DNA of 64,000 bases from Candidatus Latescibacterota bacterium. Lineage in GTDB: Bacteria; Latescibacterota; UBA2968. The position numbers were made by a program, and so were the translations under genes. Positions within the stretch are counted from its first letter, which is position 1; the number at the start of each line of letters is the position of its first letter. Below the pieces are notes generated by a model, which was not told the origin of the DNA, ran no database searches, and worked only from the letters and a program-made list of their open reading frames with translations. This document shows positions 1 through 64,000 of the stretch, in pieces. The stretch covers positions 2,336,001-2,400,000 of the forward strand of contig OZ220741.1 of the NCBI GenBank assembly GCA_965116885.1. The letters are read 5' to 3'.

Positions 1-60
1 CCGTTTGAGCCAGTCAGATGCAGGGGATTCTATCGATAGTGTCAGTTGTTTCGCGGTCAT
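1..60 (-). CDS. Possible N-terminus of a divergent CDS running off the window edge (MTAKQLTLSIESPASDWLKR...)
   Basis: Minus-strand ATG at 60 with an open frame to the edge; only 20 codons are visible. Confidence 0.3.
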   Translation of the reverse strand, partial: MTAKQLTLSIESPASDWLKR

Positions 61-165
61 AATATGTGTTCGTGTTAGAGGCGTTTATCGCAAATATTTA
101 TAGACATAAAACTGCTTGATGTCAAGATGGGAGGGAATATTCCATTCGGCGAATAGAAACGGATC

Positions 166-2124
166 ATGGATATTTTTATTAAAAAGGAAATATGTCGCGA
201 TCTCGGTCAGGCGATGGGGCGGGAGTGGCTTGAGACCAATGGTTTGGGGGGATTTGCGTGTTCTACCATTGTCGGGATGAATACGCGGCGGTACCACGGC
301 TTGCTTATTCCTGCACAAGATGAGTCGTATGGTCGGTTTGTCGCGCTGTCCAAATTTGAAGAGACGCTTATTGTGCCCGATATGGGGACTTTTGAACTGA
401 GTAGTAATTGCTACGCTGGTGCTATTCACCCGCACGGTTATCGCCATCTGGATCAGGTCCGATTGGATCCCTTTCCCACCTTTACCTATTGTACTGGCGA
501 CTTGTGTTTTGAAAAGCAGATTTTTATGGTCTATGGTCAAAATACTACTGTGATTACTTATGGTCCCTTTGATCGCCCTGTTATGCTTACGCTGCGTCCG
601 CTCGCGGCTTTCCGAGATTATCATCACCTGGCGCGCCGGAATGATATGCTCAATGGCGATGTCGATATTTGCGATGGTTTGATGGGTTTTCAGCCTTATT
701 CGGAATACCCGCCTTTGTATATCGCGCATAATGGAGAATTTCAATCGCGTGGCGATTGGTATTACAATTTTGAATATGCCGTTGAAGCGTACCGCGGCCT
801 GGACGATCGGGAAGACCTGTATTGTCCCGGAGAATTTACCTTTGATCTCGAAGCGGGCGAATCCGCGCACTTGCTCGTCAGTCTTGAACGCGGCACATGC
901 GATCAGGTGAATGCGCTTCGGCAGGCTGAGGTAGATCGGAGAAATAAAATTGTTCAATCAGTTCCCAAATGCACGGGTCTTAGTTTGAGTGCGGATGCTT
1001 TTTTTGTCAGACGTAGCGATGCTCGCGCTACCATCATCGCGGGTTATCCTTGGTTTACGGATTGGGGGCGCGATACGATGATTGCGCTGCCCGGTCTGGC
1101 GCTGGTGACCGGACGATTTGACGAAGCACGCGATATTCTCGCTGCTTATGCACATTTTTGCGACGAGGGGATGATTCCAAACCGTTTTCCCGATTGGGGT
1201 GATGTACCCGAGTACAATAGCGTGGATGCAACCCTGTGGTATGTCTATGCGGTGGATCGCTTTTTGGCGTACACAGATGATTATGATTTTGTGTGGGAAA
1301 ATCTCTGGGGGGTGCTCCAAGAGATCATCCACTATTTTGTTCGGGGAACGCGCTATAATATTCATCTGGATTGCGATGGGTTGCTCTATGCCGGGGAACC
1401 CGGTGTGCAACTGACATGGATGGATGCTAAGGTGGGAGATTGGGTCGTTACCCCGCGGCAGGGCAAACCCGTTGAGATCAATGCGCTGTGGTACAATGCG
1501 CTGTGCGTGATGCGCGATCTGTCTGATAGATATAGCGAGCCCAAACTCAGTGCCGAATACGCCAATCTGGCGGAAAAAACAGCTGCGCGCTTTGTGGAGA
1601 CATTTTGGAATTCCGATGCTGGATGTTTGTACGACTGTCTGACCGATGTGCCGGATGCGGCGATTCGTCCCAATCAGATCTTTGCACTCAGCCTGCCGCA
1701 TCGCATGCTCGATGCCGCGCGTGAACGCCGTATTCTCGATGTGGTCGAACGCGAGTTGCTCACGCCTTATGGTTTGCGAAGTCTGTCGCCGTCCGACGCG
1801 GCATACCGGGGTACTTATGGCGGCGATCCGTATAGTCGCGATGGCGCGTATCACCAGGGGACGGTCTGGGCATGGCTTATGGGACCGTTTATCACTTCCT
1901 GGGTTCGCATTCACGGCGACGAGGCAGGTGTGCGTGCTAATGCAAGACGTATGTTGTGCCCTTTGTTGCGCCATGTTGAAGCGTCGGGCGTGGGACATAT
2001 TTCTGAAATTTTCGATGGCGACCCGCCCCATGCATCTCGCGGTTGCTTTGCCCAGGCGTGGAGCACTGCCGAAGTTTTGCGCGCTTTTGTAGAGGATGTG
2101 CTGGACCAGGGACCTGAAAAATGA
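166..2124 (+). CDS. Glycogen debranching enzyme / amylo-alpha-1,6-glucosidase (GDE_N + GDE_C, archaeal/bacterial type)
   Basis: Motifs REWLETNGLGGFA, TRRYHGLL, AGYPWFTDWGRDTMIALPG, TWMDAK, GKPVEINALWYNAL, YHQGTVWAWL, AQAWS. Confidence 0.92.
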   Translation: MDIFIKKEICRDLGQAMGREWLETNGLGGFACSTIVGMNTRRYHGLLIPAQDESYGRFVALSKFEETLIVPDMGTFELSSNCYAGAIHPHGYRHLDQVRLDPFPTFTYCTGDLCFEKQIFMVYGQNTTVITYGPFDRPVMLTLRPLAAFRDYHHLARRNDMLNGDVDICDGLMGFQPYSEYPPLYIAHNGEFQSRGDWYYNFEYAVEAYRGLDDREDLYCPGEFTFDLEAGESAHLLVSLERGTCDQVNALRQAEVDRRNKIVQSVPKCTGLSLSADAFFVRRSDARATIIAGYPWFTDWGRDTMIALPGLALVTGRFDEARDILAAYAHFCDEGMIPNRFPDWGDVPEYNSVDATLWYVYAVDRFLAYTDDYDFVWENLWGVLQEIIHYFVRGTRYNIHLDCDGLLYAGEPGVQLTWMDAKVGDWVVTPRQGKPVEINALWYNALCVMRDLSDRYSEPKLSAEYANLAEKTAARFVETFWNSDAGCLYDCLTDVPDAAIRPNQIFALSLPHRMLDAARERRILDVVERELLTPYGLRSLSPSDAAYRGTYGGDPYSRDGAYHQGTVWAWLMGPFITSWVRIHGDEAGVRANARRMLCPLLRHVEASGVGHISEIFDGDPPHASRGCFAQAWSTAEVLRAFVEDVLDQGPEK

Positions 2125-2137
2125 AATAGAGGAAAAT

Positions 2138-3742
2138 ATGAACGAAATAGATCAAAATGGTCGTGAGTCGGTTGTGACAAAATGGGGACGCATTGAGATC
2201 GATTTTGAAAGTGATAAAGATTACGGAAATCCCATTCAAGAAGCGGCATTGCAGGTGGTGTTTACATCGCCTTTTGGATCGATTTACAATGTGATGGGAT
2301 TCTGGGATGGCGAGCGGCAATGGCGCGTGCGTTTTTGTCCAGATGAAGAGGGCGAGTGGTCGTATGCGACGTTTTTTTCAGATGCGGAAAACGCGGGATT
2401 GCACAATCGCGAGGGGCGTTTTATGTGCGGACCATCGCAGACGATCAGTGAATTTGATGTACATGGTCCCATTGCGCTGTCCGCAAACAGGCGGCATTTT
2501 GTTTATGCAGATGAGAAGCCGTTTTTCTTTATGGCAGATACGGCGTGGAATGGGTGTTTGCGTTCTACGCGAGATGAATGGCGCTATTATCTCAGCGAGC
2601 GGGTGCGGCAGGGGTTTAATACCGTGCAATGGGTGGCTACGCAGTGGCGTGCGGCGCCAGATGGCGATATCGAGGGCAATCCGGCGTTTTTCGGCGCGGA
2701 AAAGATTGCAATAAATCCGGCTTTTTTTCAGCGGTTGGATGACTGGGTGGAGATGACTTTTCAGGCGGGTCTGGTCAATGCGCCCGTGATGTTGTGGGCA
2801 CTGGGAGGGCGCAATCATCCGAAAAAGAGTCCGGGCGTCTCGTTGTCAGAGGACCAGATGATTTTGCTGGCTGAATATATGGTCGCGCGCTGGGCGTGTT
2901 ATCCCATGGTGTGGATTTTGGGTGGGGATGGCAATTACGATGGTGAGCATGCCGAGCGATGGCAGCGCGTTGGGCGCGCGATTTTCGGGAAAGGTCCTCA
3001 TGCGCCTGTGGCAATGCACAGTTCGGGGCGGCGATTCCCGACGGATGAATTTCGGTCTGAAAATTGGCTCGATGTAGTGGGCTATCAAAGCGGGCATGGC
3101 GATAGCGACGAGATTTTGCAGTGGATTGTGACGGGACCGCCTTCGGAAGATTGGAAAAAGACGCCGCGCCAATTTTATATTAACATGGAGCCTTCTTATG
3201 AAAATCACGTGGCCTATCATTCAAAGCGACCACACGATGCAGCGTCGGTGAGGAGGGCGATGTACTGGAGCCTGCTCAACGCGCCAACCGCTGGCGTGAC
3301 TTATGGGGGGCACGGTGTGTGGGGGTGGGACGATGGCAGTGGCCCGCCCGTTGATCATCCCAATTCGGGAACGCCTCTGCCCTGGCATGATGCGCTGCTG
3401 ATGGATGGGGCAGAGCAAGTGCGCTATCTCGTCGATGCATTCGATTCTATCGGGTGGTGGACGTTGCGGCCGGCGCCAGAGTTGTTGAGCGTCCAGCCCG
3501 GCGAGCGAGATGTACACAATCACATTTTGATTTCTAAATCTGTGGCAAATGATCTCGTGGTTGCCTATACACCACAGGGTGAGGCGGTGGTGGTGAAGAT
3601 GGCGGGGCTGTCACCACAGCTTCGGGGTATCTGGTACAATCCGCGCGATGGCGATGTGGAAGCAGCAGAAGTGCGCGAGGGTAATGGCAGGCGCGTTTAC
3701 GAAGCACCGGGAGATGGCGATTGGCTTCTGGTTCTGGCATGA
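2138..3742 (+). CDS. DUF5060/DUF4038 glycoside-hydrolase-like protein (GH140 apiosidase-like) with a C-terminal collagen-binding-like domain
   Basis: GFWDGERQWRVRFCP, PFFFMADTAW, QSGH, EPSYE, GVTYGGHGVW, WYNPRDG...DWLLVL; start taken at ATG 2138 behind GAGG. Confidence 0.8.
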   Translation: MNEIDQNGRESVVTKWGRIEIDFESDKDYGNPIQEAALQVVFTSPFGSIYNVMGFWDGERQWRVRFCPDEEGEWSYATFFSDAENAGLHNREGRFMCGPSQTISEFDVHGPIALSANRRHFVYADEKPFFFMADTAWNGCLRSTRDEWRYYLSERVRQGFNTVQWVATQWRAAPDGDIEGNPAFFGAEKIAINPAFFQRLDDWVEMTFQAGLVNAPVMLWALGGRNHPKKSPGVSLSEDQMILLAEYMVARWACYPMVWILGGDGNYDGEHAERWQRVGRAIFGKGPHAPVAMHSSGRRFPTDEFRSENWLDVVGYQSGHGDSDEILQWIVTGPPSEDWKKTPRQFYINMEPSYENHVAYHSKRPHDAASVRRAMYWSLLNAPTAGVTYGGHGVWGWDDGSGPPVDHPNSGTPLPWHDALLMDGAEQVRYLVDAFDSIGWWTLRPAPELLSVQPGERDVHNHILISKSVANDLVVAYTPQGEAVVVKMAGLSPQLRGIWYNPRDGDVEAAEVREGNGRRVYEAPGDGDWLLVLA

Positions 3743-3752
3743 GGAGGGTTAA

Positions 3753-4592
3753 ATGGATCATACTTTTGAACAGAATTGTACGGTGTCTTATAAGGTTCTC
3801 AGTCCCAATACTCGCGGATCAGATCACCATTACGAAATAGATGTTTGTGCATCGGCAGAGGAGTTGCGGCAATTTGATCGGGAAGGGTATCTGGTGCGCG
3901 AGGGATTGTTTGTGGGCGAGGACTTGAAGGCATTGCAAGATGCGCTGGATCGGTTGGAGGATCGGGAATCGGGTGCGTTTCGAGATACTGGAAAGCGGTC
4001 CTGGGGGCGTATCCCGCGGCATTTGATGGATAAAGATCCGGTGTTTTTGGATTTGTTGAAGTTTCCGCCAGTGTTGTCTATTGCGCGGGCGATGATGGGA
4101 CCGCTGGTCAGGCTTCGGGGGCTGAGCGCGCGGATCAGTTATCCGGCTGCGACGCCTCATCAGACCCCATGGCACCAGCATTTGCGCGTGGTTTCCAATC
4201 CTTTACCGCCGTGGTTTTCCAGACCTCATGGGATAGATGCTCTGATTTATCTGGATGACTTGAATGAGGATACGGGACCCGTGGGAATTGTGCCGGGGTC
4301 GCACAATTGGTTGGACAGAGCACCGCCTCCCGATGTTTATGAGCCGGTTGAAGGGGAGCTTGTGGTTCGCGTGAAGGCCGGGGGCGGCGTGTTGATTCAC
4401 AGCAATCTCTGGCATCGCGGATTGCCGACGTTGAGGACAAAGCGCAGGATGTTGATTTTGAGTTATACGCCGACCTGGTTGCGCCGATCACCACACGGGG
4501 GACCGCCTCCCGGTGACGGATTGACGCAGGCGATTTTAGAGGGCGATGACGAAGAGGCGCGTATTTTGTTGGGCAAAGGTGGATATTCTTGA
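3753..4592 (+). CDS. Phytanoyl-CoA dioxygenase (PhyH) family Fe(II)/2OG oxygenase with an atypical HxH motif
   Basis: [61 protein letters not shown]. Confidence 0.85.
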
Positions 4593-4611
4593 TTTTTCAA
4601 AGGAGTGGTAT

Positions 4612-6780
4612 ATGAGTGTGGTAGCCGTTGGAGAATTGAATGTAGATGCGGAGCTTTACGCATTGGTCAAAGACGAAATTGCGCCCGATACGGGCGTGGA
4701 TGCAGAGGCTTTTTGGCAGGGGTTGGAAGATATTGTAAGAGATCTGGGGGCGGAGAATCGGCGTTTATTGGAAAGGCGCGATGTCTTACAGGCAAAGATC
4801 GATGCCTGGCACAAGGGGCGCGAATCTATTGATGGGGAAGCGTACAGGGCATTCTTGCAGGAGATCGGGTATTTGTTGCCCGAAGGGGATCATTTTCAGG
4901 TGTTGACAAATGGCGTTGATCCAGAGGTTGCGACAGTGGCGGGACCGCAGCTGGTCGTGCCGGTGGATAATGCGCGTTATTGTTTGAATGCGGCCAATGC
5001 GCGCTGGGGCAGTTTGTACGATGCGCTGTATGGGACAGATGTGATTCCGGAGGATGATGGCGCAGATATGGGAACGGCGTATAATCCCGTGCGCGGCGAG
5101 AAGGTGATTGCCAGTGCGAATGATTTTTTGGATGAGACTGTGCCGCTGTCCAATGGGTCTTATGCAGCAGTGACGGCGTTTGCTCTGGGTGAAGAGGGCG
5201 GGCAGAAGGTGCTTGTGGCAGAGGTTGATGGTCGGGATACGGGGTTGTCAGACCCGCATCAGTTTGTGGGCTATGCGGAGCGCGTTGGGGTACTGTCCAG
5301 TGTGTTGTTGGCGCACAATGGGTTGCATATTGAGATTCAGATTGATCCGGGCCATCCCATTGGCAAAGACCATCCGGCAGGGGTGAAAGATGTGGTGCTG
5401 GAATCAGCTATTACCACGATTCAGGATTGTGAGGATTCTGTATCGGCTGTGGATGCCGCGGATAAGGTGCTCGTGTATCGCAACTGGTGCGGTTTGATGA
5501 AGGGGACGCTGGAGACGACTTTTGAAAAGAATGGACAACCCCTGAATCGCAAATTGAATCCCGATAGGAATTATATCCGTCCAGATGGCGGTGCGTTGAC
5601 ATTGCCGGGACGAAGTACGCTGCTGGTGCGAAATGTGGGTATTCACATGTACACCGATGCGGTGACGACTGCCGATGGAGAGGCGATTCCCGAAGGGTTT
5701 TTGGATGCGATGGTGACGTCGCTGGCGGCTATTCACGATTTGAAGGGCAATGGCATATATCAAAATAGCCGCTCGGGTAGCGTGTATATTGTAAAGCCCA
5801 AGATGCACGGGCCTGAAGAGGTGGCGGCGACAGTAGAATTATTCGGGCGCGTGGAGGATGCGCTTGGACTTGCGCGAAATACGCTGAAGATCGGGATTAT
5901 GGATGAGGAACGGCGCACGACTGTCAATTTGAAACGCGCTATGTGGGAAGCCCGCGAGCGCGTCATTTTCATCAATACGGGATTTTTGGATCGCACGGGT
6001 GATGAGATGCACACGAGTATGGAAGCCGGTGCTATGCTTCCCAAGAACGAAATTAAGGCGCAGCCGTGGTTGACGGCTTATGAAGATTGGAATGTGGATG
6101 TGGGTATTGAGACGGGGCTGATCGGCAAAGGGCAAATTGGCAAGGGGATGTGGGCGATGCCGGATGCGATGCGGGAGATGGTGGAGACGAAGATGAATCA
6201 CCCGGAAGCGGGGGCGACTACTGCGTGGGTTCCGTCGCCAACTGCGGCCACATTGCACGCGATGCACTATCATCAGGTGAATGTTTCGGCGCGGCAGGCA
6301 GAACTCGCGAGGCGCGAACGCGCGAGTCTGGAGGCGATTTTGACGCCGCCTTTGCTGGATAGGGATTTGACTGATGAGGAGATCGCGCGGGAATTGGACA
6401 ATAATGCGCAGGGTATTTTGGGCTATGTGGTGCGCTGGGTTGATCAGGGTGTTGGCTGTTCCAAGGTGCCCGATATTCACGATGTGGGTCTGATGGAAGA
6501 TCGCGCGACGTTGCGTATTTCGAGCCAGCATATCGCCAATTGGCTGCATCACGGGATTGTGAGTGCAGAGCAAGTCCGCGAGACGTTTGAGAAGATGGCC
6601 GCGGTTGTAGATCGGCAGAATGTGGGCGATGCGGCGTATCGCAATATGGCGCCAAATTTTGATGAGAGTATCGCGTTTCAAGCGGCGCTCGATCTGGTTT
6701 TCAAGGGTCGCGAAGTGCCCAATGGATATACTGAAATGGTTTTACACGCGCGGCGGCGAGAGGTGAAGGGTGAAGGGTGA
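4612..6780 (+). CDS. glcB: Malate synthase G
   Basis: [87 protein letters not shown]; about 720 aa; RBS AGGAG. Confidence 0.97.
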
Positions 6781-6790
6781 AATTCGAGAT

Positions 6791-6815
6791 GTAGGGGCGA
6801 CCCTTGTGGTCGCCC
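6791..6815 (+). repeat. GTAG-family REP-like palindrome
   Basis: GTAG-GGGCGACC-CTTGT-GGTCGCCC, a perfect 8-bp stem just after the glcB stop. Confidence 0.8.
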
Positions 6816-6840
6816 GCCCTATCTGAACAGGAAGTGAACA

Positions 6841-7593
6841 ATGGGGCGAAAGCTGCTGGTTTTTGATGTGGGCAATTCGCGTTTGAAGGCGGCGTTATAC
6901 GATGGCGACCGTCTGATTGCGCGTGTGTCTCTAAGCGGAGTTCAAGATGCGACACAGGTCGTGAATGTTCTCAAATCGCGTTTTGCCCCGAGAGAGACGC
7001 CCGACTACTGTCTGGTTGCTTCTGTGGTGCGCGGCGCAGATGAGGTGATTCAAAAAGCGGTTCAGACGGTGTGGGCGATAGCGCCACAGGTGGTCGATAC
7101 AGAGATGGATCTGGGGATTGATGTCGCTGTGCCTCGTCCTGACCATGTTGGTATTGATCGGCTATTGCAAGCGAGCGAGGCGTTTCGCGTTTGCGCGGGA
7201 AGTGTGGTTGTCGCTGCTTTTGGCTCTGCGCTGACTGTGGATCTGGTGACGGCAGATGGTGTTTTTCGCGGGGGGACGATTGCGCCTGGTTTGGGTATGG
7301 GGTTGCGCGCGCTGCACGATGAGACGAGTCTGCTTCCCCATGTGGCACTTCAACCGCCCGATTCGGCTGCTGGGACGGATACGACTTCTTGTATCCAGGC
7401 GGGTATTGTTTATGGGGCTGCTGGTGCCGTAGAGCGACTGTTTGGTGAGTTGGCTCCCGACGGGTGTGCGACGCTTGTTTTGACTGGGGGGGATGCCGAG
7501 GTAATTGCGCCTTTCATAAACTACCCTCATCGCGTGGAGCCAGATCTGGTCATGCGTGCGCTGGTTTCGTTAGGTCAAAGGTGGTGGCGTTGA
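6841..7593 (+). CDS. coaX: Type III pantothenate kinase
   Basis: FDVGNSRLK, VGIDRL, FGSALTVD, GGTIAPG, T-x-x-LP, LTGGDA. Confidence 0.92.
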   Translation: MGRKLLVFDVGNSRLKAALYDGDRLIARVSLSGVQDATQVVNVLKSRFAPRETPDYCLVASVVRGADEVIQKAVQTVWAIAPQVVDTEMDLGIDVAVPRPDHVGIDRLLQASEAFRVCAGSVVVAAFGSALTVDLVTADGVFRGGTIAPGLGMGLRALHDETSLLPHVALQPPDSAAGTDTTSCIQAGIVYGAAGAVERLFGELAPDGCATLVLTGGDAEVIAPFINYPHRVEPDLVMRALVSLGQRWWR

Positions 7594-10276
7594 GGAGAAC
7601 GATGCGGTCACACGCGATGGCGGGATAGTCTCGCACGGTAATGGATTTTTCCGAAGCAGATTCGATTTCGTAGCCGGTGCCTGCGCACAGGAGATAGGTT
7701 CCGGGTAGGGCGTCGGGATCAGGTAGGGTTTGCGATATATGATAGATGCGGTTGTCAACTGAAGTGATGTCGAGCGGGGTCTGCGCCTGCGAGAGTGTGA
7801 GGGTGTGACTGCCGCAGCGGAGTTCGGTGCCGCTGAGCAGATAAGCCCGTTGGAGATTGCCCTGATTGTCGATGGATGCATATGCGAATTTGCCTGTGAT
7901 GGAGATGGGACCGAGGTCGTGGGTTGTGCCTTCTGGGGCGGAGAGGATGTAGTCGGTACAGCCATCGCGTTTTACAGCTACTGCCATGGTGCTGGTGTCA
8001 GGGTCGTTCAGGATCAGGTGTGCGGATTGAACGGGTGATTTGTCGGTGTAGGGTGTGATGACGGCGGCGTACTGACTATTTGTGTTCGCGCCGTTTTTGC
8101 ATTCGGCCAGGATTTGCTGGACGGGTGGGGCGTTGAGCTGGTCGCCCAGGTCCGAGCGCCAGCCGGGCGCGTCTGCGAGCAGGAGGCGATGGATGGGGTT
8201 GAGCAGGGTGAGGTCCATTCGCAAGTTCTGGTTTTGCCAGGTGGCGGTGAAGGGTGTTTGGGGATGGTCGGCTCGGATGTTGTCGAGCCATTCGATTTGT
8301 TCGTCAACGGGTTGGAGATCGGCGCCGCGAATGTCCGTGAGGTGGCCGTTGCAGTGGAAGCCATACTGGTGGAGATTGCCGCCGTTTATTCGGAAGAAGT
8401 CGATGGCGTAGGTCTGTTCGCCGGGGATCTGGATGAGCGCGCAGGTGCGCTGGTAGCGATCGCACTGCTCGTACGGGGTGGCGGATGCCTGGACGATTTC
8501 GACGCCTGCGCCCGTGCCGAAGAGTTCCAGGATGGCGGGTTTTGGGTTGCCGCTCTGGTTTTGGGCGTCAACGGTGACGATGTTGTGGGAGAGGGTACTT
8601 TTGGTCCAGGCATTTCTGGGGTCGTCCCAGATATAACCCCTGTCTGCAGCCATTTCTCGCCCCTGGGCGATGTAGATGATGCCCAGGCTGTCGTAGTGGC
8701 GGTGGCCGCCAAAGCCATAACCGTTGAAGTAGAAGGCGGTGTGACCTTTTGGGTTTCCGCCGCGCAGGACGGCGACGTGCCAGCCGGGGAACCATTCGGT
8801 GTGGTGGGGCAAGTCGGTGTTCCGTTCGGCTACTATATCGGGATTTCGATGCCAGAGGGCGTATTCGTCGCCTTTTTGTGAGAGCGGGGCGTTCTGCGAT
8901 TTTTTCAGCAGACCGGCGTAGCGGTTGCCGTAGTGGGCGGATAGGACTTCGGCGTAGATGGGGTCGATGCCTCGGCCTTCTCGGGAGTCTCCGATGACGG
9001 GGTCTTGCAGGTTTGGGTCGAGCATGCGGACCATGCTTTCCAGAGCCAAGCGGTAGCGGTCGAAGTGCTGAAAGGGGTCCAGGTTTTTGAGGATTGGACC
9101 GGTTTCGGGTTCGTAGCCGTCGGGGTCGGAGTATCCAACGAGCAGTTCTGGTATGTCGCGCAACAGGTTGAGGTGCATGGCGGAATAGGCGGGGGATTCG
9201 GTGCAGAAGCCGTCGAAGTGAAAGGCGTCTTCGAGGAGGGTTTCAAGGCCTTCGATGGCGCGGCGCACGCTTTGTGGTTTATTGAAGAGTATGCCGACGG
9301 CGGCGCTTAGTGCGCGGCCGGGACCGCATTTGTTGTTGATTTCGCTCCAGTTTTCGGTGTCTGCACAGCCAGCGAGGATGAGGTCGTTGACGATGCGGTG
9401 ATCCATTTCGGGTGTGAGGACGGGTGAGCCATCTTGATATTGAGCCGTTCGGATGAGATCGTAGGCGAGGGTGACCTGGAGAATGCTTCCGCCATCGGAG
9501 CCACTGCAACCAAAGCGTCCGGCGCCCCAGAAGCCGTTGTTGAGTACCGCATAGTTTCCTTCTCGATGGCGGCCTTCAAAGGCGGTGATGATGGTTTCGA
9601 CGGGAAAACGCCCGGCGCGGGGATATTTGCCCAGGGAGATGGCGACTTCGGCTGGTGGACAATCCGCTATGGTGCCGTCGTAGGAGTGGAAGAGCCAGTT
9701 GGGGTATCGCCGTGCCATGCAGTCCATGATATAGGCGCACCACCGGGCGTATAATACGTCATCTGTGAGGGCGTATAATTTGGCAAGCGGTAGCATTTGT
9801 TCAAAGCACCAGCGGCTTTTTTTTGTGCGGATGATGCCGGTCCAGCTCGTGTGTACGGGCCACCGGACCCACTTGAAGGCGTGTTCGCCGGATTTGTCAT
9901 CGGGGTGGGCGCGTTCTTCGTCGGTGAGGTAGAAGGTGAAGGTCTGGTTCATTCTGGGCGCGGTGATGCTGCCGGTCTCGGGATAGTTGGCGTTGGGGTA
10001 TTCGGTTTTGCAGTATTTGCAGATGAGTTTATCCGGATCGGTGGGATCCCATTCGTACAGGCCGGTTTCGCCCATGGAGGAGAGGCGGTTGACGCAGGCG
10101 GGGCAGTTCTGGCCGTATTCGGGCCAGGGGGTGAGTTCGGGCATCATGGTGTCGATAAAGTCGCGGTTCTGGTCCATGAGGTAGGCGACCTGTTGTTTCC
10201 AGCTTTCGAGGAGGGCCTGCGCCCAGGGATAGCGTCTGAGGTTTTCACGGGCGTTTTCAACGTTGAGAAGGGGCAT
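7550..10276 (-). CDS. Heparinase II/III-family (polysaccharide-lyase-like) protein with an N-terminal CxxC...CxxC motif
   Basis: DGFCTESPAY, GHRHYDSLG, DRGY, SHNIVTVD; CPAC...CKYC; start taken at ATG 10276 behind GGAG; no obvious signal peptide. Confidence 0.75.
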   Translation of the reverse strand: MPLLNVENARENLRRYPWAQALLESWKQQVAYLMDQNRDFIDTMMPELTPWPEYGQNCPACVNRLSSMGETGLYEWDPTDPDKLICKYCKTEYPNANYPETGSITAPRMNQTFTFYLTDEERAHPDDKSGEHAFKWVRWPVHTSWTGIIRTKKSRWCFEQMLPLAKLYALTDDVLYARWCAYIMDCMARRYPNWLFHSYDGTIADCPPAEVAISLGKYPRAGRFPVETIITAFEGRHREGNYAVLNNGFWGAGRFGCSGSDGGSILQVTLAYDLIRTAQYQDGSPVLTPEMDHRIVNDLILAGCADTENWSEINNKCGPGRALSAAVGILFNKPQSVRRAIEGLETLLEDAFHFDGFCTESPAYSAMHLNLLRDIPELLVGYSDPDGYEPETGPILKNLDPFQHFDRYRLALESMVRMLDPNLQDPVIGDSREGRGIDPIYAEVLSAHYGNRYAGLLKKSQNAPLSQKGDEYALWHRNPDIVAERNTDLPHHTEWFPGWHVAVLRGGNPKGHTAFYFNGYGFGGHRHYDSLGIIYIAQGREMAADRGYIWDDPRNAWTKSTLSHNIVTVDAQNQSGNPKPAILELFGTGAGVEIVQASATPYEQCDRYQRTCALIQIPGEQTYAIDFFRINGGNLHQYGFHCNGHLTDIRGADLQPVDEQIEWLDNIRADHPQTPFTATWQNQNLRMDLTLLNPIHRLLLADAPGWRSDLGDQLNAPPVQQILAECKNGANTNSQYAAVITPYTDKSPVQSAHLILNDPDTSTMAVAVKRDGCTDYILSAPEGTTHDLGPISITGKFAYASIDNQGNLQRAYLLSGTELRCGSHTLTLSQAQTPLDITSVDNRIYHISQTLPDPDALPGTYLLCAGTGYEIESASEKSITVRDYPAIACDRIVLLNATTFDLTKPAHA

Positions 10277-10485
10277 GAGTACTCCGGTGGAATTAGTTGG
10301 TCTCATTGTGCGCTATAGAGTTTCTTTAATATATTGAGAAACGCATCTTGTGTCTAACCAAAGAATGTGGGCACAAGATAGCTGATTGTTTCTCATTTCT
10401 TGCGTCTTGTGTCTCTCTTTTGTAATATCTCCACTGACCAGACGCATGATACTATAATACAGGCTTTTTACTTTGGAGGAATACG

Positions 10486-11523
10486 ATGGGAAAGCAGCAA
10501 ATAGCAGCAACGACGCTCAACAAAGACGATTTGATCGTTATTTGTGGGGCGGGCGGTTTTATTGCTGGTGCGCTGACGCGATATTTTCACGATCAGGGCT
10601 TTGTGCGGCTTCGCGCTGTTGATAAGAAGCCTTTGCCCGAGTGGTACCAGCGCGTGCCGGGTGTGGAGAATTTGTGTTTGGATTTGAGCGATGAAGACAA
10701 TTGCAAGCGGGCCGTTGAGGGTGCTGTCGAAGTGTACAATCTCGCGGCGGATATGGGGGGAATGGGATTTATCGAGCGGTTCAGAATCGACTGTTTGCGG
10801 AGTATTCTGATCAATACCCATCTGATTGAAGCGGCTTATTGGGCGGGTGTTGGGCGGTATTTCTTTTCTTCTTCTGCCTGCGCGTATAATACTGAATTGC
10901 AGGAGGACCCCAATGTGCGCGCACTGAAAGAGTCAGATGCGTATCCGGCTATGGCAGAGCGCGGGTACGGTTGGGAGAAGTTGGTTTCGGAGATGTTTTG
11001 CGAGGAGTACTGGTCCGAACGCGGGATGAAGACGGCGATTGCGCGGTTCCACAATGTGTATGGTCCTTATGGGACGTGGGATGGGGGCCGGGAGAAGGCG
11101 CCTGCAGCACTTTGTCGCAAGGCGATTGAGGCCAAAGATTGTGGCAAGCTCGAGATTGATATTTGGGGCGATGGCAACCAGACGCGCAGTTTTATGTATG
11201 TTGACGATTGTATCAAAGGCGTCGATATGATTATGCACAGTGAGGATCTGGTTGCAACGCCTATTAATCTGGGTTCGAGTGAGCTGGTTTCTATCAATGA
11301 ACTGGTGAGTGTTATTGAGGAAATTGGCAGTATTAAACTCAATCGCACGTATGATTTGACTGCGCCTCAGGGCGTTGCTGGTCGCAATAGCGACAATGCG
11401 ATGATTAAAGAAATTCTCGACTGGGAGCCGGATACTTCTTTGCGAGACGGTATGGCTAAGACTTATGCCTGGATTGCACAGCAATATGCGGACCGGAAAG
11501 CGGGTAAGCGTACGGTGAGTTGA
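10486..11523 (+). CDS. GDP-mannose 3,5-epimerase (GME)-like extended SDR
   Basis: GAGGFIA, LAADMGGMGFI, SSSACAY, YGWEK, RFHNVYGPYGTWDGGREKAPAALCRK; these match GME signature motifs. Confidence 0.88.
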   Translation: MGKQQIAATTLNKDDLIVICGAGGFIAGALTRYFHDQGFVRLRAVDKKPLPEWYQRVPGVENLCLDLSDEDNCKRAVEGAVEVYNLAADMGGMGFIERFRIDCLRSILINTHLIEAAYWAGVGRYFFSSSACAYNTELQEDPNVRALKESDAYPAMAERGYGWEKLVSEMFCEEYWSERGMKTAIARFHNVYGPYGTWDGGREKAPAALCRKAIEAKDCGKLEIDIWGDGNQTRSFMYVDDCIKGVDMIMHSEDLVATPINLGSSELVSINELVSVIEEIGSIKLNRTYDLTAPQGVAGRNSDNAMIKEILDWEPDTSLRDGMAKTYAWIAQQYADRKAGKRTVS

Positions 11524-11639
11524 GAGAAGTGTGAAGTAGGAAGTGTGGAACGATGTACAATTGGTCGCATTCCAGACCAATTCACTGTGAAGAAGCACCC
11601 GCCATCTGCGTCCATCTGCGGATGCTTTTGGAGAATTAT

Positions 11640-12434
11640 ATGAGTAAAGATATTACGAGCGTTATTGGCAATATTCCCTTTCGCATGGCTTTTGCCGGTG
11701 GGTGGATTGATCAGCCGTTTTTGTCACAGCTCAATCCATCGCCTCCCGGGTCTATGGTTGTGGTTTCGCTCGAGCCGACCAGCCGTTTTATGAATCGCTG
11801 TGGTATGGCGACGAGTACGCGAGATGTTGCGATGAGGCTCTGGGGTTCTACGTTTCCCGACCGCGCGCCATCCGATCTGGTGAAGGAATTGTACACAGTT
11901 GAAAATGAGGGCAAGGCCGAGCCGTCGGGGTCGCAAGATATGGTCGGGTTGCTTTATCCAGGTGTGAGCAGGCTCGACTACGATTGCGAGTACGAGGGGG
12001 GGTATTTTCCGGTTCATATCGAGTCCAATAATGATCCCTATGTCGCGCGTTGGCTCGAGGATGTGATCTACATGGTTCCGGTTGCGCCGCGGCCCGATGG
12101 CTATGAGCCGTTGGGTGAGAAGAATTTGGATCCGATATGGATTGAGAGATTGAGTCAGTCGGGCAAGGATTGTTATGATGCGATTATTGCCAGAGATGCG
12201 CGTGGATTGGGCGCGTCGTTGAATGAGTGTATGGTGTGTTGGGAGACTCTTTTGCCGCATACGGTGCGCCACCCAACTATCCGGATTGATTTGATGGGTA
12301 TTCTGGAATATTATCAATCGAGATATGTTGGGGCGATGTATTCGGGTTGTGGCGGTGGGTATATTTACGTTGTGTCTGAAGAACCCGTGCCGGGCGCACT
12401 TCGCGTGGATGTTCGATATGATAAAGGGACGTGA
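11640..12434 (+). CDS. GHMP-kinase-like protein (HddA / sugar-1-kinase-like)
   Basis: PFRMAFAGGWIDQP, CGMATST, SGSQD, SGCGGGY; start taken at ATG 11640 behind GGAG. Confidence 0.72.
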   Translation: MSKDITSVIGNIPFRMAFAGGWIDQPFLSQLNPSPPGSMVVVSLEPTSRFMNRCGMATSTRDVAMRLWGSTFPDRAPSDLVKELYTVENEGKAEPSGSQDMVGLLYPGVSRLDYDCEYEGGYFPVHIESNNDPYVARWLEDVIYMVPVAPRPDGYEPLGEKNLDPIWIERLSQSGKDCYDAIIARDARGLGASLNECMVCWETLLPHTVRHPTIRIDLMGILEYYQSRYVGAMYSGCGGGYIYVVSEEPVPGALRVDVRYDKGT

Positions 12435-12435
12435 T

Positions 12436-13233
12436 ATGAAGACGGTCATTGTTTCAGGCAGTTTTGACGATATGAGGGCGCGCGATATCCGTTTTTTGCA
12501 AGAGGCTTCCCGATACGGATGTCTTCACGCGCTGGTGTGGGGGGATGATGCCATTGAAGGGCGACCCAAATTTCCACAAGAAGAACGCATGTATATGATG
12601 GATGCGATTCGCTATGTGGATCGCGCGACGCTTGTGACGGAATTGGCAGATAGAGACGGTCTTCCCGATGCGGTCCAGGCCGATATGTGGGTGGTGGATG
12701 AACGAGACGATACGCCGCAGAGACGACATTTTTGCGGTGTACACAATATTGCATATCGCGTTTTGACTGCAGATGATGTGAGGGGGTTTCCGGTAGGTGA
12801 GACAGCGGATGGGGATGCGAATCAAAAAAAAGTGATTGTTACGGGGTGTTTTGACTGGTTCCACTCCGGGCATATCCGATTTTTTGAAGAGGTGTCTGAG
12901 TTGGGCGATTTATACGTGGTTGTGGGGCACGATGCAAATGTCCGTTTGCTCAAGGGGGAACATCATCCGATGTTCGATGAAGACGAACGCCGATATGTGG
13001 TGCAATCTGTCCGTTTTGTCAAACAGGGGCTTATTTCCTCTGGCGATGGATGGATGGATGCCGCGCCTGAGATTGCGGTTATTAAACCGGATATTTACGC
13101 GGTGAATGAAGACGGTGATAAGCCGGAGAAGAGAGTTTTTTGTGAGGAACACGGTCTGGAATACGTCGTGTTAAAACGCGCGCCAAAGGAGGGATTGCCC
13201 CGCAGAGAAAGCACGGTTTTGCGAGGGTTTTGA
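12436..13233 (+). CDS. Tandem-domain HxGH nucleotidyltransferase (cytidylyl/adenylyltransferase family)
   Basis: C-terminal domain VTGCFDWFHSGH...EDERR...RRESTVLR; N-terminal copy VSGSFDDMRARD is degenerate. Confidence 0.85.
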   Translation: MKTVIVSGSFDDMRARDIRFLQEASRYGCLHALVWGDDAIEGRPKFPQEERMYMMDAIRYVDRATLVTELADRDGLPDAVQADMWVVDERDDTPQRRHFCGVHNIAYRVLTADDVRGFPVGETADGDANQKKVIVTGCFDWFHSGHIRFFEEVSELGDLYVVVGHDANVRLLKGEHHPMFDEDERRYVVQSVRFVKQGLISSGDGWMDAAPEIAVIKPDIYAVNEDGDKPEKRVFCEEHGLEYVVLKRAPKEGLPRRESTVLRGF

Positions 13234-13323
13234 TTCTTTACAATGAAACTTTATCGCGGAGCGTTTTGTCTTTGTATTTAGTGAAATTAAGACCTCTATA
13301 GCTCCAAATAACAGGATTGTGCG

Positions 13324-14856
13324 ATGTCAAATATTCTTCTCGATAAACCCGATATCGAATTGCATCTTAAAACGCTCGGCTTTGATAGAGAGCTTGCTTA
13401 TAGACTCTGGTGTTACCGCAATGGATTGGATACCGGTCTGGACAAGACCGCTGCTCAACGTCAGGCGGAAATTGATCTTTTGCAACGCGAGGTTGAGCAG
13501 CGCGATCCCGATGTTAGTCCGAGACACAATGCCCATCGCGCCAAATTTATTGCCCGTATCTTTAAAGGCGAGCTTCAGGACGAGACTGTCTCCGATTTGC
13601 TCTTTCGCATTCGCGCGATTTACAATAATCTCGATGGTGATCCCGATGCACAACGAGCATTGGGTCGTCTGGTTCTGCATGTTGAAAAATATGGCGACTT
13701 GATGCGGCCCGCACGCGCTTGCAAGCGTTTTGGTCATACGGTTGTCAATACCTATATCGCCGCTTTTGAGCAACTCGCTCGCAATCACGCGGATTGGATT
13801 CGGCCCGTTGAGGATTGGCGACCTAATAGCTATAAACCAGCGCACCAATTCTATAGCCTTGCGCGTCATCTTCTGGCACAATACGATGTGCCCACATTTT
13901 TTGATACGGCATTTTTGCAGGGCAATACACCAAAGGCGCGACAGGAACAAGCGTGGTTCATTCACGTTGGCATGGGGCAAAATATCCGCACAGCCGGTGT
14001 GCCTATGCGGATTACAAAGCGCATGGCGCATTTGCTTTTGCAAGAAAAACGCGGTTATCACACGGTTGTTCAGTGTCTTCGCAAGGTTCAGTATATAGCT
14101 TATGGCGGCAATCCGAAAAGTGCATGGGAAATTGCCCAGGGGCCGCTGGGGGAAGGATTCGAGAACGAAGATTTTTGGGAGACTGTTGTCCATTTTCTCG
14201 CCAATCAGGCTTTTCTCGAACGCAGCTATATCAATCCCATTATCGACTATATCCGCAATCAAAAATTCACGCCTCAGCGCATTCCGCAACCCGATGGCAC
14301 GGAGATCGAAGGTCCGCCGCCACATCCCAATTTTTGCATGAAGGGGCGCAGTATTAACAAGCTTCTCCGCCAGGTCGATGTATGGCATCAAGAGCTTACG
14401 GGTTTGGAAGATGTCGAGTTGGAAATCTGGGCGTCTTCTGGATTCAGGGAGTTTGAACACGTGACGCTGGATCCCAGGCTCAAACGCAATATTCAGTGGA
14501 CGGTTCACGAACTCATTACTTCGCAACAACTCTATGCCGAGGGGCGCATTATGCATCACTGCGCGGGGTCTTATGCCAAACGCTGTGCGGCGGGTGAGCG
14601 ATCTCTCTGGTCTTTGCGCGCGCTCGATCTCGACGCTGAGGAGGAAAATCAGGTGCAGGAGCATGTGCTTACCATTGAGGTCGATAATAAGAAAAAATCC
14701 GTCGTTCAAAACGCTGGCAAATTCAATCTCAAACCCTTTGGCAAAAAACATCTCGCCAAACAACGCCAAACGGGGAATGTCTATCTCCATCTCCTCCGCG
14801 AGGCGCCGACGATTATGCGTCTGTGGATGAATCGCGAAGGGTTGTCCCATGGATAG
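13324..14856 (+). CDS. PcfJ-like domain protein
   Basis: C-terminal WHQEL...HELITSQQLYAEGRIMHHCAGSYAKRC...SLWSLR...LTIEV pattern typical of PcfJ domains. Confidence 0.75.
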   Translation: MSNILLDKPDIELHLKTLGFDRELAYRLWCYRNGLDTGLDKTAAQRQAEIDLLQREVEQRDPDVSPRHNAHRAKFIARIFKGELQDETVSDLLFRIRAIYNNLDGDPDAQRALGRLVLHVEKYGDLMRPARACKRFGHTVVNTYIAAFEQLARNHADWIRPVEDWRPNSYKPAHQFYSLARHLLAQYDVPTFFDTAFLQGNTPKARQEQAWFIHVGMGQNIRTAGVPMRITKRMAHLLLQEKRGYHTVVQCLRKVQYIAYGGNPKSAWEIAQGPLGEGFENEDFWETVVHFLANQAFLERSYINPIIDYIRNQKFTPQRIPQPDGTEIEGPPPHPNFCMKGRSINKLLRQVDVWHQELTGLEDVELEIWASSGFREFEHVTLDPRLKRNIQWTVHELITSQQLYAEGRIMHHCAGSYAKRCAAGERSLWSLRALDLDAEEENQVQEHVLTIEVDNKKKSVVQNAGKFNLKPFGKKHLAKQRQTGNVYLHLLREAPTIMRLWMNREGLSHG

Positions 14857-15895
14857 TACTGCGATAGCCGGTCACGCGTTTCCCTTTGTCGAAGTTTCTG
14901 GTACGGCGTACGATATGGGTTATCAGCACGGCAAACAGGCTGCGGATCTCGTGCATAAATATCTCGTGTGGATTGATAAACTCACGGGCAAATCTCGCGA
15001 TGAACTCTGTCAAAGCGCGCGTGCTTTTCATCCCTTAATTAAAAAGCTGAGTCCGCTGCTTATGGAAGAGATTCGCGGGCTGGCCGATGGTGCGGATATT
15101 TCTTTTGACGAGGCGCTTTTGTGTCAGGCGCGGGGTGAAGCCGCCAGTGTTCCGCCCGAGGGGTGTACGGCTTTCGCGCTTACTGGCTCTGCGACTGCCG
15201 ATGGGTATCCTCTGGCCGGTCAAAATCAGGATCTCGCGGTCGAATACGCCGATGTCGCCATTCTTTTGCACGTCTGTCCTTCTGATGGTCGGCCCCGGGC
15301 ATTGCTTTTCACTTTTGCGGGACAGTTGGGTTATTCGGGTATGAATCAGTACGGTCTGGCTCATTTTGCCAATGCGCTTTACGATTGCCCCTGGCAGATG
15401 GGCTTGCCTCACTATCCGCTCAAACGCATTATGCTGGAGCAGAAGGGTCTGGATACCTGTCTTCGGATTCTCAGACGGCATCCTACCTGTTCGGCCGGGA
15501 ATATGGTTTTTTGTTTTGGCGATGGGCAGATTGCCGATCTGGAAATCCGCCCCGAAGGCGTGATGCAATTTACCGATACACATCCCGATGCGATTGTTCA
15601 CGCCAATCACTATCTCACGCCCGAATTTGCACCCTGCGAAACCAATAGTCTTGCGGATTCTTGCCCTCGGCGCGATAGGATGCGCGATCTGGTCAAAGAA
15701 CACTGGGGCGATATTACGGTGGATACGATGAAGGCCATTCTCTCGGATCACGATGGCGACCCGGCAGCGATATGTCGCCACGGTGCTGTAGATATGTTTT
15801 CTATTTCGGGTTATATCGCCGAACCCGCAAAGGGGTTGCTCCACGTGAGACGCGGACTGGGCTGTACGGGAACGTGGACGGCTTATGAGGTGTAG
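14849..15895 (+). CDS. C45 family autoproteolytic acyltransferase/hydrolase (Ntn fold)
   Basis: GTAYDMGYQHG, EEIRGLADGA, G-CTAF nucleophile, GQNQD, GMNQYGL, HANHY. Confidence 0.85.
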   Translation: MDSTAIAGHAFPFVEVSGTAYDMGYQHGKQAADLVHKYLVWIDKLTGKSRDELCQSARAFHPLIKKLSPLLMEEIRGLADGADISFDEALLCQARGEAASVPPEGCTAFALTGSATADGYPLAGQNQDLAVEYADVAILLHVCPSDGRPRALLFTFAGQLGYSGMNQYGLAHFANALYDCPWQMGLPHYPLKRIMLEQKGLDTCLRILRRHPTCSAGNMVFCFGDGQIADLEIRPEGVMQFTDTHPDAIVHANHYLTPEFAPCETNSLADSCPRRDRMRDLVKEHWGDITVDTMKAILSDHDGDPAAICRHGAVDMFSISGYIAEPAKGLLHVRRGLGCTGTWTAYEV

Positions 15896-15902
15896 TGTTT
15901 TT

Positions 15903-16841
15903 TCAGGGGGTCCAGGTTTTGGCGCGTTCGGCGTAGTCCCGGGCCTGGGCAGGGATATTTACGCCGACTTCTTCGGACCAGGCTGCGAGGAGCTGTTGAT
16001 AGATGGGGCCGGGTTTGCCGGTGCCGACGGGTTGGAAGTTGAAGCGGGTGATGGGTACCATACAGATGGTGGTTGATGTGTACCAGGCTTCGTCGGCTTC
16101 TCGCACGTCGTAGGGTTCGATGTCGGTTTCATAGACGGGGATGTTCAGTCTTGTAGCGAGGTCCATGCAGACCTGCCGGGAGACGCCGCGCAGGATGTCG
16201 TGTGGTTTGGGTGTGTGGATTTCGCCATTGCGGGCGATGAAGAAATTGGTGCCAGTGCCTTCGGTGATAAAGCCGCGTTCGTCGGTGAGGAGGGCGTTGG
16301 CACCTTTTTCCATGCGTTGAGCCTGGAGGTTGGCAATCTGGTAGTAGATGCGGCTGCGGTTTTTGGCTTTGGGGTCGATATACCGGGCGGGTACGGATTG
16401 CTGGGGCGTGATGACGAAGTGAGTGCCCTGTTCGTAATAGTGGGCACTGCCTCCAATGTGGCGCACGAGTGGGATGACGTTGATGGTGACGATGGGACTG
16501 GCACCTTCTGTGACGAGGGTGTCGTAAAAACCCAGGGCACCCCGGGTGACGTTGTGCATGATCTGAAAGTCCAGATTTTCCAGGGCGGGCAGATTTTTTT
16601 TTCTCGTTTGGTGTGTGGCGTCTTCCATCTGGTCGATGCTGAGGCCGCAGTCGATTTCGGCGTATTTCATGGAGGCGTACAGGCGTTTTAAATGGTTGCG
16701 AAGGCAGTAGGGTTTTTGCTTGAAGGAGCGGGTCATTTCAAATACCATGTCTCCAAACATCAGGGCGGAGTCGAAGATGGAGATACGGGCTTCGCGTTCG
16801 GGAACGAAATTTCCGTTGAAATAGACGAGGCGCTGGGGCAT
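15903..16841 (-). CDS. Class IV PLP-dependent aminotransferase (IlvE/Dat/PabC-like)
   Basis: YFNGNFVP, SIFDSALMFGDMVFE, HLKRL, KAK, ITEGTGTNFF, ILRGVSR, ADEAW, GKPGPI. Confidence 0.9.
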   Translation of the reverse strand: MPQRLVYFNGNFVPEREARISIFDSALMFGDMVFEMTRSFKQKPYCLRNHLKRLYASMKYAEIDCGLSIDQMEDATHQTRKKNLPALENLDFQIMHNVTRGALGFYDTLVTEGASPIVTINVIPLVRHIGGSAHYYEQGTHFVITPQQSVPARYIDPKAKNRSRIYYQIANLQAQRMEKGANALLTDERGFITEGTGTNFFIARNGEIHTPKPHDILRGVSRQVCMDLATRLNIPVYETDIEPYDVREADEAWYTSTTICMVPITRFNFQPVGTGKPGPIYQQLLAAWSEEVGVNIPAQARDYAERAKTWTP

Positions 16842-16930
16842 GGGGAGGCCTTTCGTGAGGGTCGGAGATTGGGAAAAGGATTGTTATATATACGACAATT
16901 TTTTTGAAATTCAAATTGTCCTGAAGGAGG

Positions 16931-18196
16931 ATGGCGATGAAGATCACGGAGATTGAGGTGATTCCGCTTCGGGTCCCGTATGAGGCGCGTATCCGGAAGG
17001 CGTATTATCATTTTGCGATGAAGGAAGAGGTGACGGTTTATAAGTTTCATACGGATACGGGGCTGATAGGGTTGGGGGAGAATGTGGGTTCGCCGTTTGG
17101 TCAGGAGATGCTGGATGCCTATATCGGGACGGATCCATTTGACCATGTGATGGGGCAGGGGCGATTTAATCTGGATATGGCGTGCTACGATTTGATGGGC
17201 AAGCATCTGGGGTTGCCGGCATGGAAGTTGATGGGGCAGCAGGTGCGTCAGTGGGTGTCTATGGGGTGGTGGATGCCGTGTATGTCGGTGGAGGATACCG
17301 CGGCGGAGGTGCAGGTGGCGGTGGAGCGGGGGTTCCGGGGGTTAAAGTGCAAGGCGCGGGCGTTTTACGATGTGGTGGCATGCGCGCAGGCGATTCAGGA
17401 TGTCGCGCCGGTGGATTTTCGGGTGGAGTTCGATTTTAACGGGGCGCTGATTTGTGTGGAGAAAGCGTTGCCAGTGTTGCAGGAGTTGGAGAAGATTCCG
17501 GTGGTGAAGGGGGTGGAGGAGCCAATTTTTGCGTATGATGTTGAAGGGTGGCGCAGGCTGCATGAGGCGATTCGAATACCGTTCTATCTGCACGGGGTGC
17601 GGGTGCTGTGTGAGGCGGCGTCGCGGCAGCCGTCGGGACCGTGGATAGGTCTTCGAGCGGGCGATTTTGATGGGGCACTTTGTAGCCACGAGTGTGTGCG
17701 AGATGCACTGGCGGCGGCCTGGACTTTTGCAGCGGCGAATACGCCGATTTTGTTGCAGTATGTGGGGACGGGGATTACGACGGCGTTTGCGCTTCAGTTG
17801 GGTGCGGTGATGCCGACGGCGACGCTGCCGGGGGTGACGGCGAGCCATTCTTATGAGGACGATTTGATTGTGGATGCACATTCGATGCAGCGCGGGTTTA
17901 TGAAGGTTCCAGAGGGACCTGGTCTGGGCGTGGTGCTGGATGAGGATGCCGTGGCGAAGTATCGGGAGACACCTGCTGTGGAATGGCCCCGGCATGTTTC
18001 GGTGGTAACGCTGCCGGGTGGTATCAAACATTTTTATAAAAATTTGCAGCAGGCAGAGCGGCTGATGAAACAGGGGGTGGATGAGTCGTTTGCGCCAGGT
18101 GTGCATCTGGATGAGTGGGAGGACGATGGGAGCGAGGAATTTGATAGGCTGTGGACCCAATTGCAGGCGCAGGATGCGCCGATTTGGGATGGGTAA
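16931..18196 (+). CDS. Mandelate racemase / muconate lactonizing (enolase superfamily) enzyme with a C-terminal extension
   Basis: MKITEIEV, TDTGLIGLGE, DMACYDLMGK, KxK (KCK), DFN, EEP, PEGPGLGV. Confidence 0.85.
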   Translation: MAMKITEIEVIPLRVPYEARIRKAYYHFAMKEEVTVYKFHTDTGLIGLGENVGSPFGQEMLDAYIGTDPFDHVMGQGRFNLDMACYDLMGKHLGLPAWKLMGQQVRQWVSMGWWMPCMSVEDTAAEVQVAVERGFRGLKCKARAFYDVVACAQAIQDVAPVDFRVEFDFNGALICVEKALPVLQELEKIPVVKGVEEPIFAYDVEGWRRLHEAIRIPFYLHGVRVLCEAASRQPSGPWIGLRAGDFDGALCSHECVRDALAAAWTFAAANTPILLQYVGTGITTAFALQLGAVMPTATLPGVTASHSYEDDLIVDAHSMQRGFMKVPEGPGLGVVLDEDAVAKYRETPAVEWPRHVSVVTLPGGIKHFYKNLQQAERLMKQGVDESFAPGVHLDEWEDDGSEEFDRLWTQLQAQDAPIWDG

Positions 18197-18198
18197 AG

Positions 18199-19746
18199 AT
18201 GAGATGGTTTCTAATAGCATTGTTGCTGTGGCCCCTGTGTGGGCAGGCTGAGGAGAGCGCGGTGATGCAGATTGAGACGACGATTGATTTTGGCAAAGAT
18301 GTGGGGCAGAACTGGGGTACGCTGTTTGAGGCGCGAGATGCAGAGGGTCGCACAGTTTTGGGCGCGGGGTTTACAGGTGTGTATAATACGGCGTTTCGCA
18401 TGGATCGCTATACGTTGCAGTTTTTTGTGCGGGATGATGAAGCGGAGATGAAATTTGAGACGCTGCCGCCTTCGACGGAGGATGGGGGGAGTTATCTGTT
18501 CGATCTGGATGGCCGGGTGTACGCGTGTAGCTACCATCAGGATCGGACTGCGAGAGCGTGGGACGATGTAGCAGGTGCCTGGCGGGTGGATGAGAGTTTT
18601 GACGTGGGTGAGACGGTGAGTGGGGAGGGCAAGATGCGGGTTGCGGGAAAGGTGCTTCAGTTTAAGGGAGGTGAGGCGTGGTATGATGGGGAGCGGGTTC
18701 TCGCAAAACCAGTGTCCGGATATTACCATCATTTTTATTACGCGCTGGGATATTTGACGTTTTTCTATAAGAATGAGGAGGTGGGACAGCCGTACACGAG
18801 ATTGTACGCGGTGTCTTGGGTGCCGGGAGATGGGGCGGTTGATCTGGAGAAGGCAGTGGTGCTCGATCTGAAGTACGATCGGGAGACGCCGTTTGCCATT
18901 GGGCAGCTTGGGAATGAGATTGTAAATTCGTCCAATATGGGCGGAATATATGCGTTTGACGGGGAGAGGTGGAAGGTGTTGCGCGCATCATTGGAGGGGG
19001 TGAGTTTTCAGCTTTATTCGATGCTGAATTGGTATGATAAGCTGTTGATGTCGCAGTATCCAACGGGTAATTTGTTTATTTACGATGGGGAGGAGGTTCG
19101 TCACCTGAAGGATTGGCCGCCTGTGATGCCGGGTGTGTCGGATAGGGTGCGAGAGGCGCAAACAACGGGGTTTTACGGTGGGGATCTCTATGTGGGGGTA
19201 TGGCCGTGGTCCGAGTTGTGGCGATACGATGCACACAGGGATCACTGGCAGTTTGTGAAGCGGATGTTCCGGCGTCCGCCAATTACGGATGAGATGAATC
19301 ATCCGTGGGAAGATCGGGTTGTGGCGTATAATGAAGGTCACGATGGCGATATGGTGCTTAATAACTGGGGACAGCGCGTGACGGGGTTGGCTCCGATGGG
19401 GGACGCGCTCTATCTTTCCGTGAGTGCCAAGGGGTGCCCCGAGCGAGATATGCGGCTTGCGTTTTTGCACGATGACGAGGTGTGGGATGAGTACCGCGTG
19501 GTGCATCGGTTGAAAAAGCCGGGTCATGTTTCTGTGCCGGTTGCGTGGCGCGAAGAGCCGACGACGCTGTTGTTCACGGTTGGCGAGGCGGAGATCAGTA
19601 TCAGGCAGGATGGGAAACTTCTGGGGACGGCGCCCGTTCGACGGGCACAGGTGGAGCAGGTGGTGAGGAAGGCCGAGGTTCAGTGGGAATACGGGATGTA
19701 TGGACCGCTGCGAGCGGGGTTGCTGTCAAAGGCGGTGGAACGGTAG
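18199..19746 (+). CDS. Secreted hypothetical protein, probably a beta-propeller
   Basis: Signal peptide MRWFLIALLLWPLCGQA; beta-rich repeats such as GGIYAFDGERW, GNLFIYDGEEV, SELWRYD. Confidence 0.7.
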   Translation: MRWFLIALLLWPLCGQAEESAVMQIETTIDFGKDVGQNWGTLFEARDAEGRTVLGAGFTGVYNTAFRMDRYTLQFFVRDDEAEMKFETLPPSTEDGGSYLFDLDGRVYACSYHQDRTARAWDDVAGAWRVDESFDVGETVSGEGKMRVAGKVLQFKGGEAWYDGERVLAKPVSGYYHHFYYALGYLTFFYKNEEVGQPYTRLYAVSWVPGDGAVDLEKAVVLDLKYDRETPFAIGQLGNEIVNSSNMGGIYAFDGERWKVLRASLEGVSFQLYSMLNWYDKLLMSQYPTGNLFIYDGEEVRHLKDWPPVMPGVSDRVREAQTTGFYGGDLYVGVWPWSELWRYDAHRDHWQFVKRMFRRPPITDEMNHPWEDRVVAYNEGHDGDMVLNNWGQRVTGLAPMGDALYLSVSAKGCPERDMRLAFLHDDEVWDEYRVVHRLKKPGHVSVPVAWREEPTTLLFTVGEAEISIRQDGKLLGTAPVRRAQVEQVVRKAEVQWEYGMYGPLRAGLLSKAVER

Positions 19747-19797
19747 TTCGTGCAGGGACGGCCATTTGCACACATATTCTAATTCTGGAGGAGACGC

Positions 19798-20847
19798 ATG
19801 GCTGTTACACGTGAGGATTTACAGGCTGCTGTTGATCGGTTTCCGCGTACGGAATTGGCGGATTTGCCTACGCGGTTGGACGATTGTCCGCGGTTTTCAG
19901 AGACGCTGGGTGGGAAGGTGCGGGTGATGGTGAAGCGCGATGATTTGACGGGGTTGGCTTTTGGCGGGAATAAGACGCGAAAGTTTGATCTGGCGCTGGG
20001 AGATGCTGTGGCGCAAGGGGCTACGGCGTTGATAACGGGTGCGGCGTCACAGTCGAATCACGCGCGGCAGGCGGCGGCAGCGGCTGCCAGGCTGGGGATG
20101 AAGTGCGTGCTGGTGAACCGACACGATCACCGCAGTCAGATGGGTATTCAGGGCAATCAGTTGCTGGATAATATTCTGGGGGCGGATGTGCGGCTGGTTG
20201 TGGATGGTGTGAATCAGAATGAGGTGAAGGAGCGGGTTGTGGAGGACCTGACGGCGCAGGGAGAGAAGCCCTATTTGATCGGGCAGCGTGCAGTGGTGTT
20301 GGGTACGGTGGCTTATGTGGGCTGTGTGCTGGAGATTGTGGCGCAGCTTGAAGCGGTGGATGCACGGGCGGATTTTATTTGTACCGCGTCCGGTCACGGG
20401 ACACATGCGGGGCTGGCTTTGGGGGTGAAAGCGCTGGGGTTGCCGATTCAGACGCAGGGGTTTTCGCCGAGCAAGGGGGATGAGGCGCAGCGGAGGGCGA
20501 GGCTGGCGGAGGTGGGCAACGAGGCGGCAGAGCTTTTGGAACTGGATGTTCGATTGCGGGCAGAGGAGTTGGAGAATACGGATGCGTACGTGGGTGAGAA
20601 TTACGGGATTGTGACGGAGGCGGGATTAAATGCACTGCATTTGCTGGCGCGGACAGAGGGGATTTTGCTCGATCCGGTCTATACGAGTAAGGCGATGTCG
20701 GGGGTGATTGACCGCATTCAGACGGGAGAGATTCCGGAGGGTTCTACAGTGGTGTACGTTCATACAGGTGGGAATCCAGCGCTGTTCGCTTATGCGCCAG
20801 AGTTGATTTCACACGGAGATTATCGGCAAAATCTCGTGACTGGTTGA
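19798..20847 (+). CDS. D-cysteine desulfhydrase / ACC deaminase family PLP enzyme
   Basis: VKRDDLTGLAFGGNKTRK, QSNHARQ, GNQLLDNILGA, EGILLDPVYTSKAM, HTGG. Confidence 0.9.
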   Translation: MAVTREDLQAAVDRFPRTELADLPTRLDDCPRFSETLGGKVRVMVKRDDLTGLAFGGNKTRKFDLALGDAVAQGATALITGAASQSNHARQAAAAAARLGMKCVLVNRHDHRSQMGIQGNQLLDNILGADVRLVVDGVNQNEVKERVVEDLTAQGEKPYLIGQRAVVLGTVAYVGCVLEIVAQLEAVDARADFICTASGHGTHAGLALGVKALGLPIQTQGFSPSKGDEAQRRARLAEVGNEAAELLELDVRLRAEELENTDAYVGENYGIVTEAGLNALHLLARTEGILLDPVYTSKAMSGVIDRIQTGEIPEGSTVVYVHTGGNPALFAYAPELISHGDYRQNLVTG

Positions 20848-20888
20848 GATGGTTCTGGAACTGGAGGCGAATTGGGTTTGTCTGTTTC

Positions 20889-21584
20889 TCATTGGTAGGC
20901 ACCATCGATAAGCGTCTTTCCAAATTCTGCGACAAATAAGAGAAAATCGCTAATACTTATTGTGCCGTCAAAATCTAAATCGCCATGTTTCGCCCTGAAA
21001 AGAGAGTCTTGTATCGCGGTAAAAATAGGAACTGTGCGGTTCGGGTCACTCCACACGCCCTTGTTTTGGGCCTTTGCTTCCTCTTGTGCTGATACAAACT
21101 CATTTCGCTTTTCGTATTCGTGTTCAACGTCTGCTACGCCATATCCCTGCCTTACCAATTCGAGGTTAAACAAAACGCCGTCCAAATACACGTAAACGAG
21201 CAACCTGTCAAAAGCGTCTTTTTGCTGGTGGTCAAAAGATAATGTTACTTTTTTTTCGTACAGTCTTTGTCGTGTGTATTCTTTTGCTTCAGGACCGTAA
21301 AAACCAACGGGTTCGAATGGGTGATTTGTCTCTGGCGTATCTATGCCTAACAAGCGCACGGTCACTGTGTATTCTAAATGCGTAACGTCTATTGTATCGC
21401 CGTCTTTCACGTCGGTTACTGTAAAGTACACGTCGTCGAGGTCAACGCATCCAGAAGGCGCATGGCAATGGTAGGTGTTATCCGATGTGTCAAAGTGACC
21501 GCCCTGTGAATCTTGCCCGCCTCCGTGGGCAATCGCTAATGAAGAAAAACAAAACAAATAGCCAAATATCAAAACCTTTTTCAT
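20889..21584 (-). CDS. Secreted thermonuclease (SNase family) with an N-terminal YHYH-like motif and a C-terminal EF-hand/dockerin-like motif
   Basis: DGDTI, VRLLGIDTPE, DRLLVYV, NLELVRQG, AQEEAK...GVW; HGG...YHCH; GDLDFDGTISISDFLLF. Confidence 0.88.
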   Translation of the reverse strand: MKKVLIFGYLFCFSSLAIAHGGGQDSQGGHFDTSDNTYHCHAPSGCVDLDDVYFTVTDVKDGDTIDVTHLEYTVTVRLLGIDTPETNHPFEPVGFYGPEAKEYTRQRLYEKKVTLSFDHQQKDAFDRLLVYVYLDGVLFNLELVRQGYGVADVEHEYEKRNEFVSAQEEAKAQNKGVWSDPNRTVPIFTAIQDSLFRAKHGDLDFDGTISISDFLLFVAEFGKTLIDGAYQ

Positions 21585-21614
21585 GTTTCTACTCGCTTCT
21601 CAAAAATAGCAATT

Positions 21615-23141
21615 CTAAGCGTTTATTTCGCCTTTTAACCGCAGGCCACGGGATACAAAGACGCGTTCGAACAACTCAAACAGTCCCTGGACAATGAGTG
21701 CCAGCAATGCCGCGGGTACGGCGCCTTGTAAAATTAGACCGATATCGTCTAATCGAATCCCTGTTAAAATGGGTTGTCCATATCCCCCAGCGCCAATTAA
21801 TGCCCCCAGAGTCGCCGTGCCTACATTGATCACTGCCGATGTTTTGATGCCCGCCAGGATTGACCGCGAGGCTATCGGTAATGTTACCAGTCGAAGTTGT
21901 GCCCAGTCGGACAAACCCAATGCTGTTGCTGATTCTCGTATCCCCACTGGAATATCGTGCAGTCCCGCGTATGTGTTTCGCACTATGGGCAGCAAACTGT
22001 ACAAGAACAGTGCGACAATCGCAGGTGCCCCGCCAATACCCAATAACGGAATCATAAATACCAGCAGTGCCAGGGAGGGAATGGTCTGGATAATGCCCAC
22101 CAATCCCAAAATAACTTGTCCACCTCTTGCCCATCGGAATGCCACAATTCCCAGGGGAATGGATACCACAATCGCCCCGAAAAGAGATATTCCCACCAGG
22201 GTCAAATGATCCCATGTGTGTCGCCAGAATCGAGCGCCAGCAGTTTCTTTTTTTATTTTGACCTGTACATTGAGGTTCTCAGCCAGAAAATCAGCCGCAA
22301 CCTGGGCTTCTGACTTTTTCTCCAATTTGACCTGTGCATTCATGACCATCATTTTTTTTTCTGAGATCAGCCCCTCTAATTTTAAAATTTCCCTCACCAC
22401 TTGAGGTGCTCGATCTATCAAATCTACCCGATAGACAATGACGGCATTGTAAATGGGGAAATGCTGCAGGTCATCTACCAGCGATCGCAACCCGTAATAC
22501 TGGATCTCGGCATCTGTTGAATACATATCCATTACGTCAATTGTACCGCTCTCCAACCCGCGATAGGCCAGGTCGTGGTCCAATCCACTCACATGCTGAT
22601 GCGGGAGCACATATCGGTTCTGCAAACTCGGCCACCCATCTCCTCTGTCCATAAACTCGTTGCCAAATCCCAACTTCAAGTCTGGGTACTTCTTTAAATC
22701 AGAAATCGTCTGGATCCCCAGTGCTTCAGCCCTTGTTTCCACCATGCCCAGTACGTATGTGTTGTTGAATCCCAAAGGGCGACTCATCACAAGGCCCATC
22801 TCCGCCAACCGGGCGCGAATATCCGCTTCATCGCGCAAATTTTCTTCTGCCAAAATTTCTCGACTCAGGGTACCTGTGTAATCCGGATAAAGATCAATAT
22901 CGCCCGCAATCAATGCATTCCATAACACCCGCGTTCCCCCCAACTCGCGCCGATGCGTAACCGATGCGTTTACACTGCGCCCGATATGAGATAGTACTTC
23001 ACCCAAAATGACCGACTCGGTAAACTTCTTTGATCCCACGACAATTTCTTGTGCCTGGGTTGAGGTACAGAACAAAAAGCAAAATAGAATACACAGGGCG
23101 GTGAATTTCGCTGACGTTGTGGTGTCGTGCGTGCGCGTCAT
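21615..23141 (-). CDS. Osmoprotectant (glycine betaine/choline-type) ABC transporter, fused substrate-binding + permease
   Basis: VGSKKFTESVILGE, YPDYTGT, GFNNTY; permease motifs QTIPSLAL, LLPIVRNT, ESATALG, IGAGGYG. Confidence 0.9.
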   Translation of the reverse strand: MTRTHDTTTSAKFTALCILFCFLFCTSTQAQEIVVGSKKFTESVILGEVLSHIGRSVNASVTHRRELGGTRVLWNALIAGDIDLYPDYTGTLSREILAEENLRDEADIRARLAEMGLVMSRPLGFNNTYVLGMVETRAEALGIQTISDLKKYPDLKLGFGNEFMDRGDGWPSLQNRYVLPHQHVSGLDHDLAYRGLESGTIDVMDMYSTDAEIQYYGLRSLVDDLQHFPIYNAVIVYRVDLIDRAPQVVREILKLEGLISEKKMMVMNAQVKLEKKSEAQVAADFLAENLNVQVKIKKETAGARFWRHTWDHLTLVGISLFGAIVVSIPLGIVAFRWARGGQVILGLVGIIQTIPSLALLVFMIPLLGIGGAPAIVALFLYSLLPIVRNTYAGLHDIPVGIRESATALGLSDWAQLRLVTLPIASRSILAGIKTSAVINVGTATLGALIGAGGYGQPILTGIRLDDIGLILQGAVPAALLALIVQGLFELFERVFVSRGLRLKGEINA

Positions 23142-23896
23142 TTCGCTATCTCTCCCGGCGCCATACTTTCCAACGGACTTCTCTGCGCATGCATAAACTG
23201 CGTCACAAATTCATGCGCCGGGTTCTGCATCAAATTTTTCAAGCTGCCAATCTGAACGATCTCCCCTTCCCGCATCAACACGATCTGATCCCCGAAAAAT
23301 CCCGCTTCGCCCATATCGTGTGTCACCATTACTACTGTTTTGCCCAATGTCTGAAATATCGAACGCAAATCAGATTGCAAATCCGCCCGAATCATCGGGT
23401 CCAGGGCGCCGAGTGGTTCGTCTAATAGCAATACGTCGGGGTCCAGCATCAATGCCCGCATCAATCCCACGCGCTGTTGCTGTCCACCTGACAATTCTCC
23501 TGGAAATCGGTCCAATCCATCTGCTGGAAAATGCGTTAAAGTTGCCAATGTCTCGATCCGAGAGTCGATCCGATCCTCCGCCCAACCCAGATAATTTGCC
23601 ATCAACGCTACATTTTTTCGCGCTGTTAAATGCGGAAACAAACCCCCCTCTTGAATCACATAACCCATCTTCTGCCGCAGCGACAACACATTTGCTGGCG
23701 TCAGAACTTGTCCTTCATAAGTCACCGTGCCCTCGTCGGGCCAGATCAGTCCCACCATCAATCGAATTAAGGTTGATTTGCCACATCCACTCGGCCCAAT
23801 TAACACCGTCGTCTGTTTAGCCTGTACGCTCAGGTCAACTTTGTGCAGCGCCTGCAAATCGCCAAATGTTTTCGAAACACCTGCCACTTCAAACAT
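23138..23896 (-). CDS. Osmoprotectant ABC transporter ATP-binding subunit
   Basis: GPSGCGKST, LSGGQQQRV, LLLDEPLGALDP, VTHD; 4-bp overlap with the permease gene. Confidence 0.93.
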   Translation of the reverse strand: MFEVAGVSKTFGDLQALHKVDLSVQAKQTTVLIGPSGCGKSTLIRLMVGLIWPDEGTVTYEGQVLTPANVLSLRQKMGYVIQEGGLFPHLTARKNVALMANYLGWAEDRIDSRIETLATLTHFPADGLDRFPGELSGGQQQRVGLMRALMLDPDVLLLDEPLGALDPMIRADLQSDLRSIFQTLGKTVVMVTHDMGEAGFFGDQIVLMREGEIVQIGSLKNLMQNPAHEFVTQFMHAQRSPLESMAPGEIAK

Positions 23897-23907
23897 AACG
23901 TCTCCGC

Positions 23908-24858
23908 TTACACGTGGTTTCTCAACATCAATTCCATGGGATATGGGTTTAAGTAGGTTTGCTCGTGTACCCAGTCGGGTACGCGGTTGCGGTTGAGATG
24001 GTGTTTTAATAATGTGATTGGGACGATGAGAGGGAGCAGTCGCTGGCGATAGGATTCGAATACGTCGAGCAGTTCTTTTTTGTCCGCGGTGGTGAGTTCG
24101 TTTTTTATAAATCCCATTAAGTGCATCAATACGTTTACGTGTTTGCCCGGTGTGCTCATTACTTTCAGGCCTTCCATCAGCAATTTGCCGTATTGAAGCG
24201 TTATATCTTTGCGGGAAGACTGTGCGACCAGTTGGCCCAACTCGCTGTAGTGTTTTGGGCTGTGCGATAGAAGGCTCATTTTGATTCCGGTGTGAAATTT
24301 TACCAGGGCACCGGGTGTTGGATGATCGGTCAACATTTGCTGCCAGCGGTAATAGACAAATACGCGTTCAATAAAATTTTCCCGCAAGGGCAGATCATTT
24401 AGCCGCCCTTCTTCTTCGATGGGCAATAAGGGGAACCGGGCTGTCAATGCTTTTGCAAATAGTCCGCGACCATTGCGCGTGGGTATTTGCGTTTTTGGGT
24501 TAAATACCCGTACGCGAAATAATCCACAACTCGGCGAGTCCTTTTTGAGTATATAACCGTGCAGATTCAGGTCTGTCAGTTCGTTGAGCCGTTTTTCTGC
24601 CCAGGCCTGCATGCCAGCGGTGTGATCTGTTCCCGATTTTGGTGCAATGAGTCGCGGTGTTTCCGCGTCGCCTTCGAGCCGGATGGTCTCGCGCGGAACG
24701 CCCATCCCCATTTCTACTTCTGGACATACGGGTACCCATTCGACGTAATTGCCCAATACGGTTGTCAAAAATGGCATGTGTTTGTGCCCGCCATTATACC
24801 GCACTTCTTCGCCGAGCAAACACGCACTCACGCCGAGCCTCAGTTTTGATGTTTGCAT
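23908..24858 (-). CDS. YbgA-family protein (DUF523 / TudS-like thiouracil desulfurase domain + DUF1722)
   Basis: GVSACLLGEEVRYNGGHK, VCPEVEMGMGVPRE, KKDSPSCG, EEEGRLND, RENFIERVF, YLNPYP; true start taken at ATG 24858. Confidence 0.9.
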   Translation of the reverse strand: MQTSKLRLGVSACLLGEEVRYNGGHKHMPFLTTVLGNYVEWVPVCPEVEMGMGVPRETIRLEGDAETPRLIAPKSGTDHTAGMQAWAEKRLNELTDLNLHGYILKKDSPSCGLFRVRVFNPKTQIPTRNGRGLFAKALTARFPLLPIEEEGRLNDLPLRENFIERVFVYYRWQQMLTDHPTPGALVKFHTGIKMSLLSHSPKHYSELGQLVAQSSRKDITLQYGKLLMEGLKVMSTPGKHVNVLMHLMGFIKNELTTADKKELLDVFESYRQRLLPLIVPITLLKHHLNRNRVPDWVHEQTYLNPYPMELMLRNHV

Positions 24859-24872
24859 TCTGGCCACTCTCC

Positions 24873-25904
24873 TCACACACCCACGGTACTCGATGCGAGC
24901 CACAAATGGGGATGTGTTTCCAGAATCAGATTTGCCACCTTTTGTACCGCCTTTTTTACGCCCCAGGTGGGGCGCGGCTGACCCATTGGCGCCAGTTTGA
25001 CCAATAGCTGATTGTTTTTGCGAAATAAGAGGGATATGCCGAAATACTGGGCGAGTTCTCCTTCGCGTACCATGACCGAGATGAGGCCGTGATTGTCGGG
25101 CAATTGGCAGTAGATGTCTGTCATTTTGATCACGACCTGCATATTCCGATGGGTTTCGCGCCACACCTGATCTGTGGCGTGTTCGATAAGTCTCAGTATT
25201 TCTTCGCGTTGGTATGCGCCTTCTAATACGATATTTGGCATTTTCCCGACCTTTTGAATGCGCGTTTCGACTGATGGTTCCGATTTTTGACGCCAGACAA
25301 AATAGTGGATGGGCACGCCCGCATCTATGGCTTTTTGTTCGTATTTGGTGGGGGTGCGTCCGGGTAACTGGTGAACAGATGGGGTGTTGTAAATGGATTG
25401 CAGGTGCGATTGTCGCGATAGCACGTCGGTGATCCACGTTGCGTACTCTGCGTGGTCTGTCGCTATGGTTACTTCGCCGCCCGGTTTTAATCGTTCGGCC
25501 AGTATTTTTATAAATGCATCTTGAATTAGACGCCGATTGTGGTGTCGCTCTTTGGGCCAGGGATCTGAAAAATTGATCCATATTTCCGATAGGGATTGCG
25601 GGGCAAATACGTGTTGTAATAAGAATGCGGCATCGCCCTCTATTGCGCGCACATGATTTAATTTCAGGGCGTTTAACCGCTTGAATAATCGGCGCATGGA
25701 TCCCCAGGCGCGCTCGATTCCGACAAAATGTGCATCGGGACGCGACACTGCCATATCGGATAGGAAATGGCCATTGCCAAATCCGATTTCGAGGATGAGG
25801 TCGCCTGACCGTCCAAAAATCTGTTGCCAATCTATCGGCCAATCCAATTGCAGCCAGGGGACTGTGTATTTTTGGATTTCCTCGCTCAGCGGTAGAGATG
25901 TCAT
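24873..25904 (-). CDS. trmB: tRNA (guanine-N7)-methyltransferase, long form with a C-terminal domain
   Basis: LEIGFGNG, FVGIE, GDA, NFSDPWPKERHHNRRL, ATDH..YA, TKYEQKA. Confidence 0.93.
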   Translation of the reverse strand: MTSLPLSEEIQKYTVPWLQLDWPIDWQQIFGRSGDLILEIGFGNGHFLSDMAVSRPDAHFVGIERAWGSMRRLFKRLNALKLNHVRAIEGDAAFLLQHVFAPQSLSEIWINFSDPWPKERHHNRRLIQDAFIKILAERLKPGGEVTIATDHAEYATWITDVLSRQSHLQSIYNTPSVHQLPGRTPTKYEQKAIDAGVPIHYFVWRQKSEPSVETRIQKVGKMPNIVLEGAYQREEILRLIEHATDQVWRETHRNMQVVIKMTDIYCQLPDNHGLISVMVREGELAQYFGISLLFRKNNQLLVKLAPMGQPRPTWGVKKAVQKVANLILETHPHLWLASSTVGV

Positions 25905-25924
25905 GCGTTATACCTGCGAATCAG

Positions 25925-25996
25925 CGGAGCGGTGTACAACTGCGCCAGCAGTTCATCAACGGAACGGGGTACAACTGGTTCGGTACAGTTCATCAA
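25925..25996. repeat. Imperfect tandem direct repeat (35/37 bp); each unit contains an AACTG/CAGTT hairpin
   Basis: CGGAGCGGTGTACAACTG-CGCCAG-CAGTTCATCAA followed by CGGAACGGGGTACAACTG-GTTCGGTA-CAGTTCATCAA. Confidence 0.8.
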
Positions 25997-25997
25997 T

Positions 25998-26024
25998 GTA
26001 GGGGCGGTGCCCCTGTGCCCGCCC
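25998..26024 (+). repeat. GTAG-family REP-like palindrome
   Basis: GTAG-GGGCGG-TGCCCCTGTGC-CCGCCC, similar to the 6791 element. Confidence 0.75.
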
Positions 26025-26043
26025 GTTGGGTGGCTGGGTGGGG

Positions 26044-26069
26044 TTCGTCTATTCGTCTATTCGTCTATT
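26044..26069. repeat. 8-bp microsatellite (TTCGTCTA)x3
   Basis: ttcgtcta ttcgtcta ttcgtcta tt read directly. Confidence 0.85.
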
Positions 26070-26076
26070 TGTTTTT

Positions 26077-26907
26077 TTATCTCCGGATTTCAGTAAACCG
26101 CTTGACTTGAGCCGTCATCGCCACTTCCGTGGGCAGGCGTTCCATTGAGCTGGCGCCGTAGAATCCATCGACTTCGGGAACTCGTTCGAGTATGTAAGCA
26201 GCGTCTTCTGGTTCGGCAATTGGCCCCCCGTGGCAAAGTGTGATGACATCGTCCCGGATTGTTTTGCAGGCATTGCAAATGGCATTTACTTCTTCCACGC
26301 AGTCGTCGAGGGTTTTTGCGGTGTGTGCGCCGATGGTGCCCTTGGTTGTCAATCCCATGTGCGCCACCACGATATCGGCGCCTGCTTCTGTCATGAGTTG
26401 TCCTTCTTGGACATTGAACGCATAGGGCGTTGTGAGCATGTCCATTTCATGGGCAGCCGCGATCATTTCTACTTCGAGGTGGTAGCCCATTCCGGTTTCT
26501 TCCAGATTGGCGCGAAATAATCCATCGATAAGTCCTACGGTTGGAAAATTTTGGATTCCCGCGAAGCCCAGGTCTCTCAATTCCCGCAAGAAGTGATCCC
26601 GCAACATGAATGGATCTGTCCCGTTCACCCCGGCGAGTACGGGTGTGTGTTCTACTGCTGTGATGACTTCATAAGCCATTTCTTTTACGATTTCGTTGGC
26701 ATTGCCATAGGCCAGGACGCCCGAGAGCGATCCCCGCCCCGCCATGCGATAGCGTCCCGAGTTGTAAATTACGATTAGATCAATGCCGCCCGCTTCTTCG
26801 CATTTTGCCGAGATTCCCGTGCCAGCACCACCGCCGATGATCGGCAGTCCATCTGCAATTTTTTTCTGCAAGCGTTCTAATATTGATGTTCGGCTCTCTG
26901 CTGCCAT
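26077..26907 (-). CDS. TIM-barrel signal transduction / PEP-hydrolase family protein
   Basis: [59 protein letters not shown]. Confidence 0.92.
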
Positions 26908-26924
26908 TGTTGTCTCCTTGTGGT

Positions 26925-28133
26925 TTACCGTATTTCCTGGAAACTCGCCACCAGTGCTGCTGCAAATTCCGGGTCGTTGATATTGTTCGCCAGCCGTTTG
27001 ATCTGGCGATTTTCCGTTTGTTCGATTTGTGCTTCCAGAGTTTCAAATAATGCCTTATCTGCATCTGGGTCGTGAAAGGGTTGTCCTTCGTCATCGATTA
27101 ACGATACGCCGTTTTCCGGAATTAGTATTTGAATTGGCACTGTTGATCGGTTCAATTTGTTCGCTATCCATTCGGCAAATTGGCGGTTTTCGTCCGCTGT
27201 CGTCCGCATCAATGTGACCTGTGCGTTGTGTACGTGAAGTGTGCGGTTTTTAAATTGTTCGGGTACGGTTTCCTCCGCGCCAAAATTTACCATGTCGAGC
27301 GCACCCAGGCTTACGACATAAGGTATTTCGCGGGCGAGGATGCAATCCATTCGCTCAGGTCCGGCGGGGAAGACGCCGCCCACGACTTCATCGGCTACTT
27401 CGGTTGTGGTGATATCCAGAACGCCGTCGATCATCCCGCTTTCGACCAGTTTTTCCATTGCCTGTCCACCTGTCCCTGTGGCGTGAAAGACCAGGCAGTC
27501 ATATCCGTCTTTTTCCAGTGCTTCGCGGACCATGGTTACACACGGCGTTGTTACGCCAAACATGGTCATTCCAAGCGTGGGTTTGTCTTCGGCTTCTGCA
27601 ACGGTGTTTACGACCATTCCCGCTATTGCATGCGCTGCATTGCCCAGTACTTGCCGCGATACGCGGTTGATTCCGGCTACATCTACTACGGAGTACATCA
27701 TCGCTATGTCGCAACACCCCACATAAGGTTCGGTGTTGCCACTGGCGACGGTGGATACCATGACTTTGGGTACGCCAATGGGCAATGCCTGCATTGCCGG
27801 TGTGATGAGTGCTGTGCCCCCGCTGCCTCCTATGCCAATAATACCCGCTACGTCGCCTTTGGCGTATTCTTGCAGCAAGTAGGCACACAGTGCTTCTCCC
27901 ATCGCTGTGACGGCTTCGCCCCGGTCCGTGTGTCCGATTACGGCGCCCGTTCCGCCCGCGTGACAGGCGGCTATGGTTTCCCGCGATATATCCGGCACGC
28001 CGCCCTGTGCGTCGCTCTGTGTGCCTACATCTACGACTGTGACCTCGGCGCCCGCGTTTCGGATGCATTCGGCGACATACCCGATTTCTTCACCTTTGGT
28101 ATCCATTGTCGCTATTGCGTATATACTGCCCAT
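26925..28133 (-). CDS. UPF0261 / Tm-1-like ATP-binding protein
   Basis: [60 protein letters not shown]; start at 28133 behind GGAGG. Confidence 0.92.
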
Positions 28134-28163
28134 TATACCCTCCATTATTTAACGAGTTGCTTT

Positions 28164-29954
28164 TTAATTGTTGTTCCATCGTATATTACCCGGTTCGGGA
28201 GAAGATAGCAATATCATTCCCTGCCTGCGCGCCCAAATGTGCGCGGCTTTGGCGAGTACGGGGTGATCGGCATTTAGATATGTTAGAGCCATTTCCTCAG
28301 TGCCGTATTGATGCAGGGCCTGGACGAGCAGAGGTTCTGATTCGGATATCCCGTTTCGGATGAAAAAAGCGTGCGCGGCTGCTACGATCAGGGTGCGTTT
28401 CTGTTCCGTGGCTTGCAGGAGTTTTTGGCGCGCCCTCGGCGTGGCGATCTCTCCCAGAGCTTCGGCAGAGCGCCATTGTACTTCTGGCTCGGGATGGTCG
28501 ATGTGTTCCAGAAAATAGGTTTCTATTCGCAGAGTCGCTTCTCGTTCCCGCCAGTTGGTATCCAGGCGGTCCAGCACCCGCACCATTCGCCGCGCCCATA
28601 TCCGTCCTTTTCCGATAATCGAGATGAGGGAATCCGCCACGGACGCATCGCCGATTGATCCCAGGGCATCGGCCGCTGCCCAGCGCACTTCGGCTGACTG
28701 ATCGTTCAGCGTTTTCAACAGGGGAACGATGGCACCGCGGTCTCCAATTTCTCCCAAAGCCTCGGTTGCAATGCGTCGGACCTGTACCGATGTATCGTCT
28801 AACTGCTCAGTTAGCAAAGCTGTTGCACGGGGGTCCTTCAGTACACCCAGAGTTTGTATCGTTCCCAGGCGAAATACGCCTTGTTCTGTATTGGACAGGA
28901 TGGTCATGAGTGGTTCGACGGCGCGTTTATCGCGGAGTTCGCCCAGTGCCAGTGCAGCGGCTGAAACAATGCCGGGATCACGATGTTCGAGGGCTTCTAC
29001 CAGTGGTTCGACGGCGCGTTTATCGCGGAGTTCGCCCAGTGCTTTTATGGCGATGTACTGCACCTGGATATTCGGATCTTTTAGTGCCTCCAGTAAAGAC
29101 GGAACGACCCGGGCGTCTCCGACCTGTCCCAGAGCCTCAATAGCCTGCATCCGTGCGATCAGGTCTCCGGTCGCCAGTTGTGCGACAAAAAAGTCCATGG
29201 TAGTACCCGCACGCGTTTTCCATTCGGCATCCATTTCCGATAGTACCTGAACTACCTGGTAGCGCGATTGGTTTGGTGCCTTCAATCCGTCAATCAGCCG
29301 ATTGATCGCTTCTTCAGCAGGTGCAGAAGTTTGCCAGGACGGATCTATGGTGTTGAGTGCCCATACCATTACCCGGCGCAGTTCTCTGTCCGCCTGTGGC
29401 AGAGCCTCAATCAGGGGTGCCAGGGCCTGTTGACTTTTTGTGCGGGCGAGGGTCAGTGCGGCTACCCACCGCACGTCGCGTGCCCTATCGGTTAGCGCTG
29501 TGGTCAGTGCCTGAACGGATCGGTCACCACCTGCGGTACCCAGACTTTGAATTGCGCCCAGGCTCAGGGGCCCTTCTCGCTCTTGCGCGATCCGCAGCAA
29601 GGTCTCCACAGCCTTTTCGCTTCCGATATTGCCCAGGGCTTCGACCACGGTCAGACCCACCATGACATTTGGGTCGCGAACAATCGCAATCAGCGAATCC
29701 ACTGCCTGTCGATCTCCCAATTTGCCCAGGGCTTCGCTTGCGGCCAATCTCACCTGTGCATCTCGGTCTTTAAGGGTTTGGATGAGGGCTGGGACAGCAC
29801 GCCGGTCACCTATTTCCCCTATCTGTATCGCTGCGCGGGCGCGATCCGCAGCATTGGGGTGATTTAGATATTGTATCCAGTCGTCGGCTTTGGACGCGCA
29901 GCCTGCGGTAAGCAAGCCCAGAATAATTAGCCATAAACCGCTTTTAGTGATCAC
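28164..29954 (-). CDS. HEAT/PBS-lyase repeat lipoprotein
   Basis: Lipobox LTAGC; many 31-aa repeats of the form VRxxAAEALGxIGDxRAVxxL; GTG start behind AGGAG. Confidence 0.88.
   Translation of the reverse strand: MITKSGLWLIILGLLTAGCASKADDWIQYLNHPNAADRARAAIQIGEIGDRRAVPALIQTLKDRDAQVRLAASEALGKLGDRQAVDSLIAIVRDPNVMVGLTVVEALGNIGSEKAVETLLRIAQEREGPLSLGAIQSLGTAGGDRSVQALTTALTDRARDVRWVAALTLARTKSQQALAPLIEALPQADRELRRVMVWALNTIDPSWQTSAPAEEAINRLIDGLKAPNQSRYQVVQVLSEMDAEWKTRAGTTMDFFVAQLATGDLIARMQAIEALGQVGDARVVPSLLEALKDPNIQVQYIAIKALGELRDKRAVEPLVEALEHRDPGIVSAAALALGELRDKRAVEPLMTILSNTEQGVFRLGTIQTLGVLKDPRATALLTEQLDDTSVQVRRIATEALGEIGDRGAIVPLLKTLNDQSAEVRWAAADALGSIGDASVADSLISIIGKGRIWARRMVRVLDRLDTNWREREATLRIETYFLEHIDHPEPEVQWRSAEALGEIATPRARQKLLQATEQKRTLIVAAAHAFFIRNGISESEPLLVQALHQYGTEEMALTYLNADHPVLAKAAHIWARRQGMILLSSPEPGNIRWNNN
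28909..29042. repeat. Two identical 41-bp copies (28909-28949 and 29002-29042) inside the HEAT gene
   Basis: agtggttcgacggcgcgtttatcgcggagttcgcccagtgc occurs twice, 93 bp apart. Confidence 0.9.
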
Positions 29955-30055
29955 ATACGTCTCCTGAGAAAGGCTTTGTGTCTTATGTTGACAGCGACTA
30001 TCCGCTGCGGTATCATTGGGTATTCACAAACTGTTTGTCGATGGGGAATGCGTTC

Positions 30056-31048
30056 ATGAATCGGTTCTTACAGATTTGGTTGGTCTGTTTCGCGGTCGCC
30101 TGCGGTTCGTCCGATAAGGGTCTCCAGCCCGAAGATATCCCTGTTTTATCTGAGGGCGATATTTTGCTCACAGATGCCGCCCAGCGCGCGCTGTTTCGCA
30201 TCCATCCCGGTACGGGAGATCGCACCGTTGTCACCGACCGCATCGGCGGTGTTCCCCGACAGATCGCCCGGGATGCCAATGGCGACCTTCTGATGACGCT
30301 CTCTGGAAGCGGTCTGCCCATTGTCCTGCGGTTCGATGTCCGAACGGCCGATCTTTTTATTGTGTCTTCAAGTGGTAGCCCCGTTGATCCCAATGTTCCG
30401 ATCATCGGTTCAGGTCCCGCGTTTTTGGGACCGGTCGGTCTGGTGCGAGAATCATCTGGACAACTCATAGTCGGCGATCAGCCATCTGCTACTATTTTTC
30501 GCGTTGATCCCAATAGTGGCGACCGCGCGGTTGTCTCTGGTCCCAGCCGGGGCGATGGACCCCCCTTTACTGGCCGTATCAAGCAGTTTGCCCTGGAGGC
30601 CGATGGCAATCTCCTATTGGTGGTTGGCTCAGTTTCGCAGGGGGGCGAGGGACGTATTTTTCGCATTGATCCCAACAGTGGAGATCGCGCGGTTGTCTCT
30701 GGTCCAGAAATGGGTGAGGGACCCCGATTGATGGATCCGGAAGGCATTGTTCTGAGTACCCTTAACACCATTTTTGTCACGGATATCGGTCAGGCAGCTG
30801 TTATTCAAATCGATCCTATCAGTGGCGACCGCACCATCATTTCAAGCCCTTTTATGGGTGGGGGTGAATTGCCCGATATTCCCTCTGGTCTCGCTTTTAA
30901 TACGCTCGATCAACTCCTGGTGGCAGATCGCACCGTTATCTACCGCGTGGATATCGATACTGGTGATCGCACGGTTATTTCGGCTCCCGTCATTGGTCAG
31001 GGCGAACCTTTTCTGGTGGCGGATGATATTTTTGTGATTAAGAATTGA
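30056..31048 (+). CDS. Lipoprotein with NHL-like beta-propeller repeats
   Basis: Lipobox AVAC; recurring (I/V)FR(I/V)DPxSGDRxV(V/I)S units. Confidence 0.75.
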   Translation: MNRFLQIWLVCFAVACGSSDKGLQPEDIPVLSEGDILLTDAAQRALFRIHPGTGDRTVVTDRIGGVPRQIARDANGDLLMTLSGSGLPIVLRFDVRTADLFIVSSSGSPVDPNVPIIGSGPAFLGPVGLVRESSGQLIVGDQPSATIFRVDPNSGDRAVVSGPSRGDGPPFTGRIKQFALEADGNLLLVVGSVSQGGEGRIFRIDPNSGDRAVVSGPEMGEGPRLMDPEGIVLSTLNTIFVTDIGQAAVIQIDPISGDRTIISSPFMGGGELPDIPSGLAFNTLDQLLVADRTVIYRVDIDTGDRTVISAPVIGQGEPFLVADDIFVIKN

Positions 31049-31049
31049 T

Positions 31050-32600
31050 TTATCTGGCCTTTTTGTTCTGAATCATTTTCAGGCCCTGCCGTGCGTCCGG
31101 ATGGGTCGGGTCGATTTGAACCGCGCGTTCGAAATACACCTGTGCCGAGTCTGCTCGGCCCTGATTGAGCAATAGCGTTCCCAACCTCACATGGCCGTCG
31201 TAGAACCGGGGTGACAGCTCGATTGAGCGGCGAAATGCCGCTTCTGCACCCGCCGTATCCCGGAATCTTTCCAGAGCCATTCCCAGGTCGTAATGCGCCG
31301 TGAAAAGCGTGGGTTCCAGGTCGAGGGCTTTTCGAAACTGGGCAATGGCAAGGCCGAGAAATCCCCGCCGCTCCAGTGCATATCCGATTTGTAAATAGGC
31401 TTCTACATCTCCGGGAGCCAGCGCGTCGGCTGCTGCTTGCTCTCGTGCGGCCAGGTCCATCCGACCATTTCCCGCGTGGCGCGCCGCCCGCTCCAGGTGC
31501 ATCATATAGACTTCGCACTGCCGGCTCAATGCCACTCCCGAGCGATAAACGCCCAATCCGATGCCCACAAATAATGCGATCACGCCGATGCGGAAAAGCC
31601 ATTGTCTGCCCCACCAGGCACGGCCCTGCAGGAATAAGACCGCAGCTACCGGTGATGTGACAAAACCTGTACCGAATCCTTCAGCTATCCAGGCGACAAT
31701 CGCAGAGGCCAGAATATAGGGCATGGATACTTTTGGCAATGCCATTAGGCATAGCAGGGCGAGGGGGATCAGCGAAATTAGCAGGTCTGGTCGTCCGCCA
31801 ATGCCCACCTGCGCCACGACCATTACCGCAGTGAACAGGCCTATGCACACCCACATCAATGCGTGCCGCGACCTGTGCTTGCTTTCGGCTGTTTCCACAG
31901 TTGTTGAGCCTGCACCGGTCAGTGCCAGAACGCCCAGAGCCAGGATGCTTATCCAGTGCCAGAGTACAAAGGGTTGCGTGGGCACCGCGCGTGAAATTGG
32001 TTCGGAAAACAGATGTAAAAACAGGTGTAAAAGAAATACGCCCCACAGCGCGTGCGCCCAGATCCTGCGCCGATGGGGCGTACAGAATGCCAGAAAATAG
32101 GGGATAAAGAACTCAAATCCCACCGCAAACCACTCCGCTATCCCCACAGTTGGTACACCGACAAAAAAACGGTTATGCGTCGGTATGCTCCACACCCACC
32201 AACCTGCGGCTGCTGCTCCGCCTTCTACCCCATATCCCACGGCCGCCATTCCCACGCAAGTCATCCCCACCGTGGCCATCATATCGCCTTTAAGTGCAGG
32301 TATCCGCGCCAACACCCGCTCTGCCAGCCACCAGCTTACATAGAGGGCAAAAATCCATCCGATTACCGCTTGTAAAGATGCTGAAAATATCTGCACCACC
32401 GGCTGCGTGAATACATAGGGCATCACGCCGCCCTGCGATTCGACTGTGATCCAGTGAATCACATTTCCCCGCACGACGCCAAACAGAAACGCCGAGATAA
32501 AAAAGCTCAGCGCAATGCGGCGGCCCCGATGGGACCAGGCGTGCCACATCAGCAGGGCTATTGCCACAGCAGAGGGCACAAAAAGCAGAAGCGTTTTCAT
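31050..32600 (-). CDS. Polytopic membrane protein with a CruF-like (carotenoid biosynthesis/hydratase) N-terminal domain and C-terminal TPRs
   Basis: HAWSHRG...FLFG, MPYVF, WWVW...FFVGVP...EWF resemble CruF; about 4 TPRs at the C-terminus. Confidence 0.6.
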   Translation of the reverse strand: MKTLLLFVPSAVAIALLMWHAWSHRGRRIALSFFISAFLFGVVRGNVIHWITVESQGGVMPYVFTQPVVQIFSASLQAVIGWIFALYVSWWLAERVLARIPALKGDMMATVGMTCVGMAAVGYGVEGGAAAAGWWVWSIPTHNRFFVGVPTVGIAEWFAVGFEFFIPYFLAFCTPHRRRIWAHALWGVFLLHLFLHLFSEPISRAVPTQPFVLWHWISILALGVLALTGAGSTTVETAESKHRSRHALMWVCIGLFTAVMVVAQVGIGGRPDLLISLIPLALLCLMALPKVSMPYILASAIVAWIAEGFGTGFVTSPVAAVLFLQGRAWWGRQWLFRIGVIALFVGIGLGVYRSGVALSRQCEVYMMHLERAARHAGNGRMDLAAREQAAADALAPGDVEAYLQIGYALERRGFLGLAIAQFRKALDLEPTLFTAHYDLGMALERFRDTAGAEAAFRRSIELSPRFYDGHVRLGTLLLNQGRADSAQVYFERAVQIDPTHPDARQGLKMIQNKKAR

Positions 32601-32613
32601 GGCTCCTCTTGTT

Positions 32614-33573
32614 TTATATCAGGATGTCCGATTGCGTATGGGGTGCGTGGTTTTTGATAAACCAGAGATAGAGCACCTGACTGTAGGAAAAAAATACCAT
32701 CTGTTTTCGGTGAAAAAAGGGTTCCAGTTCTTTTTGCAATTTCCGCAGGTTGTAAAATGGCACGCCCGGAAAATAGTGGTGTTCCAGGTGATATGTCGAA
32801 AACAGATAGAGAAAATTCCACATCCAATTGGCCCGCATGAGGGTTGTCCAGTTGGCGATTTCATCCGGGTTTATCACATAGTGCTGTCCCAACCGGTTGA
32901 CCGTAAAAGCAATGGGAAAGATAAAAAATACCGGAAAAAGATGCGCTTTGAAAGCAAACCACGGGTCCAGCGTCCAGAACCACGTCAGGATTCCCAGGTG
33001 CAGGATGATTCCCACTGTGCGTTCTCGTTTGATCTGGCGGCACAGTTGCTCTGGATAGCTTTTGAAGGTTTCGGCTACTGCCCGAAAATAAATGGGGAAT
33101 AGCATTGGCGTGCAGTAAAGCAGCTTGAACCACGGCGAGTTGATGCGGGGGGACAGGTGCGCGCGTTTGGGGTCGGCGTGCGTCGAACCCAGGTGATCGT
33201 GATGGTCCAGATGCCACCGCTTGAACTGTGAAAATGCCAGTCCTGAAATCCACCCGTACACGAGTCCCAGGAGGTCGTTGAGGCGGGGCTTCTTGCGGAA
33301 AATGCACCGGTGTACGGATTCGTGTAGCAAAACGGAGAAGCTGAAAATCGCGAATCCCAATAGTACGCTTGCGGGAAACCAGGCCCAGAATGAATCGACG
33401 TGGTAAATCCAGATTGGTAGCCCGACCAGCAGTGCTGTCTGCCGGAAGGCGATCCAGAAGTGCCGCCAGGGCCGCCGCTGGTGCAGGTCTGTCAGCCGTT
33501 CTTCTGGTATTGCTGCCCGCAGTTCCCGGTTTAAGTCTCGCGCATGGTCGTGATATGTCAGTTCCGCCGCCAT
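32614..33573 (-). CDS. Membrane fatty-acid-desaturase superfamily di-iron enzyme
   Basis: Three His boxes HESVH, HLDHH, HLEHH followed by FPGVPFYNL; start at ATG 33573 behind GGAGG. Confidence 0.9.
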   Translation of the reverse strand: MAAELTYHDHARDLNRELRAAIPEERLTDLHQRRPWRHFWIAFRQTALLVGLPIWIYHVDSFWAWFPASVLLGFAIFSFSVLLHESVHRCIFRKKPRLNDLLGLVYGWISGLAFSQFKRWHLDHHDHLGSTHADPKRAHLSPRINSPWFKLLYCTPMLFPIYFRAVAETFKSYPEQLCRQIKRERTVGIILHLGILTWFWTLDPWFAFKAHLFPVFFIFPIAFTVNRLGQHYVINPDEIANWTTLMRANWMWNFLYLFSTYHLEHHYFPGVPFYNLRKLQKELEPFFHRKQMVFFSYSQVLYLWFIKNHAPHTQSDILI

Positions 33574-33587
33574 GGCAAACCTCCGCG

Positions 33588-34469
33588 TTAGCCGATTGCA
33601 AATACACACACAAACCCCACATGTCCCGCCATCAATAGCAAATACATGTGTTTCCACGAGATGTGATTGGATTCAAATGTCAATGCTTCGGGGCGCTTCA
33701 ACATCAACCAGCCGACATACCCACCCCAAAGTGCCAGAGAGCCAAGCCACTGCGCGCTCGACGGTACCCATTCCCACATTGCGCCAATGGGAATGAGCGC
33801 AAAAGGCAATACCAGAAAAGGCAGTATCAGCCAGGCTGCTCGCCGAGGTCCCAATAGCACGGGTAGGGTCTTCATGCCGTAGGCGCGGTCTCCTTCCACA
33901 TCTACGAAATCTTTGGTATTGCTGGCGCCAAACACGTAGAGGCCGAATACCAGGCCCACAAACCAGGGTGCCGGGTGCCATATAGGTTCCACAGCCGCCC
34001 AGCCGCCCACGGGTAGCAAACACCCCCGTCCAAATCCCAGTGCCAGGCTCGAAGAGAGTGCGTGCCGTTTTAGCCGCAGGGGCGGTGCTGAATAGGCCAG
34101 TGTGAGCAATGCGCCCACCGCGAAGATGCCCAGCAAGCGGGGATGTACCAGATAGGCAAGGCCCAGGGCGATGATATAGCACGCGGTTCCCAGCAGTGCT
34201 GCCCCCCGCATGGATACGCTCCCCGAGGGCAAGGGGCGGGTGGGTTTGTTGATTCGATCAATTTCCAGGTCGCAGCACTGGTTGATGATGTTCGATCCCG
34301 CATTCAGGATTGTAACTGCCAGCGTGCCTACCAGGCCTGCTGTTGGGATCTCTCCACCGGTGGCCATTGCCGATCCCGCGAGAAATCCCACGGCAGGTGC
34401 CAGTAGTGTGAATGGGCGCGCGAGTACCACAAAGGCGCGGAATCCATTTTGTTCCATAGAATTGCTCAT
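33588..34469 (-). CDS. UbiA-family prenyltransferase (DGGGP synthase / ChlG-like motifs)
   Basis: RPFTL, NQCCDLEIDRINKPTRPLPSG, YSAPPLRLKR, KDFVDVEGDRAYGMKTLPV. Confidence 0.9.
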   Translation of the reverse strand: MSNSMEQNGFRAFVVLARPFTLLAPAVGFLAGSAMATGGEIPTAGLVGTLAVTILNAGSNIINQCCDLEIDRINKPTRPLPSGSVSMRGAALLGTACYIIALGLAYLVHPRLLGIFAVGALLTLAYSAPPLRLKRHALSSSLALGFGRGCLLPVGGWAAVEPIWHPAPWFVGLVFGLYVFGASNTKDFVDVEGDRAYGMKTLPVLLGPRRAAWLILPFLVLPFALIPIGAMWEWVPSSAQWLGSLALWGGYVGWLMLKRPEALTFESNHISWKHMYLLLMAGHVGFVCVFAIG

Positions 34470-36892
34470 TCGCTTTGGGCCTTTGCTCCCTGCTTATCCA
34501 CTACGTAAAAACGGGCTGTTTTGTACACTTCAATGTCGCGGTTTAGATCTTTTACGGCGACGACTACTTCGTGTTGTCCGGGTGCGATGTCTCCCAAATC
34601 CAGTTCTACAAAATTTTCGCTTTTCGTTTGTGTGCCCGTCTGCTCGTATCGAATCGTCACCTCTTCTCTGCTACCGCCCGATAGCATCCGACCCAGTCCG
34701 GACAGCGCGCGGATCAGCAGCGGCGTATGGTTGGCGTCTCGCACTGTATAGGCGACTTCGTAGCGCGTTTGTCCAAACGAGTCGCGCAACAAATTGTAGA
34801 TTTCAAAATAAATAAAAAATGATGTTTCCTGGTAAAATATCCGACCCGGTGAGGGATCTACCCGGAAGCCCGATCTCACAAACTGGCCCGCGGTTCCCGA
34901 ATCTATCTGAGCCACTGCACGGGCTACCTGAATGCCGCTGACCATCAGTGTATCCCGGTTGTATGAAACTACCGGTACAGCTTTTTGATAAACGCCCATC
35001 AAATCCGCTTCTGGTCGCCAGACTTGAACGGCGAGCGTATAATCGCCTGGCGGTACGTCCATTGGAAATTCTTCTACCAGTACGGATCTGCTGCCTCGCG
35101 GTGCCATGACTTCAACATCGCCCTGTACGCGATAGACCTGTCCAGAGCGCTCGTTGATCAGGGCGACCCGCCGCTGTACCTGCGCCGTGTCGCTGGCACC
35201 CTGTACATAGAGGTTGCGGGTGGGTACTCCCATAAATACCCGAATTTCTGTATTGTCGTCTGTTCCCATAAAATCCACTGTATCAAAATGAAAATCCAGT
35301 GGTTCGTAATAACTGATGTTATAGACCTCGGGCACATCCCGGGTGATGCGGGGCATGAAGACGGTTGGCGAATATTCCGAGAACAGGCGCGATATCCGCA
35401 GTGTCTGGTCGTGTCCAAAACGTTCCAGTCGGTCCCGGTCTTCTGTGGTCAGAACGGGCGGTGGCGCGTAATCGTAACGCCCGGAGGTAAATTCGTCGGT
35501 AAATACCACTTCGATGCCTCCGCCGATGCGGGTGTAAAACCACACTTCCCATTTTACGGTCATCCCGGCAATGCCCGTTGTCACGGGTTTGTACCCGTAA
35601 AATCCCAGGGTGTCTTCAGCCGCCATGCCCGCGCGGGCTTGCATGGAGCCTTCAAAGGGCATGCGGGGCAGGTCGTCCAGTTCGGGGTTGTCTTCGTCGA
35701 TGATGTTTATAAATCGTTCTGTTTTCACTGGATATACAGGTCCCAGAAACGTGTGGTGTACACCATCGGGACCGTAGAGCCGGCGGGCGAGTTCCGTCTG
35801 GATGATTCCGACAGATTGGGGTACGTTGAGGTTTAATGAGCGGGATGTCGAGCGGTGGTCTGGTTCCCCGTAGCGGATATAGACCTCACCTCGCCGATCA
35901 TAGGGGAACTGCTTTCGTCCGTAGTTTTCCCGCGCATAGAGTACCCGCCGATAATGCTCGCACCAGCGCATCAGCCCGCCACTGGCTTTCAGGGGGTCTT
36001 TTCTCAGCCAGAATCGCCGCAGGAAATCGCGCTGCCGCTCTGGTGGGGTTTGTCGATAGGCCTCCGCTTCCCTGGGTGTCGCCACTATCGAAATATCCCA
36101 GTAGAGTCCTCCCTCCTCTTCGGATAGCGTAGAGATATATTCTTCAAAAGCGATGAGCGCGTCTTCGAAGTTGCCCCGCTCCATGAGTATTTGTCCCAGG
36201 ATCGCATAGCCTCGCGGGTCTTCCAGCCGACCCAGCAGGCGTTCGGCTTCTGCCTTTTTGCCCGATTCGGCCAGGCTGCGGATAAACAGGTAGGCCGCTT
36301 CCTGGTCTTTGGGCTGGCGCTTGAGGTACTGGTCGTAATAATGAATTGCCACTTGATCCAATTTGTCGTCCTGGTAGAGCTGACCCAGTAGCAGATATCC
36401 CGGTGCGTATTCGGGATCGATCTGGATCGCCCGTCCCGCCGCTTTTATGGCATTTCCGGTTTCCGATATTCGATAGAGGCGGGCGAGGTGGTAATACACT
36501 TTTGCCTGGGTCGAGTCCAGTGCTACCGTCTTTTGCAAATGAGAGCGGGCACCCCGCCAGTCGTTTTTCAGATCCAGGTAGGCCAGCCCCAGCCCCAGGT
36601 GCGCTTCCACCCACCCCGAATCGGCCTGTACTGCTTTGCGAAATGCTTTGATAGCGTCGTCGGCCTGTTTAGATTGGAGGTGAAGTTGTCCGATCATGGT
36701 CAGCACCCGCGCAGGCTGGGGTTGTTGCCCGGCGATCTTTTCCAGATTTTTGACGGCCTGTTTTATACTGTCTTTGTGCGAGACTTGTAATGCCCGGGCG
36801 TAAATCGATTCGGCGTCCTGGGCATGTACCGTTCCGGTTCCGCACAGTCCGATAAAAAGGCTAAGCGCAATATAAAAATAATAATTTTTCAT
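34466..36892 (-). CDS. TPR + GWxTD-domain secreted protein
   Basis: Signal peptide; N-terminal TPRs; FLRRFWLRKDP, EHYRRVLYA, DRRGEVYIRYGEPD, WEVWFY; Ig-like C-terminus. Confidence 0.82.
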   Translation of the reverse strand: MKNYYFYIALSLFIGLCGTGTVHAQDAESIYARALQVSHKDSIKQAVKNLEKIAGQQPQPARVLTMIGQLHLQSKQADDAIKAFRKAVQADSGWVEAHLGLGLAYLDLKNDWRGARSHLQKTVALDSTQAKVYYHLARLYRISETGNAIKAAGRAIQIDPEYAPGYLLLGQLYQDDKLDQVAIHYYDQYLKRQPKDQEAAYLFIRSLAESGKKAEAERLLGRLEDPRGYAILGQILMERGNFEDALIAFEEYISTLSEEEGGLYWDISIVATPREAEAYRQTPPERQRDFLRRFWLRKDPLKASGGLMRWCEHYRRVLYARENYGRKQFPYDRRGEVYIRYGEPDHRSTSRSLNLNVPQSVGIIQTELARRLYGPDGVHHTFLGPVYPVKTERFINIIDEDNPELDDLPRMPFEGSMQARAGMAAEDTLGFYGYKPVTTGIAGMTVKWEVWFYTRIGGGIEVVFTDEFTSGRYDYAPPPVLTTEDRDRLERFGHDQTLRISRLFSEYSPTVFMPRITRDVPEVYNISYYEPLDFHFDTVDFMGTDDNTEIRVFMGVPTRNLYVQGASDTAQVQRRVALINERSGQVYRVQGDVEVMAPRGSRSVLVEEFPMDVPPGDYTLAVQVWRPEADLMGVYQKAVPVVSYNRDTLMVSGIQVARAVAQIDSGTAGQFVRSGFRVDPSPGRIFYQETSFFIYFEIYNLLRDSFGQTRYEVAYTVRDANHTPLLIRALSGLGRMLSGGSREEVTIRYEQTGTQTKSENFVELDLGDIAPGQHEVVVAVKDLNRDIEVYKTARFYVVDKQGAKAQSE

Positions 36893-37062
36893 TGTGTTGT
36901 GTTCACAAGATATGTGATCCTTCGCAAGGTGTCTCTAAAGTATAACAAAAAACCAAAATGGAATCGCTGTTTTTTCGTGCTGGTCTTTCTTCAGTTAAGG
37001 CTGCAATTGCATTTTTTTGCTACACGCCTTAGATTGTGGATTGAACTGTCCAGGAGCTTTCC

Positions 37063-39081
37063 ATGCGTGTCATTATTTTATTTTTCATTTTGCTAATACC
37101 TCTATCGGCTCACAGTCGCCCGGTGGTCGCGGTTTTGCCTTTTGAAGAGGCGAATACCGATTGGCTCTCAGAGGGTATGGCCTGGAGTTTGTCGGATAAG
37201 CTCCGCCGCGTGTCGGCACTGCAAATGGTCGATTCCGACCGGCTGAATGCCGCTCTGTCTAAATATCAGATGCCTGTGCAGATTGGCCAGTCGGCGGGTG
37301 CAACACTGGTTCTGTACGGTGCCTGTCGGCTGCAGAAAGACCAGCTTCAGATCTCTGCCCGCGTTTTGCGGGTTGATACCGATGAGGTTCTGGATCTGGG
37401 AGAGGTGGGAGGTCCGACCGCGTCTCTGTTTGCCCTGCAGGATAGCGTGATTCGCCGCTTCCTGGACGGTGTTGGTCTCAGTGCTACCGATAGCGAATGG
37501 GAGGCGATTCTTCGCAAACCCACTCATTCAGTTCAGGCTTATGCCCACTGGGTGCGCGCCCGGAGTATGCTGACTGGCGATGCCGAGGATCCGGATGTTG
37601 TGCGCGATCACCTCGACCGCGCCCTTGCCGAGGATGCCGATTATGCCGATGCCCATAGCCACCTGGGGTTGCTTTTTGTCGCGCAACGCCGGTTCAAAGA
37701 AGCGCTCGGTGCCCTGCAGACCGCTGTGCGTCTCAAGCCGGATGATCCACTGATCCGCTACAATCTGGGGGTGACTTATGCCAGTTTGGGGCAGCCCGAT
37801 CGCGCTGCTGTCGCGTTTCGGGATGCGATCCGCCTCGTGCCGGATGATCCCATTACCCACTACAATCTGGGTATTCTACACTATCTTCAGGGCAATCACG
37901 AGGCTGCTATTGCGCCTTTGCAGACGGCGGTTCGTCTCAAGCCAGATTTCGCGGTTGCTTATCTAAACCTGGGTATTGTCCTGGCCAATACGCAATCCTT
38001 TTCCCGCGCGGAAGACGCACTGAAAGAGGCGATTCGCCTGTCTCCCGAAAATGCCGACGCGTACTACAATCTGGGCGTTGTCTATATCGAGATGGGGCAT
38101 GGCGATCAGGCGACCGAAGTGTTAGAGCGAGCCATCTCGCACAATCCAGAGCACGCCGATGCCCATTTTAATCTGGGGCGCGCTTATGAGGCACTGGGCC
38201 GCTATGATGAAGCCGTCGCTGCCTTCAAACAGGCGGCTCAATTCAATCCCGATTATGCCGATTTGCACTTTAATCTGGGCATTGCCCATACCGAGGCCGG
38301 GCGTTTTGAGGAGGCTATTCGCACCCTGCACACTGCCCGCCGGATCTATCCGCAAGATCCGCTTATCTATCACAATATGGGTATTGTGTATCGAAATGCC
38401 GCGCGTTTTGAAGAGGCGGAAAATGCTTTTCGAGAAGCGCTGCGTCTCAATCCCCATCTGGCCGATATTCACCTGTCTCTGGGCAGTTTGCAACTGGATA
38501 TGGGGCGCTATGAGCAGGGTCTTTCAGCCATTCGAGAGGCTGTGCGCTTGACGCCCAAAAATGCCGATGCCCACCGCTATCTGGGCGAGGCTCTGGCTTA
38601 TTTGAAGCAGTATCCAGATGCGATTCGGGCTTTCCGAAAAGCCATTGAGCTTAAGGGCGACGATGGAGAAGCCCATCTCGGCCTGGGCATGATCTATTTG
38701 CATACCGGGCAAAAAACCGCGGCTACTTCTGCTCTCAAAACGGGTCTTCGACTCAGTCCCGGACACCCCGATTCTCTGGCTATTGCCCGCGAGATCGCGC
38801 GGTTGCAGAAGCAGCCTGAGCAGGTGAGTTCCCATCTGAACCGCGCCCGCGCTTTTGAGGATGCCGGGCTTTTGGACGAAGCGATTGATTCCTATCGCAA
38901 AGCCGCCAGTCTCAGTCCCGAGAATGCCGATATTCAGCACGCCCTGGGCATGGCTTGTCTGCGGGCGAATCGTCCGGAAGACGCGCTGCCCGCTTTTCGG
39001 AAGGTTCTCGGGCTTCGTCCAGATCATCCCGATGCAAATCTCATCCGTGATTTTATTCGCCGCATGGAAGAGGGACAATGA
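37063..39081 (+). CDS. Secreted TPR-repeat protein with an N-terminal TolB_N/CsgG-like alpha/beta domain
   Basis: Signal peptide; VAVLPFE...WLSEG; more than 10 34-aa TPRs (P..A.AHxNLG). Confidence 0.85.
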   Translation: MRVIILFFILLIPLSAHSRPVVAVLPFEEANTDWLSEGMAWSLSDKLRRVSALQMVDSDRLNAALSKYQMPVQIGQSAGATLVLYGACRLQKDQLQISARVLRVDTDEVLDLGEVGGPTASLFALQDSVIRRFLDGVGLSATDSEWEAILRKPTHSVQAYAHWVRARSMLTGDAEDPDVVRDHLDRALAEDADYADAHSHLGLLFVAQRRFKEALGALQTAVRLKPDDPLIRYNLGVTYASLGQPDRAAVAFRDAIRLVPDDPITHYNLGILHYLQGNHEAAIAPLQTAVRLKPDFAVAYLNLGIVLANTQSFSRAEDALKEAIRLSPENADAYYNLGVVYIEMGHGDQATEVLERAISHNPEHADAHFNLGRAYEALGRYDEAVAAFKQAAQFNPDYADLHFNLGIAHTEAGRFEEAIRTLHTARRIYPQDPLIYHNMGIVYRNAARFEEAENAFREALRLNPHLADIHLSLGSLQLDMGRYEQGLSAIREAVRLTPKNADAHRYLGEALAYLKQYPDAIRAFRKAIELKGDDGEAHLGLGMIYLHTGQKTAATSALKTGLRLSPGHPDSLAIAREIARLQKQPEQVSSHLNRARAFEDAGLLDEAIDSYRKAASLSPENADIQHALGMACLRANRPEDALPAFRKVLGLRPDHPDANLIRDFIRRMEEGQ

Positions 39082-40694
39082 CCATGATTCGCGTCGCGTT
39101 GTTCCTGTTCCTGTTTTGCGCGCCCCATTCTATCGCCGCTGATGCCATCCGTTTTACTGAAATGGCGGAGAAGGCGGGTATCCATTTTGTCCACAGTACC
39201 GGAGCCAGAGGCGGATGGCACTATATCGAGACGATGGGGTCCGGCTGTGCGCTTTTCGACGCGGATGGCGATGGGGACCTGGATCTCTATCTGGTCAATG
39301 GTGCCAATTTGCCCGGACAACCGGTTCAAGGTAGCAATGCGCTGTATCGCAATGATACGGATAAAACGATTCGCTTGACTGATATTACTGAATTTTCGGG
39401 TGTGCCTGGCCGGGGCTACGGCATGGGTTGTACTGTGGGCGATGTAGATAATGATGGCGATCTGGATCTCTACGTTACCGGCTATCCCGAAAATATTCTG
39501 TATGTGAACAATGGCGATGCCACTTTCAAAGACGCTTCACAGCAGGCGAATGTGACCGCAGGCGGCTGGAGCGCGGGGGCGGTTTTTTTCGATTTTGAGG
39601 CCGATGGGGATCTGGATCTCTATGTGGTGCGCTATCTCGCGTACGATCCCGCTCGCGAGCCGGTGTGTGAACGCAGTGGCGTGCGGACCTATTGCGCGCC
39701 GTACCGATTTCGAGGTGCTCCCGATTTGTTGTATCTGAATAATGGCGATGGCACATTTGAAGATATTTCTCAGCGAGCCGGTATCGCCGATCTTCATGGC
39801 AAGGGTCTGGGCGTGCTCACGCTGGATTACGACCGGGATGGCGATACCGATCTCTATATCGCCAATGATACGACGCCCAATTTTCTCTACCGAAATGACG
39901 GCGATCGCTTTACGGAAGTCGGCCTCAAAGTGGGTGTGAGCACAAGTGCTTCAGGCCGCCCGCAAGCTGGCATGGGCGTGGATGCTGGCGATGTGGATGG
40001 CGATGGCCGCACGGATCTTATTGTTACCAATTTTTCCTATGAGTCAAATGCTTTCTATCACCACACAGAACTGGGTGTTTTTGCAGAGGCCAGTGCCCGC
40101 CTGGGTCTTGTGGGACCGAGTACGCTTCCTCTGGGTTTTGGCACACATTTCTTTGATGCGGATAGCGATGGGAATCTGGATCTTTTTGTGGCCAATGGTC
40201 ATATTTTTCCCAATGTATCGGATTTCTCTTCTGCCGAGTCCTACCCTCAGACCGATCAGTTTTTCCGCTATACCGCAGGTGTGTTTGACGACGTTTCCGA
40301 ATCGGCGGGTTTCACATTGCCTGCTGTCAGCCGGGGTTCGGCGCTGGGCGATATAGATGCCGATGGCGATCTGGATCTGGTTGTGCTCGTCGCCGATGCC
40401 CGTCCGCATCTCTACAGGAATGATACGCCGTCTGCCTATCCATGGGTTATTGTTGAGCTAAAGAGCGCGAATCGCAGTGCGATTGGTGCTCGCGTCACCC
40501 TTACGGCAGGTGGGCGTACCCAATCTCGAGAGGTGCGAAGCCAATCAGGGTATCTCTCTTCTGGAGATCCGCGTCTCCATTTCGGTCTGGGTGATGCCGA
40601 ACAGATTGATCGTCTCGATATCTGGTGGCCCTCTGGACGCACCCAAACTCTGAGCAATTTGTCGCCGAATCAGATTCTGGTCATTGAGGAATAG
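39078..40694 (+). CDS. CRTAC1-family protein (FG-GAP/VCBS repeats + ASPIC/UnbV)
   Basis: ETMGSG, repeated DxDxDGDLDL, AIGARV, HFGLG, WPSG. Confidence 0.9.
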   Translation: MTMIRVALFLFLFCAPHSIAADAIRFTEMAEKAGIHFVHSTGARGGWHYIETMGSGCALFDADGDGDLDLYLVNGANLPGQPVQGSNALYRNDTDKTIRLTDITEFSGVPGRGYGMGCTVGDVDNDGDLDLYVTGYPENILYVNNGDATFKDASQQANVTAGGWSAGAVFFDFEADGDLDLYVVRYLAYDPAREPVCERSGVRTYCAPYRFRGAPDLLYLNNGDGTFEDISQRAGIADLHGKGLGVLTLDYDRDGDTDLYIANDTTPNFLYRNDGDRFTEVGLKVGVSTSASGRPQAGMGVDAGDVDGDGRTDLIVTNFSYESNAFYHHTELGVFAEASARLGLVGPSTLPLGFGTHFFDADSDGNLDLFVANGHIFPNVSDFSSAESYPQTDQFFRYTAGVFDDVSESAGFTLPAVSRGSALGDIDADGDLDLVVLVADARPHLYRNDTPSAYPWVIVELKSANRSAIGARVTLTAGGRTQSREVRSQSGYLSSGDPRLHFGLGDAEQIDRLDIWWPSGRTQTLSNLSPNQILVIEE

Positions 40695-40696
40695 GC

Positions 40697-42649
40697 TTAC
40701 CATCCGTGTACAAAGTGTCCACTTCCGGGAAACCAGATCGCATCCACGACACTCGACGCTCCCACGCCCAACAGGTATCCCACTACTATTCCATAGGAAA
40801 ATGGCATCGATCGCCGGTAAAGTCCCACGCCCCCAAATTTGAGGGTCAGTGCTTTGACGAGCCATACGACAAAAATAGCGAATCCGTACGTATGACTCGG
40901 GAAGGCGAGTCCCACCGGGTGAATCGGCCAGGAAGCGAACCGGGTATTCAAGACTGTCAGCAGGCCCGCTTCTCCGACTCCGAATAGCCAGACCAGCAGT
41001 TTCTGAAAATCAAAATATGTGGGTTCTGTCCCCTCAATGATGCCTACTTGTCCCAGCATTACAGTCCAGTCGTACATATAGGCCGCGTTTAGACCGCCTT
41101 CTGTATAACACAAATAAAGCTGGGCACCGCAGGCTATGGCATAGGCGGTGAGCAGAGAGATGGGCAGAGCACATACGACCAGAAAACGGCGTTTCAGGGC
41201 TTGTTGCAATAGCCGAAAAAAATGTGGAATGGCCGGTATCGACAGCATTCGTCCCGAATGCGCGGCCAATCCGCCGCGGTTTAACACCATTATCCCCGTC
41301 AGGTCGGAGGGGGAAAAATTGGCTGTTCCCAGAAGCGTCTTGAGTATCGGTCCACCTTTCTGCCCCTGGGGTGATAGAAATACGAATCCCGTGGCTGCCG
41401 CGTATTTGGCCACGCCAAAGTAGATCACGAAAAACAGTGAAAGCTGTAGCAGTGCCGCGACGGGTCGCATGTCCAGAGATATCATCCAGCCTGTGAGAAA
41501 TGCAAATGCCGCGCTGAATCCCAGCCAGGCCGTGCGGTAGGTCACGGGCGTTCCATCGTCTTTGCTCCGGTCGTCTGATAATGCCTTTTGCAGGGTTTCT
41601 TTCAGGTGTCCTCTGGCTACCCAGACCGACCAGATCACGAGAAAGACCAGTGCGCCGTGCGCCTCAAGCATCCGAATTTCTCCCGAGGTTGCCGCCTGCC
41701 CCTGCATGCCCACTGTAAATCCCGTTCGGTCCATCAGTGCTTGTTTGAAAATATTGAGTACAAAAAAGGTCCACACGCTCAGCAGTATATTTAGCGGACA
41801 CAGGTAAGCCAATCCCATCAAAAGGGGCTGAATCCTCAGGTATAAGGTCGGAAAATCGCGCCCGATGTGTACGGCTTTGGTCAAATAGTGATCGTATATC
41901 CCAATGCGCGGAATTGTGAGAATAAAATACCCGGCAATATTCCAGAAAATCACACCGGCTGTACACGCAAAGCCCATCCAGAAAACGGGTGTTCGGAACA
42001 CGATGGGCAGTCGGTGTGAAGGTTCTTCCCGGAGCAGTTCCAGGGGCATTGTCGCCAGGGGAAATGTCAACCGTTCCCGTTCCACCCACTGTTTGTAGAA
42101 CAACACACTTGCAAAAAAGCCGGCCATTACGAGTGCTACAGTTCCGGCAAACCACCAGAACAGCGGGGTTAGCCAGTTGCGCCACGGGATGGATTCCTCT
42201 GATCCCAGTCCTACGTACAGCTTTTCTACTACCATATCTCCCGGCTCAAAAAATAGCCAGCGGGGCATATAGGCCCCCACGACCTCCCAGAATCGGTTTT
42301 CCGGTGAAGAAAAAGCGGATGGTGCTGAAATATCCGTAATCAAGTACCCGGCCCAGCCCACTGCCGGTGCGGTACCCACCATCCAGACCATTCCAAAAAT
42401 CACCATCACTTCTGTGCGCGACAGGGCAAAGCGAGGCAAAATGAGCTTTAAAACTGTGTTGATCCCCACCCACAACACCAGTGGTAGCAACGCGGTGACG
42501 GGCACGAAGCTTTTCATCAGATTTCGCCCGAAGTAGGTCGCGTACAAACACATGCCCGCAATTGTGATCAGCCCCAGTACAAAAGCCCGAATGGTGAGCG
42601 ATTCAGATGCTGTTGATGCTTTTCTTTGAGGTTCCGGTGCCGAAGCCAT
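40697..42649 (-). CDS. DUF6785/DUF6784-like polytopic membrane protein (putative transporter)
   Basis: RAFVLGL, QWVERERLTFPL, WPIHPVG, KFGG..LYRR..PF..G; many hydrophobic segments. Confidence 0.7.
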   Translation of the reverse strand: MASAPEPQRKASTASESLTIRAFVLGLITIAGMCLYATYFGRNLMKSFVPVTALLPLVLWVGINTVLKLILPRFALSRTEVMVIFGMVWMVGTAPAVGWAGYLITDISAPSAFSSPENRFWEVVGAYMPRWLFFEPGDMVVEKLYVGLGSEESIPWRNWLTPLFWWFAGTVALVMAGFFASVLFYKQWVERERLTFPLATMPLELLREEPSHRLPIVFRTPVFWMGFACTAGVIFWNIAGYFILTIPRIGIYDHYLTKAVHIGRDFPTLYLRIQPLLMGLAYLCPLNILLSVWTFFVLNIFKQALMDRTGFTVGMQGQAATSGEIRMLEAHGALVFLVIWSVWVARGHLKETLQKALSDDRSKDDGTPVTYRTAWLGFSAAFAFLTGWMISLDMRPVAALLQLSLFFVIYFGVAKYAAATGFVFLSPQGQKGGPILKTLLGTANFSPSDLTGIMVLNRGGLAAHSGRMLSIPAIPHFFRLLQQALKRRFLVVCALPISLLTAYAIACGAQLYLCYTEGGLNAAYMYDWTVMLGQVGIIEGTEPTYFDFQKLLVWLFGVGEAGLLTVLNTRFASWPIHPVGLAFPSHTYGFAIFVVWLVKALTLKFGGVGLYRRSMPFSYGIVVGYLLGVGASSVVDAIWFPGSGHFVHGW

Positions 42650-42667
42650 ATTCGCAAACCCCGTCTC

Positions 42668-45046
42668 TCAGGGCATGGGTTCTGTAATATTTACAATTTG
42701 TCCTGCGGACAGGTTTTCTACGACCTGCACTGTTCCGCTGGGCCAGATCACTTTTAGTCGGGTTGCGCGGTCGGCGTCTCCCAGGCCAAAATGGATCGTG
42801 TATGGGTCGGTTGACCCGAATCCAACGCTTCCCTGTACTTCCCGGAACAGGGTGCGGTTTCCGACTGTCAGGCGCAATTTCGTTCCCACGCCAAAACGAT
42901 TGCTTTGACGTCCTTGAAGTGTGACCTGTAACCAGCGATTCTGATTTTCCGATTCGTTGCGGTAAAGCGCGTTTTCGAATAGGTCTCCGTGGTACCATCC
43001 GCCTTGCGGTGCATATACGTCCAGGTCGCCATCTGCGTCGTAATCGGCAAATGTGATGCCGTGTCCTTTGCCCAGGTGCCCCATTCCCGCGTATTCGGTC
43101 AGGTCGGTGAATGTCCCGTTCCCGTTGTTGCGATAAAACCGGTTCGGTTCCAGGCGTCCCAGGTCCGGATCTCCCGTCCCGAAGTACACGTCCAGGTACC
43201 CGTCGTTATCCACATCTCCCACATTGCCGCCCATCACGCCGTGGGCATAGATGAATCCCGCTTCGTAGGATACATCTGTGAAGCGCCAGCCTTCGGCCTG
43301 GCCCTCGTTGCGGTATAGCTTGGGCGTTGGATAGGCCGGGTCGGTGGGCGCGGTATAGCCGGTCCGCTGTCCCTCTAAGCTCTCTTTGAATCCGGCGAGG
43401 CAGGTGGTCAGGATGTCCAGGTCGCCGTCGTTGTCGTAGTCGAAGAAGAACGATACATAGCCTCGAAGCGTGCCGCTTCCGGCGACGTTGGAAGCCCGTG
43501 CGACATCGACAAATGTGCCGTCGCCGCGGTTTCGATACAGGGCATTGGGCGTCTCGAAGCCGGTTACAAAGAGGTCCAGGTCGCCGTCTAAGTCGTAATC
43601 GCCAAAGGCTGCGCCCACTGTGCCCAGGTCAAAATGAAGGCCCGCTTCGTCTGTGGTTTCGACAAATGTTCCGTTTCCATTGTTGCGGTAGTGCGCGTTT
43701 GAGGATCCGTCTCCGGCAATGCCATTTGCGATAAATAGATCCAGGTCGCCATCGTTGTCCGTATCGCCCCACAGGGAGACAAATCCCGATCCCCCGTCAT
43801 CTGTGCCCGAAGCTGCGGATACATCGGTGAATTGGCCCCCGTCATTGCGGTAGAGCGCGTTTGGGCCAGGGCCGGACCACCCGCTGCGGGCGATGTAGAG
43901 GTCCAGGTCGCCATCGTTGTCGTAATCGACGAGATTTCCCGAGAATCCCGAATCGACGTCTTTCAGGCCGATCTGATTGCTGATATCCACAAATTGGGTT
44001 CCGTCGTTGCGGTAAAATGCGAGGTACGTGTCGCATCCCTGCGCCAGCAGGTCCAGGTCGCCGTCGCCGTCGATGTCTCCCCAGGCACTCGGTCCGGCTC
44101 CATCCAATTTGGCCACGCCCAGATCGCGGGCTACATCTGTAAAGCGCACGGGCAGGAGGGTGTCTGTGGATTCGGGGCGCTGGTCAAAGCGATAATAGGA
44201 CCACAACGACCAGGGATAACCGCCGAGTTTGTCATAGGCTTGTTTCAAGTTCCACTGGGTGCGGAAAAACCATTCGTCTGTTTCCGGCAGGGCGCGCAGC
44301 AAATTTAAGAATGTTTCGGCTGATTTTCGATACTGTCCCGCGCGGTAATAGGCCACGCCCAGGCGATCCGGTACGCGGAGATCCAGGCGGTCCTTTTGCA
44401 TTTGCATCGCTACGTTCAAGCGTTCAATTGCCGCTTCGTAATCTCCCATTCTCAAAAGGGCGAGGCCAGCCAGATAGCGCGCTTCTGCATCGTTTATGGC
44501 GTTGTCGGATAATTTATCGGCGTGGTGAAATGCGCGTTCCAGCAAGATGCGGGAGTCGTTCAGGGGCAGGATTTGTCCGCTGCTTCCCATTTTCTGATTT
44601 TCAAACCAGATGGTTTCTCCGCCCAGCAAATAGGTGACGTATTCTTTTCTCACGTCCAGCATGAGGGGTTGTTTTATGAGAGCCGCTTCAAATTGCGCTG
44701 CTGCACGGGCGGGTTCCCGCTGTGATCGGTAGAGCCGCGCGAGCCAGGTTCGCGCCTCGACTGCATCCGGATTGCGGGCTACTGCTCGCTCAAATGCGGT
44801 TATCGCTTCGGGGCGGTTTTGGATTGCGAGTACTTTGCCCAGGTGGAGATAGGCCGCGCTTTGCGTCGAGTCGATTTGAATACATCGGCGAAACTCGGCT
44901 TCGGCGGCTTCGTACTGCGCCCGCCGCATGCTTTCTATTCCCTGCTGGAGATGCGTGGTATAATCTATCCGCATGCCCGGAGAAGGTGATCTTTGCTCAC
45001 CGCATCCGATTGACAGGACAATCAGTAGCAGAAGGAGTACAATCAT
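42668..45046 (-). CDS. Lipoprotein with TPRs + FG-GAP repeats + ASPIC/UnbV (CRTAC1-like)
   Basis: Lipobox SIGC; TPRs; about 7 DYDNDGDLD-type repeats; HFGLG, WPSG; start taken at ATG 45046. Confidence 0.88.
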   Translation of the reverse strand: MIVLLLLLIVLSIGCGEQRSPSPGMRIDYTTHLQQGIESMRRAQYEAAEAEFRRCIQIDSTQSAAYLHLGKVLAIQNRPEAITAFERAVARNPDAVEARTWLARLYRSQREPARAAAQFEAALIKQPLMLDVRKEYVTYLLGGETIWFENQKMGSSGQILPLNDSRILLERAFHHADKLSDNAINDAEARYLAGLALLRMGDYEAAIERLNVAMQMQKDRLDLRVPDRLGVAYYRAGQYRKSAETFLNLLRALPETDEWFFRTQWNLKQAYDKLGGYPWSLWSYYRFDQRPESTDTLLPVRFTDVARDLGVAKLDGAGPSAWGDIDGDGDLDLLAQGCDTYLAFYRNDGTQFVDISNQIGLKDVDSGFSGNLVDYDNDGDLDLYIARSGWSGPGPNALYRNDGGQFTDVSAASGTDDGGSGFVSLWGDTDNDGDLDLFIANGIAGDGSSNAHYRNNGNGTFVETTDEAGLHFDLGTVGAAFGDYDLDGDLDLFVTGFETPNALYRNRGDGTFVDVARASNVAGSGTLRGYVSFFFDYDNDGDLDILTTCLAGFKESLEGQRTGYTAPTDPAYPTPKLYRNEGQAEGWRFTDVSYEAGFIYAHGVMGGNVGDVDNDGYLDVYFGTGDPDLGRLEPNRFYRNNGNGTFTDLTEYAGMGHLGKGHGITFADYDADGDLDVYAPQGGWYHGDLFENALYRNESENQNRWLQVTLQGRQSNRFGVGTKLRLTVGNRTLFREVQGSVGFGSTDPYTIHFGLGDADRATRLKVIWPSGTVQVVENLSAGQIVNITEPMP

Positions 45047-45047
45047 G

Positions 45048-45710
45048 TCAGACCATCCGTCCATCTGCGAGTTTTATCTGGCGGTCTGCTCGATTTGCCA
45101 GATTCAGGTTGTGCGTGGATAGCACGATTGTCACTCCTTCGGTGTGGTTCATATTTCGCAATAATGCCAAAATTTCATTTCCTCGTTTTGAATCCAGGTT
45201 GCCAGTTGGCTCATCTGCGAGCAAGATCTCGGGGTTGTTTACGAGTGCGCGCGCAATGGCTACCCGTTGCTGTTCGCCTCCCGATAGTTCTCGGGGCAGG
45301 TGATCTGATCGGTGCTGCAAATCCACGCGTGCCAGCAAGTCTCTTACCCGATTGCGTTGATGCAGGGCGCGGGAAAAGAGGAGGGGGAGTGCCACATTTT
45401 CTTCGACGGTCAATGTGGGTACCAGGCAATAGTCTTGAAATACGAAGCCCACGTGTTGCCGACGCATGGTTTCCAGGTCTTTGCCGCGCAAAGTACTCAC
45501 GTCTCGATCCAGCAATTTCAAGAGGCCCGATGTGGGGCGGTCCAGACACCCCAGAAGGTTTAACAGGGTTGTTTTTCCCGCGCCCGACGCGCCTGTGATG
45601 GCTACAAATTCGCCGGGTTCTACGATCAGGTCTATACCGGATAACGCCGCGATTTCTTCGGCTGAACGGCGGTATATGCGGGTGAGTCCCTGTGCGAGAA
45701 TAGCCGACAT
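45048..45710 (-). CDS. ABC transporter ATP-binding protein (LolD/MacB type)
   Basis: GASGAGKTT, LSGGEQQRVAIARAL, LADEPTGNLD. Confidence 0.93.
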   Translation of the reverse strand: MSAILAQGLTRIYRRSAEEIAALSGIDLIVEPGEFVAITGASGAGKTTLLNLLGCLDRPTSGLLKLLDRDVSTLRGKDLETMRRQHVGFVFQDYCLVPTLTVEENVALPLLFSRALHQRNRVRDLLARVDLQHRSDHLPRELSGGEQQRVAIARALVNNPEILLADEPTGNLDSKRGNEILALLRNMNHTEGVTIVLSTHNLNLANRADRQIKLADGRMV

Positions 45711-45711
45711 T

Positions 45712-46881
45712 TCAGCGCATCCACGCAATGGGATGCAGGCGGGAAGCCCGCCACCCCGGTATGGTTCCAGCCAGTATGCCCATGCCTGCTGCCATTGCGA
45801 TCCCGCCGATTAGTAGTATGCCATCAATTTGCACCAGTACGCCTGGGGGGGCAAATGGGAGAATCGCGCGTACGGCTTCAGATGCCAGGCGGCTGCCCAA
45901 TACCGCGATTCCGCCACCTGCTATTCCGCCTATGGTGCAGATTGTCAGTGCCTCTGCACAGATCAATGCAAATACGTCGCCCCGGGATGCGCCAATTGCC
46001 CGCATGACGCCGATTTCTCGCGTTCGTTCAAAGACCGCGATTAGCATGGTATTCATCACGCCGAGTACTGCAATTGCCACGGCTACGATGGCGACTGTTC
46101 CGATGAAAAACCGCGCGGTGCCCAGGAGGTCGAGAAGGGTTCGCTGGACCTGCGCCATGGTGATAACCTGTACCGAGGGTATTTCGAATACGCGTTCCGA
46201 AAATCCGTCTATTCTGGACAGGTCTTTTAATTTTACGCCGATGCCCGTGAGTTTTTCTTTTTTGTCGAAGAGGCGCTGCGCTACCCCAAGTGGGACGAAG
46301 ATGGTGCCGTCGTCCTGCGTTCCGCTGCGGTCAAAAATCCCGCGTACGCGGAATGTTTGTCCCAGTCCTTTGAGCGGAAAGTCATCCCCGATGTTTTTTC
46401 GATAATACGCCGCTACGCTGTATCCCAGTATGACCTCGTCGGTCGCGCTTTCGTTGAACCACTCGCCCCGCTGGAAGGTTAGCCAGGGTTTCATTTCCAG
46501 AAAGCTGTTTTCTATTCCCGTTATCAGGGAAAATCCCTCCCGGTGTACGGGAAGCGATCCGAGAAATAACCGGGTCGTGGTCGCTACATCGGCGTCTCGA
46601 AGGATTTCACGGTGGATGGCTTCGTCCATGTACATCGGTATTACCCCACCTTGCATCAGCAGGGTCGCGGCTTCGTAGGGGCATCCTTTTGAGGTGACCA
46701 GTACGTGATAACCCAGGCGGTCAATGCTGTGGATGAGGGATGTGCGGTATCCGGTTCCCAGGCCCAGGAGGCTGACCAGGACGCATACGGATAGGGCCAC
46801 GCCGCTTATGGTCAACGCGCTTCGCGTGCGGTGTCGGCGCAGTTCTTTCAGGACGACGCTTATAAATTGAAAAATGACCAA
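45712..46881 (-). CDS. ABC permease, MacB/FtsX-like
   Basis: RSALTISGV, periplasmic domain, MNTMLIAVFERTREIGVMRAIGA, PGWRASRL. Confidence 0.9.
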   Translation of the reverse strand: MVIFQFISVVLKELRRHRTRSALTISGVALSVCVLVSLLGLGTGYRTSLIHSIDRLGYHVLVTSKGCPYEAATLLMQGGVIPMYMDEAIHREILRDADVATTTRLFLGSLPVHREGFSLITGIENSFLEMKPWLTFQRGEWFNESATDEVILGYSVAAYYRKNIGDDFPLKGLGQTFRVRGIFDRSGTQDDGTIFVPLGVAQRLFDKKEKLTGIGVKLKDLSRIDGFSERVFEIPSVQVITMAQVQRTLLDLLGTARFFIGTVAIVAVAIAVLGVMNTMLIAVFERTREIGVMRAIGASRGDVFALICAEALTICTIGGIAGGGIAVLGSRLASEAVRAILPFAPPGVLVQIDGILLIGGIAMAAGMGILAGTIPGWRASRLHPIAWMR

Positions 46882-47276
46882 ATCTTTGTCCTTTTGCGAT
46901 GGATTTCTACGCCTTTTCCCATCAGGCGCAGATCGCCTGCGATGCGTTTTACGACGCCTACGACGCGCAGGGAGTCGCCAGAGATATTGCGGGGGACGGT
47001 TATGGTCCGTCCCTGTTCCAGGTCAATCAGTATATGTTGCGTGCTGTCTTGTAGTACGAACCAGCATCCCATGTGCTGGCATACCTGTCCCACGCGGCCC
47101 GATAGCACGACTCGCTGGTCGAGAAATGCGGCTGGACGATCCTGGATTTCTTTGATCCGGGTCGCGCGATTGGCGGGTACGGCTTCGCCCACTTGATGTA
47201 TTTTCGCGGAATCGCATCCGATTATCAGGATTAGTATTATCAGGTATATCTTCAGTTTTTGCGTGACGTCTGCCAT
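46860..47276 (-). CDS. Small OB-fold-like lipoprotein (DUF4920-like)
   Basis: Lipobox IIGC; V.L.GRV.QVCQHMGCWF motif. Confidence 0.65.
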   Translation of the reverse strand: MADVTQKLKIYLIILILIIGCDSAKIHQVGEAVPANRATRIKEIQDRPAAFLDQRVVLSGRVGQVCQHMGCWFVLQDSTQHILIDLEQGRTITVPRNISGDSLRVVGVVKRIAGDLRLMGKGVEIHRKRTKIWSFFNL

Positions 47277-47343
47277 AAGAGATGATATTTTGTTTGTGGG
47301 ATAAAATCAAGGGATTCTCCCATCTGTTTTCTGTGACGGGAAT

Positions 47344-49182
47344 ATGCCGATGAAAAAAATGATATGGGTTCTTATAGCCGGTGCCTGTCTGGCGTGCAAG
47401 CCCTCTCAACCCGATGTCTCCACGGAGTTTGTCGGCGTACATCGCTGTGTGGGTTGCCACATGGAAGCGTATCAAAAGTGGCAGCGCACGACCCATGCGA
47501 CCTCTATGCAAGAAGCGACGCCACAGACTGTTAAGGGCGATTTCACAAAAAATAACGCTTATACTTTTGGCGGTGTTACCTCGACGATGAGCCTTCAAAA
47601 TGGTCGCTATTTTATTACGACGCCGGGGGCCGATGGGGCGCAAGGTACTCACGAGGTGCTATACACGATTGGCGACCGGGATACGCAGTGGTACATCGCT
47701 GAGCTTCCCGGAGGCCATTTGCAGATTCTTCCGGTTTATTTCGATGTTCGCAGAAATACCTGGTACAATCCCGTTGAAGGTATTATTGCCTCGCCGTCCG
47801 AACGGCCTTTAGATCCTGGCGATATCTCGTTCTGGATGCATTTTGGGCGCAATTGGAGCGCGCAGTGTTTTGACTGCCACGCCAGTCAGATTGCGGTCAA
47901 TTACGATCCCGATGCGGGTACTTATGATTCCCGCTGGGTAGATTTGAGTATCAATTGCGAGACCTGCCACGGTCCCGGGCAGGGCCATGTCGCGTTTTGG
48001 GAGAGAGCGCTGACAGATGCCGATGCTGCCGGTATGCAGGATACTTCGCTGGTGAATTTGAGAACGCTTTCCTCAGAACAATCCGTAGAGCTTTGCGCGC
48101 AGTGCCACGCGACGAAGCGCATTTTGAAACTGGGCTATCGGCCCGGCGACAATTTTTACGATTTTTACGAACCTGTTGTTCTGGATTTTGAAGGTATGTG
48201 GCCGGATGGTCGCTACCGACATCTCGCGTATAATTATACGGCGCTCACGCTCAGCCCCTGTTATACAGAGGGCGGGGTGACGTGTTTGACGTGTCATCCG
48301 TCTCATGGTCCGGAGGTGAAAAAGAAGACAAGGGCAGATTTCGACGGTATATGTATGCAGTGTCATCGGGATATAAAGCCACGCGAACACAGCCGCCACG
48401 AGCAGTACATCGCCTGTGTAGATTGCCATATGCCCCCGATTCCAGAAGTGCGCCGGGTGCGCGTGTTTGATCACCGCATTGCATCCCCAGTTCCGGCGAA
48501 TACGGTGCGTTTTGGCATTCCAAATGCCTGCGGTGAATGCCACGGGGACCGCACGCCCGAATGGGCTGTGGAAAAGACAGAAGCCTGGTGGGGGAAACAG
48601 GATGATTATCTTTTGCAAACGGCGGCTGTTGCACTGGGGCGACAGGGCAATCCGATGGCTGTGTCTCCTCTGAAAGACGAGTTGCTCGATCTGTCCAATA
48701 ATCCCACGCGGCGGGCTTCTGCTGCTTTGCTGCTGGGACGTACCCGATCCTCGCAGGCTGTTTCTGCGCTCCTCAACGCTTTGAAAGATCCGCATCCGCT
48801 CATCCGCGCAAAGGCGGTAGAAGGTCTGGGCCTCATCGGTCAGGCGCGGGTTGTGCCCGCGCTGGTTCCATTGTTAGATGATCCGGTTCGGCTCGTGCGG
48901 TTTGCCCTCGTGCCAGCTATTGAAAATCTGGGTGCATACCATCTCACGGGCCAGGACTACGAGCGCTATGAGGCCATTTTTGCCGAGTACGAGCAGGCGA
49001 GCAAAGAGGTTTGGGCGACTGATCCTTATGTGCATGCGTTTCTCGGATGGGCTTATGTGAGGCGGGGGAATACGGAATTGGCCCAGCGCGCTTTCCAGCG
49101 GGCGTTGCGGATTTGGCCCGGTATTGAGGACGCGGCCAGAGGACTGGCGCAGATACATAACGCAGAAAAAAACGACCGATGA
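47344..49182 (+). CDS. Octaheme c-type cytochrome lipoprotein fused to HEAT and TPR repeats
   Basis: Eight CXXCH motifs: CVGCH, CFDCH, CETCH, CAQCH, CLTCH, CMQCH, CVDCH, CGECH; C-terminal HEAT/TPR; lipobox-like CLAC. Confidence 0.9.
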   Translation: MPMKKMIWVLIAGACLACKPSQPDVSTEFVGVHRCVGCHMEAYQKWQRTTHATSMQEATPQTVKGDFTKNNAYTFGGVTSTMSLQNGRYFITTPGADGAQGTHEVLYTIGDRDTQWYIAELPGGHLQILPVYFDVRRNTWYNPVEGIIASPSERPLDPGDISFWMHFGRNWSAQCFDCHASQIAVNYDPDAGTYDSRWVDLSINCETCHGPGQGHVAFWERALTDADAAGMQDTSLVNLRTLSSEQSVELCAQCHATKRILKLGYRPGDNFYDFYEPVVLDFEGMWPDGRYRHLAYNYTALTLSPCYTEGGVTCLTCHPSHGPEVKKKTRADFDGICMQCHRDIKPREHSRHEQYIACVDCHMPPIPEVRRVRVFDHRIASPVPANTVRFGIPNACGECHGDRTPEWAVEKTEAWWGKQDDYLLQTAAVALGRQGNPMAVSPLKDELLDLSNNPTRRASAALLLGRTRSSQAVSALLNALKDPHPLIRAKAVEGLGLIGQARVVPALVPLLDDPVRLVRFALVPAIENLGAYHLTGQDYERYEAIFAEYEQASKEVWATDPYVHAFLGWAYVRRGNTELAQRAFQRALRIWPGIEDAARGLAQIHNAEKNDR

Positions 49183-49211
49183 GTAGAAAAACCCACCGGT
49201 CGTTTTTTTTT
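49166..49211. terminator. Bidirectional intrinsic terminator between convergent genes
   Basis: A7-CGACCG...CGGTCG-T9. Confidence 0.8.
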
Positions 49212-49226
49212 ATTTTGGAACGTCCA

Positions 49227-50240
49227 TTAGAACGATCCGGTTATGGATACGCGCAGGGGCGGATCAAATAAATGGCCGAAACTTATATATGCAAAATCGA
49301 CGCCGATCTTCCGTCCCACGCCCAGATCCTTTTGGACGCCGCCGCCGAGTGTCCAGGTGCCCAGGTCGTAACGCCCCCGGTAACCGGCTCGCAGTGCCAG
49401 CGTGTTGGCTACCCACAATTCGCCGCCCACATGCCAGCGCTCGCGGTCGTCAATGTGGTGTACGAGTTCGGCTGCTACGGTTAGATATGTGGGGTCTCCC
49501 TTGCGCCCATAAGGCTCCATTGCCAGAGCGATGGTGTAGATCAAGGGCTGGGCAATCGAAGTGCCCTGTGGGAGAGAACCGGGAATCACGAGTTCCTGGT
49601 CTTTGCCGAAGTTGCGAAGCGTCATGGCCAGGCGCGAACTGCCAAATCCGGTGTAAAAAACACTGGAAAAATCAAACGAGGCACTGTTGATCTTGTCCTG
49701 GTCTAATGTCTCTTGAATCCACTTTACAGACGCACCCAGCGACAATTTATCGGTCATCTTGTACGCATAACCGAAGTTTATAAAAATATCGCCGGCCGAT
49801 ATATCCCGCGTGAAGCGCCCTTGCGGATCCAGAGGCGTGGTCTCTCGGGAGGTGCCAGCGTCAAACTGAATGACCGACAGCCCAAAGGTCTGTTGGCCGT
49901 ATCGCCAGGCGACCGCACCGTTGAAAAATTTCGAATCTACCATCCAGCGCGTATATCCCAGGGCATATTCGAATCGCTCAATGTGGGTCAATGCCGCCGT
50001 GTTCCAGAACATCGCATTGATGTCGTCGGCTGCGGCTGTAAACGCATCGCCCATTGCGGCTGCCCGCGCGCTCTGCCCCACCTTCAATGCGTGGAACGAA
50101 GCTCGCCCGGTTCCGTGGAACTCTTTTGTTCGGTGCTGACCCGCGCGCACGCCGGACGGCAACTGATAATTTTGTGCCCAGGCGTCTGACCCCAAAAGCC
50201 CGACGGCCAGGAGCATCGTATAAATAGTTAATCGTTTCAC
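49227..50240 (-). CDS. PorV/PorQ-like (UPF0164) outer-membrane beta-barrel
   Basis: Signal peptide; ARAAAMGDAFTAAADDINAMFWNTAAL, LALRAGY, C-terminal Phe. Confidence 0.85.
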   Translation of the reverse strand: MKRLTIYTMLLAVGLLGSDAWAQNYQLPSGVRAGQHRTKEFHGTGRASFHALKVGQSARAAAMGDAFTAAADDINAMFWNTAALTHIERFEYALGYTRWMVDSKFFNGAVAWRYGQQTFGLSVIQFDAGTSRETTPLDPQGRFTRDISAGDIFINFGYAYKMTDKLSLGASVKWIQETLDQDKINSASFDFSSVFYTGFGSSRLAMTLRNFGKDQELVIPGSLPQGTSIAQPLIYTIALAMEPYGRKGDPTYLTVAAELVHHIDDRERWHVGGELWVANTLALRAGYRGRYDLGTWTLGGGVQKDLGVGRKIGVDFAYISFGHLFDPPLRVSITGSF

Positions 50241-50264
50241 ATCTACTCTCCTTTGTGTGTAGAA

Positions 50265-50290
50265 GGGCGGAACAGAGTGCCCGCCCCTCC
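50265..50290 (-). repeat. REP-like palindrome (GGAG variant)
   Basis: Minus strand GGAG-GGGCGG-GCACTCTGTT-CCGCCC, related to the 25998 element. Confidence 0.6.
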
Positions 50291-50298
50291 CGTCGGTC

Positions 50299-52797
50299 TT
50301 ACTGGATAATCAGAAAACTGCCCGTTTGAACCTTGCCTTCTTGTCCGGGTACCAGCGATTCTACGGCGAAGAAGTAAATCCCCGGAGACGCATACGACGT
50401 GCCAGAACGCGCCCGTTGAGACCAGCTCACTTCTGCCGTGTGCTGCGCGCCGCGCGTCCCATCGTGTACTATTTCCATAACCAGGTCTCCCGCAGCCGTG
50501 AAAATCGAGATGCGGGCCAGACGCGGCAGGTTGGTAAACCGCATGCGCTTGTTGTTGTCGCCCTGTGCGCCAAAGGAATGCATTCCGTCGTCCTTCCACG
50601 GATTTGGCACCACGAGCACTTTTTCTTCGAGAGCGTCGAATCCGTCTGAGGCTGCCACAACAGGCGTAAACTGACCGCCGCTTGTATTGTGCCGCGCGGC
50701 CGTCACTATATGGCTGGACTCGGTTCCCTCACGGATGTGGTTTTGAACCACGGGGGGCAGATCTGCAAGTGTTGTCGGGACGGGCATTTGCGCGCCTGGA
50801 ATCGCATTTTTCTGCGCATTCATGTTCTCCCAGTTCGCGTGCCCATTGGCATAGGTTACGATATTGTACCGATACCCAAATCCCGTAACAGAGTTTTCAT
50901 CGGCAAAAGTATAAAGCCCGGTTGATGAATCGTAATAACTCGGGTCCTTGGCCTGAATTGTGGCGATCAGATTCCACGGGCCTGAAGGCGCGCCAGCATG
51001 CTGCACGGGATCCGTCTGGATCAGCGCCGTGTTCCCGTAAATTTTGTAACCGGCGACATCCTGCGCCTCGCCGCCAGAATAATCCGGGTGTACCGCATCG
51101 TCGGCACCATCGCTCCAGGACAGTTCCACGTTCCCATTTGCATTGCTGCGAAGCAAAACAGCGCGGTCGGTTTCGGCGCGAGAAATTGATTCCACATCTG
51201 GCGGTTGATTGGGCAGGTCAAACCCCATTGCGTACAATTGACGCGCGCGATCGATGTGGTTGAACAAAATATCCTCACCGCCGGGTACCTGCCCCTGCGC
51301 GCCTGGCGTCATTGCCCACAGCCGAAAGTCCATCGGCTCACCACCCGGACCCGCATTTTCGGCGGCCATACCCGCGGCAAAAACCACCACGATTTTTGCC
51401 TTGTCGCCCGGTGCCAATTTCCAGGGACCGAACATTTGCGAGTGCAGTTGTTCCTGCAATTCTCGCTCATCGGGATTTGGGCCACCTTCAACCGGGTTGT
51501 CGTCATAGGGCTTGCCCGGGGTGATGAATTTCTTCCACAACTCTTCAACCGTATCAATTGTCTCATGCGGCTCAAACTCGATATTCGTACGGCTTCGGCG
51601 TTTCCACCAGTGCGCATACGCAGGCTGACTGTTGGGAATATCCTCGCCTCCCATCGCCGTACCCGTAATCGGCACATAGTCTTCCGGGTCGTTGATAAAG
51701 GGCGGTGTCACATCTACAGGTCCCCAGCCTATGTATTGCGGCGAATACAATTCTTGCTCTGCTCGATACCCGATCACGCCAATGGCTTCGGCGCCGAACC
51801 GGGGTTCGCCCATGTCGTTATTTGAACTGGTAGGCGCATCGCCATCGTATTGATACGATACCTTCTTACCGCGGTATTTCCCACCGTAATTGGCGGACTC
51901 GGTAAACTGATACCGGTCGTCTTCCAGCCGACGCCCCGGTTCGGAAAACCAGTAGCCGTTCCACTTGCGATAGGAGTGCCCGGGTTTGTTCACGCTGAAA
52001 TAGTTCAAGTACCCCATATACACTTCTTCATAGGACCTGTCTGAGGTATTCTCTACGACCAGTTCTACAAAAAAGAAATCGTCGTAATCCGGATGGCTCC
52101 ATCCATACGCTGTCCGCGTCATTGTCATGCCGGTCCCATCTGGCTCGATATTCGTGTTGCTGCGCCATCTCGTAATCACGGTTTCTTCTGGAAAGTGATC
52201 GAACTGGGGCAGCGTATATGACCCGTTCTCGCGGTAGTTATCCACTTCCACAGGCTCGTCGGAAATCGGCTTGGATTGCTCGGTAATCCCGCCGCGGTCC
52301 GTGTTGAACCACACGTTGGCGTCCTGGGTGTCAAATCCCAGTCGGGCGGCTACGATCGGCGGATCTTGCCCGTTTCGCAAGCGCATATTGCCCGATCCAG
52401 GCGTCAGGTCTGGAACTACCTGCTCCACATCTCCAGTGTTCGACACTGGTCCCGAGGATGTGACATAGGTATTTCCATTCGCATCCCGCGCGAGTATCCA
52501 CACCCCCTGGCCCTTCGAGTTGTCGTAGTCCTGGTCTCGACCGCCGAAACTGCCCGATGTCGAAGATCCCGTATAAATATACGGATATGTCATGGAAGCG
52601 TTTTCCCGCGCCACATATCCTTCCGACCCCAGGGCAAATGTCCCGCCCTGCTGTCCTGTGTTGCGAAACGATTCCGACAGCTTTGACCGGTCAATCTGTT
52701 TCATTGGCACTGGCTCATCCACCGCCTGAACCCCTGTCACAAATAGTCCAGTCAGAAAAATGCCCGCAAGCGCCTTACCAATCATTTGTCTAAACAT
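50299..52797 (-). CDS. Secreted protein with a T9SS-type C-terminal sorting (FlgD-Ig-like) domain
   Basis: Signal peptide; FN3-like segment (VELSW...VAGYKIY); C-terminal VVPNP...FTNLP..ARISIFTAAGDLV...W...SPGIYFFAV...GSFLIIQ. Confidence 0.78.
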   Translation of the reverse strand: MFRQMIGKALAGIFLTGLFVTGVQAVDEPVPMKQIDRSKLSESFRNTGQQGGTFALGSEGYVARENASMTYPYIYTGSSTSGSFGGRDQDYDNSKGQGVWILARDANGNTYVTSSGPVSNTGDVEQVVPDLTPGSGNMRLRNGQDPPIVAARLGFDTQDANVWFNTDRGGITEQSKPISDEPVEVDNYRENGSYTLPQFDHFPEETVITRWRSNTNIEPDGTGMTMTRTAYGWSHPDYDDFFFVELVVENTSDRSYEEVYMGYLNYFSVNKPGHSYRKWNGYWFSEPGRRLEDDRYQFTESANYGGKYRGKKVSYQYDGDAPTSSNNDMGEPRFGAEAIGVIGYRAEQELYSPQYIGWGPVDVTPPFINDPEDYVPITGTAMGGEDIPNSQPAYAHWWKRRSRTNIEFEPHETIDTVEELWKKFITPGKPYDDNPVEGGPNPDERELQEQLHSQMFGPWKLAPGDKAKIVVVFAAGMAAENAGPGGEPMDFRLWAMTPGAQGQVPGGEDILFNHIDRARQLYAMGFDLPNQPPDVESISRAETDRAVLLRSNANGNVELSWSDGADDAVHPDYSGGEAQDVAGYKIYGNTALIQTDPVQHAGAPSGPWNLIATIQAKDPSYYDSSTGLYTFADENSVTGFGYRYNIVTYANGHANWENMNAQKNAIPGAQMPVPTTLADLPPVVQNHIREGTESSHIVTAARHNTSGGQFTPVVAASDGFDALEEKVLVVPNPWKDDGMHSFGAQGDNNKRMRFTNLPRLARISIFTAAGDLVMEIVHDGTRGAQHTAEVSWSQRARSGTSYASPGIYFFAVESLVPGQEGKVQTGSFLIIQ

Positions 52798-52822
52798 AAA
52801 TTCACTCCTTATAGAGGCGCCA

Positions 52823-52854
52823 GGATCGGGGAACCTGTTCTGATTCCCCGATCC
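52823..52854. other. Intercistronic 11-bp-stem hairpin
   Basis: GGATCGGGGAA-10 nt-TTCCCCGATCC between the TBDR and cargo genes; no U-tract. Confidence 0.75.
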
Positions 52855-52860
52855 ACCGGT

Positions 52861-55800
52861 TTACATGCTCGTGCGCACGCCGAAATAGATCTCGCGGGTG
52901 CGATTCGTGTAGCTGTTCCACTGATCCCAGATCTGGTTGTTGTCCCGCACCACCACTGGCGTGGGCTGGTTCTCAGCCAGACCATACTTCGGTATGTCGT
53001 GGAAGAAATTCCACCTGCGGATCGAACGCGGCTTTTTGGCGTTGAACAAATTGGTCGCCTCAAAGAACACGGTCGGACGCAATTTCCCGATCCGGAAGCC
53101 CTTCTGAATGCCCAGATCCGTGCGGAATGCCGTTGGGTTGGTGAACAGCAGCTGGTTCCTGATCAGCTTGTTGGCCGTCGAGGGAGATGGCGTGGGCTGG
53201 CTATAGCGGAAGAATGTGCCCGGTTCGATTCGCAGCACCAGGTTCACGTTCAAATCGCTCAGCACCTTGCTCCCGCCCACCTCTGGACCATAGCCTTCGG
53301 GCGTGGCAAACAAAAATGTGATGCTTCCATCGCCCGTGGCATCGCGCATGTTGGCAGGACCGCGCACACCTCCTATTGTGTGTATACGAGCCGCAATATT
53401 CCGCTCGTCAGTCCAGGGGAATCCAACCTGTGCATCCGGCACCTGATTGGCGAATTTTTCGGTGATCCACAATTCCCGGTTGGCGTCGATTTCCTGCTGC
53501 ACCAGCTGGTCGGCAAACATGCCAATAGCATTGACCTCGGCACTCGACAGGGGTTGCCAGACGCGCTCACCCGTAGTCTGGTCGATTGCAAACTTGAAGC
53601 GATACGCATCTTTGGCCAGGAAGTCCGAATCCACGAACCAGCGCCCCACCCACTCCCGACCACCGTAGAAGTTGTTCTGCTCCCAGTACCAACTCCACGT
53701 CGCGCGGAAAGAGAAGAAATTGGTGAATCGCTTGCTCACAGCCAATTCCAGGCCGCGCGTTTCACCGCTGTACGCGTTCTGATACCAGTGTGCGCGCTTG
53801 ATCTGCTTCTCTACCGGATCGTGCAAAAACGTGTTGTTCTGCTGGAGATAGTCTTCTGTGCGGCGGTAGAACATCGTCGCATTGGCCGTGTAGTCCGAAA
53901 CAAAGTTCCAATCGACACCCACTTCGTAGTTCACCGTGCTGCCCGGGCGCGAATTCGTCGATCCGCGCTTGGTCGAGCCCATTTCCAGGCCGCCGTAATA
54001 CTCATACGAGCTATATCTGCCGTCTGCGTTCAGGTCTTCGGCTATGCTTCGGCCCGAAGCCGCCTGCCAGGTCTGCCCATACATCGCATAGAAAATCGGG
54101 AGGACGAAGAACCGGCCGTATGAGAAGTGAATCGCAGACCGCGCGGTAATCGGGTGAGATACCCCAAAGCGCGGCGACAGTTTGAACATATTTAGACCAT
54201 CATAAGTGGGGAATGACTGCGGATTGTTGGGATAGGGCGTTTGACCCTGCCGCGCCAACGACGCATCTGCATCGGCAAACCAGCGGTTTTGAGGCAGCAC
54301 CGACCACACGGGTTCGGGACGCGTCTGACCGCCGTGGTCAAACGCATCCAGACGCACGCCCACGTTTACGACCATCCCCTCAAATTCCATTTTGTCCTGT
54401 GCATAAGCTCCAAGCTGGAATGCCCCTCTCGGATAATCCCGGAAGGCGTTCCAGGCAGGGTCGTCGAGATTGCCAGCCCCTCTTAAATCGGGGAGTTTAA
54501 CGCCGTTCACAGTCGTGGCGGGCACAAAGTCCATCTGACCATCTGCACCCAACCGGTTCTGAGCCGATGCATAGTAGTCGTACATCGTCCAGACCCGATA
54601 ACTGCCCGATGTTCCACGGCTCTGTGATTCCCACTGGTAGGTCCGGAACCAGGTTGCTTCGGCTCCTGCCTTAAAGAAATTTCCCTTTGTTACCTGACTG
54701 GAGAAATCGAATTTCAAATTGTGGCGCGTTTGACGATTCAATCGGTAGTCCCGAACCTCACGAGGTGTTGCCGTAAACCACTTGTCGTGGTCCCGAACCA
54801 CATTGAACGTTTCTATAGGCATCCCCGATGTGTCTTGCTCGCTGTCTGAACGCGAGATACGCAACTCGTACAGGGTGCGGGAAGACAGAGAGTGCGTTAA
54901 ATACGCGTACAACATTGAGTTCCATTCGATCTCTTTGCCCGCACCATCTATGCCTGCGGGCAAATACAGATCTCGACCGGCTGATAATGCCGACTCCCGC
55001 GTGTTGCGGAAATTCTGGTTCGTTCCATACACACCACCCAACTTCAGGTTGATATTGGGCCTTAAGCCAAATGTCAATTTGCCCGTTACCTGATAATTGG
55101 GCAGGCTCCGAAGTGCGGGGTCGGGACGCTGCACGGGTTGACGATCTGTCTGCGCGCTCACGTGGAACGAGGTGTTGTTCCCAATGGGACCCGAAAGGGA
55201 ACCCTCCAGGCGATGCCCCGATACATCTGTGTAATCGTCTGGCTGGATATGTACCAGACGTCCCGAATCATCTGCTGTGCCGGGCAATCCATCGGCACCA
55301 ATATCTTCTTTTTCCTGCAACCAGGCCGGATCGTCCAGGCGGATGCGGCTTCTGCCCGTACCCTGGTTCAGGTGAATGATCGGGTCATAGGCATTGAAGC
55401 CGTAATGCCGCTTTCCGGCAACTGTATATCGATACTCGAAGAATCCGTGGTAGTCTCGGCTACCCTCTCGCGTCACGATATTGATGATCCCGGCGTCCAT
55501 GTTTCCGTATTCGGCTTCTGGAACACCGGTTACTACAGAGATTTCCTGGATTGATGCGCGGTTCACACCCGTGAACATATTTGCCGCGCGGCGGTCATTA
55601 TTCACCATCCGCACACCGTCAACAGTATAGGTGAGTGAAATGGGCTTTGGCGTTGTCGTGTACCAGCCCGCACGGCGTTCGCCTTCGTCCATTTGAAAGT
55701 TGCCCTGCCGCACCGACCGTCCGTCTTTCTGTACGCCCGGTTGCAAGCCCGCCCACGCCCGAGCATCTTTGACCACGGGCTGCAAGTCGATCTCGTCAGC

Positions 55801-56208
55801 CGTTACGTAGTATTTGCTCGCGGTCTTGTCCGGCTCTACGGGTGGACGCTCTGCCGTCACGATCAGTTCTGCGGCTTCCAGTGCTGTCTCGGTGAGCCTG
55901 AAATCCACTGTGGTGGTATAGCCCACCACCACTTTCACATCTTGCTGCACCACCTTCTGGTACCCCACCAGCGAGGCTTCCAAACTGTGCGTTCCCGGCA
56001 GGACCAGCAAGATGATATAATATCCTTCTGCATCTGCTGTCGCCCCCCGGTTTGTTCCCACAATCACGACGTTGGCACCGGGCAAGGGATCGCCTTTGAT
56101 ATCCATTACCCTGCCAGCTATTTTACCCGTTGTTGCCGCCTGTGCCCAATCCTGGATACCCAGGAAACAGACCAGCAAAACGGACAAAAATGCTAACTTT
56201 CTTATCAT
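52861..56208 (-). CDS. TonB-dependent receptor with an N-terminal carboxypeptidase-regulatory-like domain
   Basis: TGKIAGRV, LPGANVVI, VTAERP, YTVDGV, IQEISVVTG..AEYGN, GIINIVTREG, SPRFGVSHPIT, NLFN, REIYFGV. Confidence 0.92.
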   Translation of the reverse strand: MIRKLAFLSVLLVCFLGIQDWAQAATTGKIAGRVMDIKGDPLPGANVVIVGTNRGATADAEGYYIILLVLPGTHSLEASLVGYQKVVQQDVKVVVGYTTTVDFRLTETALEAAELIVTAERPPVEPDKTASKYYVTADEIDLQPVVKDARAWAGLQPGVQKDGRSVRQGNFQMDEGERRAGWYTTTPKPISLTYTVDGVRMVNNDRRAANMFTGVNRASIQEISVVTGVPEAEYGNMDAGIINIVTREGSRDYHGFFEYRYTVAGKRHYGFNAYDPIIHLNQGTGRSRIRLDDPAWLQEKEDIGADGLPGTADDSGRLVHIQPDDYTDVSGHRLEGSLSGPIGNNTSFHVSAQTDRQPVQRPDPALRSLPNYQVTGKLTFGLRPNINLKLGGVYGTNQNFRNTRESALSAGRDLYLPAGIDGAGKEIEWNSMLYAYLTHSLSSRTLYELRISRSDSEQDTSGMPIETFNVVRDHDKWFTATPREVRDYRLNRQTRHNLKFDFSSQVTKGNFFKAGAEATWFRTYQWESQSRGTSGSYRVWTMYDYYASAQNRLGADGQMDFVPATTVNGVKLPDLRGAGNLDDPAWNAFRDYPRGAFQLGAYAQDKMEFEGMVVNVGVRLDAFDHGGQTRPEPVWSVLPQNRWFADADASLARQGQTPYPNNPQSFPTYDGLNMFKLSPRFGVSHPITARSAIHFSYGRFFVLPIFYAMYGQTWQAASGRSIAEDLNADGRYSSYEYYGGLEMGSTKRGSTNSRPGSTVNYEVGVDWNFVSDYTANATMFYRRTEDYLQQNNTFLHDPVEKQIKRAHWYQNAYSGETRGLELAVSKRFTNFFSFRATWSWYWEQNNFYGGREWVGRWFVDSDFLAKDAYRFKFAIDQTTGERVWQPLSSAEVNAIGMFADQLVQQEIDANRELWITEKFANQVPDAQVGFPWTDERNIAARIHTIGGVRGPANMRDATGDGSITFLFATPEGYGPEVGGSKVLSDLNVNLVLRIEPGTFFRYSQPTPSPSTANKLIRNQLLFTNPTAFRTDLGIQKGFRIGKLRPTVFFEATNLFNAKKPRSIRRWNFFHDIPKYGLAENQPTPVVVRDNNQIWDQWNSYTNRTREIYFGVRTSM

Positions 56209-56235
56209 CTTTATGCCTCCTTATATAAAGAGTTA

Positions 56236-56985
56236 TTACATCACGTAGTACTTGACTGAAAGTCCGATCTCGAAATAGTGCAGCGGAAAGGTCCGCGCAA
56301 CGCCATAAGATTCCAGCTGACGCAATTCCCCGATCAGCAGGTTCCACCGCGCCCGCGCATCAACTGCTGCGCGACTACCTGCCAATACCTCCACACCCAA
56401 ACCCACGTTGAGCCCCCACGCCACATCCGTATCGTCAAACGGCGCCAGTTCCAATGTCGGATCGATCCCCCCGCCCAGGTTCGGTTGTCCTGCAAAGATC
56501 AGGCCCGATACCGAATTTTTGTAGTGGTAAAATCCACCGCCATAGGTGATGAAGGGACTGCCGATCACGCTGTCTGATCCACCCGTGCGCCCCCTGAGGT
56601 GATACAAGCCGTTGATCGTAAACGCATTGACGGTCATGTAATTGCGCGCCAGCGGGCTTGTGATTTTCTGCCACTCCTCCGGCTTGTCTTCGGGCCAGTA
56701 AAAAGTCGCTTCTTGAATTTTGCCGGGATCAAAGCGCGTGCGGTGATATTCTACCTCCAGGGTATTGCGCGCATCCCGCGCATAGGTGAAATACAGCCCG
56801 AATGCTTCCTGTGCGTGAAAGCGGTTCTTCATCCCGAATACGGGAAAGTTGAAGTTACCGCTCAAGCCCAGGCCAACTTTTCCCACCACGCCCGTGTCCT
56901 GCCCATGGGCATCGCCATGGCTATTGCCTGGAAGCGCGAAAAACATCAAACAAATTGCGGAAATTATCCCTCGTTTCATACGCAA
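56236..56985 (-). CDS. Small outer-membrane beta-barrel (OmpA/OmpW-like)
   Basis: Signal peptide; SPFITYGGGFY, WGLNVGLGVE, C-terminal IGLSVKYY. Confidence 0.75.
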   Translation of the reverse strand: MRMKRGIISAICLMFFALPGNSHGDAHGQDTGVVGKVGLGLSGNFNFPVFGMKNRFHAQEAFGLYFTYARDARNTLEVEYHRTRFDPGKIQEATFYWPEDKPEEWQKITSPLARNYMTVNAFTINGLYHLRGRTGGSDSVIGSPFITYGGGFYHYKNSVSGLIFAGQPNLGGGIDPTLELAPFDDTDVAWGLNVGLGVEVLAGSRAAVDARARWNLLIGELRQLESYGVARTFPLHYFEIGLSVKYYVM

Positions 56986-57369
56986 CCCTCCTTGTGACGC
57001 CCACTCAATGCGAGTGGGGTTAATTGCTAAGAAACACTATCTATTTTTATAGCTAATAAAAGTAAAACTTAAAAATAATAATGACAATTGTGATAATGGT
57101 AAGTATTAGCTTACTAAAATTTAAAACGCTTGTACTCAGATGTCAAGCGGTTTTGATACAAAAAATTCTGCCATTTGGCAGAATTGGGAATTAGTATAGA
57201 TATATACACTTATAAAAAAACGTTTATATCTGCTTATGATTATTAGTATCAACACTTCGGACGATAGCGGATAGCGTCCGTATATTTCTGTAAAATGAGG
57301 TGCGCCCCATTCTTTGACCCGGTATAAAGGCTAATGAACGGGGCTGAACATCGCCCCGTTTTACCCCGC

Positions 57370-57397
57370 TTGACATTGGGTGTCAGCGTGGTATTTT
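57370..57397 (+). promoter_or_regulatory. Sigma70-like promoter for the transposase
   Basis: TTGACA, 16 bp spacer, TATTTT with a TG extension; RBS AGGAGG follows. Confidence 0.55.
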
Positions 57398-57419
57398 CTC
57401 ACCAACAGGAGGATCTACC

Positions 57420-57704
57420 ATGGGTAAGAAAACCAAGAAGTCCTACTCCGCTAAACTTAAGTTCCAGATCGTGTTAGAGGCATTGACCTCAGACAAAGAA
57501 GATGCAGAATTCGCGCGTGCTTACGATGTGTATCCGGTGAGTCTATCAAACTGGAAGCGTCAGTTTATAGACAACGGTGCACAGATTTTCTCTGGCAATG
57601 ATACGGTCAAAACGTATGAAGCGCGTGTGTCTGATCTGGAGCGGTTGTTAGGTCAGAAAGAAGTAGAACTGGCCTTGCTCAAAAATTTTTTAGGCAACCG
57701 TTGA
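57420..57704 (+). CDS. IS3-family transposase OrfA (HTH)
   Basis: YSAKLKFQIVLE, ARAYDV.P..L.NWKRQF, LLGQKEVELALLKN; A5T6 run at the 3' end. Confidence 0.85.
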   Translation: MGKKTKKSYSAKLKFQIVLEALTSDKEDAEFARAYDVYPVSLSNWKRQFIDNGAQIFSGNDTVKTYEARVSDLERLLGQKEVELALLKNFLGNR

Positions 57705-58232
57705 GCCTGTCAGACCAAGTAGAACTGGTCGAAAAGCATAAGGACAAGTATGGTCTGAATATGTGCTGCCGTGCCTTAGGCTTGTCGAAAGGGACACTTG
57801 CTTATCGTCGCGGTCGGGCCTCTTGTTCGCAGGCAGATACCCAGATAGGCGATATACTGTCTGGACCAGTTACAAAATAACTTGGCCTGTTTGGACAGGA
57901 GACTGTCTGACATCCTCATTCATCACGACCGCGATTCGGTTTATACCTCATACGACTGGTTACATCGTGTGTTGATAACAGAACAGGCAGGGATTTCTTT
58001 TGCGATGAATGGGGCAAAAGATAATCCGTGGATAGAGTCCTTTTGGGGACGTTTCAAAACCGAAAACAAAACTTTGATTATGCACGCAGACTCTTTGACA
58101 GAACTTATCTGTGTGACACAGAAGCAAATGACGTATTACAATCAAGACCGAAGGCATTCTGCTTTGAACTATCGTACGCCACAAGAAGTGGTGCAGGCTA
58201 TTCTTATGAGAAATATCACGGCTGATCCTTAG
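57701..58232 (+). pseudogene. Disrupted IS3 OrfB (integrase-core fragment)
   Basis: -1-frame N-terminal part (YGLNMCCRALGLSKGTLAYRR) stops near 57880; C-terminal part is in another frame (HHDRDSVYT, DNPWIESFWGRFKTE, YYNQDRRHSALNYRTP); the first catalytic Asp region is absent. Confidence 0.82.
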
Positions 58233-58409
58233 CGTAAATTAGCATCCTAACTGGTTCAAATTTTGGGTTACAGATCCCTTTGCAATCCGAGAACTTGGCA
58301 ACGCTTGGCTGGTGTATAGAATTGTATAGTTAATTCTTAATTGCCAGCCTGTCAGGATAACGATAGGCTGGCAATTTCGAGATTTATGAGGTGTGTAAAA
58401 AATAAAAAA

Positions 58410-59384
58410 ATGAGACTTATAGCGATTCTGGTCATAGGTGTTCTATTCTTTTGCAATGCCTTAGATATTTTCTCCGCTCCAGTATCTGAGAATTCAGATT
58501 CTATCAGACCAATATTGACCAAACCATACCAGATCAAACAATTATTGAGCGACTCAGACCGGCGATTCGAGTCAGGCGACTATGAAGGCGCCATCAGTGG
58601 CTATAAAAAAGTGATTGCACTTGATTCTCTCAGTTTTCATGCGTGGTATAATCAAGGAATGGCTTCCATTGCTATTATAAACGATGAACAAGCACTTGCG
58701 TGTTTCACAAAAGCTGTGGCAATTGACCCTGAAAACGCAGCGGCACTTAATGGAAGAGGCACTGCTTATTTTAATTTGAAACTATATCAAAATGCCATCG
58801 AAGATTTTAAGAGGTGTATTGCATTGGATAGTCAACACTATGGCGCACATTATATGTTAGGCCGTGTTTGGAGCCGCCTTGAGAATTTCAAACAGGCTCT
58901 TATTAGCTATCAATTTGCCGCGAGAATAAATGCGGAACCACAAGAACTGTGGTACAATATCGGCTGCGTTCTTTCTAATCTGGGCAGATACAAAGATGCG
59001 ATTGAGCAATTTGATAAAGCCATGCACCTCAATCCCATATATGAGAAATATAAACCTGATGATATTTGGTTGGAAAAAGGCTATGCGCTGCATAAATTAA
59101 AGCAATTTGCCGAAGCTGAAATTTGCTATATAAAAGTACTTGAATTAAATGAAAATCAGGTTAATGAGAATCGAGCGACATCGTATTACAATTTGGCCTG
59201 TATTTATTCTCTCCAAAAATTATGGGAGCAGTCCTTTGCGTCGTTAAAGCAATCTTTGGAACTTGCTCCAAACTATGCTTCAGATGTTCAGAGTGACGAA
59301 GATTTGAAAGGTTTGGTCAACCATCCTATCTACAGCCTTAAAATCAAAGAGCTCGTTGCAAAACATTCTGAAGTAAAAGAATAG
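58410..59384 (+). CDS. Secreted TPR-repeat protein
   Basis: Hydrophobic N-terminus; about 7 TPRs; YYNLACIYSL end motif. Confidence 0.85.
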   Translation: MRLIAILVIGVLFFCNALDIFSAPVSENSDSIRPILTKPYQIKQLLSDSDRRFESGDYEGAISGYKKVIALDSLSFHAWYNQGMASIAIINDEQALACFTKAVAIDPENAAALNGRGTAYFNLKLYQNAIEDFKRCIALDSQHYGAHYMLGRVWSRLENFKQALISYQFAARINAEPQELWYNIGCVLSNLGRYKDAIEQFDKAMHLNPIYEKYKPDDIWLEKGYALHKLKQFAEAEICYIKVLELNENQVNENRATSYYNLACIYSLQKLWEQSFASLKQSLELAPNYASDVQSDEDLKGLVNHPIYSLKIKELVAKHSEVKE

Positions 59385-59394
59385 GAAGTTATTT

Positions 59395-60093
59395 TTGGGT
59401 AAAGTAATTGATTATTTAATTTTTGTGGTGATGGCAGGGTTGGCCGTAAGTATGGGGTATAGTGCGTTTTACGAGCAATTTCTCATTTTAACATCTGAGA
59501 GGCAAGTTTTTGTTACCCTGTCTTACGCGGTTATTTATGGTGGGATTTATATCGCAACGCGTCTTGTTACCAAAGATGAGCGTTTTGAAGATATGATACT
59601 TAAACCCAAAACGACATTACAGAGGGCTGTGCATGACGAGAATCATATATTTTCTATCAAGATATTCTGCATAATGGTTCTGCTATCTGGAATCTGGCTA
59701 AATGGGTGGTCAAGATATACTGATGAGTTTGATTGGGGAGGTGCTCCCTGGTTGCTATTTAGATTTCTTCTGGTGAGTTCAATAGGTTTGGGTATCTTCT
59801 GGGTATTTCTGTCCGTGTTTGTCTATGTAATTTTTCAGTTCTTCCGAGGTATCCAGTTTAGCATAATTTTCAGATTATGTGGGTATGTCTTTATTCATTT
59901 TATTGTTTTCTTTGTTTTAATTAATGCAACGCTTATTTGGCCTACGGGGGGGTATGATTTTTTAGTTGCTCTCTCTCTATTGGTGCCCGTTGATTTCTCC
60001 TGGTTGATATTATCTTTTATTTTTCTACAATTCATCTGGCCAACGGTTTTGATATTGTGGAGTCTGTTTCAACCATTTGAGCTGATTGAATAA
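59395..60093 (+). CDS. Hypothetical polytopic membrane protein
   Basis: About 6 hydrophobic segments; directly follows the TPR gene; TTG start. Confidence 0.65.
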   Translation: MGKVIDYLIFVVMAGLAVSMGYSAFYEQFLILTSERQVFVTLSYAVIYGGIYIATRLVTKDERFEDMILKPKTTLQRAVHDENHIFSIKIFCIMVLLSGIWLNGWSRYTDEFDWGGAPWLLFRFLLVSSIGLGIFWVFLSVFVYVIFQFFRGIQFSIIFRLCGYVFIHFIVFFVLINATLIWPTGGYDFLVALSLLVPVDFSWLILSFIFLQFIWPTVLILWSLFQPFELIE

Positions 60094-60582
60094 GATGGAA
60101 CTATTATTTTATTTTTTTAGTGCTGATTATTGTGGTGTGCATTTCACAAAATCATTCAAAATACGATCCAGATCCGTTTGTAAATCGTTCTAACTCTTGA
60201 TTTGATGTGAAACAAAAATTGCGATGAGTATAGACCAGATATTTCAAGAACTGAATATAAAAGGCGAATTGGTATCTGAGGGTCGGAGTTTTGTTTATGT
60301 GCTGTCCTTATATTGAAAATAAAAAAACTGCCATTCACGATTTTTTATGCAAAAAGTAGAAATATGCGGCACATAATGAGAAATAAGCGTAGTATTTTTT
60401 GAATTGCGATTCCACAAACGATTGTAGTATATTAAATTAAAAGCCGCCAACAAGACCTGGAAAAGTCCCCTGTTAGCGGCGGGTTAGTATCTCAAGCGGA
60501 TAACTTGAGAACACTAAAATCAAAAATAACTACTCGAAGCTCTATTGTCAACCACCGAGATTTGTGGCTTGCTGATTATAAT

Positions 60583-61248
60583 ATGGACAAGCAGAAAATT
60601 TTGATCGTAGGTCATGCAATCTATACTATGTCGGGGTTCATAAGATTCTTGATAGATGACCCTCATGAAGTATTTACTGCACCAGATGGGCGAGAAGGGC
60701 TTGAAATTTTAAGAAGAGAGCAGATAGACCTTGTCATAGCCGAAATGTATATAGAGGACGTTGATGGGATACACTTTGTGAGGTGCATATCGGCGGAGAA
60801 AATTCAGATAGATATCTTGCTCAGGGCAAGGTCTGAATTCCCGGATTTGGGCGAACAAATACCCAAGACAAGCATAAGTGTGTCCCCCATAATAAGAGAT
60901 ACATTTTTGGTGAAGGTCAAGACGTTTGTGCCTTCATACGATCTGTGGAAAACAAAATTGGAATCATTTCTGAATGAACATTACAGCAATCCAGAGCTAA
61001 AATTTGATGAACTCATGAACTATTTCCAAATCTCCAGATCATACGGTTGCAAACTGTTCAAAAAATATTTGGGCAAGCCCTTCCGTGAAGCATTGAGGGA
61101 GGTCAGAATTGGAAAGGCAAAATCACTGCTCGAAGAAACGCTATTGCCCATTTCTGAAATTGCGGAAAGCAGTGGTTTTCGTTCATCATCGCGTTTCAGA
61201 GAAGCTTTTAAAAGATTATACGGCATATCTCCTCGCGCTTACCGCTAA
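60583..61248 (+). CDS. Atypical receiver + AraC HTH transcriptional regulator
   Basis: APDGREGLEIL..EQIDLVIAE; ISRSY..KLFKK..G, RI.KAK.LL, ISEIAESSGFRSSSRFREAFKRLYGISPRAYR. Confidence 0.88.
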   Translation: MDKQKILIVGHAIYTMSGFIRFLIDDPHEVFTAPDGREGLEILRREQIDLVIAEMYIEDVDGIHFVRCISAEKIQIDILLRARSEFPDLGEQIPKTSISVSPIIRDTFLVKVKTFVPSYDLWKTKLESFLNEHYSNPELKFDELMNYFQISRSYGCKLFKKYLGKPFREALREVRIGKAKSLLEETLLPISEIAESSGFRSSSRFREAFKRLYGISPRAYR

Positions 61249-61302
61249 AAAATGGATGAGACGATAAGTTAAGCTTTGATCATCCAGGTTGAGGGCAATA
61301 TA

Positions 61303-63813
61303 ATGGCGATCCCAAAACGAATCGTTTTCTATAGCCAGCACTTAATCGGTGTGGGACATCATTTTCGCAATCGGGAAATTGTTCGCGCGCTGGCTCAGAA
61401 TCATCAGGTCTATTTTGTAGATGGAGGTCGCCAAATTCCCGGAGGCGATTTGCCAGACTCGGTTGAGCGCATCCAGCTATTACCTGTTTTTGCTTCTAAG
61501 GAGGGACTATCTTCGGATGAATTAGGCCGAGATATTCAGGAGGTTCTTCGTGAACGCTGTGATGTATTGTGTAAAGCAATCGAGAACATTGATCCAGATA
61601 TATTTATGATCGAGTTTTTTCCTTTTGGCCGTGGGAGATTGCGTTCAGAGTTGATTTTGGCGATTGAGTCCGCCCGGTCAACCAACCCGGATGTGAAAGT
61701 GATTTGTTCATTGCGGGATATCCCGATGCGAGCCAAAACTGCTGACCTCATTGGACCACCGATGCCCGATGCGTTGGCTATCACGGGCAAATTGCGATTT
61801 TATTCGGTGCCGTTTGGCGGACCACAGTATGTCCACACCCTGATGGCGCAGCGGTATTATAACGAGGTCTGCCCGACTTTGAACACGCATTTTGATGTGT
61901 TGCTCGTTCACGGAGATCCGAAAGTAACGCGACTGGAGGAGCATTTTCCCTGGGTAGAGGATATTGAGATTCCCATTGAATATACAGGATATGTGTCAGA
62001 AAAATTAAAGCCACAACGTCTGAAGAATGGATTGCCCAAACGCTTTGTCCTTGTCAGTACAGGGGGTGGGGCTGAGGCTTATGAGTTGATTGTTCCGTGC
62101 ATAGAAGCTTGGAAACTGTTGTTGAAACAGGGGGCAACGCAGGGCAGGGAAATGGCGATTTTTACAGGTCCTTTTGTCCATGATGATCAATTTGAATCCT
62201 TAAAACAAATGTGTGACGATGGTCCATTCCGGCTCTCGCGCTTTGTGCCTGATTTTCTATCGTGGATGAATGCGGCGGATTTTTCAATTAGTCGGGCTGG
62301 CTACAATACGTGTATGAATGTGCTTGAAACAGGCACACCCACCTTGCTGGTTCCAAGTGTACCCATGGGCGACCAGGTATTCCGAGCAGAGAAACTATCT
62401 GAACTGGGACTTGCTGATGTGATTGCCAGCGAAGACCTGAGTCCGGATAGTGTTGCCGATGTTATTATAAAGGGTATATCTCGACCTCCAGCAAGCCATG
62501 ATATTGCGCTTGATGGTGCAAATAAGACGCTTGAGTTTGTTTCTAAACTATCTACACGCAGTCGAAAGATGGTCTGTATGGATTTCGATTTTAAGATCAA
62601 GGATGAGATGAAAATTTGCATGATTGCCCATCAGTACCCACCTGTGTCGGGTGGAGTCGGTGTTGCTACCCAACGAATTGCTCGGAATCTGGCACGTTGC
62701 GGTGTTTCTGTCCATGTAATCGCTCCTGGATCCCATCGGGTTGGCGAAGCTATTTCTGTTGCGCGTGAGGATGGTGTAGAGGTTCATCGGATGTATCTCG
62801 CCCTGGCGCATTATTACGGAGAACAACGGGAGTTACAGAATATTGGCACTTATGTTGTCCAATTACATAAAAAAGAACATTTTGACATCGTACATGGTTT
62901 GTTTCTGAGTCCTGCAGGATTGGTAGCTGCAAATGTGTCCGCAGAAATAGACAGACCTTTCGTGGCGAGTATTCGAGGGAATGATTGGGAAACCATGCGA
63001 TACAGTCCTTTGTTGGCGGCTTCTTCCAGATGGGTGCTTGAGCGTGCGGACATGGTGACGTCTGTTTCTTCTGCCTTGCTTGAAAAAGCCCAGAAGATCG
63101 TTCATATTACGCATGGAAAAGTTATTCCCAATGCGTTTGATTTTTCGCTTTTTGACCATCGCCCGCTTAAAGAGATTGGTTCTCAACAAGTCGGGCAATT
63201 CTTGAAGGTTAAAGGAATAGATAGATTGGTCGTTGGCACGGTGGCTATGATTCGGCACAAAAAAGGCCATCGCATTTTATTTGAAGCTTTTAGGGTTCTC
63301 CTTGAAAAGTGTTCAGATGCCATCCTCTTAATGGTTGGAGATTATCACAGTGAACAAGACCGGATGGCTTTTACTCAGCAGATTGAAGAATTGGGCCTGG
63401 AGGATAGGCTGTTTATCACTGGAGAAGTGCCGCATACACACGTACTTGCCTGGTTGAAAGAGATGGACATTTTTGCCTATCCTTCGCTTTATGAAGGATC
63501 ACCAAATGCTCTTTTGGAAGCAATGGCGTGTGGCCTACCCATAGTGGGGTCACAAGTCGATGGCATAAGTGATTTGATTACAGACGGAAAGAATGGGCTT
63601 CTCATCCCGGCAGGATGTGTGGATAGGCTTTCAGAGACTCTCATTCTGCTGGCAAAAGATCAGGAACTGAGAGATCAATTGGGGTCAGCAGCACAGCAGA
63701 TGATTGAGCAAGAGTTGATGCCGGTGCATGAGGCGAAAATCTGGGTGGATACGTACAATCTGGCTATAGCCTGCCATCAAGAACAGGTAGGTAGGGCCGC
63801 TGGTGTTGGTTGA
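61303..63813 (+). CDS. Fused double glycosyltransferase (COG4671/GT28_C-like + GT4)
   Basis: YSQHLIGVGH, EFFPFGR, VHGDP, STGGG, SRAGYNT; then MKICMI..YPP..GGV, KKGH, PSLYEGSPNALLEAMACGLP. Confidence 0.88.
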   Translation: MAIPKRIVFYSQHLIGVGHHFRNREIVRALAQNHQVYFVDGGRQIPGGDLPDSVERIQLLPVFASKEGLSSDELGRDIQEVLRERCDVLCKAIENIDPDIFMIEFFPFGRGRLRSELILAIESARSTNPDVKVICSLRDIPMRAKTADLIGPPMPDALAITGKLRFYSVPFGGPQYVHTLMAQRYYNEVCPTLNTHFDVLLVHGDPKVTRLEEHFPWVEDIEIPIEYTGYVSEKLKPQRLKNGLPKRFVLVSTGGGAEAYELIVPCIEAWKLLLKQGATQGREMAIFTGPFVHDDQFESLKQMCDDGPFRLSRFVPDFLSWMNAADFSISRAGYNTCMNVLETGTPTLLVPSVPMGDQVFRAEKLSELGLADVIASEDLSPDSVADVIIKGISRPPASHDIALDGANKTLEFVSKLSTRSRKMVCMDFDFKIKDEMKICMIAHQYPPVSGGVGVATQRIARNLARCGVSVHVIAPGSHRVGEAISVAREDGVEVHRMYLALAHYYGEQRELQNIGTYVVQLHKKEHFDIVHGLFLSPAGLVAANVSAEIDRPFVASIRGNDWETMRYSPLLAASSRWVLERADMVTSVSSALLEKAQKIVHITHGKVIPNAFDFSLFDHRPLKEIGSQQVGQFLKVKGIDRLVVGTVAMIRHKKGHRILFEAFRVLLEKCSDAILLMVGDYHSEQDRMAFTQQIEELGLEDRLFITGEVPHTHVLAWLKEMDIFAYPSLYEGSPNALLEAMACGLPIVGSQVDGISDLITDGKNGLLIPAGCVDRLSETLILLAKDQELRDQLGSAAQQMIEQELMPVHEAKIWVDTYNLAIACHQEQVGRAAGVG

Positions 63814-63827
63814 GGAGGAAGGCTATT

Positions 63828-64000
63828 GTGAAAATCTATATTCCACATCCTTATCGAACGAGTGAAGAGATGTACACAGCAGACAGCGGTGCCGCACTCT
63901 CAGGTTTTAATCATACACGAGCTTTAGCCAGGTACTGCGAAGTGTATATGCCAGCACAAGAATCTCAGCAATATGAGGAGAATATCTACGGGATTCCGCA
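63828..64000 (+). CDS. Partial CDS (MKIYIPHPY...), possibly another glycosyltransferase
   Basis: GTG behind GAGGAGG; frame open to the window end; product guessed from context only. Confidence 0.55.
   Translation, partial: MKIYIPHPYRTSEEMYTADSGAALSGFNHTRALARYCEVYMPAQESQQYEENIYGIP

Follow-up and report, generated by a model that had tools for sequence, protein, structure and literature searches.

The locus described here raises the question of whether four adjacent genes of a Candidatus Latescibacterota bacterium act together on an isoprenoid lipid. A first-pass annotation had read them as an isoprenoid-lipid tailoring operon resembling the LyeJ/CruF/CrtD genes of bacterioruberin synthesis. 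The broad reading fits our results, as the locus does encode both a UbiA enzyme and a His-box diiron enzyme, whereas the bacterioruberin analogy is not supported: we found no HMM similarity to Caroten_synth, no carotenoid genes in the window, and synteny in one clade only. Throughout, the window denotes the whole 64,000-nucleotide stretch of DNA analyzed.

Four coupled genes on the minus strand

The ORF list of the window contains a tightly packed array of four genes, all on the minus strand and in the order A, B, C, D. Gene A (34466-36892) encodes an 808-aa secreted protein with TPRs and a GWxTD domain, and gene B (33588-34469) encodes a 293-aa UbiA-superfamily prenyltransferase. Gene C (32614-33573; 319 aa from ATG) specifies an FA_desaturase-family His-box diiron enzyme, and gene D (31050-32600) a 516-aa polytopic membrane protein with C-terminal TPRs. 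Genes A and B share a 4-bp overlap (ATGA), gaps of 14 and 13 bp separate B from C and C from D, and the Shine-Dalgarno-like sequences GGAGG and GAGGAG lie within these two gaps. Coordinates and spacing reproduce the coupling originally described. A divergent intergenic region of 170 bp (36893-37062) between gene A and a plus-strand TPR gene (37063-39081) is the presumed promoter region of the operon; scans for promoter and terminator consensus sequences returned sites no more numerous than in shuffled sequences, and Rfam gave no matches in the window.

Pfam scans of 43 ORFs of the window (4 + 19 + 20) gave no match to a polyprenyl synthase, crt, or GGGPS-type family, in agreement with the reported absence of crt and GGGP synthase genes from the window. 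No DUF92 gene was found among the scanned ORFs, and the window holds no photosynthesis genes. Envelope proteins with TPR, HEAT, NHL, and FG-GAP repeats are abundant around the operon, so that A and D could sit there for unrelated reasons.

Gene B represents a separate UbiA subfamily

The UbiA prenyltransferase call was confirmed by a Pfam match of gene B to PF01040 (156 bits, cutoff 34.2) over residues 29-260. Gene B carries both Asp-rich motifs of the UbiA superfamily, of the NxxxDxxxD and DxxxD types: DLEIDRINKPTRPLPSG (residues 67-83, window 34221-34271) and KDFVDVEGD (residues 186-194, window 33888-33914), which are the forms taken here by the DxxIDRINKPxRPLPSG-type and KDxxDVEGD motifs first pointed out. 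Their columns are invariant or nearly so across 42 subfamily sequences. Two further signatures of the subfamily are RPFTLLAP (34395-34418) and NHISWKHMY (33642-33668; NHxSWKHMY in its subfamily form).

All NCBIfam models scored gene B under their cutoffs. The ChlG/BchG models reached 117.8 bits (ChlG, cutoff 313), 102.1 bits (BchG, cutoff 212.3), and 68.3 bits (cutoff 436); homogentisate phytyltransferase (HPT) reached 105 bits (cutoff 226); the archaeal DGGGP synthase (DGGGPS) equivalogs reached 97.1, 84.7, and 45.3 bits (cutoffs 296, 353, and 278); and the UbiA, MenA, and CyoE models gave 34-51 bits against cutoffs of 210-364. No LyeJ/CrtEb model was named among the 25 of 40 NCBIfam matches listed for gene B. 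The closest solved structure is the DGGGP synthase 6m31 (E = 3.5e-19, residues 11-228), and the chlorophyll a synthase in the PDB matched at 8.9e-19.

In a quick tree of 32 subfamily rows and 13 references, one branch (split support 72) separated all subfamily rows from all references. The three ChlG references and the two haloarchaeal DGGGPS references sat on separate long stems, E. coli UbiA, MenA, and CyoE fell across the split from the subfamily, and the window UbiA grouped with Omnitrophota/Planctomycetia sequences (support 93). Low NCBIfam scores and separate grouping agree with its placement apart from the quinone and heme prenyltransferases. As judged from sequence, the gene B subfamily is a large, uncharacterized group, with at least 595 genome matches, that is distinct from ChlG, DGGGPS, and the quinone/heme enzymes. 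Archaeal MAGs (loci L024 and L027) carry members as well.

We counted gene neighborhoods at 80 loci out of the at least 595 matches. DUF92, polyprenyl synthase, and radical SAM genes are the common neighbors elsewhere, whereas a desaturase is not usual. In 44 of the 80 loci, DUF92/TIGR00297 lies within 300 bp of the UbiA gene; in five, an adjacent gene encodes an FPP/GGPP-synthase-like polyprenyl synthetase. The plant phytyl-phosphate kinase VTE6 is a DUF92 protein. The name VTE6-COG1836 occurs in a passage of PMC9782597, and our literature search for DUF92 with UbiA prenyltransferases returned UBIAD1-type work only. An epimerase gene within 5 kb in 32 of the 80 loci was not relied on, at least one such gene being plain RmlB. 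A link through sulfatases was rejected as too generic, the UbiA-adjacent and D-fused sulfatases being 26-30% identical. The Acidobacterial radical SAM protein near UbiA resembles Rv2578c and possibly has no relation to UbiA.

Gene C encodes a three-His-box member of the FA_desaturase family

Gene C matched PF00487 FA_desaturase in Pfam with 105.9 bits (cutoff 29.7) and contains the His boxes HESVH (33310-33324), HLDHH (33199-33213), and HLEHH (32776-32790), which bears out its description as a three-His-box membrane desaturase. The sequence GGAGG stands 8 nt ahead of the ATG, and a longer ORF starting at GTG reaches 33657. The NCBIfam models for GntB (57 bits, cutoff 380), DesA (29 bits, cutoff 500), and CrtR (25.5 bits, cutoff 475) all scored under cutoff, and gene C is accordingly not assigned to CrtR/CrtW. 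A search of PDB sequences gave no match. The closest annotated plasmid homologues, at 27% identity, are labeled "fatty acid desaturase" and lie beside acyl carrier protein genes.

Gene A is a secreted TPR-GWxTD protein

The gene A product has a signal-peptide-like N terminus (MKNYYFYIALSLFIGLCGTGTVHAQ), TPRs at residues ∼25-250, and a TIGR04514 GWxTD domain at residues 266-351 (window 35840-36097; 45.7 bits, NCBIfam cutoff 28). The TPR-GWxTD call holds for the repeats and the domain but not for the motif itself, as the literal string GW.TD is absent from the protein; the stretch FPYDRRGEVYIRYGEPD presumably stands in for the name-giving motif. No Pfam family matched residues 265-808 at E ≤ 10, which leaves the C-terminal ∼450 residues without a Pfam match, and a literature search on GWxTD found no papers. 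The proposed tie to surface-protein biogenesis has a single basis, the position of gene A as first in the operon.

Gene D defines an undescribed membrane protein family

Gene D was correctly described as a membrane protein fused to TPRs. Its membrane domain (residues 1-358, window 31527-32600) contains 12 helices, and its TPR domain (residues 367-513, window 31062-31502) matched TPR_2 with 61 bits, among others. The AF2 model reaches a pLDDT of 92.6 and a pTM of 0.92. A Foldseek search of this model against the PDB returned no match at E ≤ 0.001 (best TM about 0.23), a null result that disfavors GT-C glycosyltransferase, O-antigen ligase, and MprF-like folds. The membrane domain, with neither a Pfam model nor a PDB fold match, represents an undescribed family, which comprises 198 representative clusters at E ≤ 1e-3. 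Residues E126, W134, W135, W137, P61, G81, and W82 are invariant or nearly so in this family; E126 and the GWWVW sequence map to 32190-32225. The loop charge bias (K+R, 12 versus 4) places the conserved residues and the C terminus outside the cytoplasm, and the TPR domain is thus predicted to be periplasmic. Among 100 relatives, C-terminal fusions to TPRs (51) and to a sulfatase domain (5) fit a noncytoplasmic C terminus. In one relative, the fusion partner is an AraC HTH.

The CruF-like label originally given to the ORF at 31050 was not confirmed by comparison with the Caroten_synth model. PF04240 did not match D residues 1-358 at E ≤ 10, nor any of 39 stand-alone relatives at the same threshold or 100 relatives at E ≤ 0.01, and it was found in none of the 24 proteins from a profile search. 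A lone DUF7802 match in the Pfam scans of the D family (E = 0.77) is noise. Searching plasmids with D by tblastn gave no match at E ≤ 10, and no CruF gene was found beside haloarchaeal plasmid UbiA genes. A protein-language-model search with D residues 1-360 ranked Caroten_synth clusters first (186-189 of 256 features) at a score of 0.78, which is below the level reached by one-third of shuffled proteins. The ten best named matches were all Caroten_synth; the window D and a 93% identical relative gave this lead and were counted as one line of evidence.

The four-gene arrangement is confined to one clade

The four-gene arrangement occurs in only eight of the 80 loci, all from closely related Latescibacterota (UbiA identity 94-98%), and these are also the only loci in which the non-TPR part of A, the desaturase, and D adjoin this UbiA subfamily. 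All four genes are intact in the eight genomes, with 90-98% amino acid identity. The flanks are equally collinear, the whole 20 kb being shared, and the synteny of the quartet is therefore not independent evidence. In the other 72 loci, no FA_desaturase relative of gene C was found at E ≤ 0.01, and a D relative was present in only one, the Omnitrophota locus L011, about 10 kb from the UbiA gene. There, genes for a polyprenyl synthetase, a UbiA of this subfamily, and seven radical SAM proteins form a same-strand cluster that ends with the D-family gene. This is a second co-occurrence of D and the UbiA subfamily, in another phylum. Among its radical SAM genes are SPASM-type peptide-maturase-like ones, and the cluster might not concern lipids at all.

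The synteny of the UbiA, desaturase, and D trio expected in other genomes thus did not extend beyond one narrow Latescibacterota clade. The first-pass annotation had named three findings that would count against it. Two of them, missing CruF similarity and missing wider synteny, are largely what we observed; the third, nesting of the UbiA within quinone or heme enzymes, is not.

A candidate prenyl-lipid operon and its alternatives

The genes, their coupling, their families, and the separate standing of the UbiA subfamily and the D family are established. The quartet probably makes and handles an isoprenoid lipid. Our tentative choice among the specific readings is that a widespread, uncharacterized prenyl-lipid pathway exists here as an oxygen-dependent variant specific to the clade, encoded by a co-transcribed four-gene membrane/envelope operon. 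Gene B would take a short (C15-C20) prenyl or phytyl-type chain off its diphosphate and attach it to an inner-membrane acceptor, and gene C could then carry out an O2-dependent desaturation or hydroxylation of the resulting lipid. In the predicted 12-helix D protein, the conserved Glu, Trp, and His residues would lie where the membrane faces the periplasm, and the TPR domain would be periplasmic as well; together with secreted A, D might bind or process the product there or hand it on. The isoprenoid-related neighbors of the UbiA subfamily elsewhere and the co-occurrence in L011 speak for this reading; the limitation of the arrangement to eight of 80 loci and the lack of polyprenyl synthase, DUF92, GGGPS, and crt genes in the window speak against it. 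As a gene-cluster prediction for one genus-level clade, this operon reading is plausible but unproven.

It is also possible, if somewhat unlikely, that B and C alone form the enzymatic pair, and that A and D, as TPR proteins of the envelope, share the transcript but do something unrelated, such as envelope assembly or sensing. The flanking TPR, HEAT, NHL, and FG-GAP genes, the restriction of the quartet to a single clade whose flanks are collinear throughout, and the lack of a recognizable catalytic family for D are consistent with such an arrangement, and the AraC HTH fusion of one D relative suggests a sensor-like use. Three observations argue for the inclusion of D instead: a D-family gene belongs to a same-strand UbiA cluster in another phylum, the invariant Glu and the conserved Trp/His cluster look more like a binding or active site than an anchor, and the 13-bp gap with its Shine-Dalgarno-like sequence indicates C-D coupling.

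An archaeal-type ether-lipid branch, in which B would act as the DGGGPS orthologue of Latescibacteria and transfer geranylgeranyl to a glycerol-phosphate lipid that C then modifies, appears improbable. The closest solved structure is a DGGGPS, the UbiA subfamily extends to archaeal MAGs, and a passage of PMC6431249 reports GGGPS and DGGGPS orthologues in all 12 FCB phyla surveyed, Latescibacteria among them. However, the DGGGPS equivalogs score no better than ChlG and HPT, the haloarchaeal DGGGPS references stand on their own long stem in the quick tree, and no GGGPS/PcrB-type match was found in the 64-kb window or among 53 neighbors of 11 other loci. A carotenoid-tailoring module like LyeJ/CruF/CrtD, with D as a divergent CruF-type hydratase, is very improbable: the language-model ranking points to it, but that score is one that shuffled proteins attain, PF04240 is absent from D and the relatives scanned, the window has no crt gene, and the UbiA scores highest with the ChlG, HPT, and DGGGPS models.

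If the quartet of our preferred reading makes a prenylated membrane lipid, it would constitute a new bacterial isoprenoid-lipid pathway in an uncultured phylum and inform the debate over ether and isoprenoid lipids among FCB-group bacteria. Two large uncharacterized families would also gain a first clue to their function: the UbiA subfamily, which occurs in at least 595 species genomes and usually together with a DUF92 kinase-like protein, and a 12-helix membrane family with neither Pfam model nor solved fold. A bolder extension, which we regard as speculative and doubtful, would make the D family a new lipid-processing class of membrane enzymes that act at the periplasmic leaflet, possibly as very distant isoprenoid hydratases of the CruF-like type. 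In combination with the ChlG/DGGGPS-like UbiA subfamily, it would then point to an undiscovered class of bacterial isoprenoid membrane lipids; anaerobes (Omnitrophota, Planctomycetota) would tailor these with radical SAM enzymes, and this Latescibacterota clade with a His-box oxygenase.

Comparison with known systems

Bacterioruberin synthesis employs LyeJ (UbiA family), CruF (Caroten_synth), and CrtD. On paper, the present locus resembles that set in joining a UbiA enzyme, a polytopic membrane protein, and an oxidizing enzyme in one cluster. It differs in that D has no similarity to the Caroten_synth HMM, no carotenoid backbone gene lies nearby, and the oxidizing enzyme is a His-box diiron protein rather than a CrtD-type flavoprotein. 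A literature search for a cluster of UbiA, fatty acid desaturase, and CruF genes returned nothing relevant. Gene C shares its three His boxes and FA_desaturase fold with CrtR/CrtW and the arginine hydroxylase GntB, which act on nonacyl substrates; GntB is its top NCBIfam match, yet both GntB and CrtR score far under cutoff.

Archaeal DGGGP synthase (6m31) and its FCB-group homologues catalyze membrane prenyl transfer to a lipid acceptor, a reaction of the kind proposed for gene B. Gene B differs in scoring far below the equivalog cutoffs and in having its own signatures, RPFTLLAP and NHxSWKHMY, and a GGGPS partner was not seen. With ChlG/BchG and HPT, which gave the highest NCBIfam scores, gene B shares the UbiA fold and the Asp-rich motifs, but it remains far below the curated cutoffs, and ChlG branches on a separate long stem. 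In phototrophs, prenyl-diphosphate salvage is paired with ChlG/HPT-type enzymes; the pairing of the gene B subfamily with DUF92 elsewhere (44 of 80 loci) parallels that of ChlG/HPT with VTE6.

Organization of the operon

The four genes are tightly packed minus-strand ORFs, in the order A (34466-36892, 808 aa), B (33588-34469, 293 aa), C (32614-33573, 319 aa counted from its ATG), and D (31050-32600, 516 aa). These coordinates bear out the arrangement proposed in the first-pass annotation, with a 4-bp overlap at the A/B junction and gaps of 14 bp between B and C and 13 bp between C and D. The sequences GGAGG in the B/C gap and GAGGAG in the C/D gap are located immediately 5' of the start codons. 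An alternative GTG start for gene C, 84 nt upstream of the ATG, would run into gene B. The 5' boundary is a 170-bp divergent intergenic region, and the 3' boundary is a convergent NHL-repeat gene (29978-31048), whose stop lies 1 bp from that of gene D, so that there is no space for a terminator between them (window 31048-31050). The GC content of the operon (0.54-0.56) is in line with the surrounding 50 kb. Consensus scans for promoters and terminators found sites no more numerous than in shuffles, and the window had no Rfam matches.

Other features of the window were noted. Downstream, at 40697-46881, lies a further envelope cluster, with genes for a DUF6785/DUF6784 membrane protein, a TPR+FG-GAP/ASPIC protein, and a MacB-like ABC transporter (ATPase and FtsX permease). 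At 13324-14856, a plus-strand 510-aa ORF with a PcfJ-like match has a fully antisense 507-aa ORF at 13327-14850. From 56000 to 64000, the GC content drops from ~0.55 to 0.39-0.47, and the ORFs, which use TTG starts, encode a TPR protein, a response regulator with an AraC HTH, and an 845-aa GT28/GT4 glycosyltransferase; this segment may be a foreign island.

Predicted products of genes A, B, and C

Protein A has a signal peptide-like N terminus and TPRs at residues ~25-250, and it scores above the cutoff of the NCBIfam GWxTD-domain model (45.7 bits versus 28) at residues 266-351 (window 35840-36097). Residues 265-808 have no Pfam match at E<=10. The TPR-GWxTD description holds for the TPRs and the domain model but not for the motif itself: the literal GWxTD string is missing, and FPYDRRGEVYIRYGEPD appears to stand in its place, judged against the consensus.

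The UbiA and desaturase assignments were both borne out. Gene B matches PF01040 UbiA with 156 bits and has both Asp-rich motifs, and gene C matches PF00487 FA_desaturase with 105.9 bits and has the three His boxes HESVH, HLDHH, and HLEHH. The best NCBIfam scores of gene C are all far under the cutoffs (GntB 57/380, DesA 29/500, and CrtR 25.5/475), and it has no sequence match in the PDB. Its closest annotated plasmid homologues are Ralstonia "fatty acid desaturase" genes, at 27% identity.

Gene D represents a membrane protein family

The N-terminal 358 residues of gene D have no Pfam match, even at E<=10, and are followed by TPRs at residues 367-513. A phmmer search of 1.84 billion representatives found relatives in 198 clusters at E<=1e-3; the number fell to 133 at 1e-10 and to 29 at 1e-30. 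We scanned 100 relatives, that is, the 147 listed (P0140-P0286) minus 27 under 280 aa and 20 long ones. C-terminal TPRs are found in 51, and 41 are free of Pfam matches, stand-alone forms of ~340 aa among them; one carries an AraC HTH, and two have weak other matches alone. The remaining five (P0178, P0192, P0194, P0197, and P0205) have a C-terminal, arylsulfatase-like Sulfatase domain.

An AlphaFold2 model built with a 121-sequence alignment (pLDDT 92.6, pTM 0.92) has approximately twelve membrane helices, and Foldseek returned no PDB match to it at E<=0.001 (best TM about 0.23). Glu-126 is invariant across the 121 sequences, and Pro-61, Gly-81, Trp-82, Trp-134, Trp-135, Trp-137, Trp-157, and Pro-279 are kept in at least 90% of them. 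Loops 1, 3, 5, 7, 9, and 11 hold 12 Lys+Arg residues versus 4 in loops 0, 2, 4, 6, 8, and 10. By the positive-inside rule, we infer from this bias that PY, E126/GWWVW, Trp-157, His-192, His-215, and the C-terminal TPR domain are periplasmic. A periplasmic C terminus agrees with the TPR and sulfatase fusions.

Conservation of the operon across genomes

We aligned gene B with 41 related sequences and used the alignment to scan one genome per species. The scan yielded at least 595 stretches coding for relatives, of which the best 80 loci were retained. Eight are from Candidatus Latescibacterota MAGs (UbiA identity 94-98%), which places the window in that phylum. The remaining 72 (41-49%) are mostly from Acidobacteriota (Vicinamibacterales), with Omnitrophota, Planctomycetota, Eisenbacteria, Coatesbacteria, Bacteroidota, Actinomycetota, "Clostridia," and two archaeal MAGs as minor hosts. 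Of the 80 loci, only the eight from Latescibacterota have UbiA next to relatives of genes C and D and of the part of A outside the TPRs; the conservation of this gene set is narrow.

The reading that we tentatively favor is a clade-specific, O2-dependent version of an undescribed prenyl-lipid pathway. Gene B would prenylate an acceptor, gene C would desaturate or hydroxylate the prenylated product, and D together with A would act on, or receive, the product at the periplasmic face.

A slightly less likely reading is that A and D are unrelated envelope proteins on a shared transcript. In eight species, all four genes are present and undamaged, but this synteny does not count as independent support for a functional link, because the flanks are collinear in the same loci: across ~20 kb, the ten tested genes keep their order, at 82-98% identity. 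The exceptions are one flank gene not found in L005 and, in L006 (4650-7586), a 2.7-kb insertion in the presumed promoter region of the operon, the stretch that parts gene A from the divergent TPR gene.

The best evidence that D and the UbiA subfamily may work together is a single observation, which counts because the D family is rare and the phylum is different. In an Omnitrophota MAG (contig JAUSEX010000020.1, L011:510-13738), relatives of both occur in a tightly packed 13-kb same-strand cluster. The order is rSAM/SPASM, polyprenyl synthetase, UbiA of the gene B subfamily, variant rSAM, rSAM/SPASM, four B12-binding rSAMs (BchE/HpnJ-like, under cutoffs), a 235-aa unknown, and a D-family gene, which is cut off by the locus end and matches the D HMM at E 3e-14. 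The product is uncertain because the SPASM enzymes resemble peptide maturases; the cluster could make a heavily tailored isoprenoid lipid or a prenylated peptide. In addition, a UbiA with 73% identity (P0020) and a D protein with 64% identity (P0012) come from contigs of the same length, 12,945 bp, a mere hint that the two genes may be neighbors on one contig.

The UbiA subfamily and its partner genes

Gene B could also belong to a DGGGPS-type ether-lipid branch. DGGGPS orthologues are reported from all 12 FCB phyla in one survey, Latescibacteria included (PMC6431249), and in the PDB, gene B best matches 6m31, a DGGGPS, and chlorophyll a synthase, each at about 1e-19. The top NCBIfam scores all lie under their cutoffs, with DGGGPS (97/296) behind ChlG (118/313), a generic prenyltransferase (112/269), HPT (105/226), and BchG (102/212); the UbiA, MenA, and CyoE models score far lower (34-51). 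Two invariant stretches, RPFTLLAP and NH[VIP]SWKHMY, are peculiar to the subfamily. A quick ML tree combined 32 rows of the subfamily with 13 reference sequences: three ChlG and EboC; two DGGGPS and four further UbiA-family genes from haloarchaea; and UbiA, MenA, and CyoE of E. coli. In this tree, one weak branch (SH-aLRT 72) sets off all subfamily rows, and ChlG and DGGGPS each sit on long separate stems. The window UbiA clusters with Omnitrophota/Planctomycetia sequences (support 93). We consider the ether-lipid branch improbable.

Elsewhere, the partner genes of the subfamily point to a short-chain prenyl diphosphate as donor. Neighbor counts over the 80 best loci are lower bounds, as many loci are short contigs. 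DUF92/TIGR00297, to which the phytyl-phosphate kinase VTE6 of plants belongs, lies within 300 bp of UbiA in 44 of 80, spanning Acidobacteriota, Omnitrophota, Actinomycetota, and one DPANN archaeon. The literature that we searched gave no account of such a pairing; one paper ties VTE6 to COG1836 (PMC9782597). An FPP/GGPP-synthase-like polyprenyl synthetase adjoins UbiA in 5/80. A radical SAM resembling Rv2578c is no more than 300 bp away in 11/80, and the "variant radical SAM" (NF045502, above cutoff) is that close in 4/80 and no more than 5 kb away in 7/80. In two "Clostridia" MAGs (L018:2306-4144 and L036; 2/80), UbiA is directly followed by a membrane-anchored arylsulfatase-like gene with 26-30% identity to the D-fused domains.

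Comparison with known isoprenoid pathways

The most specific earlier proposal was that gene D is a CruF-like protein fused to TPRs, in a triad resembling that of bacterioruberin synthesis. The fused TPRs are present, but the CruF similarity is unsupported: PF04240 Caroten_synth had no match in gene D, none at E<=10 in 39 stand-alone relatives, and none at E<=0.01 in the 100 scanned relatives. Used as a profile query, the alignment of the 39 sequences retrieved 24 proteins, none annotated with PF04240, and tblastn of gene D against plasmids gave no match. The sole positive sign is a language-model atlas, which ranked Caroten_synth clusters first at 0.78, a score to be read against the third of shuffled proteins that reach 0.8; the same rank (0.78) for a 93%-identical relative is not an independent result. 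A carotenoid module, as this analogy would have it, is very improbable.

The finding itself is real, and the operon can reasonably be put forward as a candidate for a lipid pathway not yet described, although the CruF/bacterioruberin-like triad is unsupported and the conservation is narrow. Of more general reach are the new D membrane family and a large UbiA subfamily, resembling ChlG and DGGGPS and paired with DUF92.

Follow-up and report, generated by a model that had tools for sequence, protein, structure and literature searches.

A set of four adjacent genes in a Candidatus Latescibacterota genome, encoding a small OMP, a TonB-dependent receptor (TBDR), a large partner protein and a PorV-like barrel, is real and recurs in several little-studied phyla, and it probably fills the role in nutrient capture that belongs, in Bacteroides, to SusC/SusD, the textbook model of bacterial polymer import. 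On the basis of sequence comparison and analogy, we lean towards a reading in which the partner would leave the cell through the T9SS, stay at the surface bound to its private barrel in the manner of PorZ on PorQ, and serve the receptor in substrate capture, which would make the cassette a SusD-less counterpart of SusC/SusD. Literature searches brought up no description of such a cassette.

The window, the whole 64,000-nucleotide stretch of DNA analysed, contains the cassette as four co-oriented open reading frames on the minus strand (56985-49227), and the ORF list agrees with the initial annotation on this layout. The genes are separated, from P0001 to P0004, by 27, 63 and 58 nt (Table 1). 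The signal peptides described for all four proteins can be read by eye as n-h-c sequences at the N-termini, and a hydropathy scan marks residues 1-19 of the TBDR and 5-23 of the partner. Promoter-like sites number 14 in the region, compared with 7.9 +/- 3.1 in shuffles, and an Rfam search of positions 47000-60000 (E<=0.1) returned no riboswitch and no other RNA. Flanking genes encode a multihaem cytochrome, an ABC exporter-type pair and TPR/FG-GAP proteins. No catabolic gene adjoins the cassette, nor do the adjacent SusC/SusD pair and CAZyme genes by which a PUL is recognised, so the locus, which had been proposed as an alternative PUL architecture, falls outside that class.

Table 1. Features of the cassette and its surroundings (positions in the window)
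Feature	Position	Strand	Remarks
Small OM beta-barrel protein (small OMP) P0001	56236..56985	-	249 aa, TTG start; first cassette gene
TonB-dependent receptor P0002, divergent family	52861..56208	-	1115 aa
CarboxypepD_reg domain of receptor, aa 30-106	55891..56121	-	PF13620, 67.3 bits
Plug domain of receptor, aa 129-240	55489..55824	-	Plug 26.4 bits, cut-off 23.9
Partner ('cargo') P0003, whole gene	50299..52797	-	832 aa, signal peptide, no Cys, pI 4.74
N-terminal ~510-aa orphan domain of partner, aa 26-535	51193..52722	-	acidic, conserved Asp-rich motifs
Middle region of partner, aa 536-665	50803..51192	-	GYRVYRS...GPW...Y.Y.V motif
Putative variant T9SS-type C-terminal domain of partner, aa 725-832	50302..50625	-	hhalign vs canonical CTDs
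PorV/PorQ-family OM barrel P0004 (by sequence)	49227..50240	-	337 aa, GTG start; last cassette gene
Sigma-70-like promoter match TTGACA-17-TAAATT, 10/12	57118..57146	-	consensus match only; ~130 nt upstream of small-OMP start
DUF6785+DUF6784 polytopic membrane protein, candidate inner-membrane permease	40697..42649	-	recurs near such cassettes

The partner P0003 has no Pfam or NCBIfam match above cut-off and no cysteine and therefore, as first described, does not belong to the SusD family and is not a lipoprotein. Across nine aligned paralogs the C-terminal tail is its most conserved region (40.6%) and the first 185 residues are the least conserved (25.5%). The middle region may be Ig/FN3-like to judge by its motif, a resemblance that no family model confirms. 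The N-terminal domain has no Pfam or NCBIfam match in any of the 42 family members scanned, the partner profile finds a single chance-level match in the PDB (E 0.77), and in the ESM Atlas the partner matches only 'hypothetical protein' clusters, with none among the named clusters for residues 26-540.

Within the same architecture, the partner could instead cut polymer at the surface, being a hydrolase or lyase with a role like that of SusG, rather than act as a binding lid. The large N-terminal domain does carry invariant or near-invariant Asp/Glu positions (D239, D240, D293, D294, D318, D320, D328 and D370), and the Marinimicrobia-labelled cassettes adjoin GDPD, ceramidase-like and phosphatase genes. 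We nevertheless consider an enzyme unlikely, given that a catalytic family was matched by none of the 42 members and by nothing in the PDB, that acidic clusters suit Ca2+ or ligand binding just as well, and that SusD-type binders are encoded at this same place, immediately behind the receptor gene.

The case for a functional unit begins with repetition. The TBDR-partner-barrel triplet is present in 13 copies in the 5.56-Mb Latescibacterota genome and the full order, with the small OMP in front, in eight, so the four-gene grouping is more than chance; the gaps between genes across the copies are mostly <110 nt. Gene order and strand are also kept in loci of Latescibacterota, Marinimicrobia-labelled and KSB1-labelled genomes, in line with the suggestion that similar gene orders may occur in other uncultured lineages. 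In 56 related loci retrieved with the partner (13-sequence alignment) as query, the numerous Latescibacterota loci being close kin and not independent, the barrel directly follows the partner in 55, the sole miss ending inside the partner gene, and the TBDR precedes it in 53, the three misses beginning at the partner gene. The same order was found in 10/10 further loci from four genomes of another phylum; synteny is thus conserved both within the genome and across phyla. The partner family comprises 384 cluster representatives at E<=1e-30 (2,639 at E<=1e-10) and is present in 64 of the 121 sampled Latescibacterota genomes.

Receptor, partner and barrel also diverge together, with Mantel r of 0.85-0.91 over 20 non-redundant cassettes; among the eight four-gene paralogs, partner versus barrel is the one significant pair (r 0.69, p 0.006). 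Partial Mantel tests give no tail-barrel signal above the common history of the cassette and, since their values are alike for all pairs, they are not counted as evidence of contact.

These data bear on whether the cassette is a surface display or adhesion module, serving for example host or particle attachment in sponge tissue, with the receptor merely a co-regulated neighbour. The stretch does occur in runs labelled sponge metagenome (12 runs contain at least half of its words), the partner is a surface protein of large size and acidic character whose middle part is Ig-like, and private barrels are described, in the text available from PMC9143113, as holding adhesins with a type B CTD, SprB among them. 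Such a module seems improbable, however, because the receptor is an invariant neighbour wherever the flank suffices and co-diverges with the other two proteins, and because free-living marine lineages also often carry the cassette, with the partner family in 66 of the 81 sampled genomes of the phylum of G121.

The neighbours of other cassette copies include UxuA, PfkB, sulfatase, MFS_2 and SSF symporters, together with permease-like proteins of the DUF6785 kind and a pectate-lyase-like beta-helix protein. The DUF6785+DUF6784 family, with 11-12 hydrophobic segments, has a member among the first two genes behind the barrel in 5 of the 13 triplets (L003, L006, L008, L010 and L011) and also at L032; in the window its gene is 6.5 kb away, so its link to P0001-P0004 is weak. 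Uptake of a vitamin or siderophore was set aside in view of the missing riboswitch, the 13 paralogs and the sugar-related neighbours of other copies. In the portion of a 2015 Latescibacteria genome analysis available to us, TonB import is predicted for B12 and iron only (PMC4454575).

The receptor P0002 belongs to a family in which CarboxypepD_reg and Plug are matched by 20/20 members, PF00593 by 4/20 (P0002 not among them) and PF25183 (OMP_b-brl_4) by 2/20. A profile of the 20 members matches the plug domains of CirA, FepA and PirA in the PDB (~1e-15), as well as the N-terminal domain of the SusC homolog 9hfj. Just ahead of the plug, a conserved 'VVAERPP'-type stretch (aa ~115-123), in which V117 and A119 are invariant and P122 is nearly so, may be the TonB box. 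Unlike SusC, P0002 reaches only 64.6 bits on TIGR04056 (SusC/RagA; cut-off 368.25), over residues 29-251 alone, which by sequence places it outside that subfamily. The genome does encode one true SusC, at G000:C1:395721-399954 (536.5 bits on the same model, a positive control), and the protein following it has a SusD_RagB match (29.2 bits); the term 'SusD-less' thus fits the cassette but not the genome. The small OMP P0001 has no Pfam or NCBIfam match, although 10 of 15 members of its family match PF13505 (OMP_b-brl; best E 4.1e-9). It shows no relationship to the PorV-like barrel (hhalign 4.9%) and finds nothing credible in the PDB, and its paralogs head seven other cassettes in the genome.

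By sequence, the last ~108 residues of the partner are a divergent T9SS CTD. In a profile-profile comparison, 13 partner tails align with 12 canonical CTDs of the same genome (hhalign 97.4%, E 9.7e-12, 74 columns), and the PNPF, GDLV and G.Y motifs are common to both. P0003 itself, however, has no match at E<=0.1 to the curated type A CTD models TIGR04183 and PF18962, so that the T9SS-type CTD initially assigned to the 832-aa protein is supported by homology but not by any curated model over its cut-off. Matches among its relatives are all weak for these two models (TIGR04183 in 2/26, PF18962 or Por_Secre_tail in 5/16), CHU_C (PF13585) is weakly matched by 17/42 (9/26 and 8/16; best 1.6e-5) but not by P0003, and the tail part of the PorZ model is weakly matched by 10/26 (best E 4.2e-4). 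The last residue of P0003 is Q, versus K/R in most paralogs. Searched with an HMM of the variant tail, the genome yields 14 proteins, all of which adjoin a PorV-family barrel, whereas 0/13 canonical-CTD proteins do so. Although trained on the Latescibacterota genome alone, this HMM also matches partner tails from another phylum (1e-12 to 1e-28). The available part of one review describes T9SS CTD proteins as restricted to Bacteroidota (PMC10202324).

The genome encodes at least 12 canonical CTD proteins, an SprA with 633.7 bits against a cut-off of 200, and a PorU-like protein that falls below its cut-off (334.3 bits versus 420). In this 98%-complete genome the GldL, GldM and GldN HMMs gave no match, and the GldK HMM gave only sub-cut-off, generic FGE-sulfatase-type matches; all of these models were silent on the controls too, so that their sensitivity is unproven. 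Of the T9SS core parts that the initial annotation named for a search, SprA and the PorU-like protein are recovered but not PorK/L/M/N, and since PorL/M/N went undetected, how and whether T9SS export is powered here is in doubt.

That gap leaves some room for a cassette that works outwards, in which the TonB-dependent barrel would secrete or install the partner, the PorV-like barrel would receive it and TonB might replace the PorLM motor. Oar, a TonB-dependent transporter reportedly required for PopC secretion in Myxococcus xanthus, likewise ties such a transporter functionally to a secreted protein, but its system has neither a CTD nor a PorV-like barrel. The 14 TonB_C matches in a genome with no detected PorL/M/N, and the PF25183 matches in the receptor family, would fit an exporter. 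We judge this quite improbable, as SprA, the normal CTD translocon, is present, canonical CTD proteins occur without a private TBDR, permease and catabolic genes lie beside other copies, and it would be more economical to have 13 substrate-specific importers than 13 parallel exporters for 13 paralogs; of the two directions, import is the simpler.

The barrel P0004, by its sequence, is a member of the PorV/PorQ family and closer to PorV than to FadL/TodX, as had been proposed. On NF033709 (PorV/PorQ family; cut-off 90) it reaches 149.9 bits, with residues 48-335 covering positions 3-324 of the 326 in the model, but unlike PorV or PorQ proper it stays below both equivalog cut-offs (PorQ, NF033711, 76.2 versus 220; PorV, NF033710, 56.8 versus 250). 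The best PorV candidate of the genome is another gene, G000:C1:5709-6773 (229.5 bits on the family model, 161.4 on PorV). When a profile of 23 cassette barrels was searched against 177,635 PDB sequences at E<=1, the only match was F. johnsoniae PorV (6h3i_F, E 2.1e-22), with none to FadL or TodX. That P0004 could be an ordinary FadL-type channel for hydrophobic compounds, with the partner a normal cleaved T9SS substrate and their adjacency mechanistically meaningless, may draw on the near miss to Toluene_X (27.2 bits, cut-off 29.7, residues 57-96 only), on UPF0164 (23.8 bits, over its cut-off of 21.4) and on PorV itself being a FadL homologue in the accessible text of PMC12578637, but is highly improbable in the face of an NF033709 score 60 bits over cut-off, the PDB result, the strict pairing of variant tail and barrel, and the co-divergence of partner and barrel.

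In the reading that we favour, Sec would carry all four proteins across the inner membrane, and the variant CTD would route the partner via the translocon SprA. Its tail would remain uncleaved and be caught by the cassette's own barrel, tethering the acidic partner at the cell surface with no need of a lipid anchor. Beside the receptor, the variable N-terminal domain would capture a substrate, for which a glycan or another fragment of organic polymer is the likeliest candidate. Perhaps after processing it as well, the domain would pass it to the receptor for import on TonB energy. A DUF6785/6784-type or other permease would then move it over the inner membrane. The 13 paralogous cassettes would differ from one another in substrate, and the small leading barrel may play a structural part in the complex. 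Genomic association and the PorQ-PorZ precedent suggest that the barrel presents the cargo next to the TBDR, as lid, binding protein or enzyme. The available text of PMC5562754 reports that PorQ is required for outer-membrane association of PorZ and that PorV holds PorU, and that of PMC10202324 proposes that cognate PorV-like barrels shield CTDs from cleavage.

Taken as a whole, this reading is one we hold to be somewhat better than evenly supported. In its favour are the repetition and conserved order of the cassette, the identity of the barrel, the two tail classes, the co-divergence, the presence of SprA, a PorU-like protein and TonB_C, the catabolic neighbours of other copies, the PorQ-PorZ and PorV-PorU precedent and a hint from RNA libraries. 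Against it are the lack of a CTD-model match for P0003 and its Q end, the undetected PorL/M/N, the null partial Mantel tests and the lack of an adjoining catabolic gene.

Besides Oar, the cassette shares features with three known systems. As in SusC/SusD (RagA/RagB), a TonB-dependent transporter of ~1,000-1,100 aa with an N-terminal carboxypeptidase-regulatory-like domain is directly followed by a large surface-partner gene, there are many paralogs per genome and permease or sugar-catabolic genes are often near; unlike in SusC/SusD, the partner has no SusD match and no cysteine, hence no lipid anchor, and two barrels are added, the small OMP and the PorV-like one. In PorQ-PorZ and PorV-PorU of Porphyromonas gingivalis, a PorV/PorQ-family barrel holds a CTD protein at the surface by an uncleaved tail (available text of PMC5562754 and PMC10202324), a likeness that extends to the NF033709 match and to the weak PorZ-tail matches of the partner relatives. 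Those pairs, however, are single-copy housekeeping parts of secretion, whereas here there are 14 private side-by-side pairs, 13 of them adjoining a TBDR. In type B systems (SprB-SprF, PG1035-PorP), cargo and its own barrel are co-encoded, the tail is thought to stay uncleaved and the barrel anchors the cargo, according to the accessible passages of PMC9143113 and PMC10202324. The weak CHU_C matches of partner relatives recall this class, but type B pairs have no TBDR, P0003 has no CHU_C match and P0004 has no PorP/SprF match at E<=0.1; by sequence, P0003 and its barrel thus lack the type B CTD and the PorP/SprF identity that mark the class.

More tentatively, and with less than even confidence, we suggest that in Latescibacterota, Marinimicrobia, KSB1 and related phyla a private PorV-family barrel, and not lipidation, could be the general mount for substrate-capture proteins on TonB importers. 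The variant tail would then be a third class of T9SS signal, meaning 'retain on this barrel', and the cassette the main import system for high-molecular-weight organic matter, equivalent to SusC/SusD. A bolder extension is that TonB-type energy might also drive an export or release step in lineages with no detected PorLM. The cassette would show that several abundant and mostly uncultured phyla, including sponge-associated Latescibacterota and ocean Marinimicrobia, equip a TonB importer with a surface partner that a secretion-system barrel keeps in place. The large partner family has no name as yet, and naming and testing it would alter the annotation of nutrient uptake in these phyla.

The stretch is present in eight RNA-library runs of three studies, in contigs that span every gene junction; contigs of this kind are proof neither of transcription nor of one common transcript. 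Run X19 covers part of the stretch and run X14 the partner and barrel genes alone, and in both the uncovered parts are uninterpretable.

Genomic evidence supports the cassette well as a unit. Its four genes are arranged head to tail on one strand, with intergenic gaps of 27, 63 and 58 nt; all further ORFs in this region are shorter and overlap the four. A promoter-like site is located ~130 nt 5' of the small OMP gene P0001, the first of the cassette, and an Rfam scan of positions 47000-60000 of the window matched no family.

Genes of the cassette, with positions in the window
Gene	Product	Position	Strand	ORF length (aa)
P0001	small OMP	56985..56236	-	249
P0002	TonB-dependent receptor	56208..52861	-	1115
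P0003	partner	52797..50299	-	832
P0004	PorV-like barrel	50240..49227	-	337

The host genome (G000; 5.56 Mb on a single contig, 98% complete), in which the window spans G000:C1:2336001-2400000, contains the four-gene order eight times and the receptor-partner-barrel triplet 13 times, plus one extra partner-barrel pair. The paralogs share 20-54% identity and are old. Distances between receptors, partners and barrels are tightly correlated, both over the 13 triplets (Mantel r 0.87-0.89) and over 20 non-redundant cassettes (0.85-0.91), and these three genes therefore duplicate and diverge together. Among the eight four-gene paralogs, partner versus barrel is the sole significant pair (Mantel r 0.69, p 0.006), and partial correlations across cassettes did not single out the tail of the partner. 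A partner-barrel pair at G000:C1:2281567-2285280 (L007:13567-17280) is identical in its N- and C-terminal sequences and scores to the pair at 210087-213797; this recent duplicate, without a receptor of its own, sits 1.8 kb downstream of another triplet, from which a sigma-54 activator gene separates it.

When loci were collected by the partner, the barrel came next in 55 of 56, the receptor preceded in 53 and the small OMP was present in 45, in a set of contigs with one genome per species in which many loci are close kin and 20 cassettes are non-redundant; all four misses of barrel or receptor fall where the locus ends. Labels of cassette-bearing records include Latescibacterota, Neomarinimicrobiota/Marinimicrobia and KSB1. 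In an independent test on four genomes of another phylum (that of genome G121), all ten partner matches were flanked by a receptor and a PorV-like barrel. At E<=1e-20, members of the partner family occur in 64 of the 121 Latescibacterota genomes sampled and in 66 of 81 from the G121 phylum; the family comprises 384 cluster representatives at E<=1e-30, 2,639 at 1e-10 and 6,075 at 1e-3.

The best-supported reading is that the cassette would join two known principles, a TonB importer with a dedicated partner and a CTD protein held by a barrel (CTD being the T9SS C-terminal domain). The former resembles SusC/SusD, in which a TonB-dependent importer and a dedicated surface partner are encoded side by side; the latter resembles PorQ-PorZ and PorV-PorU, in which the CTD protein is retained on the surface by its cognate barrel (PMC5562754). 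Type B CTD cargo is likewise described as pairing with PorP/SprF barrels (PMC9143113; PMC10202324), and an idea raised in the latter, a review, is that cognate barrels shield the CTD tail from cleavage (PMC10202324). The mechanism that we propose, by inference, is that the partner would be exported through SprA, have its tail retained by the cassette's own barrel, contact the receptor and bind the substrate. No description of the cassette was found in a literature search that covered open-access texts; in the 2015 Latescibacteria genome paper, TonB import is predicted for B12 and iron only and SusC/SusD goes unmentioned (PMC4454575).

P0003 and 12 other unique middle proteins of G000 share a common pattern in their last ~108 residues, PNPF...RF.N.P...I.IF...GDLV...GIYF...F.I.K, and a profile of this variant tail aligns with that of the 12 canonical type A CTDs of G000 at 97.4% probability (E 9.7e-12). 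Among curated models, PorZ weakly matches 10 of 26 partner relatives with its tail part, CHU_C (type B) gives weak matches to 9/26 and 8/16 in two sets, Por_Secre_tail weakly matches 5/16 and TIGR04183 2/26. As these models recognise it just weakly, the variant tail forms a separate class inside the CTD superfamily. The variant-tail HMM retrieves 14 proteins in G000, all 14 adjoining a PorV-family barrel, compared with 0 of 13 canonical-CTD proteins; since both tail HMMs were trained on these same G000 sequences, what is informative is the absence of an unpaired member and the transfer to another phylum. The tails of the ten partners from the G121 phylum match the variant-tail HMM at 1e-12 to 1e-28, and neighbouring canonical-CTD proteins there are matched by the canonical HMM only.

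The partner itself begins with a signal peptide-like stretch, contains no cysteine and has a pI of 4.74. Across nine aligned paralogs conservation is highest in the tail (40.6%) and lowest in the first 185 residues (25.5%), consistent with a common anchoring end and a substrate-specific head. The divergent middle proteins of G000 are full-length homologues of P0003 (hhalign 100%, E 1.6e-82, 633 columns). Less probable readings are that the partner is an enzyme or that the cassette is a display or adhesion module. P0003 matched no named family, its first ~530 residues gave no family match in any of 42 relatives scanned, and searches of the partner against the PDB and Atlas returned nothing useful.

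Two domains are recognised in P0002, a CarboxypepD_reg (67.3 bits) and a Plug (26.4 bits, cut-off 23.9), and a profile of 20 receptor relatives matches, in the PDB, the plugs of CirA, FepA and PirA at ~1e-15 and also a SusC homolog in its N-terminal domain. With 64.6 bits on TIGR04056 against a cut-off of 368.25, P0002 is placed outside the SusC/RagA family, and its barrel is divergent, the PF00593 barrel model being matched by only 4 of the 20 relatives. A further, unlikely alternative gives the receptor an export role like that of Oar, reportedly an export-linked TonB-dependent transporter. P0001 itself matched no family, and OMP_b-brl PF13505 is matched by 10 of 15 relatives. In two close relatives (L023:3589-6937 and L058:2426-6686) the receptor gene is broken into two ORFs, which in L058 are separated by ~1.1 kb and may reflect a frameshift or insertion.

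On the PorV/PorQ family model P0004 reaches 149.9 bits, against a cut-off of 90, and it lies below both the PorV and the PorQ equivalog cut-offs. F. johnsoniae PorV is its sole PDB relative, a match that improves to E 2.1e-22 with a profile of 23 cassette barrels; that profile found neither FadL nor TodX in the PDB. A plain FadL channel is the least probable alternative. In G000, 14 of the 17 PorV-family genes over the cut-off are private cassette barrels, and five other carrier genomes have 9 to 36 PorV-like matches each.

The secretion genes of G000 include SprA (633.7 bits) and a CTD-bearing PorU-like protein of 1905 aa (334.3 bits, below the cut-off). The best candidate for PorV lies near the origin, and canonical CTD proteins number at least 12. 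Searches run without a positive control found nothing for NCBIfam GldL, GldM and GldN, and just generic FGE-sulfatase-type sub-cut-off matches for GldK. TonB_C has 14 matches; at G000:C1:4862974-4864554 and 4859027-4859755 lie a 912-aa open frame with five TonB_C domain matches and a 647-aa frame with two, one of which contains an in-frame TGA. One SusC/SusD-like pair stands alongside the 13 PorV-type triplets. The sole classical SusC found in G000 is at G000:C1:395721-399954 (L075:3721-7954; TIGR04056 536.5 bits), and the gene after it encodes 434 aa matching SusD_RagB (29.2 bits).

The neighbours of the window's own cassette give no clue to substrate. A DUF6785/6784 membrane protein (11-12 hydrophobic segments) is found no more than two genes away from the barrel in 5 of 13 triplets, and other G000 copies are surrounded by SSF and MFS_2 transporters, UxuA, PfkB, a sulfatase, a beta-helix protein and PhyH dioxygenases. 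Neighbours at Marinimicrobia-labelled loci comprise GDPD, ceramidase-like and phosphatase genes and small canonical-CTD proteins, and substrates therefore probably differ from lineage to lineage. At three Marinimicrobia-labelled or unlabelled marine MAG loci (L059, L051, L065), a ~330-aa canonical Por_Secre_tail protein lies between small OMP and receptor, GDPD, ceramidase-like, SSF or purple-acid-phosphatase genes lie 3' of the barrel, and a second partner paralog without its own barrel follows ~2.4 kb downstream.

The cassette stretch was found in sponge-metagenome-labelled runs, including eight RNA-library runs from three studies, and contigs from those runs span every cassette gene junction; the RNA-library contigs agree with expression without proving it.

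Convergent with the cassette, a 612-aa multihaem cytochrome c (Paired_CXXCH, Cytochrome_C7/C552/C554) fused to HEAT repeats is encoded at 47344-49182 (+), and comparable cytochrome-HEAT(-TPR) proteins lie close to two other cassettes (L001:16678-19494, L009:1435-3645). On the other side, an rve_3 integrase-core fragment (57882-58232, +) borders a low-GC stretch at 58000-62000 (GC 0.39-0.41 versus ~0.55 elsewhere), which may be an inserted island; its ORFs encode a TPR protein, an unknown protein of 232 aa, an AraC-type-HTH response regulator (60505-61248) and an 845-aa GT28_C-GT4-GT1 fusion (61276-63813). Two TPR and FG-GAP/ASPIC-UnbV gene sets (37063-40694 and 42668-45064) lie either side of a DUF6785/6784 gene (40697-42649). 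At 2000-20000 the GC skew takes unusually large positive values (0.24-0.38 in most 2-kb bins), and the genes are metabolic and mainly on the plus strand, among them a glycogen debranching enzyme, an apiosidase-like GH and malate synthase.
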